Part shown: piece by piece, positions 1-64,000 of the stretch
How the letters are laid out: the number at the start of each line of letters is the position of its first letter
Numbering within the stretch: the first letter of the stretch is position 1
NCBI GenBank assembly: GCA_001643675.2
Contig: LSRY02000057.1
Span: 310,001-374,000, forward strand
Source: Monocercomonoides exilis PA203
Taxonomy: Eukaryota; Protista; Preaxostyla
DNA length: 64,000 nucleotides
Direction: 5' to 3'
Made by a program: the position numbers and the translations under genes
Notes under the pieces: generated by a model
Seen by the model: only the letters and a program-made list of their open reading frames with translations
Told to the model about the DNA's origin: nothing
Databases searched by the model: none

Positions 1-3000
1 CTGGTGCTGCAACATTGGAAAACAAAGGTATTATTTGGCATTAACATTTTTTAATTAATTGTATTTATTTTGGTCAAGGAAACTTGAATGATGCACAATT
101 TATCTCTAAGACATATGGTTATTATTTATCTAAGCAGGGAAATACATCAGGAGCTAAAAGATTGCAATCAGGAATATCTGCAGTTGTTAATACATTTTTG
201 GCATTCCACAATTCTACAGTCTTACTCAAGAATTTGGCAATTGAACATTTATTTTCATCTTTCATGCATATTACAGATAAATCAACAATCACAATTGATT
301 CCTGCATTTCCCACAAAAAATCTGAATCTCCTTTTCATTTGCAAAGTGGGTCAATCAGCATGGTTAATTTGAGTTTGATCCCTCAAAAGAATCTGAACCC
401 TTCCAGTCTCATATTTTCATCTGATGATTCAAATATTGCTATTTTGAGAAATTCGATCATGATGGATCTGACTGTATCATCCTCAGACTATTTTCTGTTG
501 TCCGGAAAGAGCAAAAATGAACAAATTAATAACTGTGCCTTCTGCAATATTTCTGTCAAACAAATAAAGAACAGTGATTATCACATTGACCATTCGTGTT
601 TGTTGAGTTCAATGGAAAATAGTTTCATTTATTCGTGTGTGAATGCCTTTGAAGGAGGGATCTCAAGTGGATCTTATTCTTCACAGAAGTTTGTCTGCAG
701 AAACACATCAACAAGCTTCGGGAAAAGAGAAGCGAATGATCTCCAAAGAAAAGAAAAATTGGACACAACTAGCAGCCAATCCTTTTCATTGTGTGAATGG
801 GTTGATTGCACATCTCCACAAGGAGGTGCTCTTTATGTTCATGACAATGAAAATGCAATTCTCAGAGTTGAGAATTCATCATTCACAAGATGCAATGCTT
901 CCTCAACAAGAGGTGGAGGAATATATGTATTGAAAATTGCAGAATGTATTGTTCAGCACACTTTATTTGTCCAATGCACAGCAGCAGCAACCGAGGGATA
1001 TGGGGGTGGAGGAATAATGATCGAAAACGGTTTTGTTCAACCTATGGTTGATAATTGTTTTTTTTATAACTGTTCGTCGGGCAATGACGGTGGAGCAATA
1101 AATCTTCGTCCGACAATTGCTCAAAGGCAAAAGCGCTGTATTATCAATTCATATTTTGATAGCTGCAGATGCAATTCTTCAGTTGATGGCACAGGTGGTG
1201 CTATCGAACATTGGAACGGTATTGATAAAGTTATCATTTCGAATTGTTTCTTTTGTCATTGCTATTCGATGTGTGGAGGTGGTGCTGTATCGGAACTGAT
1301 TAATGATGTTAACAATGGAATTTTATTTTATTTTTGCTTTTTCCACAATAACACATGTGTAAATGGTGGACATGATATTTCTCTGTACGATTCTACTGAG
1401 AGTAATATTGACTCAAGTTGCTATTCAACAAGGAATTCATCAAATAGAGTCAGCACAAATCATCATTTTATTGCTGATCAAAGCAGTTGGCTTAGAAACG
1501 ATTTTGGAAGAATCAGATTTGTTTCTTCGACTGAAACGCAATCAAATGCCAAAGATACATTTGCATGTGGATTGGATGAAAGTCACCCATGCAACTCCAT
1601 CAGCCATTGTTTGAGTCAACTTATTCCAGACTTTGTAACCGATATTGAGATAATAACAGGAACGATTACAGAGAGTAGGAGCGTGGACTGCAGTTCCAAC
1701 ACTCACGCAATATATGGCCAGAGTGATTTGAGTTCAACGATACAAACAGATTTTAAAGAAACAAGTTTATCTCTTTTTTCAGTCTCTACAGGCACATTGA
1801 CTGTCAGAGACTTTATTCTTGTGCACGACTCGGCACATGCAAATAATCGTGCATCAAGTTTATTTGAGATTACTGGAACGGGAGAGATGCATATCAGCAG
1901 GATGAACATTTCTGCTGGAAGTGGAGAATCATCAGAAACAGCATTTTCGACAGAACTGATAAATGTTCAGAGTGGTATGTTGCAGATGGAAAATGTGAAC
2001 TGGGCAAAGACTATCTCCACAACTTCGTTGTTTTCGCTTTCTTCAACAAATGAAATATCATTGACACTTTCCGAATGCACCTTTAGTGGAATAGAAAGAA
2101 CAACAAGCGGAGCATCTGTGATGTCGTTTTCGAATGTCAAAGCCAACATTGATCTGAATTTGAGCACTTTTGAAGGATGTGGAAGCACATTATCAGAAAA
2201 TGGAGGATCAATGAAGCTATGTGTTGGGAATGAGAATGAAGTGAAAGTGAAAGGTGGTGATTTTGATGAATGCTATTGTTCAGCTTCCAATGGTCTTGGA
2301 GGAGGAATCCTTCTTCAATTGATGAATGAAAATCCAAATTTCCTGATTTCTTCTTCATTCGGATCAAACACAGCCAAATGGGGAAGAGATATTTTTGTCA
2401 TTTCACTAAATCTGGAAGTGACTGCAACTTCAAGAAAAATCACATGCGTGACAGCCTCTTTGGATTCCGTTGACAGAGCGAGGGGATATGACAATGGAAA
2501 CAACAGTGTGGCCATTCCTCTGTGCATTTATCTCCTTCCCACCCCAGAAGAAATCTTTGTGAGCAATATTGAGGTATCCAATCATTCGCACTGTGGAATT
2601 GTCCAATTCCCTTGTTTAACAATGAAACATTCACTCACAAGACAAACAGGAACAAAGAAAATTATTGTGAATGGAATGATTTTGATGAGCGATGAATTGG
2701 ACTTTACTGATCAAAAGCATGAAATCCGAGGAAATGATGAGCAGAGTGGTTGGACAGTCTCTGAAACAAGTGAAACATCCAATTTATCGATGATAACAGC
2801 AAATGTTGAAACATTCTTGTCAAAGCTCATCGTCTCTATTCCTCCGTCTCTTTCACATTCAACTTTTATTTCTTCATCTTCACAACTGACTTTGTCTCAT
2901 TGCTCTATTTCTCTTCAAAATTCTTTATTTGAATTGACATTTCTGTTCTTATCTGTTGAATCAGGGATCTTAAATGTTGATTCGTTCACTGCTTCATCAA

Positions 3001-6000
3001 TCACTTTGAGTGGAAATCCATTGATCTCTTTGTGTGGAAGCAGCATAAATTCGGAGTTGATGAACACTCTGTGGTTGAACATGATGAATTGCACTTTCAC
3101 AGAAATTGAAAGAGCAGAAGGAAGTGGAGGCTGCGTGAGCATTGACAACAGCGATGATGAAAATTCAAATGGTGAAATAAATATTGAAGAATGTGTATTT
3201 GATGGATGCTCTGTGTTGGAAGATGAAAGCAGAGGAGGCGCAATCAACGCCCTGTTGAAAGGGAATACTCAATTGAACATTATTTCATGCACATTCACAG
3301 AATGCACAGCACCAACTGGAGAAGAAGACAAGACAGGCTTTGGGGGAGGAATGACACTGAAGTTGATTGATGATCATTCTTCATTTGTGATCTCATCCCC
3401 TGTTTTTGAGGCGGACAAGCCAAATGTTGCGAAATATGGAAATGACCTGTTTGTCGAATCATCCAACTTGACAAAGAGCATATCAAACACTTCACTTCCA
3501 TTTGTATCTGGGTATCTGGATGGTATTTCGTTAGATTCGATGAGAGGGTTTGATGGAGACGACACAACAAGTGCTATTCCATTGGTCTATTTCTGGAGAG
3601 CATTTGGTTCAGAGATATTTATCAGAGATGATGGAAAAGATGTTTGCACTTGCGGGTTCTCAGATTATCCTTGTTTATCAATTGATTATTCATTGGATCG
3701 ATTGCCTGAGGGAAATGAAAAGAATATTAACATCATTGGAAAAGCGATTCTTCAGAACTGTGTTGATCTTGGTGGAATTTCAATAAAACCAGATGATAAC
3801 AATAAGTGTGTTTTGGAATGTCACTCTTCGCTCGAAGGAGCAGAGGATGCAGCAATGAAGATTTCTGGAATTACCGATTTCGAGCTGATTGACTTTATTG
3901 TTCCATCATCATTTACAGGTGGAGTCAGTTATTTGATGTATGTTGGATCAAGTGAAGGATTGTTGACACTGAAAGACTGCTTATTCACAAAAAATGAAGA
4001 AAGCAGAGGAAAAATTACAAATTTTGGGCTGATCAAAGTAGATGGGGGCACAGTTGTATTGGAATTTGTATCAATGCAATCACTCTGCTTTTCAAAAGAT
4101 ATTATTTCTGTGCTATCAACTTCGAGTTTGAACATGAAAAATCTAACGATGAAGAATATTCAGCTTGAAGGAGCAAGCGGATTGAGCATTTCAAAGAGTT
4201 CAAGAAGAGAGAGAAATGAAGAGGAACAAGATGTTGTTATTGAGTGGAGTTCATTCGAAGAAGTCACCCAGAATGCGACTGATGATATTCCAGTCATTCG
4301 AAATGTGAATAATGATGAGCCATTGAAAATGGTAATACGAAACACAACGATGAAGAAGTGTGGTGGAACGAGGTGTGGAAAGGGAGGAGGGATGTTTTCT
4401 GTGTTGAATGAGGGAGGATGTTTTGACTGCTCATTTTGCACGATTTCCGAGTGCTTCTGCTCAACCACAGGAAGAGGTGGGTGGCTGTTTCTGGAATGCA
4501 CCTCAGCAGCTGAGCAGCTTCTGAATTTTGTGTTGTCAAATATCACGTTCAGAGACAACTCTGCATTCAGAGGAAGAGATGTGTATGTGAGATGCCACTC
4601 AATCGAAACACAGATAGTTGATGAGCAGTTCTTATTGGATTTCAGAGTGCCGTTTGTGAAGGAGCTTGCAATATGGGGCTGCACAACAGATTCTTTTGAA
4701 AGAGAAGAAGATCTTCTACTGAGGGTTGTGAAATACCAGAGTGAGACGATATTTGTGTCTTCAGCAACAGGCAACCACGGAGACAGCAAGCAATGTGGAG
4801 AGTTCAGTATGCCTTGTGAGTCGTTGAATCAGGGAGTGCAACACATCATTCCTTCATCGTATTCTCAGCTGTTGGTATCAGAGGAAACAGTCACGAACGG
4901 GGAATGCGAAGCAAAGGATGTGATTATCCACTCGTTGCAATCTCAGTCAGCTGCTTCGGTGCATCTGAACTCAACAATTAATATCAATGAGGGAAATCTC
5001 ATCACAACATCAGAGAATGTTCGGTTTGAGAGATTGAAATTCAACTTTGGTCAGTCGTTTTCTTATTCTGGAAGTTCAGTCATTCATGAAGCAAGTGGAC
5101 AGCTTTCTCTTTCATTTGTTGATTTCTCTTCTGATGGAGGGTCAAGCAACAATCAGCCTGTTGTTTTTCTTAATTCAACATTGCTGAGCATTGGAAATGG
5201 AATTCTTCATGTTGACAACTGTTCAATATCAATGCTTTCGTTCAAGAAGCCTTCATTTATGCTTTGTGGAGATGAGATATCATTGACAAATGTGAAAATG
5301 GATAATTTTGAAGCAATGGGGAATGTGTTTGTGATTGATGGATGCAAAAAAGTTGTGTTCAATGGAATTGATGCAGATGGAGTGAAATTGTCCGATGGCT
5401 GCATCTTTTCAATAAATGATTCAACTTCAGGAACAATTTCCATTGGAGGCTCCATATTCAACAACTGTTCAAGAAATTCAGAAGATGCTTCTGTTCTCTC
5501 GGCTTCTTCAACTTCTGCTCAAATAACTCTTTCTAATTGCTCGTGTTCAAACTGTAGTTCCATATCTGGCAAAGGGAGTGTTATGGAGATTGGAAATGCG
5601 AGGGATGCTTCGATGGATTTGTGCAGATTTATTGGAGTGCTTGTAAAAGAAAGTGAGAATGAGAGAAACAGCGATTTTGAAGAAATATGCAAATGGAATG
5701 GATCGCTTGTCTATTCGGCGAATTCTTCATTGGTGATGAAATATGTGACAATTTCGAATGCTTCATCGGGTGGATTGTCAGTGTCTGCAGGCGATGTGAC
5801 AATTGAGAAAGGAGAGTTTTTGAACAACAATCCATTCATTGAAAAATATCCATCAGTGAGAAGAAACATCATTTGCTCTGATTCTGCCTCATTGACCATT
5901 TCCAGCTTGAAAGGGGGAGATGGGGTAAAGGATAATTCTTCTCTTTGGATTCTGGATGATGGATGTGATTTGGGAGGGATAGCAGCAGAAAGGTCATCTC

Positions 6001-7691
6001 CTTTCTTCATTCCCAAATTGGAAGAGGTATCAATCAGTGAAAATGACAGAGATGTTGTAGTGAAATTCGAGGGATCACTTTTTGTGCCTTGTGACTTGTC
6101 ATTCAGACTTGTGTATAAAACAGGAGATGTGGAGTTGGTTGAGACATATCAGTTTGAGGAAGATGGGTTTGAATCGGAAACTGAAGTGATTGGAACAATC
6201 ACATCAAAAAATATTTCAAAGGTTGCAGATGAAACAGAGGTGTTTGTGACGATTCTGTTTGGAAAACAATTGGCTGCAACTTCTCCACAGATACTGAAGA
6301 ACAAAACAGAATCAAAGTCAAAAGGAGATGATAACGTGGCTGAAGGAGGAAAAGAAGGTAAATCGTATTGGTTGTTGATAGTGATCTTCATGGCATTTAT
6401 TCTTCTTATCATTCTGATTATTGCAGTTATTTCAACAATCAGATGGAGAAAGGCAAAGAATGAGAATAAAGATCTGAGAGAGATTGTGAATGATACAGTG
6501 AAGAAAGATCCAAAACTGATTGAGATGGTGACGATGGAGATGTCTCCTGAGGAGCAGTGGAGGAGAGCTGAAAGAGAGGCAGAGAAGAAGAATGAAGAGA
6601 GGATGAAGAAGAGGGTGTATGATACGAATATGCAACATTCTGAGTCTTCAGAGCATCTTCTCTCTGAGAGTGGATCGACCGAATACATATTGGGAAAAGA
6701 TTCAGACAAGATTCCAGATTGGATACTGGAGAAGGTTGATGATGAGGAAAAGATAAGGAAGAGAACACCATCTCCATCAATTTCTTCTACTTGTTCAACT
6801 GATTCAGATTCAACATTTGTTCGAGGAGAAGATCTGTGTCCAACAACTTCATCGATGTCGAATCTGGTGGATGCAATGGCCTGTTCATCACCACATGAGA
6901 AGCTGATTGTGGATCTGAGGGATTCACTGTTCATGCTGCTGCATGGGAAAAATGAGAAAAAAGAGATGGAGATTGGAAGTCTTCAAGAGAGAGAAATGAC
7001 AGCTGCCCAGATCCTGTTCTGGGTGACTAATCTCGCCCTCCACTCCTTTGATGAAATGGAAAATTCTCTTCAGTCACTTGCCAATCTCAGTCCTCATATT
7101 GTTCTTTTCTCCGAACACATGGTCATCTGCATTGTGATGCATTCAGACTTATTGTCCGATGATAGTTCAGATTCATCATCCATCTCTTCATCAACAGTTG
7201 TGACATCTACCAGTGGCAATGATGACGAAGACTCTCTGCCCTCATCCGCCTTTGAGGATGAAGATGATTTCAAAAAAGAGTGCATGAGGTGGAAGGCACC
7301 AGAACTGCTGGTGAACAAGAAGATGGGAGCAACAAAGGAATCTGTGGCGTTTTCGATTGGGATGATGTTGTGGGAGTGCTTGACCCTTCAAATCCCGTTT
7401 GGGGGGTATGAGGCAGAGGTGGCTGGGCAGAAGATAGTGAATGGGGAGAGACCGAATTTCGAAAGCATCAGCACATCCTCGATGGAGAATATTGCCAAGT
7501 GTTGTTTGTCAGGGTGTGCCTCACAGCGACTGACTTTGGCTTTGTTGAAGCGCGAGTTCATCCAGCGCTTCCCACCAGATGCTGCTGTGCTCACAATGAC
7601 AGATGCTGTTGAATGCTACAGTGGGTGTGATGGGGAGAGTGAGCGACGCAGAGACTCAGGAAGCAGAGGGGAACAGGAAAGCATGAGCTAG
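1..7691 (+). CDS. Large single-pass membrane protein: repeated beta-helix/Pmp-like ectodomain, TM helix, degenerate TKL-like kinase domain; 5' end lies upstream of the window
   Basis: 2535-aa ORF 84..7691. A GT-AG intron at 28..78 joins it in frame to an upstream exon (..GAATLENK/GNLNDAQ..). Many GGA(I/L)/FxxC motifs; four 'F(V/I)...CG....PC' modules; TM 'YWLLIVIFMAFILLIILIIAVISTI' followed by RWRK; kinase C-lobe motifs 'RWKAPELL' and 'AFSIGMMLWECLTLQIPF', with no HRD or DFG. Confidence 0.85.
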
Positions 7692-9549
7692 TGGTGAAAA
7701 TAGCGGTGATCATTAGCTTTGTCTTTTCTTCACCCTTTTCACATTGCATTTGAGAAGAAAGATAATGATATCAATATATTTCTCTACACTCTTGTATTCT
7801 TCAAACAAACTGTTCAGCTGTTCAGATGTTGAGTCAATTGTCTCTTTGAAGGAGCATCCGGTCAAAAACTCACTTAATCACTCACGTTGGCAAATTGAAG
7901 CCATGATATTTCTCATTCAAAGAGCGATGTTTGATTGTTATTGATGAATAAATTAACATTTTTGGAGACTTGCGAAAAAATGAAGTTCAACGGGCTTTAT
8001 GAACACAACTAGCATTGAGGTGAAAGAAGAATTCTTATTGTTTGTTTTTTGTGTGGTAGAAGATTGAATTTTTGAGTTTTCAGCTGGCTCCGTCATTTGC
8101 ACATGATTTTCAATGCAGGTGATTGGATCTTTGCTGTTTTTTTGGAAAATACTTCCTTGAAGAAACTGCCATTTGAGGATTATTTCACAAGCTGCCACAT
8201 TTTTGCTTTTCTTTCAAACAAAAGAATTCTATTGATGATAAAGATATTTTGTGTTTGTTTGACCAATATCGATTTTGAAGTGGAGTATTTTCAGTTGTTT
8301 TCTTTGAACTTGTTTTTCATTTTTGCATTTGCAACTCTGACTTTTTTTAGATTCAGTTGCTTTATTCGGTGACAAATTTAGTTGTAATCGTTATCTTTAA
8401 TTTTTTTTATTTCTTTCACCATTTGCTTTTGTTCTTTTTTGTTCAAAGAATGATCTTCGAAATGGCTTTCATCTGCTTTTGTTTTCGTTCTTTGTTTTTT
8501 GAGACAGAAAACCTTTTTTCATTATTTATTGTTCATCACATGTGTATCCATTCCTGTAACTCCTTCAATAATTGTAACTCAATTCTTTTTTGTTTCATAC
8601 TCATTTTATTTTTGTATCATCCACTTTGTTTTTGGAAAATGAATTATCATTTTTCCACATTTCACAACAAATGATGAAGCATTTCGTTTAATGATTTAAC
8701 AAGAATATTTCAACGAACAGACAGATTCTGATAATATTCATAAGATCTGAGAAACAAATGATTATCATTATATCCTCAGACATCTGTTCAGTGACAATCC
8801 AAAGAATCATCCAATGAAATCCCATATTGACTTTACGCCTGAAAAGCGAAAAATGAGACAATGAATATTTTGAAGTTTTTGATGTTATTCAGTTGTTTTT
8901 TGGCTTTTTGATGGATAAAGATAAACAAGTTGGTTATGGTCTTATTTCGAAATTTCATTCACCAAAAATTGTACTGTTTTGTTTAAAAAAAGCAATTTAA
9001 AATCGAAAAATTGTAAATTTTATTCAAGAAGAAAACAATTTGTGTTTTGGTCTTCAGATTCTCATAATTTAATGCGATCATTATTGAGTCAAATTTTTTC
9101 TGTTTCAACGTTCTGTTTAAGAATTCACTTTCATTTAGTGTGATTTATTTATCCGGGCATTTTATTTTTTTGTTGATAGAAAAATGAATATTTTCCCACA
9201 AATTACATGTTGAAATTTTAAAAAAAATGCAACAATCAATAGGAAATATTGCCCATTAATTCACTCTTTAGAATTTTTCTGGGATTTCTTCGTTCATTAT
9301 CATCTTCAAAATCATCATCTTTAAAAATTTGAGATTTGGATATTTTTCTGTTTTTCGGTTTCTCTTCAGTGAATAAATCTTTTTTAATTTTTTCTTCCTA
9401 AAAATTATCGTATTTTTGTTAGTTTTTCTTTTTTTTAAACATTTTATTAATTCATCTGAAAATGCTCATCAAAAATTATTTCCCCCATGGAAAGTGAACC
9501 TAGGGATTTTTTTTTCAGTTGAACAAAGGAGTGTCAGGTGACTTCACTA

Positions 9550-10619
9550 ATACAGAATTGGATTGTCAAGACAGTACGCCGCTCTTTTCAAATGCAGAAT
9601 GAATTGTCGAAGGAAGTTAAGTAGTTTGCAAAGCCTGTGGCAAGGCATTTGCAATTGATTTTCGTCGAAGTGAGATCGAAGAAGATGATGGAATGACATT
9701 GTTTGATTAGAAACATTTTTTGAACTCAGCAAAAACTCCGCAGTCAAGTGGATGTTGAAAATGAGTGCTGTTTTCAATAAATGCAACTATGTCAATTGAT
9801 GCATCTGCAAATTTTTGCAACAGATCTGGCTGTGCTCTTGAAGGATGAGTATGCAAGAGAAGCAAGCATCTATCTTCGTTTATTTACTGCAATTTTCATC
9901 TTTGGACAATTCCAGACAGTAGAATCTCTTCAGCATAGCGAGCAAGCAATGCATCAGTCATCCATCCATCATTGCCTGCCCAGGCGTGAAGATGCTGGCT
10001 GAGCAAGACCTTCATTTCTTGTGGTAGTCTTTTGGAAGGACAAAGATCAAGGCTTGGTAGAGAATAACCATCAGCTGCAACTGCTATAACATGAGTGAAG
10101 CTTGGAATGTTAAATGGAGCTTTTGATAACAAACTGGAACGCCTGAAGGATGAACGGTAAGATTTTTAATAGAGAAAAAGTGGCAAAAAGAGGATCCGTA
10201 GGTTTTGAAGATGAGTGAAGAAGTGTGCTTGTAAAAGTCATTAAGTGATTGAAGAAGTGAGAAGAAAGGTTGAAGAAACTGTTTGTTTGATACCGATAAT
10301 TGTTGAATATAAACTTTATGAGGAATCGATATTTTGAGATCTGGATTTCGTTCAATAAACGAATATTGAGTTTAATCTGTAATTTTGACTTCCTGATTTT
10401 TTTCTTCTCCATTTCTAATTTTTCTATCAGTCAGAACAGATTCCATCTTTTATTGTTTTTGGTTATTAGTATTTATAAGAATGGTAATAATGATACAAAC
10501 CAATCTTTTTGTTTGAGTAACAGTATAACTTGCTCCTGACAAACATTCAATTCTGATGACTCTTGCAATCACTTATTATTTTCTTTTGTTAACAGCTCTG
10601 AACGACCAACTTTTTTCAT
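9550..10619 (-). mobile_element. Decayed pogo-like (DDE_1 / Tc1-mariner superfamily) transposase pseudogene
   Basis: Minus-strand fragments in the expected order, broken by stops and frameshifts: 'MKKVGRSELLTKE' (10619), 'THVIAVAADGYSLP...GNDGWMTDALL', 'CLLLLHTHPSR...IDIVAFIENSTHFQHPLDCGVFAEFKK', 'IHSAFEKSG'. These match the DDE_1 consensus GWM / LLxDxHxS / xPLDxxVF motifs. Confidence 0.8.
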
Positions 10620-12099
10620 AAATGTTATTTTTTTTTCGAGATATGTCTATATTTTTATGAAAAGTGACATCATATCAGAAAACTGACATATGGAAGTTAG
10701 TTCAAAACCACTTCGTTTCCATTATTCTTATGAAAAATGAAATAATTCACTTATTTGTTTACCCTGTGTGACGAAATGACTTCTTACTCGAAATTTTTCT
10801 TTTCTGACGGACTTAACGAAAATTTTAACGTCAGTAGTCAATTATTGATATTTCAGAAGCAATTAAACAAAAAGGAATTGTCAACTTTATGCATTTCATT
10901 TTCATATTATTTTTTTGCATTTTTTAAAATTCACTCTCACATTGTTTTATTTTTTTATTCAAAATTCAAAAAAAAAATATATTTTTTATATCAATGGGAT
11001 ACTGACGAAAAGGCAAAAAAGGTATTTCAGATCGTCATTGACGGTCATGCCTGTTATGCCAAGTCATAGTCTCCATGACTTAATCAAAAAAGCAAATTTT
11101 TTCTCTTTGGTAAAAGAGTTGCATTTATCTTTGTTTCCAATCAAATGGTTTGAGATATAAAGAATATTTTGAGCTTTTATCAAGATAATATTGCAGAAAT
11201 CAAAATAGATTGTCTATTACGAAGAACAAAAGAAGAAAAATATAACAACAAAAAAATCGATGATTCAATCAGCTCGAAGTTTCATTAATAAATGGTTTGT
11301 TTGTTCAAATGAAGTGATTTACACGAACTGGTTTTTAGAAGTTAATAAAGAACATCATATTACGCATTTCATGTCTTCAGAAAATTCGCTCCTCGTTGTT
11401 TGTTTTCGTCTCTTCGTTTCATAAGCAAATATATTGAAGATTCAACTTCGACAAACTAATCTTCATGGAATATTGATTTCGAATTTTTCGTTCAACCATT
11501 TCTTCTAACAGTGCAAATAAGCATTTATTTATTTCATCAACAGACATGAAACACCAATCTTCTTCATCTTTGTCATCCGAAAAAATGGTCATTATATCTC
11601 TAAAATTCCAGCTGAACAACCGACTTATGAATTTTTCACTGAATGCAATTTGACAGAAGCAATTTCTTTGAATGATGCTAATGCTCATAAAAATGTTGTT
11701 GAAAATAATGAAATGGAAAAATTGAAATTTATCGAACATTTTTTTGAAGCGCACGAATCGAATGGAGATTAGCAATATGTGCCTTCATAGCTTTCTGGAG
11801 CTTTTTCTCTCTTTGCATGGCAGCAAGTTAGGTTTATATGATCACTTGAATGCATCAAATATATGAAGATGAAAGGCACTGAATGATTGTTGGCTGTTGA
11901 TTAATAGAAGATAATAACATTTTTTATAAAATATTTAAACCATGCACTTGATAATTATAATTCTTTGAACCATATAACATCATATCGAAAGAAAATATTA
12001 TTACAAATAATTAGAGACTGTTTATTTTTGTTGCTATTCAGATAAAACGAAATGAATAAAGAATTAACCTCAAAAATTGTTAAATAAACAATATGTTCA

Positions 12100-13560
12100 C
12101 CAAGTGGCTTTTGTTAACAACGAAATCGCAGAGAGTTGGAGAAGTTGAGGGTGAGAGAGTTTGTGAAGAAAGTGAGGTGGAAGATGCTTTGGCTGTTGAG
12201 GGCGAGACTGGTGATTGCTGTGTGATTGAGAGCGAGGGAGCCAGCAGTGAGGAAGAAGAGGGGAGTTTTTATTGTTATGGAGGTTGTTCCGGTGATGGTG
12301 GTTGTGTTGAGTTTGAGGGAAGGGTAGTTTTCGGAGAGGTGAAAGAGGATGGGGGTGATTTGATTTGTGGAGTTGTGGACGATGGAGAGGGCAGGGACTG
12401 TGAGAGAGCCCTGTGTTTGCTGGAAGAGGGCAGACGAGGCAGACGGATCTGGTGAAGATGATGATGAGGGAGAGGAAGAAGTTATTGGCTGAGGAATGCA
12501 AATGGATGCGATAGTGTTGGAAGTTGTTCCATTTACTGCAATTTTAGTATTTGTGAAATAGATCGTGAGAGTCTGAGCTGGAGTGAAAGTTGAGAGGAAG
12601 ATAGAAAGGGAGGCGATTTAGAGGTGGATGAAGCCGTTGAGGGCATCCTCTATTATGGCGCATGGCATTTGCTGTGTTTTTCCACAGCCTCCAGCATCTG
12701 TTCCGCCGTTGCTAACTAATTTGTTCGAAGGGATAAGAAGAAGCCAACTGTTGCACACATCGTTCGTTGCTGTTCCTGCATTCCATTCTCTGTTTGTCGG
12801 TGTTGTTGAAATACACTTTCTGAATGGAGATTGAGTGATGTTGCATTCATTGAAAAACACATCAATCCCCCTTCCATTTTTTGCAGAGTTTCCATCAAAG
12901 AAACAGAATGTGATGAATTCCATTTCATTCATCCAAGAGTGAGTTCTATCAAAGAATATTCCTACTGCACCTTAAGTGGAAGAAGAGTTCTATTAACAAT
13001 TTATAAACTGGCAATTATTTACCAAAAATTGGCTCGGTTTGTTGATTGAATGATAATGAAATGTGAGAGAACAAGCTGAGTCTCCATCAGAATTTGAAAT
13101 ACACTTTCATTTTGTGAATAAGAATTGATCGTTTGAAGAAAAATCACCAATATAAAAGAACCATGCAGTTCCAATTGTGCTTATGATTTTCAACTTTCCA
13201 CTCTATCATCTGAAAATGAAAAAAACGGAAGATGATTGCCGACCATCCATATCAATTGCTCTTCCATTTTGTGCTGAACAGTTTGTGAAATTGGATTTTG
13301 CAATATTCTCATTCTGGAAACTGTTACTATATTAAACTCCACCATTTGTTCCATCTGTGGAACATTTGTTGAACGAGCAAGATGTGATTGAGAGATTTGC
13401 ATTCAAGTTAGCAACATAAAGTGTTCCGCCCCAATCACTTCCGCGATATGAGTCGTTTCATTCACACTATTCAAAGAGATTGCCATTCAAGTCAGAAAAA
13501 GACAATCGACTTAATTTCTCTCTGTGAATTTCAGTTCCTCCATACACGATATGAGCATAT
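12100..13560 (-). pseudogene. Pseudogene fragment of the beta-helix surface-protein family (same type as the gene at 1..7691)
   Basis: Interrupted translation 'LFE*CE*...WGGTLYVANLNANLSITSCSFNKCSTDGTNGG', 'FCFFDGNSAKNGRGIDVFF', 'DAGGCGKTQQMPCAII' parallels the intact gene's 'FSLCEW..GGALYV', 'FCFFHNN..GHDI' and 'CG....PC' modules. Multiple stops. Confidence 0.8.
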
Positions 13561-13770
13561 TGTGAAGAGTTTGTTTGAAACATGAAGTTTTTTGTTCCGA
13601 AAAGAATGAAGAATCGATTAAGATGTGTGTGATCTCTTTCATAAATGCATTTCTATTGAATACGAAATTGAAATCGATAAATGGGACATGTGAAAAAAAA
13701 ATATAAAAACTGCAAACTTTTATAAATAATATTCAAAAAATCTCAATTATTTATAAAAAGCAAGCACATA

Positions 13771-14040
13771 TGGGGGAAAATACGAACTTTCAAGCTTTTT
13801 ATGCACAATGCACAAAACAATTGCTTCACTCATAACTTTATAGCGCTTTTTCAGATTTCAAAATTATTTTGATTTTCATATCTGTAAACAAGCATCATTG
13901 ATATTATAACAAAATGTGTTGTGAACTCACACGTAATTCAAAAGTTGTTCTTATTTTCAATAAATTTTTGTATCACAAAAAGAAAATCAAAAGTGCATAA
14001 TTTTTCAATGAAAAAGCTTGAAGTCTCATATTTTCCCCCA
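13771..14040. mobile_element. MITE-like non-autonomous DNA transposon (270 bp) with ~30-bp imperfect terminal inverted repeats
   Basis: Left end TGGGGGAAAATACGAACTTTCAAGCTTTTT (13771-13800); right end reverse-complemented TGGGGGAAAATATGAGACTTCAAGCTTTTT (14011-14040). TA flanks both sides (13769-70 and 14041-42). No coding capacity. Confidence 0.75.
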
Positions 14041-16849
14041 TATTATGAATAATCTATTTATCAAAAAAAAGACACTGGAATATTACTGACGGACGTGAAA
14101 TTTTTTTTCAACACGTCACACAGGTTCACTCCATTCATCAAAGAACGGAAGTTTTCGTTCAGATTTGCTGAGTCGGAAACACATTTATTTTTTTCTGCTT
14201 TGATTGAAAAAATGCGTTAATGTCTATTTTTCAAAAAACGATATTATTGAAAAGATTTCATTAAATCTCTCAATTACGTGAATCCAATTTCTATTCTATA
14301 TTTCACGACGCTCATCCAAAATAAATATTGGAAATGATCAAAAAAATTTTTTTTAAAAAATAAATGAATAATATTCATTTTGATAAAAATTTTTGCAAAA
14401 CAAGCCCATTTGTAATAACCCACTCTTCTCACGGTTGATTCAAATCAGAGATTGAGGAGCTTATTCCGCCCATCTCCCCCACCTCCCACCCATTTCAGAG
14501 ACTAAATATGGCAATTTAATCTGCAAATTTAATTATTGACTTTTCCTTAAATATTGAAGATGTATTGTAATATCCAAAAAGTGGGTTGAAATAATTTTGA
14601 TAATAAATTTTCTTCGCACAAAAAAATGTCCGGATAAAAAAAAACCACCCTGTGATCAACGACAGTGAAAAGTTGAAACTTTTTTCAAAGATAGTTTTTC
14701 AATAATAAAAATCTCGAACATAGTTTTTTCAAACAATCATCATAATCTTATCTTTAAAATGAATAATGCCTCTCCAAAGAATAATAACCTATAAAGAAAA
14801 AACACTCCGAAAATAAGAAATAATTTTTAAAACTATCATTTATCTTGAAAAGTTGGAAGTCTTTTCAATTCTGTTTGTTTGAAAAATACAATTTAAACTG
14901 ATGAAAAAATCTTGAAATTTTAAGTAATAAATCAAAATAACTTCATAGTTTTCCATACGAACGTATGACAATTATTAGTTCCAGAACATTTAAAACTGGA
15001 ACAATTTGAATATGTCATTCGAAACACAATTGTTTTTTGATTATAAATTGAAAATAATAATGAGCTTTATATACTGGTTTTTCCCCCCTTATCAAACAAG
15101 ATAAAAAACATTTATCAGATTATTTTTGTTGAATCGTCTCGATCAACATGTTCCCATAATTATGTAAATTTTGATCAAATCCTTTTATTTGAACAGGAAT
15201 ATCCAAGTAAAAATGAGAGATCGGAGCATTTTCATTACCTTTCCACTTAGAAATATTATTTTCTATGATGAAATGGAAGGTTGAACAGGAGTTGGCAACG
15301 ATGGAAATTAATCAGATGATATTTTTAAAAACATCTTTAATTTTAAAGAATTTAAAAGAATCCGGAATGTAAAGATAAAGGTGTTTGCAATTTTATATTT
15401 CTTTTATTCAATTTTGAAGATATTTCTGCCTATAGCCTTCTCAAAGGCAAAAGATCGGCTTATTCTTAAAATGTTCATTCTTTAACTTAACAGAGCGTAA
15501 CAATGTGAATTTTTGCTAAAAATTTCCATTTATTTTGGAAAGGGCTATACGAAAGGTTTGTGTTTGATAATTTGCATAGTTTTGTTTTTATTTAAAAAAA
15601 ACATGAATTAGCTGAAAAATAGACTTGGTAAGGCATAAGTACATGAATCAGATCAGCGTTGAAGAAAAAAAGGAAGAACGGTTGATCAATTTAAAAAGGA
15701 GTTATTTAAAACGAGTACAGCACGCTAAAAAGTTAGTTGGAGTTTATGAAACAGATATACTGAATGAAAAAGAAGATAATCTATATTTGTTGGATTGAAA
15801 GAACGAAAATGACTGAAAAATATGAGCAAATGACCGAAGCAGGAGAATGGTCGCAGAAACAATGGGTCAGAAGCATTTCTTGGGATGAAACGAGAAAGGA
15901 ATCATTTTTGTGTATTGGGATGAGCAGTCAAACTGCTTTTCATTAATTGGTATGAGATCTGGAAATTAGAGAAAGCACACTATTTCAGCATCAGGCAAGT
16001 ATCTGAGCAGGGGATGTTAACAACATTGATTTCGACTGCTTAACTTTATTCTTTGACCTCTATCAGCGAAGTGTTAGCCACTGTGTTAATGAACAAGATT
16101 TTTTTTGAAAAACATATTTCACAACAGGAAATATCTGACATTTGAGAACCCTTTAACATTCCTATTATCTTCTTTTTCTCCTTCAATTTCTTCTTTTTGA
16201 AAAGCGCCTCTGATGATATTCTTGCTTGCTGATGGGAGCACAGGCTGCAAAGATGCTTATTATAACATGAAAAGGTTCAGTTCAAACTCAATAAAATTAA
16301 AGCCTCAAAACACAAAGCGAGTTTGCCATTTTTTATATTATTATTTTTATAAATTCTATTTATTTTATTTTATTTTATTTTATTTTATTTTATTTTATTT
16401 TTTTTTTTTAATTTTATTTTGAAAAATTTATTCTTTCTCCTTTTAATAAACTCTTTTCACATTTTTCAACATATAGGCAAAACATTTTTTAGTCTTTTTC
16501 CTTCTATAGAATTGGCTGGTTTGCGCATTTTCCATCAGCTATTAGTGCTTTATGCTAAAGTCCGCACAATTATGCAACCCTTCTGCTGATGACTTGCCTT
16601 CAGAAAAGAAAGCTGATTCCTTCCACCTTCATCGCCTTCAACGTCTTCTTTTATACTCATTTCGGAATTTGAAGTGGGGTAGCACAATTTTTTGTGCTTC
16701 AGATGATTCTTCCTTCTTCATCTTTAATTGTTCATCAGCCTTTGAAAAGATTAACTGGCTTATGAATTTTCTTGATATTTATCATCAGCATTATCATTCT
16801 TCAATTTCTCTGCTCATTTTGCACAATCATTGCATTTTTTCATTCAAAA

Positions 16850-17110
16850 CGGTTTGATATGGACAAGCAGCACATCAACACCTTCATGATGACTTCATTC
16901 ATTTCTTCTGAATATTAACACGGATTACAGACACATTAATCATCCAAATCGAACTTTGTGTGAAATTTTCACAGGCAAACAAACAACGATCACATCACAT
17001 GCGAACAGCAACAGAATTCTATTGAAGGAAATTCTACGTTCTGCATCAAAACCCAAAAAGGTGACTAAAGAATCGTTGGCTGCTGAGAGAGAAGGAGCAC
17101 TTTTGGATGA
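16850..17110 (-). pseudogene. Possible second, highly decayed DDE_1-type transposase fragment
   Basis: Minus strand reads 'FLGFDAERR...FACDVIVVCLPVKISHKV', reminiscent of the LxxDxHxS...(V/I)xxxxLPxxxSH region. The PLD motif is missing. Confidence 0.3.
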
Positions 17111-17279
17111 GAACAAGACAAGTTTTATTATGAGAAGGGGAATTATTGCATATTTGATTGGGAAATCTATAGAATATCATATTGATTGAATGGAGGAGCA
17201 TGTTTAGAATGGATCAAAGGGGCACATTCACATACTCACTTATTTGCTTTCTTATTTTCATTCATTCATTCATTCATAT

Positions 17280-17488
17280 GTTCATTCATATAGAGAGGAG
17301 AAGAGAGGAGGAAAAGAGAGGAAAAGAGAGGAAAAGAGAGGGAAATAGGAGGGAAAGAGAGGAGGGAGAGAAAAGAGAGAAGAAAGTGAGGAGAAATTCT
17401 GCTAATTGAGGAATTCTGCTTCCTGAAGCGTTTTTTTTTCTCATTGGATTGAGATCAATCAACATCATTATCAACATTTTCATATTTC

Positions 17489-17525
<37 letters not shown>

Positions 17526-20250
17526 TTTCTTCTTATTTTTTATTCATTTTCTATACACTCTTTTCTCTTCTTTATTTTCTTCTTTATTTTCTTCTTTATT
17601 TTCTTCTTTATTTTCTTCTTTATTTTCGTTTTCTTTATTATTTTTCTTCTTTTCTTCTTCTTCTTTCTTTTCTTCATCTATTTCATTTTTATTTTTCTCT
17701 TCTTCTAATTTTGATTTATTTTATTTATTTTATTTATTTTTTTCCCTTTCCTTTCCTTTTTAATCCTTTTCCTTCGGATTCTTTTCCTTTATTTCTTCTT
17801 CCTCATCTTCCACTTATTCCCTCTCTATTTCAGCTGAAAACGTTATATTTTCATCTTCTTTCTATCCGGTTGCTTCTTTTTCTTCTTCTTCCTTTTCTAT
17901 TTTTTATTGTTCTTGTACCTCTTGTACCTCTTGTACCTCATATTCATCTTATTCATCTTATTCATCTTATATTTCTTTTTCTTTTTCTTTTTTCTTTCTT
18001 TATTATTATTATTATTATCATCTTCTTCTTTTTCGTATCTTCCTCTCTTTCCTTCATCAGCATCTTTGTTAACCATCGCATCAACAACCACCACGCCACA
18101 CGCACACACAAATGAAGAAGGCTACGAGACAGCACCAGAAGAAGCAGACGAATGGGAAGAAGACGAAAATGAAGTCGACAAAGACAAAGACGAAGAGGAA
18201 GCGTTACCCGCTTTATCCACCTAATCTGCTAATTCCGCTAATTCTGCTATATCCTCTTTATCCTCTTTATCCACCTTATCCACCTATTCTTCATATTCTG
18301 CTACATCTGCCTTTTTTTTCACCGAATCCTCTTTATCCGCCATTGCACAAGCAAGAGTTGCTGGAACCAGAGGGAATATGACCTTTCTTCTCATCTGACA
18401 GCTGACAGCTGAGAAGACGGCAACGAATTGTCCGTCGTGCGTCGAATGGAAAGAGTGGTGAAAGTGGAAGAAGAAAAAAGAGCAAATGATCCTTCGGTTT
18501 CTGATGTTCTTGCTTTTTCTCCTTCTCTTCTTTGTATTTTTTTTTCATCCTTCCTCTTCCTCTGCCGCCTTTTCTGCCTGTTCCATTCCTCCTCTTTCCT
18601 CCTCTCCTTGAAGCTGCCTTTAAGCAATCTCTCTCTTTGATTCTTCTCCCCCCAACCGAATGCTTTCCATCTTGTCAACTGCAGTGCTTCCTCTTAAACA
18701 CATCGCCCGCCCTGCCTTGTTTGCCGTCTTCCTCTTCTGTCTTTTGTTTTCCCTCTTTTGTCCCTTCTTCCTTCTGTATTGCCTATTCCGTTTGTAACAC
18801 CACATATTCATGTTCCTCCTCCTCTTCTTCTCCTCTTCGTCCTCCCAGCCAGCCAGCCAATAGAGAAAAGCCTCCACCACCCCTTCCCCCTCTTACCCGC
18901 AGCTGCTTCCGCTTCTGTTTTTGCTAGTGTTTCTTCTGCTGATGCTGCTTATGCAATTAGTGCTGCTCTGGTATTTCTGCTGTTTCTGCTGTTTCTTGTT
19001 CTGCTGCATTCATCACCGTTGCCATTGTTAAGAACCACACAACTCCTCCCACACTCGATTCCTAAAGCACTCGTTCTGTTGATATCTGCCTCTTCCTCTG
19101 CTGCCCTTCTATCTCTCTCTCTCTCAACATGTTGCCTGCTCATCTGCCCTGCTGAATCCGAATGCAATGCTTGCTCCGTCTGCTGCCAGTTGTCCGTTTG
19201 TACGTTCGAGGGTGAATGAAAAGGAAGGATTTGTTCGTTCGTTTAGCTTCTTTCCTTCTGTTCCTTCTTATTCTTCTTTTTCGTTTTTGAAGTCTGCTGA
19301 GCCAGAGAATGCATTTATTTCCATTTGTACTGCTTCTTCTGCTTCTATTTTCTTCCTGTTCCTCTTCATCCTTTCCTTCATCATTATCTTCTCTTTCCTC
19401 TTCCTCATCGTCGTCGTCATCATCATCACCCAATCCTTATCTCTCGCCTTAACTCTCTTCTATGAAAGCCAAAGGTCTCTTCACCTTCCTCAGCTCAACA
19501 TTTGTTCAAATTCAAACACTCACCTTCAGCGCGATTGACACAAAAATCACTGGAAGTGGCACAGCTGCCACTACCATCGCCTCCTGTGGTGTTCCTCAAT
19601 CGGTTTTTTCTTCGTCTTCCTCTACGGAGTCAGATCCATCTGCCTCGTCTGCCCTCTTCCAACAGACCCAGGGCTCCCTCACAGTCTCTGCCCTCGCCAT
19701 CGCCCACAGCTCCACAAATCAAATCACCCCCATCCTCTTCCACCTCTCCGAAAACTACCCTTCCCTCAAGCTCGGCACAACCTGCATCATCTGAGCCCCT
19801 TCTTCCTCATTATCGTCAATCACCATATACTTCTAATTCATCCTCCTCACTGCAGGCTCAGCTATCGGCTGTTTTTTGGATGCTTCTGTTTCTGCTCCTA
19901 ACCTTATCATTATAATTTTTATACTGCTTCTGCTACTGCCGTTGAATGTAATGATGCTTCTTGTTCTGTAACTTCTTCTGCTTCTCCTCCTCCTCCTCCT
20001 TATTCTTCCGTTCATGTTTCATCTTCTCCTTCTTTATCTTTCTCTTCTTCTTTCACAAGCCACAATATAAATTCCACCCTTCGGGTTTAACAGCCAGCCA
20101 CCTCTTCCTCCTTCAATGCTTCTTCTTTATCTTCATCTTCTTTTGCTATCTTCAAATCTTCCTCTGATTCTAAGGAATTCTTCTTATCTTCTTATCTTCT
20201 TCATTCTTCTGTATCAATATCTGTATATTTGCTTGTACGAATGCTTATAC
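17280..20250. repeat. Low-complexity and microsatellite-rich region
   Basis: (CAT)~12 at 17490-17525; 12-mer TCTTCTTTATTT ~5 copies at ~17566-17625; 9-mers CTTGTACCT x3 (~17912-17938) and TATTCATCT x3 (~17941-17967); extensive CTT/TCC tracts. No intact long ORF. Confidence 0.85.
19480..19794 (+). pseudogene. Short gene fragment paralogous to the pseudogene at ~12.3-12.6 kb
   Basis: Encodes 'DPSASSALFQQTQGSLTVSALAIAHSSTNQITPILFHLSENYPSLKL', versus 'DPSASSALFQQTQGSLTVPALSIVHNSTNQITPILFHLSENYPSLKL' on the minus strand at ~12310-12450. Confidence 0.8.
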
Positions 20251-21342
20251 TTGTGCTTATGCTAATGTTTGTTTGATTCCGCTTGATTCTCTATTTGAAT
20301 GACAGTGCATGCAAACGAGGCTGTTGTGGAATGCATATGCTGATTGGAAGCTTTAAAGGATGAGAGACAAGAAAATTCATATCCAACTAATCAAGAAGAC
20401 GAAGAAGTCAATGAAGGCGAAGAAGAAGATTTTGATGATTATGACGATGATAACCATGATATTTGCGATATCTGTTTCAGCTATGCCATTGTATGTAAGA
20501 TTTGCATTGGGTGCATTGAAGGTGTGTATGCTTGAGCAGAATCGAAGGAAATGAAGCATTCAAAGGTATTCTCGATCGCTGTAACCTGGCGTTTATCTTG
20601 TTTTCCCACAGACATCAACTTCTATTCCACTGTTTGCAATGTTTTGGCTTTGATTGAAGAAGAGGTAGCTTTCTGTGCTGTTATCATAGCTTGTTGCAAG
20701 CATGAAGTTCCATACAATGGATGAAATGGATTGTTTTGTTCCCAATTTGATGAATGGGGAATTGGATGTAGCTGCTTGTGCTGAAGAATACGTTGTCCAT
20801 ATGCAATTTGTTGCGGCGTTGCAATAGAAGAAGCAAAAAAAGGCAAATAATTCAATTTCTTATGAAATGTTATATTTATATGGATTTTTGCTTTTTTATT
20901 TGTATTGTTTTATTTCTTTTAACTTGTTATGATGCTAACGTTAGAGTTATGCGTATAACTCTTTCGGATTATCGATGTGAAAGGTAGTATTTGGTTTCCA
21001 AATTAAACTGAAAAAAAAAAGTATATATCACAGTTAAAAAAAAAGTTATAAATTACAAAAAAATACAAGCAAACCTATCTCAAATAATGAAAATTATCGT
21101 TAAGCAAAAGATTAACAACAAGAATAAACATTATTCAAGCGATTTTTATGTAGATACGTTATCTATGAATGTCATTTCGTCAAAACAATTGTAAAAACTC
21201 AATATTTCGATTTTTTGTTCAACTTAATGTTATAAACACAATCAATCATACATATCTAATTGTTTGTAATTGTAAAAGATGTTTTAACATCTAAAAAAAT
21301 AAAGAATGAAATGAAATGAAGCGACAAAAACTGAAATGTTGA

Positions 21343-22263
21343 TTAAAATGAATGAATTGATTTTTGTGAAAGTGGATATCTCTTCAAAACTTTATTAATA
21401 ACAGCCACAACACCTAACATTGCTGCGATACGAACCAATGTCTTTTGGAATTTCTTCTTTTCAATATCAGGGAAGAAATAGCCACGCTGGTCGCCCATTA
21501 TTTTGATGAACCAATACTTAGCGACAATTTCAGGATTTTGCCAATTTTTCCGAATGCAGCTGCGCTTAAACTTGCAATCAATCAAAAATTTAAACCAAGC
21601 ATCTTCCGAATCCTTTATTAGAATTTTTGAATTATTTGGCATTTTTCTTTGGTAAACTTTTTGTAATGCCCTCTGAGCAGTCAAATAAGTATTTTTTGTA
21701 ACTGGAGTGTACATTAAAGGCGTGAAATCAATGCCTTCTCGATACAATTTTCTGACATATCTCAAACGATTATATTCAATTGCATATTTGTATTCATTGA
21801 TCCATAAATCAATAACAGAACTATTCTTAGGTGCAATAATAAACCCATTTTCAAGTTGGCGATCTGGCTTGTGATAGCTATTAAAAACCATCATGTCTGA
21901 TTGTGTATCAACTGTTTCCTGATATAATTTTTCAAATTCTTCGGCTGAATTGATGAGTGAAGTTGCATCAAGCCAAATTCCACCATATTTTCTAAGTAAA
22001 GCGAGTCGAAAATAGTCAGATTTATGCTGGGAAGACAATGTTTTGAATCCTTTGGGGAGATCTGAGAAATCTATGTATCCTTTCATTATATCGTCGTTCA
22101 AAAATGTGATTGTGAAGTTTGAAAGTAATTGAATGTTGTGACCAACAAATTGTTTCACATATTCTGGGGGATTTCTATCCCAATGCACCCAAATTAAACG
22201 AGGATATTCCTTTTGCACTTCACAATGAACAAAATTAATAACAATGGAAAGGAATATAAGCAT
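21343..22263 (-). CDS. DXD glycosyltransferase, GT32 / capsular polysaccharide synthesis (Caps_synth)-like
   Basis: Motifs 'LIWVHW', 'HKSDYFRLALLRKYGGIWLDAT', 'LENGFIIAPKNS'. First ATG at 22263 gives a signal-like 'MLIFLSIVINFVHC'. C-terminal hydrophobic segment 'IAAMLGVVAVI'. Intronless. Confidence 0.85.
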   Translation of the reverse strand: MLIFLSIVINFVHCEVQKEYPRLIWVHWDRNPPEYVKQFVGHNIQLLSNFTITFLNDDIMKGYIDFSDLPKGFKTLSSQHKSDYFRLALLRKYGGIWLDATSLINSAEEFEKLYQETVDTQSDMMVFNSYHKPDRQLENGFIIAPKNSSVIDLWINEYKYAIEYNRLRYVRKLYREGIDFTPLMYTPVTKNTYLTAQRALQKVYQRKMPNNSKILIKDSEDAWFKFLIDCKFKRSCIRKNWQNPEIVAKYWFIKIMGDQRGYFFPDIEKKKFQKTLVRIAAMLGVVAVINKVLKRYPLSQKSIHSF

Positions 22264-22480
22264 AAAACTCTCCAATATTTACAGTTATTGCAAACAGTTA
22301 TGGGATTATTAATTTTCAAATAATAATATGGAGCAATTGATCAATTTTCAATTGTTGCATTTTCTCGAAGTATATTTGATTTTTTTGAAGTTTTAAAATT
22401 TATATTGAGGTTTTTATCGAGATATATTTCATAGAAAAGGATTTTGTTGAATTTTAACTTGCAGTTAGTGCTTATCAAAA

Positions 22481-23365
22481 ATGGATGAAATATCCATCTT
22501 CTCACACGTATCTCAAAAACAAAAATATAGGCAACAAACGTCTTTTTATTGGGATTATGGAGCATTTACAAATGTTTATATCGCTGGCTCGTTCAATGGA
22601 TGGAAAGCGAAGATATCGCTTCAGCCTTATCCAGATTCTGTTGTGGATTGTAGAGGTCCAACTGCAGAAGATATAAAGCTTGGAAGATATTCCCAAGCTC
22701 AATTACAGAATTTATCAGAGTTATCATCTTCTCATATTGGGTCTCTCGAAATCAAAAAGAAGAATTATAAACCTCAGAGCTCAATGGAGGAAGAAGGGAA
22801 AATTACTCATTGGATAAAGCATTGGGGAGTTACTCTTGAGCTTCCTGTTGGATGCTTTTGCTTTAAATTTGTTGTTGATGGAGAATGGAAATTTGATCCC
22901 CGTTATCATCATGGATTTGATGCACGCGGATCTATTGTTAATGAAATAATAGTGGTTGCTCCCGTAGAAATGCTGCTTTCGTTGGATAAAGAAAGAAAGC
23001 ATTACATTGAGGATCAATTTCTGGAAGGAAGAGAAAGCAGATCATCAAACGAAATAGATGGATCTGAAGATTACAAAGATGATAAATTGACCGAAATTTC
23101 CTCAGTCAAAACAAAGTCAGCAGCAAATCAAGACGAAGAAGATAAGAACCAAGCCAAAGAAAAAGATTACGATACTGATAGCCTTGTCAGGTCGCATCGG
23201 TGGGGAAAAGGTAGATTTCGAGAGGGATTATTTGAGTGTATTTTTGGAGGTGTTTGGGGTGACGATATAAGAAAGGGCTTAGAAGGCAACAAACTTGAAA
23301 AAGAAAAAGAGAAAATGCAGCGCGGGCTAAAAGGATCATTCAAAGAGAAAGAGAAAGAAAGAGAA

Positions 23366-23396
<31 letters not shown>

Positions 23397-24220
23397 AGGG
23401 CTATTCGCAAGAGGCATTTGACATCGGTGTCTATCTGAACTACGGGGAGGCGACGCTACTTCCCCCGCAGCTGCGAAGAGGCAATCTTGTCATCCAATAC
23501 AGACGCCAGCGCGGAGTCGAGCCGTTTCTTCTGCCGCTTCCGATGCATGTGGAAGTGGGGCATCTGTTTCTGTGCCAAAGAGTGGAGTCGACAAAGGAAA
23601 AAGCCATCAGAAAATGGAAGGAAAAAGCAGAGGCAGCACACAAAAGAGAAGAAGAGATGAAAAAGCTGGAAAGAGAAAGAGAAAAGCAAAGAGAGAAAGA
23701 AAGCGCCATTTCTCAGTCGCTTTCCACTTCGGTTTATGGATCTTACCAGGCATATCCTTCTATTTCCTTTTCTTCCTCTTCTTCTTCCTCTTCTTCAATG
23801 AATATGTATCCATCTTCAGATCAAGTCAATTCTTACTATCACATCCCTTCCCCCGATGCTTCAATGTCCTTCTCTTCTTCATCGTTATCTTCATCTTCTT
23901 CCTCATCTTCTTCATCTTCCTCTTCCACGTCACTCTCCACACTTCATTCACCTCACTCCAGCGCTCCTTTCAGCTCTGCGACATCAACCGCCTCATTTGT
24001 CTCCTCTCCCTTCTATCTCTCTCATCTTTTCCTCCCTCCGCCTTTCCTTCTTTCTGTCTCCATCCGCTTCAAACAGAAGTCGGCCACTGTTGTCTTTTAT
24101 GCCTCGCGCAGCAGGCCAATCGAGACGATGAATGCCGGCGCTGAGAAGAGCGACGAGCTGATCACAAAGATTTACAAGGCGAAAAAGGCAACAATTCAGT
24201 CGTTTTTCCATAAAAGATGA
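22481..24220 (+). CDS. AMP-activated protein kinase (SNF1) beta subunit-like protein
   Basis: CBM48/glycogen-binding motifs 'FYW..VYIAGSFNGW' and 'LELPVG...FKFVVDGEW'. ASC-domain motifs 'LLPPQL', 'EPFLLPLPMHVEVGHLF', 'SIRFKQKSATVVFY'. Confidence 0.88.
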
Positions 24221-24978
24221 AAAGAAACGGAATTTTGTTGTAAAGATACATTTCTTATTTGTTATGAAATTGAGAGTGAAAGCAATTAATTTAAATTAAC
24301 TTTTCATTTATAATGTTTTTGAGAGGATATTTTTATTGTTTAATTATTTTTTCCCTTCTTCTTGAGGCATTTCACTTTGGAGAGCGTATTTTTTTACGTA
24401 TTTATTTGGGATCAGCTAGTTTTATTTATTACATGGCGCAAATATGCAAACAAGATCCGAATATGCTTTAATCGTCAATCAATCCAGTTTTCAAATTGTT
24501 TGATTTCTGCTAAAAGAGAAAATAGGATCAACAGAATTAAAACGGAGCTGCAGGACAAGATAATCAAATAGTGAAAAAATCTGAAAATTTCAATTTGTTA
24601 TTCGTATTGAAAATAAGAGATGTGGAATTTTCATTTGTTCACTTTATCAGAGAGAAGCAGATTAAGAAGTGATGTCTATCCATTAAATATAATTCAGAGC
24701 GCCTCAATTGGAATTTCAATCAAAGTATCTCAATATTTAATCACATGTTTTTGAATACTAAAAAATACATAAACACTTTTTAATTTTAAAAGCATTGTAA
24801 CACTAACTTAATAAAATAGAGCACCAAAAGATGAACATAAGTTCTAATTTAAAATTTTTTATGAAAAAATATTTATTTTGATAATTATTAAACTTCATTT
24901 ATTTTCATATAGGAAAAGCTATAATGTACATTAAAAAAAAAAAAATAAGGTGAAATGCGATACTACGATTAAAAATGC

Positions 24979-26541
24979 TTAAGCGCGTATTTGAGAAGAT
25001 GACGGAAAGAAGGAAGATTTTGAAGAAGGGAGCCTGAAAGGTGATGGAGTTGTTCGATAGCGTTCTTTTCTTTTATCTGGCGTCGCAGCAGCACTTGCCC
25101 TTAGAGCATTTGAGAAAGAAGAAGACGAAGCTGAAGAGAATCCTGAAGAAGAAGAAGCAGAAGCAGAACTGCCTTGTGCTGAATTTGCAGCAGCCGAGGA
25201 GGAAAAAGAAGAAGAGGAAGGATTATAACTGGAGAATGATGATGAGCTCTGCCCAGCAGCTGACGAAGCATTGGGAATTGACTGCTGCCTGGCTGGTGAC
25301 ATGAGAGGAGAACCCAATAACCTTGATCGCGATGAAGACGCGCCAACAGAACTGGAAGAAGCCGAAGGAAAAGAGGAAGAAGATGAGGAAGAAGAAGGAA
25401 AAGAAGAAGAAGAAGTCGATTCCATAGACGAACTAGATGAAGATGAAGATGAAGAGGAAGAGGAAGAGGAAGATGATTCTTTTTTGCTTGCGAGATATGA
25501 TGCAATGAGTGAAGATACATCAGCAAACGGCTTTTCTTCGGATGCTTTCGATTGAATTGCAGAGCGCTTTTGAGAAAATGGATAAGATGTCTGCCTTTTT
25601 GATTCTGAATAAGATGGTTTCAAAGAAACATCGCTGGAATTATCAGCAGCAGGAGCAGCAGCATCACTTGGGAAATTTGATGACTGATCCAAAGATTGCT
25701 GAGGCATGCTTTTATTTCGAGTCGCAGAAAATGTCGAAGCTGAAGCGCCTTGACGAATAAGTGGTTGAGTTCGTATCTTTGAGAATGAACTCTTTGAATT
25801 CTGGGGAGGTTGTAAGAGATACGAACGAGCTTTTGGCTCATCAGAAGTACTTTTCGTTTCTGTTTCTAAAAGTTCTGGTTCGTCATTTGCTTCATTTTCC
25901 TTATTCTCTTCAGCAGTCTGAGATGGCAAAGTTTCCAAAGAGGAATACAAATTAAGATGCGGGATGGCAGATTGACGCTTTTGATGCGAAGGTGATGATT
26001 CACGTGATAAATATTTCGATGAGTTCACTCGAAAATCTCTGGATGTTTCACTTTCAAGCATCGATTTCGGAGGTTCTTCACTTTGTTCTCCGGAATAAGG
26101 CTGCAACGAACTTTCACGCTTTATTGTTCTTTGAGAACGCTGTAAAGGAGGCTTAGAAAGAGTTGAACGAGCAGATTTGTTCTCATCTTTTGAATCTTTA
26201 TTTGTTGCAGGTTTTTGAGTACGGGAATATCTCAATTTTGTAAGTAAAGCTTCAATTTCAAGCGAAGTGTTTTGCTCAGACTCCTTCAGGGTTACGGCTT
26301 CTTCTTTGTATTGAGACGAAACCTGTTCAAGTTGGGCAATTTTTTCTTCCAATGAAAGAGAAAACGATTGACATGTTTGGAAGTGAGGTTGGGAGTCATG
26401 AACCAATAAAATATCATCCTGCTGGAAATTTGCTACATCTTTGGTTGTTCGTTTTTTTGAAGACGGAGTTAGCTGCGTCCTTCTTGTTTGATCTTGAGTT
26501 ACAGAATTTGAAAAAGGAGTTGTCTGAAGAGACGGATACAT
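24979..26541 (-). CDS. Hypothetical Ser-rich, largely disordered protein with an N-terminal coiled coil
   Basis: 520-aa ATG-initiated ORF; heptad-like 'LEEKIAQLEQVSSQYKEEAVTLKESEQNTSLEIEALLTKL'; poly-Ser C-terminal half. Confidence 0.7.
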   Translation of the reverse strand: MYPSLQTTPFSNSVTQDQTRRTQLTPSSKKRTTKDVANFQQDDILLVHDSQPHFQTCQSFSLSLEEKIAQLEQVSSQYKEEAVTLKESEQNTSLEIEALLTKLRYSRTQKPATNKDSKDENKSARSTLSKPPLQRSQRTIKRESSLQPYSGEQSEEPPKSMLESETSRDFRVNSSKYLSRESSPSHQKRQSAIPHLNLYSSLETLPSQTAEENKENEANDEPELLETETKSTSDEPKARSYLLQPPQNSKSSFSKIRTQPLIRQGASASTFSATRNKSMPQQSLDQSSNFPSDAAAPAADNSSDVSLKPSYSESKRQTSYPFSQKRSAIQSKASEEKPFADVSSLIASYLASKKESSSSSSSSSSSSSSSSSMESTSSSSFPSSSSSSSSFPSASSSSVGASSSRSRLLGSPLMSPARQQSIPNASSAAGQSSSSFSSYNPSSSSFSSSAAANSAQGSSASASSSSGFSSASSSSFSNALRASAAATPDKRKERYRTTPSPFRLPSSKSSFFPSSSQIRA

Positions 26542-26817
26542 TCAAAATTTTAATGTCAATCAATCTTAATTCAAATAATTTATTGACTTATTTGATAAAA
26601 TGATTTTCAATAAGTCCTCTTTGCCAAAGAAAACTGGTTTCACTTTTCAATAAAGCACCCATAAGCAAATCAATTAACTTTTTAAAAAATATTTTTTGAA
26701 CTCAAAATTTATCTTTGTTAATATTTAGCTTAAAAAGAAATGAATCAAATTATTGAGCTTCTTTATCATTATAACAGTAAGAATGCTTGAATGAAAAAAA
26801 TTAAAGTGAAGAAATAT

Positions 26818-29800
26818 TCACACACGATGCTGAAGTTGAAATTTTGAAGTGTCCAACGCTGAATGCGGCTGCTGTGAAGTTGAGGGAACAACATAGCTGT
26901 AAATAGATGATGACAAAGAAGATTTTGAAGATGTTACAGAAGAAGCAGAATAATCACGTGTAACAGACGATGAAGCAGAAGAATAGTCATTTCTTGATGT
27001 GTTCGATTTTTCAATATCTTTTCTGTCTGAATGGTTGCTTTCAAATTGCTCTTCTTCTTCTTCCTCCTCTTCCTCCTCTTCTTCTTCCTTTTCCTCTTCC
27101 TCCTCTTCATACTCCTCATACTCCTCCTCAGACTCCTCCTCATTTCCCATCATTTCTGCCTGTTCTCTTGACTCCTTCTCTTTCTCTTCACTTTCTCCCA
27201 CCATCTGATAAGGGTTCGATGTATGCAACGGATATTGAAGTGGTGAAAGCGACTCAACTTTCTGTGCTTGTTTGCTCTCTGCTTTCGTCTGGCGCATCGG
27301 ATGCGACGAGATCAGCGCATACGAAAGCGGATGGGGCACATCAGGCGACGCAACCACAGCTGAGGCTGAATGAACGACATGAGGTGACACAAGAGAGGGA
27401 GAAAAGAGAGAAAGCGACAATCCTTCTGCTGCTGGCAATGATTCGGGCGTTGAAATAACAGATGAATGAGGGCTTTCAGATGGCTGAGATTTGGAGGAGT
27501 GAGGGGATTCGAGAGAAGAACGCTGAGAAGGTGAAGGATGATGCTGCTGTGAAGGAAATTGCTGTGAAGATGAGTTTGAAGATGGTGAAGAAGTGTTTCG
27601 TGGGGCAGCATTTGTAGCAAATGATGGAGTATTTCCATTTCCATTTGATTGATTTGCTTTCAGAGGCGAATAACGCTGTTGGTTACCAGTTAGCTCACCA
27701 TTTTCACTCGATCTGCCAGAACGATGTGAATGCTTTGATGTGTCTGGATGTTGTGTTGATGCACCTTTATTGTCTTGTCTGTTTGTTTGAGATGGCTCTT
27801 CACAGAAACGACGCTGACGTTGTTGATGATGAGGATGATGATAATTGCGCAGCCTGTGATGCCTGCAAGGACAGCAGAAGCGATTGTGCTGGTGGCAATC
27901 ACAGAAACACGCACAATTACACCTATGCTTTTGTAGCGGTTCTTCCAAAGGAGCATCTTGCTTTTCCTCATTCTTTTCATTCTGTTTGCATTCATCCTTC
28001 TCTTCTTCAGGGAGTGTTTGCAACTGTTGTGGTGTTGATTCTTTTGGCTGTGTTTTGCGAGGTGGAGAATAAAGAGGGGAATACGGATCATCAGTCGCAT
28101 GGTACATCAGAGGTTCCACACTCTCTCCTCTGCTCTGATAATCGGCCACTCCGCTGCTTCTGCTGCTGATTGCTGCTTTTTGTATCTGTCTGATTTCATT
28201 AAGCGGATCCTTCTCTTCAAAAGCCGATGAAGATGAAGATGAAGACGTGTCTGTTGGGTGTGTTCCAGAAGAAGGATAAGGCTGAACCATCATCCCAATC
28301 TTCTCTCCAAGTGCTCTTCCGTAACTCCCATACACTCGCTTTGCACCCACTCCCTTTGAAATAGAAGGTGCTTTCTCTTGCGTCTCATTCGAAATACTGA
28401 CACGTCCTTTCTTTTTCTTCCTCTTTGATGAAGACTGTGCCAAAGCCACAGCATCCGCCATCTGCTTCATCTTCGCCTCTTTCTCTGCAAACTCCTCTTC
28501 GATGATGCGTCTGGCAGCAAAGTATGTTTCTGCCTCAGATGGATCGATTGACACTGGCAGCGGCGGATGCGGCTGAAAACTCTGTGAAAGAGGAGAGGAA
28601 GGGTCAAATGTGCTGCTGTGGGGTTCTTGGAAGGAAGTGAATGAAGAGCGGAATGGAGAATTACTCTGATTCTGGTTTCCTCCGCGCGGAGAAAGAGAAG
28701 ATTGTGATTTCTGTATAGATGGGGAAGAAGAAGAAGAGGAGGAGGAAGAAGAAGGAATTGAAGTGTTTTTCGAGTCAAGCGGAGAAAGCGAAGCTAAGCC
28801 GTAAGAGGGAGACAAAGGAACAATTGGCTGCTCAATTGGAGATGCTGTGTATAATGCCCCAAGAGCAGCTGTTGATGTTGGGTCTCTTGTTGTCAGCAGC
28901 CCAACATTCACAGGAACAAGCGGGGTTGTCAGAAGCTTCTCTTCTGAAAGAGGAAGAGGCAATGCTCTTTTCACCCGCTTTCTTCCTCTCTTCTTTCGTT
29001 TCGCGCTGTTTGCAGCTGAATTTACTGGCAATCCTTTTTTGGACAAAGAAGAAGTGCTTTTGTTGCTCAATTGATTTGGCCTTCTCTCTGATTCAGAAGG
29101 CAAACGGTCTGATTGTGCTTGAGGAGTGGCTTTTCTATCATAATTATTATAATTCGCATTATTACCTCGTTTAACTCCCTTTTTGTTTTGTCTTCTTCCT
29201 CCTCTTCCCAAAGGCATTCTCATCGTTTTTGATATCCTTTCCCATTCGTCTTCTGAACTGCCATCTGTTCCATTCTGTTCATCTCCAGCTTTTTCAGCAT
29301 CTTCACGAGTCTTCTCTTTTCCCCTGCATTCTTCATTCACATCATCATATTTTTCATCATTTCTGCCATTGCTCTTCTCCAAAATCCACTTCCCTTTCAG
29401 CTCTGTCACTTTCGGCTTCCCGCCGCACATTCCAACAACCCCTTGGAGCAGAGGCCTTGCTGAGTCTACAAACGGCGTCTGGCACTTTCTGATGTTCCTC
29501 GTTTTGCCAGCAGGCACCCACGGCCTCAGCCCATCCTGTGTGTTCCACAGAGTGGCCTGTGTTGGCGACAAGGAACGAAGCGGATCGCCTGGCTTGATCA
29601 ACACTGTCCTCTCATTCGATAAGGAGTGTGAGTGTGTGGAGGAATAGCGAGAAGGTGAAGCAGAGGAAGCAGAGTGAGATGTGCTGCGGGGTGGTGATGC
29701 TGACATGCTTCTTCTTCGAGAATATTCTGTTTCTGAGTACGAAGAAGCAGACAGCGAAGCTGAATGAGAAGAGCGCGATGATTTCGAGCGATGCCTGCCA

Positions 29801-31349
29801 GCAGGACGCAGCACGTATTCAGAGGAAGGACGAATGATATGCCTCATGCGGGACAAAGTACCTCCATCAAAGGCTTTTCGTGGCGGTGACGTTGGAGTGC
29901 CTCGCTGTGAGTATTTTGTTGGGAAGACAAAACGGAGTCCATTTGGAGACAGACGCTGGCTGTATCCATTGAGCACTTGAGACGATGGAGAGGCACCTGG
30001 AATCAGCATTTCCCTCTGCTCGCTCCCAACTGGGGCTTCAGAACACTCGCTCTCAACAGACGACTCTTCTGACTGCTCTTTTTCGATGTTTGAACTGTCT
30101 TCCATTTGCTGCTTATGAACTGTTTTGTTACGCTCATTCTTTCCTTTCTGTTCTTTTTCTTTGAGTGGAGACTTCTGCTTTCGATGATTGTTTGTTGGGT
30201 CCTGCTTTTCAATATCATCTGACAAGCGATCTCTTTGCAGAGAAGGTGAACAACGACGTGCTTGCACTTCCTTTTTACCGTCTGCAAATGAATCTTCATC
30301 TTCAACTTCTGATCTTTCTTTTTCTTCTTCTTTTTCAATATCCTTTTCGTCAGCTGGCCACTGTTTCTGTCTTGAGCCTTCCACTTCTTCATCAGCATCA
30401 CGATGCTTCTTGTTGCTTGCTTGAAGACGTGTTCCTTGATTTCTTTTTCTTTGTGCAACACCTTTTCCATCGCATTCATCTTCCACGCAATATGCTTGTC
30501 TCTCATCATTTGTCTTTGAGTCATCATAGTGCAATTTTGACGTTCCATATAAGAGTCCCCTTTCAGGTATTTCACTTCTATTAGATTCATCGCCTTTTGC
30601 CATCATATCAGAAAAAGATTGAATACCGCCACTACCAACAAGCGGAGGGCGCTGCTGTCTTCCAGTTGCAGAAAAATGCATAGGCGCATCAAAAAGTGAA
30701 GGATCCTTTTCAACAACGCTTGACAGCACCGGGCCAAGTAATTCTGCTCGTTGTCTCATATTTTGCCCAAATTTAAGCATCGACCTAACATAATTTTGAT
30801 GTGCAATTGTTGCAAGCTGCCTCAATTCTTCCCGCCTTTGTTTTTCAGTCCGAACTCGAGGAATCCTTTCTTTTGAAGGAGATTGATTTTGATTGCGAAA
30901 CGGAACTTGTTGAGATTTTGCAACGTAAGAACGTGAATCTCTTCGTTCATAATCGCTTGACGGAATTTGGTGAAATAGTGGCTCAGGCGTGCAAAAAGAA
31001 ATTGAATTTAAAGAAGAACTATTTATAGAATAAATTGGTACGCATATTATTGAATATTGTAACAAACCGTTGTGGATAAGAAGGAACCTGAAGAAGTGAG
31101 TTCTTTTTGAATATATATCAATTCAACATTTGAAAAACATAGCGTGAAAATATAAAATAATTACCTGGTGAAATTTTGCTTCTGAAAGTGAGTGTTCAGA
31201 ATCGTCTAAATGATCTAGACGAGTTTTTAGATTTGAAATTACGCTGTGTTCAAAAGAAAAGAAATTGAAGCAATTTCCGTTTTAGCATTAATCATCAAAA
31301 AATGCTTGCAAAAATAATATACGAAATACCTTGAAAAGCCAGGCTCCAT
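26818..31349 (-). CDS. Large hypothetical low-complexity protein (4 exons)
   Basis: ATG at 31349. GT-AG introns at 31244-31329, 31088-31164 and 31019-31067 splice in frame (MEPGFSSVISNLKTRLDHLDDSEHSLSEAKFHQVPSYPQRSSLN...) into the long ORF ending at 26818. Ser/Arg-, Glu- and Cys/His-rich segments. Confidence 0.75.
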
Positions 31350-31449
31350 TTTTTTAAATCCAAACTTAAAAATTAATTAAACTAAAATTTAAAAAGGGTT
31401 CTTTGGATTGAAAAAAAATTAGAGAATCAAGATCGTTGAATTTTTCAAT

Positions 31450-34400
31450 ATGGTCAAAAAGGAATTGAAGAAGACGAATTCTTCCCATCCCAAAAAAACT
31501 GATATTAAGATACCTCCATCGCTTCGCGAAAGAAAAGCAAGAAGAAAGAAGAATTACAAGAAATACTATTATGGAGTTGGAATTTCGATTGCTGTTGTAA
31601 TACTTTTAATTATTTCAAACAGACCAAGAAAGCAAAGTGTAAATGCCACAAAAACAGAAGATGAGAAATATGATGGAACAAAGCCACCAGCAGATGAGTT
31701 GTATAAGCAAGTTGAAAATGATCTTAGAAGAAGTGCACCACTTCAAGCCTATTTTTCAACAAAAGAATTGATGGAAGCAGAAGGAAATTCAACTCGTTCT
31801 CTTATTGCCAGGTATCAAAGTGCTTTTTCATTGGGTGACTTTGAAACAGCAGTCAATCTGATTACAAAGGTTTGATTCAAATCTTCAATTGATTTATTTT
31901 TGAAAATATATCCCTTTAGCTAGAACTTCGTAAGCGTCTTCCTATGCCATACGATAGAGTTCTGAAAATGCTTGATGAACAAAAACAAGGGCAAGAAATA
32001 CACCACAAACAAATTGACAATGTTTTTAACACTCTCGATCCAAATAACATTATAAGGAAATTCGAAAATATCAAGCCAGTTAACGCATCAGAGTTATGTT
32101 CAGCATCTACAAAACAAAATAATTCTGTTGATCCTCAAAATACATATGTGAATTCTTTGATGGAAACATTGATAGTTGAAGCTGAAAGAAATAAATCAAT
32201 GAAATCGCTTCTTCCATATTATCGAGAGCCATTATCATCTCCTTTTAATTCTATTTTAATGAACAAGGATATAACAGCAATTGTCAAAAGTGAACAGGAG
32301 ATCAAATCTTTCATAAAGAGTTCGCATATATTAGATGATGGATACTACAAAGTGAAGCCAATTATCAATGATGAGAATTACTTAGATTTTGTTTCTTCAA
32401 AAGGTTTGAAGATGCAAGAGTTATCTGCAACTCAGTCACAGAAAAATCCAGAACTTGATCTGTATCTTGATTCGCTTTATAAAGCAGCTCATTGGTTCAA
32501 ACGTCTTAACACGTCCTTTGTTGAGAACGATGAGAACCCAATTCTTGAAGAATGGGCAGACAGTCTTCCTTCTCTTAATGATGAAGAATTCAATGAATCG
32601 AAAGCGACTGTTCTGAACATCGAAAGAAACGAGACCTTCGAGCGATATATGCTGGCTCATTTGGCTGTGAATGTTGCTGTGTCACACGGATTTATCCTAC
32701 CTTTACATGGGCCAGCACACGAACAGTTGACTCGCCTTGTAATGAAAATAGGCGAGCTTAACTGGGGCGCTGATGTTTCTTTGAGCGGAGAAGGAAAAGA
32801 CAAAAAGACAGTTACTCAAGTTAGACAGGAGCTGTATGATTCTGCAGTTTCCATGATGATCAATGTGCTTAACAGAGAAGGAACAGAAATGAATGAAAAC
32901 AGTCAGAAAATGAAAGAGGAGGTGAAGCGAAGACAAGACAACTACAACAAGAAAGTGGCTAAGCGCGCGGCAGAAGAAGAGAAAAAGACACGGATTGGAG
33001 AAGGCAGAGGACTATCAGAAGAGGAAATCACAGATTGGATGATGGGGGCAGATGAGGCAGAGATAGAGAAAGTGCAGAAGGAACACATGATGCGCACTTC
33101 TTGCGAATGGAGTGGAAGAGCTGCCACTATATTCCATCCAGACATTGCTGTTTTGATTGTTCTTGACATCTTCAATGCGGCTGTAAAAGTGGCAAATGAA
33201 ATAGCCGAAGAGAATAAGTTGGCTGCAAACGAGGCACAGAAAGGACTTAGCAGCGGAATAAACAATATTTTAACACCAGCATTTATTAAAGATTTGCATT
33301 CGCAAATTTCTCGTACTTCTTCTGTTGCCACTGTCTTTGATGCTACTCGAAACACCAGCTATGTTTCAGCGTTTCAGAGGGGACAATTCAAGAAATACAG
33401 AAACGACCGCTTGCTTGTCGAGAAAGAGCACTCAGCCAAGAAGTCATCATCAAAGTTGCAGAAACTTGTGTCGAAGCATATGCGTGAGATAGAAAAGACA
33501 CCAACTCCAGACGAGATTAAAGAATGGAAGGACACTTTAACGGAATATACTCGCCCATCATTGCAGGTTGCGGCAAAAATCTCAGGCAAAGCTGACATCC
33601 AAAAGACACCAGAGAATGAAGTCAATGAAGCAGCGCAACAAACTGAGAAGAAAAATCATAAAAAAGAGAAATCAATTGAAGATCATCTTTCGGAGTTGTG
33701 CGAAGCTACAAGAAAGCTTATTGCTGAAGCTGATTCAAAAGACGAGACAAACACATCTCTCGAATCTCTTGTACGCCACTCCCCAACAATGATAGCTTCG
33801 TGGTTCATTGATCAATTCCTTGCTCTTCTTCCTTTCCAGGCGCTAAACGAGCCAGTTGCACAACTTGTTGGTTCAGCAATTCTGATGCACTTTAACATGC
33901 TACCACTTTCTTTATTTGATCCCAACATCTTCCAGTATTCATCTGGAACGACTGTTCCAGCATACAGATCATCCTTTTATTTCAATCGCTTTGGTGTGGA
34001 GGCTGCTGATAGATCTGATTCAATATTACCTCTTGCTGATACGATCATCGGACACCAGGAGCGATTTTTGGTCACAGCATTGTCACTTGGCACGACTGTT
34101 ATTCCAATGCAAGGGAAGCTTCGTCACGTTCAAAACATCGTTGAAATAAGACAAAAGGAGATCGATAGCGAAATTGAGAAGGATAAAGAATACTCAAAAA
34201 GACTATGGGAAGCTATTGACAGAATGAAGAACGAAACAGTATTGTTTGCGAACGAATTTATTGCAAGTCGAAACTCAAATACGAGCAATATCACGTATTC
34301 TGTAGAGGATGGGAATGCCAACAACACGGAGGAAACAACACGCTTCCCACTTCGATTCTTCATGGAAGAGCAGAAGATGAAAGCCAGCAACAAAAGTGAG

Positions 34401-34712
34401 CAAATTGGGGATAACATTCGATTTAACGCTTCTGAGGCGGAAGAAGTCGAAGCTGCTCCGGTTGTGTCCATTCACAGAGACGATCCCCTTTCGATCCTGC
34501 CACATTTCACACTTTCAATCCAATTTGACCCAGTTGCACCGACACACCTCACAAAGCTAGCAGTTGTCAGAGTTATTCGCGATGACAGTGATTTGATGAG
34601 TAAAAACGAACTGTTGAAGCCCTTCTTTTTCCATTTGTCATCTGATGCAGATTCTTCAATCGTTTTGTTCAAGGAATGGCTGAAAAATGTGTTTTCTGCA
34701 ATTTTCGGATAA
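31450..34712 (+). CDS. Type II membrane protein (~1070 aa) with a degenerate Fic/Doc-like domain
   Basis: An intron at 31870-31919 (GT..AG, 50 nt) joins ORFs 31450.. and 31944.. in frame. Basic N-tail, then TM 'YYYGVGISIAVVILLIIS'. Fic-like segments 'LTPAFIKDLH', 'RGQFK', 'IASWFIDQFLALLPFQALNEPVAQLVGSAILMHFNMLPL'. Many N-x-S/T sequons. The gene model is secure; the Fic call is moderate. Confidence 0.7.
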
Positions 34713-35258
34713 TTAAAATAATAATACAAAATAATGCATTTTCTGAATAATGAAATATTTCTTTTGATTCTGAAATATTTACAATGTAATTTTATGTTTT
34801 AGCTTGCGGAAGTCGAGCATTTTTTTTCAAGGAGAGAGGATATTTAATTTTCTTTTTTCGCTTTCCCGAATTCTTCGTTTTTTTCAAAAATGAGGAATGC
34901 ACACAAACAGTAAGTAGAATTGCGTTTGTTTTAATGAATTTTTAGTGTTAGCTCTTCAGTGCCATGGCTTTAGCAAAACATAATAATTATAAACAAATTT
35001 TACAAATAAATAAACAACAAACAGAACGACCCTGATCCAAAAGACAGAAATATTTCTCAACTCATAATAATTAAGATGCAAGCTTCAACAAAATTAAATA
35101 AAACATATACTCAGCACTCTATCTTAAAACACAAAACAACTATTACAAATGTATTGACAGAAGCCGATAAAAACACTCAAAAAAATGAACTGAAAATACA
35201 ACAAAAGATTCACACAAATGCTTTCAAGTTGAAAAACTTCCAAAAGAAAACTCAAACA

Positions 35259-38200
35259 TCATACAGGTTTTAAAAGAAAATAAATCGTTTTTAGAATGGC
35301 TCGATGCAAACAACGAATGGTTGGAACAAAATGGTTATTCAAACAAGAATTTGTTTGCGACGCGCATGAAGAAGTGAACTCCTTCATCGTAACTCGTGGG
35401 TTAGATAACACAGATTTATCATTTACAGGTAATTCAATTTGAACAGAAAAGTTTTTTACAGATTTTTCACTCGAAGGATGCGATGAACACAAATTCTTTC
35501 CAGGAGATAAAAGAGATGTGGCTGCAACATCGTCTTCCAACTCCCAATCGTCTGGCCAAATGAGAAAGTTGAGGAATGAAGGAAGAGAAAACCGAGTAGA
35601 AGAAAGCAAATCTGGTGCAATAGAATTCAGAAGAGAAGGCGAGATTGGCAGAGACATAACAAACAGATGGTCGATAAAGGAGATTAACTGACTGACGTCC
35701 TTCTCTAACAGTCTTTCAGTTGCCATGCTTAAGTCTTTGTCCAAAGAAAACAGAGATGTTTGACTCTCGTTGAAGCTTGTTTGAGTAAGTAACGCACTGA
35801 TAGGTCGTGGAGGAACAGGAGATGCTCTGTGTGTAAAAGATGAGCAGCTCGAGGAAGAAGGCAAAGAAGACGCGGTTTCAGAACTTAATGATAACACTGT
35901 TGCAGGTGAAAGAGGGCGCGGTGGTGGAGGAAGGGGAGGAAGAGAAGCAGAGCTGCTTGATTTCGGCATTGACGAAGGATAAGGCGAGATTGAAGGCGAA
36001 GGTGAAGAAGATAAAGACTTAATCGAATCATTGCTGTAATCAGAATGAGAGATCTTAAAATCAGGTGAGACAGAACTGGAAGGTGGAAGAGGCAGTTCTG
36101 TAAGAAGGCTACGTGAGCTTTCTCCCTCACTTTGAGATGTGGAAAATGAGCGTGTTGATATCATCGATTGAGGCTCGGATAACTTTGCCGAAGAAAACTT
36201 AACGGTCTTCTGTTTTTCTATTTGATGCTTCTTTTTGGATTCGCCTTCAGTTTCAATTGCATTTTCTTTGAGACGAGGCATCAGAAGTGGCCGAGCTCTG
36301 TAAAATCCACCCAATTTGGCGAGTGGAGTGTAAAGAGAAGATAAAGAGTTCGTCAATGTGTAGTTCAGAGGATTAATAGTGAAAAATATTGAAGAAGGAA
36401 ATACAGCTTGATGAGCTATGGAAGGTACGGAGCATTCGTGGAGATAAAGAAGAGCTGTGCAAATATCGAGTGCGATCTTGAGAATAACAACAGGCGAAAT
36501 GAAAAGTTGGAAAGGCGATTCGTCGAAGTCTGAGTCAGCAAACAAACTGGGCTTCATTTCTCCAGCTGAAATGTGCCTTTTGCGTGGCAAAGGCAAAGAA
36601 TGGTGACTTTCTTGTGGAAATGAAGCAAGTGGATGAGGAAGCAGATGTTTGAAATAACGAACTCGAAACTGTTGATCATCACCAGAAAAATGCAGGAGCT
36701 TTTTCGCTTTTTTCGTTGAAGCCTGCTGCATTTCTGTCAGCTGAGACAGAAAAGCGTTGCACGAAAGAGCATATCTTTCAACATTGACATGAATTGAAGG
36801 AAGAGCTCGCACAGCAGAAGAATGAAGAATACACGGATGAGATAGAGTTGATTGAAAGAAGGCTGCTGATAAGTAATCTTGCAAGGAAATTGTGCTTCTA
36901 TCGCACATACTAATTCCAGCCAACCGAACAGTTAGCCCAACTCTACGAGACAAAAGAGCCAAGTAATGACTGTTAACTTTTGGAGATTTCACAGAAGTTT
37001 TTAAAGGAGTAGAAGTTACAGCTTCATAACTTGGCAAATTTTGGATGTTTAGGCATGGAGATGATGGAGTATTATCAGATAAATTTGATCCAGAATCTTC
37101 GATATTTTGTTCAGTGAAAGTTTCGTATTGAGAAAGCAAAGGAGACATTGAGCATGAACGAGATGAACTGCGCATTTTATGCAAATCTAAATGAGGAAGG
37201 TAGCACACAATGAAAGAAGGAAGCTCCATTGGATTCGGTTCTTCTTGCTTTTGGTCCACAGCAAATGGATCAAAGAGAAGAAAAGATTTCGAAAACCATT
37301 TTGAGAATGAAGAAAAGAAAGAAAGCATCTGGCCATGCTTCGATTTAGCAAAATTCTTTTGGTGTGTCAAGCATGGATTATATGCAGCTTCCTTTAAAGA
37401 ATAAATATTGTCTGACACTTGTAAAGATTCGCTATTTCTACTTGAAAGATGAGCTTGGCCACTTTCCTCTTTGAGTATTGCGTTTGCATCTTCCGATGCT
37501 TTCATTGAATGATCAGCATCTAATGACATTGTGCTTACAAAAGAATTATTAACTTTTTCATCAATTGAAGCGAATTGTTCAGAAACTTCAATTAACTTCC
37601 ACCATTTCAACAGTTCTGAGATTGTTAAGAATGAGTCAAAAGATGAACCAAGTGTCATTTCAGGAGCAGCAGTGTGCAGCAGACTCAAAAGGTTTTGTAA
37701 CCGATTGCTCGTGAGTTTTGAGGAAATGCAATATGAGTGATATTTCTCTCTCACATAGCGCATAACATCTATTAAAGGAGAGCATGATATTAAACGCAGA
37801 GTATCTGAGTTGTGGTCTGTTTTTGTGAAAATAAATGGAAGTCTCGAAAAAGGCAAAGAATGAATTGTTTCCCAATCAGGATATTGATGAGAAGGAAGAA
37901 TTTTTAATCTTCTATTATTTTCTGTGTTTTTCTGTGGTTTTGATTCGAGATCATCATCCGCATCTGCATCATTACGAATAAAGTCGAATGACAGATCAAT
38001 TTCTTTTGGAAGATCTGGCAACGATGATTTATTTAATGCAACGTTACACAAAGAATAAAATGTTGCTTCGCCTTCAGAGTTAGTTGAATCTTCATTTACT
38101 GGAGGGATACAAATGTTGGGCTGTACAGTCATGCAACAGAATTCCGCCGTTCCATCAGACTTATTTTTGTCTTTAGAACTTGTCAACTTTGAAAGAAGAC

Positions 38201-41200
38201 ATCTCACAGTATTGCAAAGCACAACAAGCACCATGTCTACAAAATGTGGATGATGGCCTGCAACAGTTATATTCACAATTTGTGCTTTTTCTTCTGAAGG
38301 AAGTCGACACTTTTGATTACATTCAATCAGAAATGTTAAATCAAATGGAACAACAATTTTCTGCTCGGATTGTTTATCAACTTCGTTTTGCAATGAAGCT
38401 GCTTCAATGTCTCCCAAATTTTTTATGTTTTGAGAAAATGAATCAATATTTTTTGAATTTCGTTTGTAATTAACTTTTCCATCTGCAGAAACAAAACATT
38501 TGTTTGTTTTGGATTTATTCAGTAAACGTGACATCGCCTTGATCAATGGGAAATATCGAGTGTACTTTTTCTCCATTTCAGAAGGAATTTCTATCAAATT
38601 GTCAGCATCTTTCTCCTTTTTAGTTTTTTGCTTTTTTGCCATTTTCTCAGATTTTTCTTGCCTCTTTTCTTTCTTTTTCTTTTCATGCTTCTTTGAACGG
38701 GAACGTTTTAAATCTTTCAATGACGAATCTCCTTTAACATCCACAAATTCTAACGTCCTCTCAGAAATGGTTGCTAAGTTCTTGCTGTTTAAGCTGATTG
38801 GTAAAAATGATTTGAATCCTCCAATGACTCCACCACAGTTAGATGGCTCATGAGATGAGGCTTTCCAAGGAACAATAAACGAGACTGCTGGTTGAATTCC
38901 GTTCAGATTTTCTTCTTCACACTTATCTTTGAAAGTGGCAATTTGTTTATTCAATTTTGATTCTGCTGTTCTAACAAATGATGTAAGTGATGGAAGCAAA
39001 GTCGAAATAATTGCAGACACATCAGCGGACGTAATGAAAATTCGTGAGCGACTTTCAACTTTCAGTCCAAAAGCATAAGAAAAATTATGACAAGGCTTTA
39101 CGATTGAAGGAGAAACAGTAGTTGAATTTTCAGAATTCAATTCTGAAGGATTTGCTGGTGAAACTTCTGTTTTGTATATATTTGTTTCATCTTTGTTTTC
39201 TTTAAGAAGAAAATCAGTATCTTTCACAAGAGAACACGACGGCCACAGGCAATTATATGAAGCATCTTGTGGCTTTAAGCCCAGATGAGCATAAAGCCAC
39301 AAAGGATACGAATGTGCCTCTGAGACAGTTGAAGACAAATTATCGATAAAGTCGTGAGCATGCTGACAATTATCAGCACCTTCATTACACATCTTATTTA
39401 CATCTCCAAATATTTGTCTTTCAACAAACTGCCTCAGATAAGCGAATGCCAACACAAGCACATTATTTGAGTTTGCCAGTCCATCATCTTCACACAAATA
39501 CTTCTTCATATGTTTTTGTGATTTATCATCGGTATAATACAACTTATCTGCTGCAAAGAGGTAATTTAAGATCCACATAGAATCGACAACGACTTGAGAC
39601 TGAATAGTGCCTTTGAGCTCTGATTGCTTCAAATCAGTAATTGAATGCTGAATCAAAAAAGAATGAAGTGATGAAGGAATTGTCAAACGAGGAAGATATG
39701 CGAAGATTCCCCAAGTACTCATCGATCGAATAAAGCTATGCAATGAAGAGTTTTTGATGCCATAGGAGCTCGCCAACTTTTTGAACTCGGAATATGAATA
39801 GCATATTTGAAGCCCATGTAACAGCAATGGGATAATCTTTGCATCTTCTGTCACTTCTGTTGCCAGTTTTTTCTTTTTCTGCGGATAGCACAGTTCCATA
39901 AACTTTAACATTGTTTGTATCATGTTGATCTGCTCTTCACTATGCTCAAGCGCAGAGCTTCTTTCCCAAAGTTCGTTCCACAGTGAAATATGAGATGGCT
40001 CAAGAAATTGTGCGGTGGCAGGAAGTGAAAATGTTGAAAGCAGACGATGCAGCGAGTATAGAAACACATTTGCTCCAAATGGCTCTGATGCAATTGGCTT
40101 CAAAGCACAGCATTCTTCTGACTCTTGTTGCTGCATTGAATCTGGCTGCATCTGAAGTGCTTTTTCCACAGCTTGATCTGTTGAGTTGCTGACCTCTCGA
40201 AGCTTGTCATTTGCGTTCTTTGGATGCTTTTTTGAGGAAGAGGAAGTTTGCTTCTCATGAATGACAACCCAAAAAGGATGATGGAAAACATCTTGAAATT
40301 CTGACTGGCACAACTTTGCAAAAGAAACATTTGTATGTTCATTAAACTCAGAATGAGAAACAGAATGATCGTCAGAAGCTGAACTCGAGGGCACCTGTTT
40401 TGTAACTGCTTCGAACACTTCCTCCATTGAGCCATACTCATCCATCAAATCCGGCCCGACATCCATCGATTCTGTTCTGTGCAAATCGGATGGATGAAAT
40501 GAAAGCACACTGCTGATAATCTGTGGTGTCTTCTCTCTTGCTTTCTGCAGCTTCTTTTCTCTCACCGCTGCCTGAAACGCCAGCAGTGGAGGTGGACCTG
40601 CAACAAATTGAATGGAACCGCATGAAGCACATTTCATGGACGGCTTAGTTCGATCCATCGTTTCATTTTGGCAATGCAATTTTTTATTTTCTTCGGTTAG
40701 TGAAACATTATCACTGCAAGTTAAGCGTCTTCCTGCAAATGAACCTTGGAACAAAGGAAGATTGCCTGTGAACAGAAAATCTTTTTGGTTTTCGCTTTCT
40801 TCTGAAATCCTGCAACATTTTGTAGAATATTGTTTCTTGTATGACTTACTCAAAAAACCTGAGCAAACTGTTGGGTGCAAAGAACGAGGAGGAGCATAAG
40901 AGAAATTATTGTTGCGATTAAACTCAACGATTGGAGAAGGTGAATTTGTTCCTTGTGGAAAAGAGGCAGAATTCAATGAATTTTGTTCCATATTTGTAAA
41001 GTGAGATAGAGAATTAGAAACAGAAGAAGGACGAAGTTGATCAGATGCAACAGTTGGGTGATATGAGGCAGATGCAGATGAAGTACGAGGATGCAACGGA
41101 GGTGATGGGATTGGAGAGAGCCGAGGAGATGGAATTGGAAGGTGTGGTGGCGTTGGAATATGCTGTTGAGAAAATGGAGGAGAAGGTTCAGAAGATACCT

Positions 41201-44200
41201 GCAAAGAAAGCGAGTCTAATGAATCAAGCAAAGCTGGTTGAAATTCTGGTGGAATTGGCGAGGAAACTGGATTAAGCGGAGGAGAAGTTGCAGATCGGGT
41301 TGATGAAGGATAAGATTGCGTTGTTCCATTTTCAGAAAATGTATTCTTTTGTGTCGTGTTCATTTTTCCAAATCCGTTTGGAAAAGAACTAAGAATTTGT
41401 AATGAATCCTGAAAAGTTTGAATGCCTGCAAGAGATGTTGCTGATCCTAATGATTTATGTGTGAATTTGCTGATATGATGGTAATTATTGTTGGTATCAT
41501 GGCTCATAAACGATTTATCCGAATTGTGCGAATTCTGTTCGAAAGAGGACATTTGCTGAGAATTTAGTGTTTCTCTGCTTAAGGTGTCCTGAAGCAATCT
41601 CGAGCTAACTGGGGTGTTATCCTTTACTTGCTCTGTTGAATTATCCAATTTTGATTGATTATGGCTCTTCTTCAGTGTCTCCATCGGAGCATATAAAAGA
41701 AGTTCTCCATCGTTGCAAATTGTGTCTGTCCACTCAGAAATACAAGCAACAATCGCTTCAGTCATCTGTGCAACCTTTTCATTAACAGTTATTGAAGATG
41801 ATGTTTCATCCTTTTTCGTAACCATCACCAGTCCTTTATCAGAACCAGATGATTTTTCTTTATTGGTTTCAAAGTTTGCATTGTTGCCTCCTTCTGTTTG
41901 TCTCTCGTTTGTTATGCTTTTATTTTCATTTTCGACGTTGTACCAACTTTGAGAAATGAGCACAGCATCATCTTGAATCCCTTGAGGCGGGCGTGCTTCG
42001 GATGCATCAACATCACATTCAGCAACTTCAGTGCTTTTTGAAGGGCTCACAACTTCATCAGGATTTAGCTTGCTCTCATTTTTGCTGCTGCCGACAATGT
42101 CAAATTTCTGCTGCACATCAGACTCAACTGTTGTGTAACTTCTCTCCATTTCAGTGCTTTTGCTCATAAAATACACATTTCTGTCTTCAACTTCTGAAAC
42201 CCAAAATGATGAAGGCAAATTGATTTCATCCTCCTCCTTTTCTTTATCAACAGTTATCATCATTATATTCTTGTTCTCTATCAACTCTTCTTTCATCAGA
42301 TGCCCCTGGAGCTGAACATAATCAAGATCATCGACAGGAGAAAGATGCTTCACCATTTTATGCTCCGCGATTTCTCTTTTTGAAAATGGAACTTTTGAAT
42401 TACTTGAAACAGGCAGTGAAAGAGGTCGAGTGATTTCTGTTTTTCTTCTTTTCTCAAAGCTTCGGGTGTGCTCGGTTTCAATTTGCATTGTATAAGATCT
42501 GATAGGCTGAGGAGGATGAAGAGTGCTTAATTCATTCGCTTCAGAAGATAAATGATCTTCAGACATAACAACATTGATGATCAAATAAACAATAAATCGG
42601 ATGCCAAATGCCAGGGCAATTTCATGCAAACTGTTCAATGTTGCAAAAAGAGAGCAGACAAATGACTGAGGAAGAGAGGCCTTTGGAGCATTTCCAATTG
42701 CGCATCTAGTTGAGTCTGAAAAAGTCAGCTGATCAAAAGAAAGAGAAAGAGAAAGCAAAATTGGAGTCGGAAATGTGCTTATAGTCGAAGGAAATAAAGC
42801 AGTTTGTTCAGATGTTTGAACGAATGAGCGAAAAGAAAGGCAGAGCCAAAAAAGGCGAGAAAATGAAAGAGAAGAAGGGATGTGGAGAATATGAGTGTGC
42901 TGTCCAGGAAGAGGATTGTTGAATAGCGTGAATGTCTCAACTGAAGAATTATGAGATGATGCCAAAACAATTGGTTTTGCATCATCTTCATTCGAAAGAC
43001 TAACGTTGTTGTCGGGTGTCGCAACTTTGTTGAAAGCGTCGTTGAATGTGCTCTGAGACAACGCACTGAAAAGCGCTGATGACAACGGAGAATGCGAAGA
43101 ATTACGAGAAAAACCGTTTGTTTTGCCTTCGTCCGATAATGCAATCACCCGAATGAACGAAAGAGGAGAAGGGGTGATAGGCAACGGATGATCGATTGCA
43201 TCGGATGATGGCTCTGCCTTTCTCTTCATCTCAACAGCTGTTATTACTTCTGCAACAATTGGTGCTAAAGATATTTCTGAAGGGGAACGAGCCATTCCAT
43301 CGCAAACAGAGAACTCTAAAGGCGAAGCAGAGTGAAAAGCTTTCCAAAGAGCAGAAGTGCTGATCATCTTCAATATCTTTTCTGATGTTGTGTGTATCCA
43401 CTCATCCAGCGCCTCTTCTTGCGACGCTCTCAAAATGAACAGCGGAGGAGGATTGAAATTTTGTAAAATTGACACAAAATGATTTGGAGAAGAATTAGTT
43501 TCAGAATTTGTTTGAACAGTGTTTGGTTCAGACGTTGCTAACAATTGCCGTTCAACGTCTCGAAAAAACACAGAGCCAGAAGCAGAAACAAGCATTTTTT
43601 GTAGAATTGAGTTAAGTTGCGAGGAAGCCTTCGCAATGTAGCTTGCGATTGGTGGAGCAGGGAATGAGGATGCCAAGAGCAACTGATGTGTCATCCGCAG
43701 AACAGTCAAAAATGTGTCTGGCAGCATCAGATTCACATGAAACGGAGGGCAGATGTGCTGAAAAGGTGATAATGAACTTGAAGCAGGCATTGGAATGGCT
43801 TCAATGTATTTCAAGAAGAAACGTTTGAAAGGTCTGTACTGTTTAGACAGATGGCGAGATCCAAATGTGAAAGATTGTTTTGCTTCAGAGCGGTGGTTGG
43901 TTTGTGAATAAGACGAACGAGAAACAATTTCTGATGAATTTTTATCGAAAATTTGGTAAGTAGAGTTTAACTGAAGAGACGCTGTTGAAGCTGAAGAAGA
44001 AGAATCAGTCGAAGTACTCGACGATGAAGACATCCTCTTCAGCTTCTTACGCGGCAATGTATTCGCCTGACTATCCAATAACTCGCTTGCTTTCACTGGC
44101 TCATCGATCTTCTTTTCAGAGGCAGTTGCAGAATTAGTCGATGCTGTTCGAGCCAGCCGCGAATTCTTGCGCTGCAGCTGATATTGTGCGTATCTCTCGC

Positions 44201-47200
44201 TTTTCTGCGCCTTTTTGCGGGCTTCTTTGTAGTTCTTTGAGATCTCTTTCAGTTCCTTTTCCACTTGCGCCTTCAGATCTTTGGCATATGACTGGATGCT
44301 CAGCAGCTTAATCTCAGATGCCAAGCGAAGAAGCGGATCTTTCGGATGAATCAAACTGAAAGAAGAGGATGATGCAATCTTGGATGTTGCCCTTGTGGAT
44401 GCGTTGTTGACAGAGACAAGAAGAGAAAGCGAAGGAAGCCTTGTGATAGAGCCAGGAACCGACCTCAAAAAAGGATTGAATGACAGGTTCAGAAACTTCA
44501 GGTGCTCAAACTGGCAAATCGAGGATGGAACAGTTGTTAGTGCATTATGAGACAAATCGAGATATTCGAGTGTGTTAATCAGGCGTGACTCTGACGAAAG
44601 GGCTGTAGAAGCAATCAATTGAGATAGCTGGTTCGATGTGAGTGCACATCCTCTCAATGAGAGATGAGTCAGTGAAAGAGATGACAAAAAGTCAATTGGT
44701 GAGAAAATAGAAAGCGACAGAGGTTTTTCAGAGTTTATCAGTTCATCTTGTTCTAACTCAATGTCACCACTTTGCTTTGAAAAACTAAGCAGATTCATCA
44801 GATGAGCACAAGGGAGAGCCGCCTTCATCATTCTTGAGAGTGGAATTGTTGAGTAATGCAGATCAAGAACATTACAGTCTGCAAGAAGATGCTGAAGCAT
44901 TTCTGAAGTATCAGAGGAAATTGATAGTAGGGCTTCGTGGATAGACAATGAATGCTTTTGATTAGTATGAATTCCGTTTGGCCTCTGTGATTGCATCAGC
45001 GCTTCAGCCAAACTTGAAGGAGAATTCATTGTTGAAGGCAACAGTTCAGATGAGACAAAGCATTTTGTTATAAATTTTGCATAGCTCAAATGGACGTGGA
45101 TGATTTTCGCCAGATCAATTGTGTGGAATAAGAGAGGAAGTGTGCAAACAGCAACGTTTTGAAGGAAATTATCCATCTGAAGCATATCCAAAGCAGATTG
45201 TGTTACTTGAATAATTATAGGCGAACGTGGTAAATCTGGCATTTCTATGCACTGAAGATTAATATATCGTTCATAATGAGATGTGATACTCTTCATTCTT
45301 TGAACCTTCACTTCATTTGATGATTCCTCTGAGAATGCTTTCTCATCAGACAAGAATGAAAGCAACCGCAGTGTCACAATGCCCATTCGAATGAACAGCG
45401 ATGGAGGAACACAGAGCATCGCGCAAATCGACTCCAGCTGGTCTTTTTCTGTTATCGGATCGATTTTCTTGTCTGAAGCAATCATCCGCATCAGAATCAT
45501 TGCTGCTTTCGAGTCGTCGTTTTCTCGCACTTTCTCTCTTTCGGTCAAAACCTGCTTCCATTCGCCTGCTTTGACTTCGTCGCAAAGCAGCTCTGTGAAA
45601 AAGATTGATGACTCGAAAACTGCTGGGATTGATAGAAAAACTGTCTCAGAATTCAATTCTGTCTCATTCGAGGCGGTTTCATTCCAATCAATTGTATCCT
45701 TTTCCTCACAAACTTCTGCAACTGTTCCTTCAGCCTCAACATTTGTGAGAGCATCCGTCCATTTCTCAACAAGAGCCACAAGCGCTTCTGTTTCAGGCAT
45801 CTCCCACATTCTCTCTCCTATTCTGTATGGATCAGACCCTCTTCGCAGCATCCGCAGGACATGAAACACAGAAAAGACATGTTGAAAGGGGGATAAATCT
45901 GAGTGGGTGTGTTTTTCATACAGAGAATGAACCTCAACATGATTGGGTGAAGAAGCATCCTGCTCGTCCTCTTCTTTCTGACTCTGTTTGGTCCGTTTCG
46001 AATGCGACGAGGAAGAATACGAATGAGACGGGGGAGCACTCAGAAGATGAGCAAGTGCTGCATCACTCTCTGCAAAGATGCTCTGAACAGAACGCGACAA
46101 AAGCACCGAGTGAAGGAGAAGACAAGGCAGCGATGATAACACAGCATCAGCTGCGCCAAACAGACAGGAATGGAAGAAGCGCCGGGCTTCTGTTCGGAGT
46201 GAGGCACAGGCTGTTACCAAAGAGAGGATGTATTTGTTCTTGTTTGGATGAAGGGTGGTTAAATCAGGTGAAGCAGAATCCGATAAAGACAGATCAGAAG
46301 TGTCATTCTGTCGCAATCTCTGGATCAGATCGGCAGTTGCTTCAAAAAGAAGCACAACTCTTTTATCTTTCTTTTCTCCTTCGCTTTTTTCGCCTTCTAC
46401 CAAAACATCATTACTCTCAACATTTTGAGTATTTGCATCAAAACGCTCACTCAAATTTACCAGAGCAGTGTCAATGCCAGCCTCAGGTGGAATATCACAG
46501 CCCATAAAGAGGAGAAGCACTGCAGCCGCAGCGTCTTCGATGAGGAGTGCATGAACAAGAGGATGGCTGCTCAGAAAGAGAACAGGCTTCGGCGGCGACT
46601 GCAGGGCAGAAGTGGCTGCGGAGGCTGGGTGGATGCCTGGGAGAGAAGGGCTTGGGGCCTTTCCAGGTGAGGAGAAGATAATCTGAGAGGAGGAAATATC
46701 GCGTTTGATGCTTTTGCGTGTGGAGGGCTGGACTGTCGTGCCTCGCCGAGAAGAAGAAAAAGAAGAAGGGGGAGGAGGAGTGAAGGACAGTTGAGGCACT
46801 TGAGACTGGACAGAAATAGAAGCACTGGAAGCATTGCGTGAATGAGCTGTCTCTCTCAGATAGGACGAAGAGAAAGAAGGAAAATCTGAACGGCTGGATG
46901 ACTCACTCACATCAACCAGCGGGGCTGCCTCGTGAAAGGGGCAGATGGTCTGCGATCTGCTTTTCTTCATTGGAGCTGACGAAGTCTGCGGAGGCTGCTT
47001 GAGAGAAGCAAACTGGGCAGGGTATTTGTTCAGCGAAGAGAGCAAGTTGATTGAGGGAGACAGCTCATCTGTGCCTGTCTGCTGTGCCAGTGTTTGTGTG
47101 AGAAGGAGAGAGAGAGAAATGACTGGCAGAAAAAACGAGTCAGTGATGATTGCCTGGCCCGAACAGGAGCCAGCCAACGGAAGCTGAGGGGAAGCAGTGG

Positions 47201-50200
47201 AGGATAGAGGAGGTTGGAGCGAGGTGTGGGAAAGCGAGCTGTGAAGTGTGCTGTTTCTGTTCTGAACGCCCCAGGGATGTGAAGAAGAAGAAGAAGAAGA
47301 AGTTCCAGTTGGAGAGAGAGGAGCAGATGGAGCAAAAGAAGAGGCATTGTTTGAAGAATTACGAGAAGATTCGGCTGATTCGTGTGTTGGATAGCTGTAG
47401 AGGGTGCCAAACAAAGTGTTGGTGCCTGTTTTCAAGGGAGAAGACAGAGAGATTTCGCGATGGCTCAAAAGAAGACGGAGAAGGGAAAGGTTTCCGGACT
47501 GAACAGCTGCCAGAATGGGAGTGGAATTAGCAGAGAGAGTTAAAGTGGATGTGGATGTGGATGAAGAAGAAGAAGGTGATGATGAAGGTGATAATGAATT
47601 AGCAGCATTTGAATGAGCAAGAGAAAAAGAAGAAGCTGAAGAAGAAGATGAGGTTGGTGAAGAGGTAGGTGATGAAAGTGTTGTGTTGTCTGAAGCAGAA
47701 GAAACCGAAAGAGGAGCAAGTGGCATCAGAGGAGCGATTTGAGAGAGCATTCCAGAGAGAGAAGATGCTGAAAGAGAAGAAGCAGCAGCGGAAGGGTCTG
47801 TGACGTGTGACTCTGGAGACGGTAAGCAAGCATTTGCAGGTGATGAAGAAAAAAGAGGAAGAGAAGGAGAAGAAGATGAAAATGAAGATGAAGAAGAAGA
47901 AGAAGTACCACCAGCATTCGCAGAATTTGGAGAAAGCATGGGAGAGTGTGAAGGCATAGGCGACTGCATCGGATTTGGTGAGCTGTTGCGAGGCGAAGAC
48001 TGAGGAGAGAGCGGAAGATTGGCAGTCAGCAGAGCAGGGGACATGACAGAGGGCGGGGGTGTCGGCACAGCACGTGTGTTTCCCACAGGCTTGTCGATCA
48101 TGTCCATCCAGTTCTTGGTGATGTGGCTGGGAACACACAGGCCCCGCGGAAGAGGAGCCTTGATGGCCTGCGATGTGGCGCAGTTCGGGCTGCAGCCGGC
48201 GTCGAGGAGTAGCTGCACGACAGAAGAATGGCCGCCGCGTGCTGCGCATATCAGCGGCGTTAGCCCTCTTCCGTCGGGGGTGAAGGGGCCTGCCCCGTTG
48301 AGAAGGAGCAGATGCACAAGCGGGACGTGGCCAGCGAGACAGGCGAGCATCAGGGCGTTGAATGAGTGGGTGGAGCGTGTGTGGATGTTCGCACCGCGCA
48401 GAAGGAGCTCATTCGCAGCCTGTACTGCGTGTGAGAGGCAAGCACACATCAGCGGGGTGATGCCATCAGCATCAGTCGACAGCGCATCGATGGACATTCC
48501 ATTCGCCAGGAAGAAGCGGAGCAGGCCGACGTTGTTCTCTTCGGCAGCGATGTGCAGCATCACTCCTTTGTTCCTCCTCTCACAGCCAAACATCTCCAGT
48601 CTCGTCAGATTCGGGCAGTGGCGCGCAAGCAGACGGATAGACTCGTCGCCGATGAGCTCGCAGTCTTCCAGCGAAAGCGACTCGAGACAAGGGCAGCTAA
48701 CAGCGAGGGCAGCCACAGCAGCGTCCGTCAGGGAAGAGCAGCTCTTCAGCTTCAGCTTCTTCAGAGTGGGGCAAGAGGAGGCAAGAGAGGCGATGAAGGA
48801 GTCGGTGACTCCGGTGCAGAAGGAGAGGTTGAGTGATGTGATGGGAGGAAGAACTGGTTTGGTTGATGGAATGCAAATGGAAGGCTGTGGAGATGATGAG
48901 GAAGAGGAAGAGGAAGAGGCAGAGGAAGAGGTAGATGCAGAGATGGAATAAGAAGTAACTGATGATGGTAGTGATGATGAAGGTGGAGGAGGAGAAGGAG
49001 TTGGAAGAGGCTCCGGAAAGTCGGCTGGCATTGGGTATGTTGGAGAAACAGATGGGGAATGAGTAGGTGTGTGGTACATTGCAGACTCGTCAGCCTGTGG
49101 AAGGGCAGGCGGAGGAGGCACAACGCTTGATGGATATAGTGCTGCTGGTACTGGCGGGGGAGATATTGGCTTCTGAGAAGCTAACGATGTCGATGGCAAA
49201 ACAGATGTTGCTGCTGACTGGTTCTCCATCGACAGGTCAAGGCACCTCAGATCCAAAGCAGACAGAGACTTGCAGTTGCTGCTGAGTGCTGAGATGCCTT
49301 CGTGGGTGATTTGAGAGCACCATCCGATCTTCAGCACTTGCAGATGCTTCAGGCCGACAACTGCGCTTGCTGGTGCAGACGGCATGGGCGGAGGAGGAAG
49401 AGGCGGTGTTCCAGAGAGTGACAGCGCAATAACAGAGGAATCTTCTTCGTTTTTGAGAGTCGATTCGAAATGTGTATTAGATGGTGTTGGAATGCCAGTG
49501 AATGTCTTTGCTTCGTCATGAGATTTTTGCGACTGGGAAACACCGAGTTGATAAACAGAGTTCTTTGAAATATTTTCTCGGTCTTCTTGTTCTATTAATC
49601 CATCTCTTAATTTATCGTGTTGCTTTCCAATTACAAAAAGCGACATATTTGTTAACTTTGTGCAGCCTATTAGATTTAGCTTTTTAATTCCATGGCAATG
49701 AGCTGCAAGTGATAAGATAGAAATATCAGTAAGTTGACTTAATCCTCGTAAAGAAACATTTTCCAAAAAGGGTTGGCTCTCAAAAAACGTGGTGATTGCT
49801 CTATCAGTTAATTCACAAGCTCCATAAAAGGATATAGAAATTAGTTTTGGACAAAGTGTTGATAATAAAATCACTGTTGAATCATCAATAGTATCTCTTA
49901 ATAGAGAAAGATCAAGATGTCTGAGCGAAGAAAACGATGGCTGCTTTAAAGGAATAAAACCAATTGAAGAAATGTTTGTTTGTCTCAATGAGAGTGAAGA
50001 TATATTTGTAAGTTGAGAGAGCGGAAAAACAGCTTCGTTACTTATTGGACATAAATTCAAAGAAAGTGAAGTAAGGCATTTATTTCTTGATAAAAGTTCG
50101 GAAATAATACTGTCATTTACTTCCTCTAAGCCATCAAGGATAATTTCTTCAAGTTGTGTAAAATTTGATACAATTGCACGTAAATCGTCTGTAGAAAGAT

Positions 50201-50426
50201 GTATATTATGTGCTAAATTTAATGTTTTAAGGTTTTTCGATTGAATACAAAGTTTCACTGTTTTTTCTCTCTTTAATCTTAATAATGAAAAATCTAAAAT
50301 TGTGGTGTAAATACGAAGTGCATCTCGAAAATTTCTGCTCACCAGCATAAGAGACAATCTTGATTCAATTCCGCATCTGGATAAAATTGCACCAAGCACT
50401 TCGTGCGGAATAGAATTAAGATTCAT
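35259..50426 (-). CDS. Giant multidomain protein: F-box, FBXL-type LRRs, ankyrin repeats, second LRR block, ROC/COR-like region, C-terminal pseudokinase (Roco/LRRK-like)
   Basis: Single ~15.2-kb ORF (first ATG 50426). F-box 'LNSIPHEVLGAILSRC...LMLVSRNF'; LRRs 'LKLKSCSSLTDAAV'; ankyrins 'TPLMCAC', 'TPLICAARGGHSSVVQLLLDAG'; LRRs 'LDLSHNALTTVPSSICQFEHLKFLNLSFN'; COR-like 'EFKKLASSYGI...LHSFIRSMSTWGIFAYL...VVVDSMWI'; kinase 'LSHPCIL', 'LKIALDICTALLYLHE...IAHQAV', 'AKLGGF'. Confidence 0.8.
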   Translation of the reverse strand: MNLNSIPHEVLGAILSRCGIESRLSLMLVSRNFRDALRIYTTILDFSLLRLKREKTVKLCIQSKNLKTLNLAHNIHLSTDDLRAIVSNFTQLEEIILDGLEEVNDSIISELLSRNKCLTSLSLNLCPISNEAVFPLSQLTNISSLSLRQTNISSIGFIPLKQPSFSSLRHLDLSLLRDTIDDSTVILLSTLCPKLISISFYGACELTDRAITTFFESQPFLENVSLRGLSQLTDISILSLAAHCHGIKKLNLIGCTKLTNMSLFVIGKQHDKLRDGLIEQEDRENISKNSVYQLGVSQSQKSHDEAKTFTGIPTPSNTHFESTLKNEEDSSVIALSLSGTPPLPPPPMPSAPASAVVGLKHLQVLKIGWCSQITHEGISALSSNCKSLSALDLRCLDLSMENQSAATSVLPSTSLASQKPISPPPVPAALYPSSVVPPPPALPQADESAMYHTPTHSPSVSPTYPMPADFPEPLPTPSPPPPSSSLPSSVTSYSISASTSSSASSSSSSSSSPQPSICIPSTKPVLPPITSLNLSFCTGVTDSFIASLASSCPTLKKLKLKSCSSLTDAAVAALAVSCPCLESLSLEDCELIGDESIRLLARHCPNLTRLEMFGCERRNKGVMLHIAAEENNVGLLRFFLANGMSIDALSTDADGITPLMCACLSHAVQAANELLLRGANIHTRSTHSFNALMLACLAGHVPLVHLLLLNGAGPFTPDGRGLTPLICAARGGHSSVVQLLLDAGCSPNCATSQAIKAPLPRGLCVPSHITKNWMDMIDKPVGNTRAVPTPPPSVMSPALLTANLPLSPQSSPRNSSPNPMQSPMPSHSPMLSPNSANAGGTSSSSSSSFSSSSPSLPLFSSSPANACLPSPESHVTDPSAAASSLSASSLSGMLSQIAPLMPLAPLSVSSASDNTTLSSPTSSPTSSSSSASSFSLAHSNAANSLSPSSSPSSSSSTSTSTLTLSANSTPILAAVQSGNLSLLRLLLSHREISLSSPLKTGTNTLFGTLYSYPTHESAESSRNSSNNASSFAPSAPLSPTGTSSSSSSSHPWGVQNRNSTLHSSLSHTSLQPPLSSTASPQLPLAGSCSGQAIITDSFFLPVISLSLLLTQTLAQQTGTDELSPSINLLSSLNKYPAQFASLKQPPQTSSAPMKKSRSQTICPFHEAAPLVDVSESSSRSDFPSFSSSYLRETAHSRNASSASISVQSQVPQLSFTPPPPSSFSSSRRGTTVQPSTRKSIKRDISSSQIIFSSPGKAPSPSLPGIHPASAATSALQSPPKPVLFLSSHPLVHALLIEDAAAAVLLLFMGCDIPPEAGIDTALVNLSERFDANTQNVESNDVLVEGEKSEGEKKDKRVVLLFEATADLIQRLRQNDTSDLSLSDSASPDLTTLHPNKNKYILSLVTACASLRTEARRFFHSCLFGAADAVLSSLPCLLLHSVLLSRSVQSIFAESDAALAHLLSAPPSHSYSSSSHSKRTKQSQKEEDEQDASSPNHVEVHSLYEKHTHSDLSPFQHVFSVFHVLRMLRRGSDPYRIGERMWEMPETEALVALVEKWTDALTNVEAEGTVAEVCEEKDTIDWNETASNETELNSETVFLSIPAVFESSIFFTELLCDEVKAGEWKQVLTEREKVRENDDSKAAMILMRMIASDKKIDPITEKDQLESICAMLCVPPSLFIRMGIVTLRLLSFLSDEKAFSEESSNEVKVQRMKSITSHYERYINLQCIEMPDLPRSPIIIQVTQSALDMLQMDNFLQNVAVCTLPLLFHTIDLAKIIHVHLSYAKFITKCFVSSELLPSTMNSPSSLAEALMQSQRPNGIHTNQKHSLSIHEALLSISSDTSEMLQHLLADCNVLDLHYSTIPLSRMMKAALPCAHLMNLLSFSKQSGDIELEQDELINSEKPLSLSIFSPIDFLSSLSLTHLSLRGCALTSNQLSQLIASTALSSESRLINTLEYLDLSHNALTTVPSSICQFEHLKFLNLSFNPFLRSVPGSITRLPSLSLLVSVNNASTRATSKIASSSSFSLIHPKDPLLRLASEIKLLSIQSYAKDLKAQVEKELKEISKNYKEARKKAQKSERYAQYQLQRKNSRLARTASTNSATASEKKIDEPVKASELLDSQANTLPRKKLKRMSSSSSTSTDSSSSASTASLQLNSTYQIFDKNSSEIVSRSSYSQTNHRSEAKQSFTFGSRHLSKQYRPFKRFFLKYIEAIPMPASSSLSPFQHICPPFHVNLMLPDTFLTVLRMTHQLLLASSFPAPPIASYIAKASSQLNSILQKMLVSASGSVFFRDVERQLLATSEPNTVQTNSETNSSPNHFVSILQNFNPPPLFILRASQEEALDEWIHTTSEKILKMISTSALWKAFHSASPLEFSVCDGMARSPSEISLAPIVAEVITAVEMKRKAEPSSDAIDHPLPITPSPLSFIRVIALSDEGKTNGFSRNSSHSPLSSALFSALSQSTFNDAFNKVATPDNNVSLSNEDDAKPIVLASSHNSSVETFTLFNNPLPGQHTHILHIPSSLSFSRLFWLCLSFRSFVQTSEQTALFPSTISTFPTPILLSLSLSFDQLTFSDSTRCAIGNAPKASLPQSFVCSLFATLNSLHEIALAFGIRFIVYLIINVVMSEDHLSSEANELSTLHPPQPIRSYTMQIETEHTRSFEKRRKTEITRPLSLPVSSNSKVPFSKREIAEHKMVKHLSPVDDLDYVQLQGHLMKEELIENKNIMMITVDKEKEEDEINLPSSFWVSEVEDRNVYFMSKSTEMERSYTTVESDVQQKFDIVGSSKNESKLNPDEVVSPSKSTEVAECDVDASEARPPQGIQDDAVLISQSWYNVENENKSITNERQTEGGNNANFETNKEKSSGSDKGLVMVTKKDETSSSITVNEKVAQMTEAIVACISEWTDTICNDGELLLYAPMETLKKSHNQSKLDNSTEQVKDNTPVSSRLLQDTLSRETLNSQQMSSFEQNSHNSDKSFMSHDTNNNYHHISKFTHKSLGSATSLAGIQTFQDSLQILSSFPNGFGKMNTTQKNTFSENGTTQSYPSSTRSATSPPLNPVSSPIPPEFQPALLDSLDSLSLQVSSEPSPPFSQQHIPTPPHLPIPSPRLSPIPSPPLHPRTSSASASYHPTVASDQLRPSSVSNSLSHFTNMEQNSLNSASFPQGTNSPSPIVEFNRNNNFSYAPPRSLHPTVCSGFLSKSYKKQYSTKCCRISEESENQKDFLFTGNLPLFQGSFAGRRLTCSDNVSLTEENKKLHCQNETMDRTKPSMKCASCGSIQFVAGPPPLLAFQAAVREKKLQKAREKTPQIISSVLSFHPSDLHRTESMDVGPDLMDEYGSMEEVFEAVTKQVPSSSASDDHSVSHSEFNEHTNVSFAKLCQSEFQDVFHHPFWVVIHEKQTSSSSKKHPKNANDKLREVSNSTDQAVEKALQMQPDSMQQQESEECCALKPIASEPFGANVFLYSLHRLLSTFSLPATAQFLEPSHISLWNELWERSSALEHSEEQINMIQTMLKFMELCYPQKKKKLATEVTEDAKIIPLLLHGLQICYSYSEFKKLASSYGIKNSSLHSFIRSMSTWGIFAYLPRLTIPSSLHSFLIQHSITDLKQSELKGTIQSQVVVDSMWILNYLFAADKLYYTDDKSQKHMKKYLCEDDGLANSNNVLVLAFAYLRQFVERQIFGDVNKMCNEGADNCQHAHDFIDNLSSTVSEAHSYPLWLYAHLGLKPQDASYNCLWPSCSLVKDTDFLLKENKDETNIYKTEVSPANPSELNSENSTTVSPSIVKPCHNFSYAFGLKVESRSRIFITSADVSAIISTLLPSLTSFVRTAESKLNKQIATFKDKCEEENLNGIQPAVSFIVPWKASSHEPSNCGGVIGGFKSFLPISLNSKNLATISERTLEFVDVKGDSSLKDLKRSRSKKHEKKKKEKRQEKSEKMAKKQKTKKEKDADNLIEIPSEMEKKYTRYFPLIKAMSRLLNKSKTNKCFVSADGKVNYKRNSKNIDSFSQNIKNLGDIEAASLQNEVDKQSEQKIVVPFDLTFLIECNQKCRLPSEEKAQIVNITVAGHHPHFVDMVLVVLCNTVRCLLSKLTSSKDKNKSDGTAEFCCMTVQPNICIPPVNEDSTNSEGEATFYSLCNVALNKSSLPDLPKEIDLSFDFIRNDADADDDLESKPQKNTENNRRLKILPSHQYPDWETIHSLPFSRLPFIFTKTDHNSDTLRLISCSPLIDVMRYVREKYHSYCISSKLTSNRLQNLLSLLHTAAPEMTLGSSFDSFLTISELLKWWKLIEVSEQFASIDEKVNNSFVSTMSLDADHSMKASEDANAILKEESGQAHLSSRNSESLQVSDNIYSLKEAAYNPCLTHQKNFAKSKHGQMLSFFSSFSKWFSKSFLLFDPFAVDQKQEEPNPMELPSFIVCYLPHLDLHKMRSSSRSCSMSPLLSQYETFTEQNIEDSGSNLSDNTPSSPCLNIQNLPSYEAVTSTPLKTSVKSPKVNSHYLALLSRRVGLTVRLAGISMCDRSTISLQDYLSAAFFQSTLSHPCILHSSAVRALPSIHVNVERYALSCNAFLSQLTEMQQASTKKAKKLLHFSGDDQQFRVRYFKHLLPHPLASFPQESHHSLPLPRKRHISAGEMKPSLFADSDFDESPFQLFISPVVILKIALDICTALLYLHECSVPSIAHQAVFPSSIFFTINPLNYTLTNSLSSLYTPLAKLGGFYRARPLLMPRLKENAIETEGESKKKHQIEKQKTVKFSSAKLSEPQSMISTRSFSTSQSEGESSRSLLTELPLPPSSSVSPDFKISHSDYSNDSIKSLSSSPSPSISPYPSSMPKSSSSASLPPLPPPPRPLSPATVLSLSSETASSLPSSSSCSSFTHRASPVPPRPISALLTQTSFNESQTSLFSLDKDLSMATERLLEKDVSQLISFIDHLFVMSLPISPSLLNSIAPDLLSSTRFSLPSFLNFLIWPDDWELEDDVAATSLLSPGKNLCSSHPSSEKSVKNFSVQIELPVNDKSVLSNPRVTMKEFTSSCASQTNSCLNNHFVPTIRCLHRAILKTIYFLLKPV

Positions 50427-50718
50427 CTCCAATTAATTTTCACAAATTACAGTTATTGTTATGGCCAGATCAAACATTTTCGGTTAAATATGATACAGTA
50501 TTCGTCAGAAAAAGAGATTGTGTTCATGTTCATTTCGTTTTTTTGCTGGAATAATTATTGTGCAAAAAATTCTCCTCGAAATATCTATCGAAAACAATAT
50601 ATCTTTGTCAAAAAAATAAAGGGATAAGATACGTTGGAAAAGCAAAATACTATTTGAAGTTATTCGTAAAAGTTATTTGTTTAAAATGATAAATGAATAT
50701 TATGACATATCGCATGCG

Positions 50719-51393
50719 ATGTCTCAGCGAAAATGCCCTCCTGAACCATGTGGAAGCATTGAATTAATAATTGGACCAATGTTCAGTGGAAAGACTACTG
50801 AATTGATAAGACGAATTCGTAGGCATTCCTTAGCAAAAAGAAATTGTATTGTTATCAAATACTCAAAGGATCGCAGATATTCGGAAGATAAACTTTGCAC
50901 GCACGACCATTTTACATATGAGGCAATCTCATGTATTAAACTGAAAGATATTGAAGATTTAGTGAAAGATGCCGAAATAATAGGAATAGATGAAGGACAA
51001 TTTTATCCAGATTTAGTGGAATTTTGTGAAATGCAAGCGAATTCTGGAAAAATTGTAATTGTTGCAGCTCTTGATGGAACATTTCAAAGAAAACGATTTA
51101 ATGATGTTGTTGATCTAATTCCGTTATGCGAATCAGTTGAAAAACTCAATGCGGTCTGTACAGTTTGCGGAAGAGCTGCTGCATTTACAAAGAGACTTGT
51201 TGATGACGATTCAATTGAACTTGTTGGAGGAGCTGAAGTGTACACTGCATTATGCAGAAAATGCTTCTTTGAATTTGATGAAAAAATGAATGAGCAGATG
51301 AAGGGATCGAATTTTTTGAGTTCTTCACCGGAATGCAAAACAAATGATTTATCACCTCCTTCATCACCTCCGACTTCACCAGATTCATCATAA
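50719..51393 (+). CDS. TK1: Thymidine kinase (TK1/type II family)
   Basis: P-loop 'GPMFSGKTTEL', 'IGIDEGQF', 'AALDGTFQRK', Zn/lasso 'CTVC...IELVGGAEVYTALCRKC'. Start is ATG 50719 or the upstream in-frame ATG at 50686. Confidence 0.95.
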   Translation: MSQRKCPPEPCGSIELIIGPMFSGKTTELIRRIRRHSLAKRNCIVIKYSKDRRYSEDKLCTHDHFTYEAISCIKLKDIEDLVKDAEIIGIDEGQFYPDLVEFCEMQANSGKIVIVAALDGTFQRKRFNDVVDLIPLCESVEKLNAVCTVCGRAAAFTKRLVDDDSIELVGGAEVYTALCRKCFFEFDEKMNEQMKGSNFLSSSPECKTNDLSPPSSPPTSPDSS

Positions 51394-51511
51394 AAAGAAC
51401 ATTAAGGTTATATTTATTTAAAAAAAGAGGTTAGCATTGAAAAATGGATTAACCTTCATTTCGCTTTTTATAGTTTTTGTTTTATATGTTTGTTATATTC
51501 TTTTTTGATTT

Positions 51512-51513
<2 letters not shown>

Positions 51514-51543
<30 letters not shown>
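51514..51543. repeat. Poly(T)30 homopolymer
   Basis: 30 consecutive T downstream of the TK stop codon. Confidence 0.9.
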
Positions 51544-51544
<1 letters not shown>

Positions 51545-51832
51545 GAGGATGTTTTTCTTAAAACATGAATTTTATTTTTATTTCAAATTTTGAAAAGAAG
51601 AATAATAACATTTCTTTTATAATTCAAAATTATAAAATTTGTATTAATAAATCAATTGAACATTGTTTCTTGTTCAAGGATCCTTTCCCATTGAGGCAAT
51701 CTGTTATTTACAAAAATAATTGCAGCATGGAGAAGGTAAAACAAACGTTTGTTACCAGCGTTTGCAAGAACAAAACTGCAATGATACTATTTCTTGTTTG
51801 TTTAATTTAATGATCTTTGATAATAATTGAAG

Positions 51833-52357
51833 TAAAAGCGTAGAACCAAAAAAGAGAACAAGTTTGTTAAAATATATTGTTATTTTTCAGAAACCATTGC
51901 ATTGTTCATTTTCTTTTCAATTAACATGTTCAAATAATTATTATTTATGAATTCTTTATATTTTAGCCACAGCTACCGTTGAGAGAACTCCTCAGAAATC
52001 AAAAGCATCAAAATCACCAATTAAATGTACGATTTAAATAATTTTAAACATATGATTCAACATATCCTCACTATTGTTTTGTTACATGAATTTTTTTATC
52101 TGTGTGCACCTCTTTTTTTATTGATACAAGCAGCGACTCCAGCTAAAACACCTAAAAAGCAGTCTGCATCAAAATCTCCTGCACCAGCCAAAAAGTTATC
52201 GAAAAAGCAAGTTGACAAGAAAACTCCAAAAGTATTGAAGTCCAAAAAGGGAAGAAAAGGCAAGAAGGGAAGTGCAAAGAAATACATGTGGATGATTGTT
52301 GGTGTTGCTGCAATCGGAGCTGCTGCTGCTGCAGGCTACTACTTTATGAAAAAGTAG
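51833..52357 (+). CDS. Small Lys/Pro-rich tail-anchored membrane protein (multi-exon; N-terminus unresolved)
   Basis: Exons 51967-52026 and 52131-52357 join in frame across a GT-AG intron (52027-52130). A probable further exon lies at 51833-51861. C-terminus 'KKYMWMIVGVAAIGAAAAAGYYFMKK*'. Confidence 0.7.
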
Positions 52358-52604
52358 AACGGCTTTATTATTTTGCGTTTTACGAAAATTTTGTTCACTA
52401 GTTTTGTGAAATTTGTGAAATTTTTGTACGAGGTCGTTATTTTGATACAATTTTTTTCACAAATTTCAACATAAAGAGGAATTTTAACTTTTATCCTTTT
52501 TTAATTTTTTTTGCAATCTCAAAAGAAAAGAAAATATTTTTGAAGGATAAATGAAAAAATTAACAAAATAAAAAAAATAAGCTTTCTCCATATATAAATC
52601 ACTC

Positions 52605-54594
52605 CTAGCGAAGGGAATGTCCGCGCTTTGCACAGTTTGGGCAAAACCATTGATCCACAGGAGGTTGCTGAAAGCCCATGCACTCCAGATGGAACCACAC
52701 GATTTTGCATCTTGGATTGTCGCATTTTATCATCGTGCCAAACGATGGCCTCCCGCAAATGCAATACGGCCCATCAATGTCATCATCGTCATTCACCGCA
52801 GGCGAGCGGGCGCTGTCTTGCTCGCTGTCGAAGGCAGTCTCGGGCCCGTCAAAAAAGTCGTCTGATGAAGTGAATGATGGGGAAGTGCCTGGGTGGCGAG
52901 AGGAAGAAGAAGAAGAAGATGTTGCCATGGTTGCAATGTCAATTGTTGATACGGTTGAAGAGCGAGCATGTGATCTGCTTCTTCGAGAGGATGAAGTGTT
53001 GTGTGTGGATTGCGACGAAGCTGGTAAGGAAATGAGTGATGACTGGTCAGAGCGGAGCATCGGACGAGAAGATGCTGGAGAAGGTGAAACGGAAGAGCGT
53101 GAGACGCGCATTGAAGGTGAAGTGGAGCGCCTTCTGGTGGTGTGGTGGCCTGAAGAGCCAGGCGAAGGTGAAAGAGAAGGCGAGGCTGAAGGAGATGTTC
53201 CGAATGAAAGCGCACTGGGAGAGCCTTGTGGAACAGGTGATGATATGCTTCCCATGCTCCCGCTTCCTGACGCAAAGTCGTCTGCACCGCTGCCAGAGCT
53301 TCCTCCATCGTTTTTTAAATTGCTGCTTGAACTGCCTGTTGGAGTTCCTGCTTTGTCTGATGATGATGAAGGAGATAGAGACGGGGAAGGGCCTGTGCTG
53401 CCACTTGTTTCTGGAGCTGGTTCATCTTGTCCAAACACTGTTTATTGGAAAGGAAGCGTGATAAATAAGTTTGGAAAAAAAATGATGCTTATGAAATAAT
53501 TTTATGCCAAAGTATAAATTCAAAAAAAATTATTTTCTTTCTCAGCTTCTAAAAAGAAAAGATTTCCTTTTCATAATTATCAAACATTCGTGCATCCAAG
53601 CTTCTTCGTCGTCTTGATCGGTGGAGGTCACTCCAAATGAAGAATTTTCTCCGGTGAAGGGAGAAGGTGCTGGCCCAACTTCTGAATAAAACATCGAGTC
53701 TGGTGAATGAGAAGGATGAACGGTCTGGTCGCTTCCATCAAACATTCCTCCAGGTGAGCCAGACCTATATCCTATATAATCTTCCATATCTTGTTCCATA
53801 TGCATTGAATGAGGATGATGAGACCCTGGACCAGCACTTTGCCCTCTTGTCACATGCCCGCTACGGCCTTGTTGTTGCAATATTTTCCTCTGGTGGGATC
53901 TTCTGGGAGAATACGATGGATCTAGATATCCGTGGGTTGAATGCCTTTGAGCTCCTAAAAAGGCTTGCATTTGTGGTTCAGCCACGTTTATTGGCTTTCC
54001 TTCAACAAACTGCACTCCCTCTGTAAAAAATATGAATAGCATTTTCATAAACATATGCATTTAAAAAAAACATTCGTCAAACCTTCCATCAAATCCATTT
54101 GAAATCTTTTAAGTAATTCATTCAGTTGTTTTAGTGTATCTGCGGTCTGATGAAATTTTCATTTAGTTCAAAAAATTACATGAAAAGCAAGACAAACTCT
54201 CTCTTTCATCTGTTCCGCAAAATGTAGTTTATCATTCACATAATACATGCATTTTGTAAAAGCATCTTGTGATGCTTTAAACAGTTGGCGAGCCTGAGGA
54301 TGAAGACGTCTTGAATGAAGTTGTTCATTAATTTCCAAAAAATTTCGAAAGTTATCTGTCGTTATATTTTCAAAAACTTAAAAGTAACTTCATTGAAAAT
54401 GCATGCATACCCATATAATCGCTGTCTGCATTCTTTATTGACGTAGTTTTGCGAATAATATCTGATCGCAATTGTTCTGACACTTTCGAAATAAAAAAAT
54501 ATTCATAAAATGATTTTATTAAGAAAGCAAAGAATTACACAAAGATACATTCGATCCCTGCTTCAAGATAAGACGTTTGATGAGGATGCGTCAT
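52605..54594 (-). CDS. ING: ING-family (inhibitor of growth) PHD-finger chromatin protein, 6 exons
   Basis: C-terminal PHD 'PYCICGRPSFGTMIKCDNPRCKIVWFHLECMG...WFCPNC'. The N-terminal ING domain ('YLEAGIELSEQLRSD...DAFTKC..NDKLHFAEQM') is reconstructed through in-frame GT-AG introns 54483-54548, 54356-54410, 54147-54197, 54021-54082 and 53438-53585. Confidence 0.9.
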
Positions 54595-54856
54595 TTTAAC
54601 GAATTGCCTTATCCCATGATATTTCTTGCATGTTTCAACCTGAACCAAGCAGGTACAAATAATTACGAAATGCATGCTTTAAAAAAGAATAAAGTGCGTT
54701 AGCATTTTTCAATTTACACAAAATATTAAATAACGTGAAAAATGAAGCATTTGAAAATACATCAACTTTTCATTTAAAAACAACAAAAAATACAATCCCA
54801 ATAAGTGTAGAACAATTACAAATGAACGAATGATTAATACGATTCATGTACAAATA

Positions 54857-57800
54857 TTATTTAATTGGAGGATATTTCACAACAACTGGAGGGCAAGTTA
54901 TGACTTTCTTTGGCTCTGACAGAGACATTCCCATCGTATCGATTGTGAGAGAGCTATTTATCAAAGACTCGTTTTCATCCATCGCCTCTTTCACCAACTT
55001 CACAATGGGCGTAGAAAGAGCTGTGTTCTTCTTCTCCTCGTCCTTCCAAGCTGAGTTGAACAGGATACCTGCGCCATACCCAACGAATGTTATGCGTAGT
55101 GCCTTCTCTTTGCTAACACGTTCCAAAACAGCGCCCAAAGTTGGTATCTCATCAAATGACAGAACCATTCTATCCCAAATGGTGTAATTTTCATCCTCAT
55201 CTCCAACTTTTGGAGCGGGCATAGGCTCAGAGTAGGTGATTATCCCAATAGCGAGATTCACAAACCAGTTACGATAAGCATCAATCTTCTTGTATCCTTT
55301 CACATATGACATCATATCAAAGCATGTCAGTGCAGACACAACTGCTGTTGTTGTGGCAATGGCTGGAATGATCTTCCCAGATATTTGCTTGATGTGCTGC
55401 CGATCAGCTGTTGGAATCGAATAGTTAATCGCCCGCAGATTCGCACAGCACGAAATAAAATCAATGTGATGATTGTTGTCATCATCTTTCTCAAAGTCGA
55501 TTCCATTCACTTTCAATTCGTTGTTTAGCTTTTCCAGATCTTTTCCTGTTGGAAGTTGTGCAACTGCTTCTTTGTAGCATTTTTCTTCTTCTTCAGCTGC
55601 CTGAGCCGTCTTTGACTGTTCTTGTCCATCATTTGAGGCTGTGTTGTCTCCAACATCCAGAGAGATATCAGAAGTTGGCACAAATTGTTCCACAGTTGTT
55701 GATGATGCAACATTTGTTATGTAGCTCCAGTCAAGTTTGCATGCCCCGTGGCGGTTTGAAGAAGAAGAGGATGAAGAGGAAGAGGAAGATGCTGTGCATG
55801 AGCAGGATGGCACTTCAACTCCATAATTCATCGCACGAATAAATGCAGCGTATCCCACAAACTGAACGTGCATCTCGTTCTTCGGGTCGAAAGGTGTCGG
55901 AGTTGGCATTCTGTTCTTTCCAGACCAGAAAGGCACTCCGTATGTTGTCTTCGCATCGGGTGGGAAGTTGTGCAGCAGCTGTTTGATCTGATTGACAAAC
56001 AGCCTTTCAAACAGCCTTCGCCCCCACATAATGCAGTCGTCAAAGTTCTTTGGCCTGTCTGTGATGAGGTTGCTCACGAGCTTCTTGATTGTGGATGTTT
56101 TGGAAGCAGAAGACGAGAGGCGAGTGAGATAGCCAGCTGGATCTCTCAAATACGCTGCGACATCCGACGCCTCCTCTGTGAAGACAGACACAAATATCCC
56201 GCGTGCGTATTCAATTGTATGCTCAATCAAATACGGCAGGTTTCGCACAGTGCACATCGCAATTTCGTTGTCAGGCTCGTCCTGCGAGTTGCCGTAGTTC
56301 TCTGTCAGAAACGGGATCACACTCTGTGTGTTGCCTTTTGTTCCGAGTGTACCACATTCAAACAGCGCCTTCTGATACGCCACGCACTGCTCATCCACAT
56401 ACAGCCTCGAAGGCAAGTTGTCCAAGGCGTTTCCGACAAAATCAAGCGATTTCCAGAATGTCGCGTCGAACGGGCCTTTTTCTGTTTCTCGGCCGACTTT
56501 GGAAACAAGCGGCTCAATCGAAACAGCGTTGTTGATCTGCACAATCGCCTTGGCAGCAGTCAGCGACTTGGGCTTCTGGATGTCCCACGGGCGGAAAAGG
56601 AACTGCCTGCTCAGATTAGAAATCTCAATGTTGTCCATGTCTGTCACTGTGATGAGCCCGTAGTCTTCACTTTTGGGGTCTTTGCACTCATTCTCAAAGT
56701 TGCAGCCGACTCCCATCATCGCCCAGTTCTTCAGAGTTTCGCACCCAACAGCACCAGAGCCAACAAGAAACGTTCTCAGCTTGCCAAGCTTCTTCTGCAA
56801 ATTGCGACCGAAGATTCGAATTTGACCATCGTAGCGGCAGTTCAGTGGAGCGGCATCTGCTTCTGAGGGAAGGTCAAGCTTATCGAGATCAGTTACTATA
56901 TTGTTGACGGATAACGTTAACAAAATTACATTTGAGGGAAAAATTATGAGAGAGAACGAAAGAAGGAGAAATAAATGGATAAAACGATGATTTATATAAT
57001 TTTAAATATATTCTGCACACTTCCATTTACACCATATCCAAGGCATTGTGAGTTTTCAACAAAGAGCCATTGGTTAAGTGGTGTCAGCTTGTTTGTAACT
57101 GCTTTCATAACTTCTTGTCCAACTATGCCACCCAGACAGGCACATGTTGGTGAAAAGTTACCTGAACTGACACGAGCAAGAAGAGTTATCAGAGACTTCT
57201 CAAATACGTCATTGGATGAAGTGTTTGAATCAGAAGAAGAAGCAACAGCAGAAGAAGAAGATGATGATGATGATGATGACTCTTCGTAAAGAGAAGGGAA
57301 GTACCGCTTATGTAGCCTCTCAGCTTCGTTTGCAACCTCCTCGCTCTCCTCCTTGTTGTGAGGAAGAGGATATCTTCCATTGTGCCTTTTGGCAAATTCA
57401 GCAAGCGCACAGAATCCGGCAAAAAATGATTTTGGTCTTTCTGGATGCAGAAAATCTTCAACTGGATGCAGCGTCGGTTTTTCTTTTAATTCATCAACCA
57501 GAGAACGGTTCTTTATGTGAGTAGGAACTTTCACTTGAGTGATGTACCCATTTCCTGTGTATTCATGAAATTCGGTTGTATCAATCTCAACATAAAACGC
57601 CTTTGGTGATATGCGCTCCACTTTTGCTGGAGGCAAGTTGTTGATTTCTGTCATTCCTTCAACAAGAGAAAACTGAACATAATCTCCATCAGCATATGGA
57701 TGCGTTTCACCCTCAGGCATGGAAATGCGTGCTTTCTTCTCTTTGGAAATTCCTCCAACAACAACAATCTGACAACGTTCTCCGTCTGAATCTGTCACTT

Positions 57801-58430
57801 CATGGTCATCTCCACAATCGACAAAAATTCGTCCAAATAATCCAGCTTGATCCACTGATATGAACTTCACAGAATTCTCTCGGCATATTGTGCTAACCCT
57901 TACAAGTTCATCAAGAGCTGCATTGACCATAACTACCACTTTATACTTCTTTATCAGTGTGGAATCTAGTTGACTGGTAAAAGCCTGAACATGAACATAT
58001 TCATTTAATTCAGCAAGTTTATGTAAGCAACATTGGGCCCTATTCTTTCCGACATCAGATTCAGATAAGTAAAATTGACTCGATAAGTCGGTAAGCTGGG
58101 TTAAAGAAGTGTCATGAATCGCCACAACTCGCACACCAGAAAGAATAACATTCTTTGCTGAAGATTTTGAAGTTTCAAAAAAATAAACAAAAAAGCAATA
58201 TTTTTCATAAGTAATTGAAATTAAAACCAACCAATTTCGACTCCAGTTCCATTCATTCCAGATATAATCACGGAACTGTGAGATATTTTTTTCATCGCAT
58301 CAAGCCTGTCAAAATGAGACGGAAATTTAGCATATTTAATCAGATGTTCAATCTAATTGAAATTATTGAATATATACCCAAAAGTGTGGATCTGTCGATC
58401 GTAACGAGCGAGTTCTTCTTGATCTTCCAT
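54857..58430 (-). CDS. UBA1: Ubiquitin-activating enzyme E1
   Basis: 'RYDRQI..G', 'GVEIAKNVILSGV', 'RYDGQIRIFG', 'VGSGAVGCE', 'DMDNIEISNLSRQFLF', catalytic 'IAMCTV', 'FEKDDDNNHHIDF', 'GKIIPAIATTTA'. Introns at 58306-58377, 58158-58231 and ~56.88-57.03 kb (exact splice sites of the third are ambiguous). Confidence 0.96.
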
Positions 58431-58702
58431 TTATCAGATCTTTAACCTTTTTTTTATTTGTGAGAATAAATCGACTTTCTCATTTGGAATTGAGGGGGAA
58501 AAAAATATTGAATCGTACTTTTCAAAAGTATTTTCCGTCAATGAGAAAAGAAAAAGATAATACCATAACAAATAATTTATTATAGAAAGTTTTATGCTTT
58601 ATTAAATAAATTAAAAATATTCATAAAAATTCATATAACGTTTCGATAGGAAAATATTTCTAACGTTTACTTTCAAAATATAGAATGATACCATGCTTTT
58701 TT

Positions 58703-59115
58703 CTATATCTCTTTTGTAAAAAGATTAATAAAACTTCTTTCCCATTCGTCATAAGGAGTCAGAGAACACATTTTCTTGGTTTGGGGGAAAAACAGGTTAT
58801 AAAAGTAAAATTTTAGACTTTTCATACTTTATTGACGCAAAATTGCTGCGGATCGTATTTTTCTTCAATTTCTTCAATAAAGTACTTTGCTTCATTACTC
58901 ACAGCTGATTCACATGCTTTTGACAAAAAATCGGGTAAATTTTTGCAGATTGATTCTTTTAAAGTGTTTTCCATTTTTATAACAATTTTTTCGATCAGAA
59001 AGTCTTGCATTTTTGTTGTCATTGTTATGCACTGTTCACAAATTGATTTGTTATTTTTTGGCATTTCCATTACAGCTTTAGAGCATAACAGATGAAAAAA
59101 AAGAAGTGGTAGCAT
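58703..59115 (-). CDS. Secreted saposin-like protein (SAPLIP, single saposin B domain)
   Basis: Signal peptide 'MLPLLFFHLLCSKA'; Cys pattern CEQC...ICKNLP..SKACES...DPQQFC. Splicing intron 58775-58827 adds 'KMCSLTPYDEWERSFINLFTKEI*', which supplies the sixth Cys. Confidence 0.85.
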
Positions 59116-60216
59116 GCTTTATTCTATTGTTCAAAACATCACATTGTTCGCAACTAAGTTTTGATCAAGAATAATCTACAGCATTCATGTTTTTTAATCG
59201 AATATCATTGTATACATATTATAAATTGAATCCCAAAAATAAATGTGAACTAATTCAAATTGGTCCAGTTTCACCAAAAAATAATTCAAAATGAGTATTA
59301 TTTCAATCGAACAAATCAATTCGTTTTAAAATTAATTGTTTGTTCATTAAGAATCAATAGAGAGAAAGAGAATTCCAATGAAAATACAAATTACTCAATT
59401 GTTGATATAAATAATATTATTTTTTTAAAATTTGATTGTTATTTTATTTTATTTTATTTTTGTTTTTTTTGATTCTTTTTTTTTCAGTAATAAACACACA
59501 ATCGTATAATTTCTTCAGTGACAAAACCAGGGACAGGCACAAAACACGAGATAACTGGAACAGGTTGTTTATAAAAAGATTTCAACAAGATGGAAAATAA
59601 AATGTGCTTTGTTTTTTGTTGTGAATAAAAAATCAACAAAGATCAAATGATTTCAAATGAAGCAATTCAATAATAAAAAACGATGCTTCTAAAATATTGA
59701 TTGATAAAGAAAAGAATAACAAAAAGAATAATAAGAAGTTTAACAAAGAAGAGGCAAGTTCATTTTCATTGTGAACAAATGCATTGCTCTTCTTTTCGGA
59801 AGTTATGAACAGAAATCAAATATTGATCCTCAAGCGCTTCGGGAAGTTCGTTTTCTTTTCATTTTTTCACCGTTGAACAGTGCATTTGCATAAGATAATT
59901 ATGCTGATGTTTCATGTTTTTTTTCCTGTTTCAGACAATTCTTATTTTGCTTCATTTCATTCAATTGTTGTCTCTTCAAGTTTCTGAGTTTTAACTCTTT
60001 TTGAATCTTCAAAAATGGAAGAGCTGGTTATTGTCCATATGATCGACACGCTAAAAAATCGATAAGTCAACATTATTTTTGCATCAAATGAAATCTATTA
60101 TTAATATGAACAATGCCACAACGTGAAAATCTGCGATCTATTTCTATTTTTATTATCAAAAATTATCAGAAAAATTTTTTATAAAAGGGATAATGATCAT
60201 TAAAAACAATTGTTAA

Positions 60217-60800
60217 ATGGAAGAAAAGAGGGAGATCTCTTCTTATTGTTCGATGTTTCATAATGAGGAAATTTGCTAGGGTTGGTTTTTGTTTCAAATT
60301 TTATCAGACAAAAAGAAGGAGTGTATGAATTGTAAATCAATTATGTATTTCACAAAGGATTCTGTTCAGGACAGAATTTTCATGTGTCCTTAATACAAAT
60401 CCAGAATAACCGTGTTGGCAGATTCACGAATGAAAAATTCCAGTTTGCGAATTTCTAAATTATTGCTTCTGCTGCTCTTCATATCCATTCGATTTTTAAA
60501 AAAGCAAATTTGCATATTTCTAAATATCACCAAAGATACAGTTTCATAAAACATGAATTAATCACGACAAGTTCGAGTTCCAAATCTGTGTCAAAATTTT
60601 TGACAGATGGGAAAAGATGGACAGATCGTATAAATCGATGAAATGCTTCTCAGACGAAGAAGATACATCGTTGAAGAAGAAAAAATCAAATTTGACCTTT
60701 TGGCATGTTCGTAAAAAAATACTGGAGTAGGTCAAGGAAATTTCATTATTTCAAGGGGAAAGAACAGAAAAAAGAACAATTGTGGTCAAAACAGGATATA
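60217..60800 (+). mobile_element. Decayed Merlin / IS1595(ISXO2)-like transposase
   Basis: One frame from ATG 60217, with internal stops: 'FHNEEIC*GW...ECMNC...MCP*Y..(Zn ribbon)..NSSLRISKLL...LNITKDTVS...QMGKDGQIV*IDEMLLRRRRYIV'. After a frameshift it reads 'RRKNQI*PFG'. This matches the Merlin/ISXO2 'IGGxGxIV(E/Q)IDE...RKYxxGR...WVFG' signature. Confidence 0.8.
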
Positions 60801-61345
60801 ATCACATCAAATATAACCAACATCGATTATTTTCACATTTTTCAATGAACATTCCTTTTTTGTGCTTTTTTGCACATTTTTAATCTAATATCATTACAGT
60901 GAGAAAAATATTTTATAACATTTTTATAAATGTGAGTCTCCATTTTTACAGAAAAAAGAATCGATTTTATTGTTCAAAATTTTCAATTTTTGATTTTTCA
61001 AAATTATACATAAAAAAAGTCTGAATGATGCAAATAAATAATGAAAATTGATTTCGAAAGTGAAAAATGAGTATTTCTGAAGAATTTCCGAAAATGAAAA
61101 AATCGACCAAATATTAATTAACGAATAAATTAATTTTTATTTTTTTCAGTGCAGAGCAACATTGTTTGTAATCACAATTGGATATCGTCACAAAAAGTTG
61201 TGCAAAACCCGATGTGATCATGTCCAATTTGGAGCATATTTATCAATATTGAACAAACTGTTTGACTTCAGTCATTTTCACAAAAAAATTTGTAAATAAG
61301 ATGAACTTAATTGTAATCATATACTGTTTTTTAATTTTATTATTC

Positions 61346-61915
61346 TGTGAGATGTCATTAAACATAATGTTATGATAACATTCAAACTTGTTAACAAAAA
61401 CGATAATCCCGTTTCTTTAAAAATCTTCGAAATTTTGAAGTTTTTTTTCGAAAAACAAAGATTTTATGATTTGTCTGAATTTTTTTTGAAAAGTTCCTTT
61501 TGTTTTATTTTCAAAAAAAATAAAATATTGGTAATTTTTTTCGAAATTAAATTTTTTCTGTCAAAAATTTCAGTTTGAAAATTTGAAAAATAAACTCACA
61601 AATGGACCCTGAAAAGTGATAGATTTTCAAATGATGCAGCTTCAATAATTTCAAGTCAAACTTTGGCTTTTGAAACGAATGATAAACATTTTTTGTTTTA
61701 GTGACAATTATTTTGCCAATGATAATGAATTTTCAAAGTAATAATAACACCGAAAAAGTTATGATTTCAAAAATAATCACCCATATGTGAGAGGTCACAA
61801 AAGATTATGTAATGATATCATTTAAACTTGTTCACAAAAATGATAATCCCATGTCTTTTTCAATCTGCGAGTTTTTGAAGTTTATTCGAAAAACAAAAAT
61901 TTTATGATTTGTGAA
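61346..61915 (+). repeat. Degenerate direct duplication (~130-bp cores, 440 bp apart)
   Basis: 61346.. 'TGTGAGATGTCA...ATGATAACATTCAAACTTGTTAACAAAAACGATAATCCC...TTTGAAG..TTCGAAAAACAAAGATTTTATGATTTGT' versus 61786.. 'TGTGAGAGGTCA...ATGATATCATTTAAACTTGTTCACAAAAATGATAATCCC...TTTGAAG..TTCGAAAAACAAAAATTTTATGATTTGT'. Confidence 0.8.
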
Positions 61916-64000
61916 AAAAATTTCACAATTTCTATTTTTCACCAGTTTGTCAAAACAGAAAAGTGATAATTAAAATTAAAAACATTGTTATCAATCTTAT
62001 TCATCAACTGTTGTCTTTTGATTCAACCGAAATGAATTTTGCATTTCTATAATAAATCATTTCGAAAACACACACAAAGAAGCGATGATTTCATAAATTA
62101 TCTCCCATATAAAAATTTCACTATAAAATGAATTCATGAACGTTTTATGATAATAATTCAGAATGTGACATTTCATTCATTTTCATGGTCACTTTTCTTT
62201 TGAAGATGAAATTTGAATTGGAGTTTGCTTGTTATTATTTGAAATTGATAAAAAAATGATATTATGAAAAAGGTTTTTTATTCGAGAGATGTTGAAAGCT
62301 TTTATTTCTCATTGTAAATCCAATTGACCAAAATAATCATGCAAGAACAATGAAGTTGTTGCTTGAATATTCAAGAATAGAATATTTTTTAGGTTCATAA
62401 TGATTATTGCATGAAAATTGACATTCAAAAATTGAACCATAAAAAATGTTTCAACAGCTGTAAACTTTAAATAAAACCTTACTCTTACAACAACGTCGAA
62501 AAAGAAGAGCAACAACTTTTTTTTCTTTTTCTTTGCAATGGATATGCAGATGCAAAAGAATTCGAAACGAGTTCTTTTCTTTTAATTTAAGCATAAAAAA
62601 ATTCACATTCAATCAGCAAAGTTCAACAACCTGAACAAACAAAATTTCGAAAAAAAGGCAAAACATTCAAAATGAAATTCAACAACATGCTCCGTTTCAT
62701 CCGCCTGAGCAAAATTGTTGCCAATCGTGGAGCAGATATTGATTCCTTCGTCAAAGAACAACAAACGCCATGCACGTTAACCGAGGATGCACTTGAGCGC
62801 ACTGCTATTTTTTGCCCAAAATTATCTCAACAGCCCATGTGTCTCATTTGACTTGCCAAGCAAAACTAAAAAAGATATAAGTAATTTCTATGGTTTTCCA
62901 AATCCGCGTTCAATTCCATTCAGATAGACATTCTTCATCGAACATGTCCCCATTTTCATTGAAATTTTATCTGATTTATCGAAAATTCTTTGGCTGCTTT
63001 GAATTGAAAAAAAAATGCTTGGAATCGCAATTGGGCATCTATCACTCTGTGTTTGTTGTGAGGTTTGAATTATTTATTTATTTATTCTGTACCATTCGCT
63101 TTCACATTTCTTTTTACCCTTTTGGAATTTTTGGATAATGCACTTGAAGATACACCGGCTTTTTATTGAAATACACTCAATTTATCAGAAAAGCACTGGC
63201 TTTTGGGTGGTTCCATATTGGAAGGATTTGGATGGGAAGAAAAGGCAACATTATTGGAGCAATTGAAAGCAAACAAAGTGAATAAAGAATTCAAAGAAGA
63301 TTGTGGAAAAGAAAGTGAAAGGATGGAGTTTATGAGAGGGAGAAGGAAGAGATGGAGGCTTAATCAATGCAGGAAGGAACACGAGGAGCAAGCGATTGCG
63401 AATGGAGAAGATGCAGATTGAGTAATCAGTAATTCGCAATGAGAATGCTTGATTTGCAAAGAAGGGCAAATTGTGTTTGTGTTTGTTTGCTGATTAAAAT
63501 TAATTTTTTTGAATGAAAGAAAATTTTCAGAATTGAAAAAAAAAGAAAGAGATTAAATTTTTGTTTTTATTTTATTTTACAAAATGTATTTTTGAGTTAT
63601 AATAACAACATGTTTGATTTCTTTATTTGTTTGCTTACAATTTTTTTATACTTTTTTCTGAAAGAATGTGCAGTGAAAGTTCACAAAACATTTCCTTTCA
63701 ACTGGCACAAATGGCTTCTTGAAAGGATCCTTTCGCTGAAGAAAAAGCAGGTGAGTATTTTTGAAAAACTAACATTGGCTGTGTGCATAAAATGGATCAA
63801 TATTCAAAATGTGGAAGGAGCAAGAAAGCGGGAGAAGAAGAAAGCGGAAAAACTTATTTGGGAAATTTTGGGCGAAGAAGCTGGTGAGATGGTTTTATAA
63901 GACAAAACAGATAAGAATAAGAAGAACGCAATGGAGAAGATAGGAAATGGAGAGGAAGAATAGGAGGAGTTGATGGTGATGAGTTTCACAGAAAAGATTT

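Follow-up and report, generated by a model that had tools for sequence, protein, structure and literature searches.

An oxymonad family of probable FICD-derived membrane pseudoenzymes

FICD/HYPE of human and FIC-1 of C. elegans are ER-luminal enzymes that AMPylate and deAMPylate BiP. To our knowledge, FICD is known solely in this capacity, as an enzyme which toggles BiP on and off through AMPylation. The FICD build, its inhibitory motif and the role of its TPR repeats in BiP recognition have been reviewed, and FICD is described there as the sole eukaryotic Fic protein, confined to metazoans (PMC12409994). MONOS_3112, a gene of the gut protist Monocercomonoides exilis found in a stretch of 64,000 nucleotides (the window), raises the question of whether the same build can exist in a distant eukaryote with the active site removed. 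An initial annotation, made by reading the window, took the product for a membrane-anchored protein with a Fic fold and a destroyed catalytic motif. Here we ask what this protein is, where it may have come from and what it may do.

Gene structure and the N-terminal half of the protein

MONOS_3112 is a spliced and transcribed gene of two exons that occupies positions 31450-34712 of the forward strand of the window and encodes a product of 1070 aa. The two open reading frames that a program lists within these bounds (31450-31875 and 31944-34712) belong to this single gene, and are joined across a short intron (Table 1). RNA contigs, from four runs of one study, span the entire gene and omit exactly the intron, whose position is common to MONOS_3112, a paralogue (on C69) and the homologues on contigs L012 and L013. 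Searches with the window were run per exon, and the full-length product is represented by the database protein of 1070 aa. The present database annotation of this family, "uncharacterized protein" lacking any Pfam domain, overlooks the family entirely.

Table 1. Features of MONOS_3112 in the coordinates of the window and of the protein
Feature	Residues	Window positions	Strand	Basis or remark
Exon 1: basic, predicted cytosolic tail, signal-anchor and first TPR-like helices	1-140	31450..31869	+	translation equals residues 1-140 of database protein; RNA contigs cover the exon
Lys/Arg-rich N-terminal tail	1-36	31450..31557	+	read from sequence; predicted cytosolic
Hydrophobic segment, putative type II signal-anchor	37-59	31558..31626	+	Kyte-Doolittle mean 1.83 over 19 residues
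Two TPR-like helix pairs (81-143) and long linker helix (151-178)	81-178	31690..32033	+	stretch crosses the intron
Intron, 50 nt, GT..AG		31870..31919	+	skipped by RNA contigs, 4 runs, one study
Exon 2	141-1070 and stop	31920..34712	+	translation equals database residues 141-1070; 100% match to MONOS_3112
Spacer, poorly modelled	179-368	32034..32603	+	pLDDT below 50; conserved IIRKFExIKP block
Fic-fold domain, broken by long insertions	369-871	32604..34112	+	VIA-align, profile against PDB, ESM features
Helix at the place of the inhibitory helix (ETFERYMLAHLAVNVAVSHG)	378-397	32631..32690	+	model helix 378-395
Glu/Lys/Arg-rich helical insertion	438-545	32811..33134	+	composition; length varies among paralogues (alignment gaps)
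Fic helix LTPAFIKDLH and flap-like RGQFKKYRND	591-600 and 627-636	33270..33407 (33270-33299 and 33378-33407)	+	HMMER
Lys/Glu/Ser-rich insertion after the flap	645-723	33432..33668	+	in MONOS_3112 and MONOS_2030 only; pLDDT 30-54
Degenerate Fic motif LPFQALNEPVAQ	777-788	33828..33863	+	stands where HPFx(D/E)GNGRxxR is expected
Family-specific C-terminal extension	875-1070	34122..34709	+	own model, mean pLDDT 66, ordered parts 76-90

The N-terminus is composed as in FICD/HYPE. By the positive-inside rule, the basic tail would stay in the cytosol, and the single hydrophobic segment after it, modelled as a helix at residues 25-56, is predicted to serve as a signal-anchor in the FICD/HYPE orientation; the tail and the segment are kept in five of the six family members. 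N-x-S/T sequons number 17, against 9.2 +/- 2.6 in shuffled sequences, and 16 of them lie past the anchor. Between the anchor and the Fic domain, the AF2 model has helices at residues 81-93, 97-111, 115-128, 131-143 and 151-178, an arrangement which corresponds to the two TPR motifs and linker helix of FICD/HYPE. The best Foldseek matches of the full-length model are the TPR domains of CHIP, Hip and PP5 (E about 0.04, about 94 columns, rmsd 2.4-2.5 A), and VIA-align retrieves TPR proteins at Z 10-11.4 and rmsd 2-3 A; hmmscan of the exon products at E <= 10 gives no match to Pfam TPR. The spacer that follows contains a Pro, P193, invariant across the family.

Most of this had been anticipated. 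The peptides quoted in the initial annotation are all present at the places assigned to them when residues are converted to base coordinates; the basic tail, the transmembrane helix and the abundance of sequons are borne out, and what was noticed as one TPR-like helix ahead of the Fic segments appears, by both Foldseek and VIA-align, to be two TPR-like repeats.

Evidence for the Fic fold

A profile of the conserved core of the relatives (A3) was compared with 177,635 PDB sequences, and its top four matches are all Fic proteins, at modest E-values of 0.0017 to 0.016: the Bacteroides protein BT_2513 (PDB structure: 3cuc) at 0.0017, and the second Fic domain of IbpA at 0.012 to 0.016. The alignments register exactly on the Fic motif, and the one with 3cuc also covers the helix and the flap that precede it. 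Longer profiles, A6 and A2, likewise select 3cuc (E = 0.01 and 0.33, respectively). Across the profile alignments, five sequence blocks match Fic proteins in the same order.

The structural model, built template-free from an alignment of six sequences, is weak overall (mean pLDDT 49), and all 27 top rows in its VIA-align comparison are Fic proteins, with Z from 12 to 17.8. BT_2513 is superimposed on model residues 369-868 with Z 17.6 and rmsd 3.2 A over 221 of its 262 residues, and the Fic protein of C. difficile (PDB structure: 4x2c) on residues 371-870 with Z 16.2 and rmsd 3.2 A over 201 of 207. Human FICD, from residue 103 to 440, is collinear with the model from residue 72 or 78 to 871, TPR and Fic parts both included, and so is C. 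elegans FIC-1. Foldseek with the full-length model returns nothing at E <= 0.001, with the FICD rows at E of about 0.2, and the Fic fold is apparent only with VIA-align. In the space of ESM features, 29 of the 30 clusters nearest to residues 369-873 are Fic (0.90-0.92), and the whole protein has FICD clusters in the first ranks (0.85-0.88).

Family searches at the sequence level gave less. Neither exon product matches PF02661, the Pfam Fic family, in hmmscan even at E <= 10; DUF3175 and VIT1, the sole Pfam matches at that cutoff, are sub-threshold and irrelevant. A phmmer search of the PDB with exon 2 finds no match. The elements that define the Fic/Fido superfamily at the level of fold, i.e., the helical core, the flap and the loop between two central helices, are all found, on a model of low confidence. 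The Fic fold proposed in the initial annotation is supported by profile comparison, VIA-align and ESM features in agreement; the structure comparison that it had suggested as a check came out in favour of Fic by the 27 VIA-align rows, with Foldseek by itself not significant.

Remodelled active site and conservation of the family

HMMER aligns LTPAFIKDLH and RGQFKKYRND with LTESFIRELN and GEYKSRPN of 3cuc, and isPFeaynepvaQ with IHPFEDGNGRIAR of the same protein and also with the motif of IbpA Fic2; it is by these alignments, to 3cuc and IbpA, that the catalytic positions were mapped. The position of the catalytic His is taken, in the six relatives, by L, E, R, S, K and S, so that His is found in none of them. 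The Asp/Glu of the motif, both Gly and both Arg are also replaced in LPFQALNEPVAQ, and what is kept is only P, F and N, the latter in five members of six. The signature of a catalytically competent Fic domain, HxFx(D/E)GN(G/K)RxxR with its His, is absent, as the initial annotation had maintained for the His and for the loop that binds phosphate. No block of the family is better conserved than this replaced loop: P778, F779, Q788 and S792 do not vary, and 5/6 members have N783-E784. Upstream, none of the six members departs from H600 and G628, and K631, N635 and D636 are constant among the four M. exilis paralogues.

The same reading had placed LAVNVAVSHG, which lies within residues 378-397, at the position of the inhibitory helix. 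This is plausible. A conserved helix is located there, and A389, V390 and G404 of this region are invariant in the family. No Glu is conserved for (S/T)xxxE(G/N), and the candidate positions for it in MONOS_3112 hold H396 or H403, in approximate register. The insertion at residues 438-545 is modelled as long helices with low pLDDT.

Past the Fic fold, the C-terminal extension, kept in 6/6 members with F953, L1005, P1014 and W1060 invariant, is modelled as a long helix, a disordered stretch and a helix-backed antiparallel sheet at residues 989-1070. No convincing structural relative of this domain was found by Foldseek in the PDB (E of 0.076 or weaker), by VIA-align against 48,161 chains (best Z 8.0) or in the ESM Atlas (TM, normalised by the model, at most 0.45). 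The best matches, among them the C-terminus of Mediator Med17, frataxin and the FP domain, are generic helix-backed sheets at noise level.

The six members, four from M. exilis and two from Blattamonas, are long intact reading frames with 25-34% identity, found in two genera and having an intron position in common, and for these reasons they seem to be under maintained function rather than in decay; one of the six, BLNAU_2512, is poor in insertions. The A3 profile recovers exactly four loci in the M. exilis genome. No canonical Fic gene accompanies them: a six-frame search of that genome with PF02661 gives 0 matches, and DNA coding for HPFx[DE]GNG is absent from it with up to one mismatch allowed. 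An exhaustive phmmer search of 1.8 billion representative sequences returned oxymonad relatives only, with no bridge to canonical Fic, and word-indexed searches of 5.8 billion proteins (with exon 2, with A3 at E <= 10 and with the full profile A2) returned MONOS_3112 itself only.

Probable origin and role

We consider it probable, at about 0.8, that MONOS_3112 represents an oxymonad-specific family which came from a FICD/HYPE-type ancestor, kept its build and the Fic fold, and lost all of the catalytic residues. The MONOS_3112 protein resembles FICD and FIC-1 in the order of its parts, from a short, predicted cytosolic tail and one signal-anchor through two TPR repeats and the linker helix to a Fic fold of class II type, and also in the modelled collinearity over TPR and Fic parts at Z 16-17.8; by prediction, all are luminal proteins competent for N-glycosylation. 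It differs from them in having LPFQALNEPVAQ in place of a motif with the His, the Asp/Glu, the Gly-x-Gly anion hole and both Arg, and in that the Glu of inhibition and deAMPylation is not conserved in its family. It is also 2.3 times longer than FICD, with insertions before and inside the Fic fold, has an added C-terminal alpha/beta domain, escapes PF02661, and is one of four paralogues rather than a single gene. Soluble bacterial Fic proteins of class II, i.e., BT_2513, 4x2c and SoFic of Shewanella (PDB structure: 3eqx), are similar in that they cover the Fic domain almost completely, with rmsd 3.1-3.5 A, and the first of these is the best match of the family profile; all three lack TPR repeats and anchor, and have HPFx(D/E)GNGR and the inhibitory Glu intact.

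Degenerate Fic motifs are also known in the Bep effectors of Bartonella. AvrB of Pseudomonas syringae is a Fido-fold protein without a working Fic motif (PMC4454073). Like MONOS_3112, these proteins keep the helical core and the flap, with the signature absent or degenerate, but they are bacterial effectors secreted into host cells, whereas the MONOS_3112 family consists of endogenous eukaryotic membrane proteins with FICD architecture, and no match specific to AvrB or Bep, in sequence or structure, was seen in the MONOS_3112 searches.

The role most likely to follow from this is that of a FICD-derived pseudoenzyme serving as a luminal binder. Type II insertion would leave the tail in the cytosol and send the remainder into the lumen of the ER or the secretory pathway, to be N-glycosylated there. 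Judged from the motif, the protein should neither bind ATP nor transfer AMP in the Fic manner, because other residues, some of them bulky or acidic, stand in for the base His, the metal-ligand Asp/Glu, the glycines of the anion hole and the two arginines that bind phosphate. It might instead grip a luminal partner as a non-catalytic binder or adaptor, through the TPR repeats, the flap and the remodelled pocket, which are the conserved target-recognition parts of Fic enzymes. If the analogy with FICD extends to the partner, this could be BiP, the ER Hsp70; that is the weakest step of the proposal, and we regard it as rather doubtful. The M. exilis genome has two BiP-like genes, and a complex predicted between one BiP-like Hsp70 (L017) and the TPR part (residues 70-190) has ipSAE 0.00, which is no evidence either way. 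Loss of the AMPylation-site threonine in BiP was dropped as a clue; that threonine is general to Hsp70s, and the residue is uninformative. A literature search found no paper that connects Monocercomonoides with AMPylation, and as for FICD as a pseudoenzyme, the single review retrieved, PMC12409994, has the word once, in the title of a reference, and does not apply it to FICD.

A broader reading, which appears unlikely, has the TM-TPR-Fic build as ancestral to eukaryotes rather than as a metazoan invention, and the expanded oxymonad family as repurposed: the conserved pocket (PF...NE...Q...S) and the new C-terminal domain would do a new job, perhaps a novel transfer chemistry, or perhaps that of an AMPylation-free "reader" regulating BiP or another luminal client.

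Quite improbable, too, is the lateral acquisition of a bacterial Fic domain, to which an anchor and TPR-like repeats were added with no link to metazoan FICD. Such a history would agree with the best sequence match being 3cuc of Bacteroides, with viral, fungal and bacterial Fic clusters, not FICD, as the nearest ESM neighbours of the Fic region alone, with the reported lateral spread of Fic genes into eukaryotes on several occasions (PMC4454073), and with the view of a review that FICD is limited, among eukaryotes, to metazoans (PMC12409994). Against it, the order of anchor, two TPR repeats, linker helix and Fic domain is that of FICD, FICD and FIC-1 are collinear with the model over both domains with top Z values, and FICD clusters hold all first ranks in the whole-protein ESM comparison; moreover, spliceosomal introns interrupt the genes at a conserved position, and their composition is host-like. 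Descent from FICD, raised in the initial annotation as a possible divergent analogue, is favoured on this basis, that is, on domain order and architecture.

A decidedly unlikely alternative is that the Fic fold was kept while its remodelled pocket came to catalyse another reaction or to bind another small ligand. AvrB is a precedent, a Fido-fold protein that lacks the Fic motif yet acts on its target. Enzymatic activity need not be wholly lost with the motif, given that the pocket has N783, E784, Q788 and S792 as conserved residues, and the invariance of P778, F779, Q788 and S792, along with N783-E784 in most members, exceeds the needs of a pure scaffold; the chemistry of Fic and Doc relatives has indeed diversified (PMC4454073). 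Against this, the residues at the His position include no conserved candidate base, at that site or near it, and the anion-hole glycines have given way to L/H/Y/F and Glu, which should fill the phosphate site or repel phosphate. Moreover, P, F and N of the Fic motif contribute to the structure of Fic folds, so that their retention is expected even without catalysis.

Chance likeness of a plain lineage-specific helical membrane protein is hardly credible: the lack of Pfam and PDB phmmer matches, the confinement to oxymonads among 1.8 and 5.8 billion proteins, the low model confidence and the chance Z of about 14 that helical models can attain would suit it, but three distinct methods agree on one family and the same residues, the next unrelated structural rows after the 27 Fic ones have Z <= 11.4, and the five sequence blocks are collinear in matching order.

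Descent from a FICD/HYPE-type ancestor, with loss of catalysis, would place the FICD architecture in a deep-branching, mitochondrion-less protist lineage, where it is expressed, has multiplied to four copies and is conserved in two genera. The family would extend the FICD build beyond the lineages known to have it, and, with its catalytic residues gone and no active copy alongside, would add a Fic member to the known pseudoenzyme families. As a natural "catalysis-free" FICD, it may allow one to ask what the TPR-Fic scaffold can do through binding only.

The MONOS_3112 gene and its family

The gene consists of two open frames, with whole codons at both exon borders of the intron between them, and RNA-seq contigs spanning the entire MONOS_3112 gene (four runs of one study) skip exactly the 50 bases from GT to AG. 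Window searches were run per exon. Exon 2 as a query has a sole database match, MONOS_3112 of the oxymonad M. exilis, an 'uncharacterized protein' of 1070 residues, at 100% identity; segments of this protein (P0001) are identical to the translations of exon 1 and exon 2, and it was taken as the full-length product. A residue-to-base check placed every peptide quoted in the initial annotation at its assigned coordinates. The neighbour, in divergent orientation, is a 1415-codon open frame rich in Ser runs, with a long run of Glu and a stretch rich in Cys and His, CNCACFCDCHQHNRFCCPCRHH; by eye it has no obvious domain.

An exhaustive phmmer search of 1.8 billion cluster representatives gave matches limited to oxymonad proteins, namely MONOS_2030, MONOS_1170 and MONOS_391 from the same genome and BLNAU_1749 and BLNAU_2512 from Blattamonas nauphoetae, as well as short N-terminal fragments that stem from a single sequencing run. 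A word-indexed search of 5.8 billion proteins found nothing beyond MONOS_3112 itself. Six-frame search of the M. exilis genome revealed three additional loci, on contigs C69, C23 and C14, and the core profile of the family finds exactly four loci in total. Family members share 21-34% identity, and their conserved blocks are separated by Glu/Lys-rich insertions, which differ greatly in length among paralogues. By far the most conserved block is the one that the initial annotation had picked as the site of the degenerate motif.

The annotated MONOS_2030 (P0002, 1135 aa) is missing 43 residues (KVLSDQFVLTLH...MERG) that are in frame in an uninterrupted ORF and span the conserved Fic helix and flap; this stretch was probably annotated as an intron in error. 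Two more partial homologues, in contigs of run SRR13490892, contain the tail, anchor and TPR exon, an intron at the codon position of the window gene's (GT.. after ..ALQ or ..LQM) and then a diverged exon 2, so that at least one further oxymonad-like organism has the family together with its intron. BLNAU_1749 (P0005) has a later start and is without the basic tail, anchor and TPR part; its loop, KPFTSFSFPVAQ, is the most degenerate of the family, with the Asn gone as well. Either the gene model is truncated, or this member represents a soluble, more decayed branch of the family.

Features of the MONOS_3112 gene, its product and related loci (nucleotides, window or locus; residues, MONOS_3112)
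Feature	Position	Detail	Source
Open frame, exon 1	31450-31875 (+)		ORF reading of window
Open frame, exon 2	31944-34712 (+)		ORF reading of window
Intron	31870-31919	GT at 31870, AG ends 31919	
Neighbouring frame	26818-31065 (-)		
Lys/Arg-rich tail	residues 1-36		
Hydrophobic segment (anchor)	residues 37-59	sole strongly hydrophobic stretch ahead of Fic domain; conserved in 5/6 members	
Four TPR-matching helices	residues 81-143		AlphaFold model, Foldseek, VIA-align
Long linker helix	residues 151-178		AlphaFold model
Poorly modelled spacer	residues 179-368		AlphaFold model
Fic fold	residues 369-871	insertions 438-545 and 645-723, loop 807-841	AlphaFold model, VIA-align
Extension, not in FICD	residues 875-1070		VIA-align, separate model
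Helix-backed antiparallel sheet	residues 989-1070; 34464-34709 (+)		separate model
Block, helix AHLAVxLAxSHG		A389, V390, G404	family alignment
Block, LTPxFxxxLH		H600	family alignment
Block, RGKFKxxxND		G628	family alignment
Block, LLxxTR		L733, T737	family alignment
Best-conserved block, AAWFIDQFLxIxPFxxxNEPVAQLLxSAILMHFGxLPLSLFDP		invariant F769, F773, P778, F779, Q788, S792, P802, P808	family alignment
Block, SLLPLxxxI		S841, L845, I849	family alignment
Block, C-terminal region		F953, L1005, P1014, W1060	family alignment
C. elegans FIC-1 (5jj7)	model 72-865, chain 141-474	Z 17.8; 268 aligned, rmsd 9.1 Å	VIA-align
BT_2513 (3cuc)	model 369-868	Z 17.6; 221/262, rmsd 3.2 Å	VIA-align
Human FICD (6i7g)	model 78-871, chain 103-440	Z 16.3; 273 aligned, rmsd 7.8 Å	VIA-align
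C. difficile Fic (4x2c)	model 371-870	Z 16.2; 201/207, rmsd 3.2 Å	VIA-align
MONOS_2030 locus	L009:1065-4178 (-)	G000:C69 about 1907564-1910677	
Partial homologues	L012:1019-2286; L013:345-1251		SRR13490892
BiP-like genes	L017:1501-3405 (+); L018	G000:C58 and C31	

Fic fold of MONOS_3112

Pfam scan of the exon products detects neither Fic nor TPR, even at E <= 10, and phmmer finds no match in PDB. The core-region profile A3 (225 positions) was searched against 177,635 distinct PDB sequences, and its best four matches are all Fic proteins: BT_2513 (3cuc, E = 0.0017) and three entries of IbpA Fic2 (3n3u, 6siu and 4itr, E = 0.012 to 0.016). HMMER aligns isPFeaynepvaQ of the profile on IHPFEDGNGRIAR, and the 3cuc alignment also sets LTpqFvkdlH on LTESFIRELN and GkfkksrN on GEYKSRPN, which in Fic domains are the helix and flap ahead of the motif. 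The longer profile A6 matches 3cuc only (E = 0.01), and the full-length profile A2 finds it at E = 0.33. These E-values are modest, yet a single family accounts for all the matches, which are collinear over about 140 positions.

The AlphaFold2 model, made with no templates from a six-sequence alignment, is weak overall (mean pLDDT 49); the conserved blocks coincide exactly with its helices of pLDDT 60-79. Foldseek, below significance, ranks TPR domains first (CHIP, Hip, PP5; E about 0.04, about 94 columns) and has FICD entries at E about 0.2. After re-alignment of these candidates by VIA-align, rows 1-27 are all Fic proteins; below the four tabulated structures come SoFic, a Fic of a mycobacterium, and AnkX (Z 12). 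The earliest unrelated rows belong to TPR proteins, have Z <= 11.4 and cover residues 73-187 only. A Z of about 14 can arise by chance with helical models; the best Fic values exceed it, in a uniform family with whole domains covered, and a Fic likeness by mere chance is highly improbable. In the ESM Atlas, the whole protein lies nearest to FICD clusters (Fic plus TPR, 0.85-0.88), which alone is only a lead, and for residues 369-873 Fic accounts for 29 of the 30 nearest clusters (scores 0.90-0.92). Profile, predicted structure and ESM features draw on different information and concur; we regard the Fic fold, originally proposed from sequence, as established, with a probability of about 95%.

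Loss of the catalytic motif

In HMMER alignments, the counterpart of HPFx(D/E)GNGRxxR is L777-P-F-Q-A781-L782-N783-E784-P785-V-A-Q788. The loss of the motif noted at the outset extends to all six members: the catalytic His is replaced by L, E, R, S, K and S, the Asp/Glu by A, S, T, A, S and G, the first Gly by L, L, H, Y, F and Y, the second Gly by Glu (five members) or Phe (one), the first Arg by P, P, A, V, P and I, and the last Arg by an invariant Gln. The remnants are Pro, Phe and, mostly, Asn, which in Fic structures anchor and shape the loop and take no part in catalysis. In the helix at the place of the inhibitory helix, Glu is conserved nowhere; the candidate positions in MONOS_3112 are H396 or H403. 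Search of six frames of the genome with PF02661 gave no candidate for a canonical Fic gene (the same search was positive in 7 of 14 control genomes), and DNA coding for HPFx[DE]GNG is absent at up to one mismatch. Two genera have kept the family intact with its catalytic motif totally lost, and there is no active paralogue. MONOS_3112 would be incapable of Fic-type nucleotide transfer; that its conserved pocket serves new chemistry or a new ligand appears improbable.

Relation to FICD and proposed role

Tail, anchor, two TPR repeats, linker and Fic domain follow in FICD in the same order as in MONOS_3112 (PMC12409994), whereas FICD is without the C-terminal extension. Modelled separately (mean pLDDT 66, ordered parts 76-90), the extension is a helix of 45 residues and a disordered stretch, followed by an antiparallel sheet of six to seven strands and a terminal helix. 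Its likenesses are at noise level by Foldseek against PDB, by VIA-align, whose best Z among 48,161 chains is 8.0, and in the ESM Atlas (TM normalised by model at most 0.45), the lookalikes being helix-backed sheets, e.g. Med17 C-terminus, frataxin and FP domain. The extension is a family-specific addition, conserved in all six members.

Most simply, MONOS_3112 would derive from FICD/HYPE, to which its working may be likened. A bacterial Fic domain with independently gained anchor and TPR, suggested by 3cuc as top sequence match, is opposed by the collinear FICD architecture and seems improbable too. We found no published account of a pseudo-FICD or of any oxymonad Fic protein, and a current review knows one eukaryotic Fic protein, in metazoans only (PMC12409994).

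By the positive-inside rule, the tail is predicted to be cytosolic and the remainder luminal. There are 17 N-x-S/T sequons, 16 of them beyond the anchor, vs 9.2 +/- 2.6 in shuffles, an excess of only about 3 sigma that would fit a luminal or extracellular location; the FICD-like protein may be type II, glycosylated and luminal. [quoted passage not shown] The genome has two BiP-like, ER-type Hsp70 genes. They end in ADEL and HAEL instead of KDEL or HDEL, and in both the Hsp70 frame is already open ahead of the first Met, so that the signal peptide is probably on a separate upstream exon.

The MONOS_3112 gene is expressed and spliced, and its product is of FICD-like build with a Fic fold. Because it lacks the catalytic features that define the Fic family and does not attain the Pfam threshold, it is best filed not as a Fic enzyme but as a novel, catalytically dead FICD-type variant, which may act by binding through its TPR repeats, flap and remodelled pocket.

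What the first reader, a model, noticed from the sequence alone, without database searches (positions are those of the whole stretch)
35259..50426. Giant F-box-bearing Roco/LRRK-like protein with apparently dead GTPase and kinase: a possible SCF-coupled signalling scaffold
Seen: one intronless ~5055-aa ORF. It carries an N-terminal F-box (~50300-50420), Cys-type LRRs (~48580-50250), four tandem ankyrins (~48170-48570) and two more ankyrin-like units displaced by Ser/Pro inserts (~47460-47525, ~46500-46566). A second LRR block (~44400-44690) is followed by ROC-like relics ('IRVIALSDEGKT' ~43115-43155, 'LPGQHTH' ~42900), a COR-like segment (~39570-39810) and a kinase C-lobe in which HRD reads HQA and DFG reads GFY (~36290-36480). 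Established: ANK-LRR-ROC-COR-kinase is the domain order of LRRK/Roco proteins, and F-box+LRR is the SCF substrate-receptor module. Inference: an FBXL module is fused to a Roco protein whose catalytic sites have decayed, which could couple a pseudo-GTPase/pseudokinase scaffold directly to ubiquitination. I know of no described Roco protein with an F-box, but I cannot search to confirm that. The ROC assignment is the weakest part.
Basis: partly seen in the sequence, partly recalled or inferred. Interest (0 to 1): 0.85.

Follow-up and report, generated by a model that had tools for sequence, protein, structure and literature searches.

The report
Giant F-box protein with dead kinase
This is a real, expressed 5055-residue gene of the oxymonad Monocercomonoides exilis that joins a ubiquitin-ligase adaptor head (F-box, leucine-rich repeats, ankyrins) to a catalytically dead kinase-like tail; it has two even larger sister genes, but its proposed identity as an LRRK/Roco GTPase-kinase could not be shown.

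Summary
One uninterrupted 5055-codon ORF lies on the minus strand (ATG 50426, stop 35259-35261). Pfam confirms an F-box, Cys-type LRRs, four ankyrins and a second LRR block.

New here:
- The organism is Monocercomonoides exilis. The deposited NCBI model (4773 aa) lacks the F-box.
- Two colinear giant paralogues exist in the same genome (5772 and 7368 aa). No relative was found anywhere else.
- The C-terminal kinase relic is statistically supported: hhalign 92.7%, E 4e-7, and all 17 PDB profile hits are kinases. The catalytic residues that can be aligned are missing in all three genes, so it is an old, conserved pseudokinase.
- The F-box is predicted to dock on a Skp1-like protein of the same genome (ipSAE 0.78, best control 0.00).
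- RNA contigs cover the F-box continuously with the downstream repeats.

The Roco reading is not established. The "GKT" P-loop string is private to this copy, and no ROC signal appears in Pfam, hhalign or ESM features. Only a sub-threshold COR-A match exists (Pfam 14.4 bits against a cut-off of 35.3; hhalign 14-39%). AlphaFold models were too poor to test the folds.

Verdict: a lineage-specific giant F-box/LRR/ANK pseudokinase family. Roco ancestry is possible (about 0.3) but unproven.

The parts
35259..50426 (-). Whole coding sequence, 5055 aa plus stop, no intron seen
   Evidence: Searches show an open frame. RNA contigs lie without difference or real joint on 45600-50159 and reach 50431-50443. 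NCBI model P0001 equals residues p263-5031.
50298..50417 (-). F-box (annotated span p6-45; Pfam match p6-40)
   Evidence: Pfam PF00646 scores 25.8 bits against a cut-off of 20.5. It is conserved in both paralogues. The predicted Skp1-like interface uses residues 1-34.
48573..50255 (-). Cys-type (FBXL-like) leucine-rich repeats in three runs (p60-290, p360-400, p531-620) split by Ser/Pro-rich inserts
   Evidence: Pfam LRR_6 43.7 bits and LRR_4. Identity to the paralogues is 45-65%.
48153..48572 (-). Four tandem ankyrin repeats (p621-760)
   Evidence: Pfam Ank_2 E 1.1e-22 and Ank E 1.1e-20. Identity to the paralogues is 52-65%.
45261..45923 (-). Conserved helical block of unknown kind (p1504-1724)
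   Evidence: BLASTP gives 33% identity to C5 and shorter matches to C9. No Pfam family.
44403..44705 (-). Second, ordinary-type LRR block (p1910-2010)
   Evidence: Pfam LRR_8 27.2 bits and LRR_1 26 bits. In the exhaustive phmmer search all 149 listed hits other than the gene's own model lie on this block, and 29 of them are LRR-Roc-COR proteins.
42513..43223 (-).
   Evidence: Identity to the paralogues is 31-40%. It is found only in the three giants. No Roc signal. AF2 pLDDT 43.7.
38781..40772 (-). Conserved block 7 (p3221-3884), kind unknown; contains the COR-A-like stretch
   Evidence: Identity to the paralogues is 24-27% over about 660 aa. It is found only in the three giants.
39807..40022 (-). 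Weak COR-A-like stretch (p3471-3542; ...ELCY... IIPLLL)
   Evidence: Pfam COR-A E 0.036, 14.4 bits against a cut-off of 35.3. hhalign gives 13.8-39%, E 2e-3 to 3e-4, and 0 of 120 column shuffles reach the score. Local HMM 3.3 bits.
37581..38582 (-). Conserved block 8 (p3951-4284), kind unknown
   Evidence: Identity to the paralogues is 22-23%. No Pfam family.
36282..36971 (-). Kinase-like domain core, alphaC to DFG position, catalytically dead (p4488-4717)
   Evidence: hhalign against 14 M. exilis kinases gives 92.7%, E 4.4e-7, with controls <=0.2%. The PDB profile search returns 17 of 17 kinases, the best being the NFR5 pseudokinase at E 0.0013. ESM features 0.92 to kinase clusters. HRD reads HQA/HHS/HHA and DFG reads GGF in all three genes.
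35553..35720 (-). Conserved helical block after a long Ser/Pro insert (p4905-4960), possibly the rest of the kinase C-lobe
   Evidence: Conserved in the three paralogues. hhalign places it on alphaF but without support (0.03%).
35262..35336 (-). Conserved amphipathic C-terminal helix (p5033-5057)
   Evidence: Conserved at the very end of all three ORFs. The NCBI model splices it out.

Best explanation
The gene encodes one of three lineage-specific giant F-box proteins of Monocercomonoides exilis.

Anatomy:
- The N-terminal F-box with Cys-type LRRs is an FBXL-style module that docks on Skp1, and so on a cullin-RING ligase.
- Behind it sit ankyrins, a second LRR block, several conserved blocks of unknown fold and a TKL/RLK-Pelle-like kinase domain.
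- These parts are strung out on long Ser/Pro-rich disordered linkers.

The kinase domain lost its catalytic residues before the three genes diverged, yet it has been kept since. It most likely serves as a binding or allosteric module, not as an enzyme.

The likeliest working mode is a very large SCF substrate receptor or scaffold. The repeat domains and the pseudokinase would recruit partners for ubiquitination.

Shown: the domain content, the paralogy, expression of the 5' part, and loss of the alignable catalytic residues. Model-supported only: Skp1 docking. Inferred: ligase function and scaffold role.
For: - Architecture: Pfam finds F-box, LRR_6, Ank and LRR_8, and the same set in the paralogues.
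- Paralogy: the ORFs at C5 (5780 codons) and C9 (7368 aa) are colinear in 9-11 blocks. The N-terminal module, block 5 and block 7 occur only in these three genes.
- Kinase-like domain: hhalign 92.7%, E 4.4e-7, with cross-controls <=0.2%. All 17 PDB profile hits are kinases, led by plant pseudokinases and RLKs and MLK4. ESM features point to kinase clusters at 0.92.
- Dead site: HRD Asp, catalytic Asn, DFG Asp and alphaC Glu are replaced in all three genes. No Gly-rich loop is evident, and the strand that would carry the VAIK Lys could not be aligned to kinases.
- SCF context: Skp1 and cullins are present in the genome. The predicted complex of the F-box with an intronless Skp1-like protein scores ipSAE 0.78 against 0.00 for the best of 3 controls. 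Contacts agree in at least 88% and partner pLDDT is at least 81. The mark was reached by 51 of 78 solved complexes and 2 of 108 mismatched pairs. The interface uses Skp1 residues 93-151 and F-box residues 1-34.
- Expression: RNA contigs of 4.5-6.6 kb lie on 45600-50159, short ones end at 50431-50443, and there is a hole at 50444-50641.
Against: - No biochemical evidence of any kind.
- The complex prediction may score high from memory of solved Skp1/F-box structures.
- About 45% of the protein is low-complexity, and four conserved blocks (about 1500 aa) have no assigned fold, so the main function may lie in parts I could not read.
- Pfam's own kinase models do not reach E<=10 on the kinase block.
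- Only 5.9 kb of the 15 kb was checked against RNA.
- No orthologue outside this genome was found, so conservation rests on three paralogues.
Confidence: 0.6

Rival explanations
1. One reading: the middle and C-terminal part is a decayed Roco/LRRK module (LRR-ROC-COR-kinase). Block 5 would be a relic G domain and block 7 a relic COR, fused to an FBXL head.
For: - The order ANK - LRR - block 5 - block 7 - TKL-like kinase matches LRRK.
- The second LRR block matches Roco-type LRRs: 29 of the 149 listed hits other than the gene's own model are LRR-Roc-COR proteins.
- A COR-A end motif sits at the right place in the order: Pfam COR-A E 0.036, hhalign E 3e-4 to 2e-3 with 0 of 120 shuffles reaching it, and a local Roc-COR HMM picks the same stretch.
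- A forced alignment puts the strand FIRVIAL plus loop on the P-loop, and [FY]DTP..GQ (in C5 and C9) on DxxGQ.
Against: - ROC: hhalign 0.1%, E 0.5-0.6. No Roc/Ras/Arf match in Pfam at E<=10 in any paralogue. ESM features give nothing (0.79). The PDB profile search gives nothing. GKT is present in one paralogue only. The DxxG spacing is off by two residues. There is no NKxD, and the block ends after the fifth strand.
- COR: 14.4 bits is far below the 35.3 cut-off. An unrelated giant-virus family (DUF5764) scores the same on the same stretch. C5 and C9 give nothing. The reciprocal HMM shows no enrichment of Roco proteins. There is no COR-B signal.
- The whole genome has no COR-A match.
- Spacing is far from Roco: about 400 aa from LRR to block 5 and about 950 aa from the COR-A-like motif to the kinase.
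Confidence: 0.3
2. The F-box does not make the protein a substrate receptor. Instead it controls the protein's own stability or location, as described for Dictyostelium MEKKalpha (F-box plus WD40 plus kinase), or it acts in a Skp1 complex without a cullin.
For: [quoted passage not shown]
- The same Skp1 docking prediction fits this reading equally well.
Against: The F-box is followed directly by Cys-type LRRs, the classic FBXL receptor arrangement. Nothing here separates the two readings, and they are not exclusive.
Confidence: 0.2
3. An annotation or assembly artefact, or a decaying gene: two neighbouring genes read through in frame, or a pseudogene whose long ORF is kept by chance.
For: - The deposited model starts 262 codons downstream and ends differently.
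- Nearly half of the ORF is low-complexity.
Against: - 5057 codons without a stop in 38% G+C DNA cannot be chance.
- Two paralogues keep the same head-to-tail order in single ORFs, including the F-box and the last helix.
- RNA contigs join the F-box to the LRR/ANK part, and by their lengths they run on to about 43.5 kb.
Confidence: 0.03

Closest known systems
FBXL2/FBXL20-type F-box proteins (SCF substrate receptors)
   Same: An N-terminal F-box is followed at once by Cys-type LRRs. The NCBI name for the deposited model is 'putative F-box and leucine-rich repeat protein 2/20'. It is predicted to dock on Skp1's C-terminal helices.
   Different: FBXL proteins have about 400-700 aa and end after the LRRs. 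This one continues for another 4400 aa with ankyrins, a second LRR block, unknown blocks and a pseudokinase, and its LRR domain is split by Ser/Pro inserts.
LRRK2 / Roco proteins
   Same: The order of ankyrins, LRRs and a C-terminal TKL-like kinase domain. Very large size. A weak COR-A-like motif sits between the LRR and the kinase.
   Different: There is no detectable ROC GTPase and no COR above threshold. The kinase is dead. No WD40. It has an F-box head, and I found no paper describing a Roco protein with an F-box.
Dictyostelium MEKKalpha
   Same: One polypeptide carries both an F-box and a kinase domain (PMC5666861).
   Different: MEKKalpha is described as a MEK kinase (I take it to be catalytically active) with WD40 repeats. 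This protein has LRR and ANK repeats and a dead TKL-like domain, and it is several times larger. No sequence relationship was tested.
Plant RLK/Pelle pseudokinases (NFR5, RKS1) and kinases such as SOBIR1, BRI1 and MLK4
   Same: They are the best PDB matches of the kinase-block profile, over helix alphaE and the catalytic loop. NFR5 and RKS1 are themselves pseudokinases (my own knowledge).
   Different: The match is local (about 35 residues, E 1e-3 at best). There is no receptor architecture. The long insert after the DFG position and the missing Gly-rich loop are not shared.
F-box fusions to ARF-family GTPases
   Same: They show that GTPase or signalling domains are repeatedly fused to F-box domains in protists (PMC8358228).
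   Different: No GTPase domain could be demonstrated here.

Membership tests
Roco proteins | ROC: a Ras-like GTPase domain with G1-G5 motifs | tested here: not met
   No Roc/Ras/Arf match in Pfam at E<=10 in the three block-5 pieces or at E<=1 in the whole protein. hhalign against the Roc-COR and Roc-only profiles gives 0.1%, E 0.47-0.59. ESM features score 0.79 with no family. GKT is not conserved among paralogues. The fold could not be tested (AF2 pLDDT 43.7).
Roco proteins | COR (COR-A plus COR-B) directly after ROC | tested here: inconclusive
   COR-A scores 14.4 bits, E 0.036, below the 35.3 cut-off, in this copy only, with an equal chance-level hit to DUF5764. hhalign gives 13.8-39%. There is no COR-B signal. 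The reciprocal HMM and the PDB profile search are negative. AF2 pLDDT 30.
Roco proteins | Recognisable family members elsewhere in the same genome | tested here: not met
   PF16095 COR-A finds 0 matches in the 82.3 Mb assembly, while the control genome with a known Roco rings.
F-box proteins (FBXL class) | F-box motif at the N-terminus | tested here: met
   PF00646 scores 25.8 bits against a cut-off of 20.5 at p6-40. The C9 paralogue scores 21.4 bits and the C5 paralogue 15.8 bits.
F-box proteins (FBXL class) | Cys-type LRRs following the F-box | tested here: met
   PF13516 LRR_6 scores 43.7 bits against a cut-off of 23.4.
F-box proteins (FBXL class) | Binds Skp1; the SCF partners exist in the organism | tested here: inconclusive
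   In silico only. ipSAE 0.78 against 0.00 for the best of 3 controls, contacts agree in at least 88%, partner pLDDT at least 81, and the interface is the canonical one. The score may come from memory of solved complexes. Skp1 and cullin genes are present. No experiment.
Protein kinase-like superfamily | Colinear core: alphaC, HPN-type strand, alphaE, catalytic loop, DFG strand | tested here: met
   hhalign 92.7%, E 4.4e-7, over 108 columns, with controls <=0.2%. 17 of 17 PDB profile hits are kinases. ESM features 0.92. Pfam's kinase models do not reach E<=10.
Protein kinase-like superfamily | Catalytic residues (VAIK Lys, alphaC Glu, HRD Asp, catalytic Asn, DFG Asp, Gly-rich loop) | tested here: not met
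   HRD reads HQA/HHS/HHA. The catalytic Asn is S/T/A. DFG reads GGF. The alphaC Glu is Gln. These hold in all three paralogues. No Gly-rich loop is evident. The strand that would carry the VAIK Lys lies outside the hhalign-aligned part and could only be read by eye; it shows no Lys. Hence a pseudokinase.
Ankyrin-repeat proteins | Tandem 33-residue ankyrin repeats | tested here: met
   Ank_2 E 1.1e-22, and Ank matches in 3 stretches.

The most novel reading that the evidence does not exclude
The three giants are the first Roco-derived proteins carrying an F-box. An LRR-ROC-COR-kinase module would have lost GTPase and kinase chemistry and now serve purely as a conformational scaffold that feeds partners to an SCF ubiquitin ligase. 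This would be a natural example of a fully 'dead' LRRK-like protein kept under selection.
Probability: 0.3. Interest if true: 0.7.

Novelty: new variant of a known kind. Interest (0 to 1): 0.45.

Why it matters
F-box proteins and pseudokinases are both well known. A 5000-7000-residue protein that joins an FBXL head to ankyrins, LRRs and a conserved dead kinase has not been described in the papers I could search. It has no detectable relative outside Monocercomonoides.

It would give a natural case of a pseudokinase wired directly to the ubiquitin system, in a deeply divergent, mitochondrion-less eukaryote. If the middle blocks prove to be ROC-COR relics, it would also show what an LRRK-type protein does when only its scaffold is left.

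On the practical side, the public gene model misses the F-box and the conserved last helix. The two paralogues did not surface as full-length proteins in the protein collections searched.

Tried and rejected
- Single-sequence phmmer of the kinase, 'ROC' and 'COR' pieces against PDB sequences found nothing useful.
- Word-indexed searches for full-length relatives, over three regions, found only the gene's own NCBI model.
- The one exhaustive phmmer job (p1500-2660) was swamped by generic LRR hits. It showed no orthologue, and I consider it a poor choice of query.
- Two metagenome scans, with the block-5 and kinase-block alignments, found no relative.
- AlphaFold2 on 3-sequence alignments of block 5 (pLDDT 43.7) and of p3215-4300 (pLDDT 30) was unusable. 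I therefore ran no fold search, since matches of such models are meaningless.
- The neighbouring 2535-aa kinase-bearing ORF is not a paralogue.
- hhalign of the post-insert tail block against kinases placed it on alphaF but without support.
- Own-genome searches with protein queries of 1158 aa or more failed technically. Queries of about 250-300 aa worked.
- The canonical Skp1 gene (C11) is split into three exons.
- I considered and rejected a pseudogene or a read-through of two genes (see the rival explanations).
Full report
**The object.** The window holds a single open frame at 35259..50432 on the minus strand: 5057 codons from a TTG, with the first ATG at codon 3 (nt 50426), which gives 5055 aa. 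Below, p stands for the TTG-based residue number. Neighbouring genes are plainly eukaryotic: a ubiquitin E1 in two ORFs, an AMPK beta subunit and a large kinase-bearing ORF. A protein search identifies the gene's own public model, P0001, named 'putative F-box and leucine-rich repeat protein 2/20 [Monocercomonoides exilis]', 4773 aa. That model equals p263-5031 plus a short different end. It therefore lacks the F-box and the first 262 residues, and it splices out the last 26 residues.

**What Pfam confirms.**
- F-box p6-40, 25.8 bits against a cut-off of 20.5.
- Cys-type LRRs, LRR_6 43.7 bits.
- Four ankyrins at p621-760, E 1e-22.
- A second, ordinary-type LRR block at p1954-1993, LRR_8 27.2 bits.

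No Roc, COR or kinase family appears at E<=1.

**Expression.** Four RNA-seq runs of one study hold the stretch. On 45600-51500, contigs of 4.5-6.6 kb lie without a single difference on 45600-50159. The gaps in the table are skipped simple repeats, and the record coordinates run on across them. Short contigs continue to 50431-50443 and stop, followed by a hole at 50444-50641. So the F-box codons are transcribed continuously with the LRR/ANK part, and the 5' UTR is at most about 17 nt. The only joints listed have 22-letter sides inside low-complexity repeats, so no real intron is seen. Only 5.9 kb could be laid in the single call allowed.

**A family of three.**
- An own-genome search with the kinase-like piece found two more giant ORFs: C5:143016-160355 (5780 codons, Met at 9) and C9:578901-601004 (7368 aa).
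- They are colinear with the window's gene in blocks: F-box plus LRR (45-46% identity), LRR plus ANK (52-65%), p1504-1724, the second LRR block, p2223/2404-2666 (31-36%), p2871-2972, p3221-3884 (24-27%), p3951-4284 and p4488-4717 (34%). A helical block at p4905-4960 and an amphipathic helix at the very C-terminus are also shared.
- Pfam sees the same domain set in both paralogues.
- The N-terminal module, block 5 and block 7 occur only in these three genes in the 82-Mb assembly.
- About 56% of the protein lies in conserved blocks. The rest is Ser/Pro-rich filler (16.5% Ser).
- The conserved last helix argues for the ORF's own stop rather than the spliced end of the public model.

**The kinase-like domain is real and dead.**
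- I built a profile of 14 M. exilis kinase domains (loci). Against the three-paralogue alignment of p4470-4760 it gives hhalign probability 92.7%, E 4.4e-7, over 108 columns from alphaC to the DFG strand. The cross-controls (kinase profile against block 5, block 7 and the tail; Roc-COR profile against the kinase block and the tail) all give <=0.2%, E 0.3-0.9.
- A profile of the same block against all PDB sequences returns 17 hits at E<=10. All 17 are protein kinases of the TKL/RLK-Pelle kind. The best is the NFR5 pseudokinase at E 0.0013, followed by SOBIR1, BRI1, BAK1, MLK4 and RKS1.
- ESM features of p4480-5057 point to kinase clusters (0.92/0.91; 8 of the ten best hits that carry a family share a family or clan with the best).
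- In all three paralogues HRD reads HQA/HHS/HHA, the catalytic Asn is S/T/A, DFG reads GGF[YF] and the alphaC Glu is Gln. No Gly-rich loop is evident. The strand that would carry the VAIK Lys lies outside the aligned part and, read by eye, has no Lys.
- The loss therefore predates the triplication, and the dead domain has been kept since.
- Pfam's own kinase models do not reach E<=10 on the isolated block. This shows how far the domain has diverged.

**The ROC claim fails the tests I could run.**
- The P-loop-like string ...ALSDEGKT is private to this copy. C5 reads ..NEGSSCS.. and C9 reads ..DADSLSS.. inside a variable low-complexity loop.
- The conserved motif P[LM].[GS]QH follows [FY]DT in two paralogues. 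It recalls DTAGQ but has two extra residues. There is no NKxD, and conservation stops after what would be the fifth strand.
- hhalign of block 5 against a Roc-COR profile gives 0.09%, E 0.59. That profile was built from 21 LRR-Roc-COR proteins recovered among the LRR hits. Against the Roc part alone E is 0.47. A forced alignment does lay the first strand on the P-loop and the GQ motif on DxxGQ, but without significance.
- Pfam at E<=10, the PDB profile search and ESM features give nothing.

**COR is undecided.**
- The adjacent p3471-3542 (..LW.. ..ELCY.. IIPLLL) matches the end of COR-A in three related tests: a local Roc-COR HMM (3.3 bits, E 0.004 for three sequences), hhalign (13.8%, E 0.002 for the whole block; 39%, E 3e-4 for p3440-3600, with 0 of 120 column shuffles reaching the score) and Pfam COR-A (E 0.036, 14.4 bits against a cut-off of 35.3, profile positions 99-143 of 143).
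- Against it: an unrelated family (DUF5764, mentioned in a giant-virus genome paper, PMC12085832) scores the same on the same stretch. The C5 and C9 pieces give nothing. A reciprocal HMM shows no enrichment of Roco proteins. PDB profile searches find no LRRK2 or Roco. No COR-B signal exists. The whole genome has no COR-A match.
- I put Roco ancestry at about 0.3.

AlphaFold2 on the three-sequence alignments gave mean pLDDT 43.7 (block 5) and 30.0 (p3215-4300). I ran no fold search on such models. Deeper alignments were not obtainable: three word-indexed searches, one exhaustive phmmer job (swamped by LRR hits) and two metagenome scans found no relative outside this genome.

**The SCF side.** The predicted complex of the intronless Skp1-like protein with residues M3-p122 scored ipSAE 0.78 in three runs, against 0.00 for the best of three controls. 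Contacts agreed in at least 88% and the partner's pLDDT was at least 81. The mark was reached by 51 of 78 solved complexes and 2 of 108 mismatched pairs. The interface joins Skp1 residues 93-151 to F-box residues 1-34, the canonical arrangement. The tool warns that such a pass may come from memory of solved Skp1/F-box complexes. It shows likeness, not binding.

**Comparison with what is known.**
- The head is an FBXL-type module.
- An F-box and a kinase in one protein has a precedent in Dictyostelium MEKKalpha (F-box plus WD40; PMC5666861).
- F-box fusions to ARF GTPases are described (PMC8358228).
- I found no paper on an F-box Roco or on this Monocercomonoides family.
Its length equals the C9 paralogue with its stop codon (s1-464285). 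That is the same idea on a sister gene, not independent support.
- Other giant F-box fusions were also noted in this genome (s1-463949, s1-468445). I did not test them.

**Verdict.** This is a real, expressed, lineage-specific family of giant F-box/LRR/ANK proteins ending in a conserved pseudokinase. Its most likely role is as a very large SCF adaptor or scaffold. The Roco label is not earned on present evidence. It is a new variant of known kinds and of moderate interest.

Noticed in passing
window 84-7691 (+): A 2535-aa ORF whose last 140 residues match only the C-lobe of a Tyr/Ser-Thr kinase (PF07714, 29 bits, profile positions 162-256). It also has a hydrophobic, possibly membrane-spanning stretch near residue 2100. 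It is not related to the giant F-box gene by BLASTP.
   Followed up: partly
window 54857-58230 (-): A ubiquitin-activating enzyme E1 is split into two adjacent ORFs (ThiF/FCCH/4HB, then SCCH/UFD), presumably by an intron. It lies 4.4 kb from the F-box gene.
   Followed up: no
window 35259-35342 and about 34965: The public NCBI model of this gene starts at Met263, so it lacks the F-box. It also replaces the conserved C-terminal helix by a 6-residue exon about 370 nt downstream. Conservation in the paralogues favours the unspliced end.
   Followed up: partly
G000:C52:244016, C23:935922, C47:332771, C5:1296186, C28:950606: The genome holds several other open frames of 4200-6900 aa with apparently intact kinase domains. 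Giant kinase genes seem common in this organism.
   Followed up: no
L014:1480-1965 (-) = G000:C36: An intronless 162-aa Skp1-like gene exists beside the three-exon canonical Skp1 on C11. A third, weaker Skp1-like fragment lies on C25.
   Followed up: partly
window 46000-50000: G+C rises to 0.49-0.51 with a strong positive GC skew (0.24-0.35), against about 0.38 elsewhere. This fits the Ser/Pro-rich coding inserts of the minus-strand gene.
   Followed up: no
window 22481-24220 (+) and 21343-22275 (-): An AMPK beta-subunit gene (CBM plus interaction domain) and a Caps_synth/DXD glycosyltransferase-like ORF.
   Followed up: no
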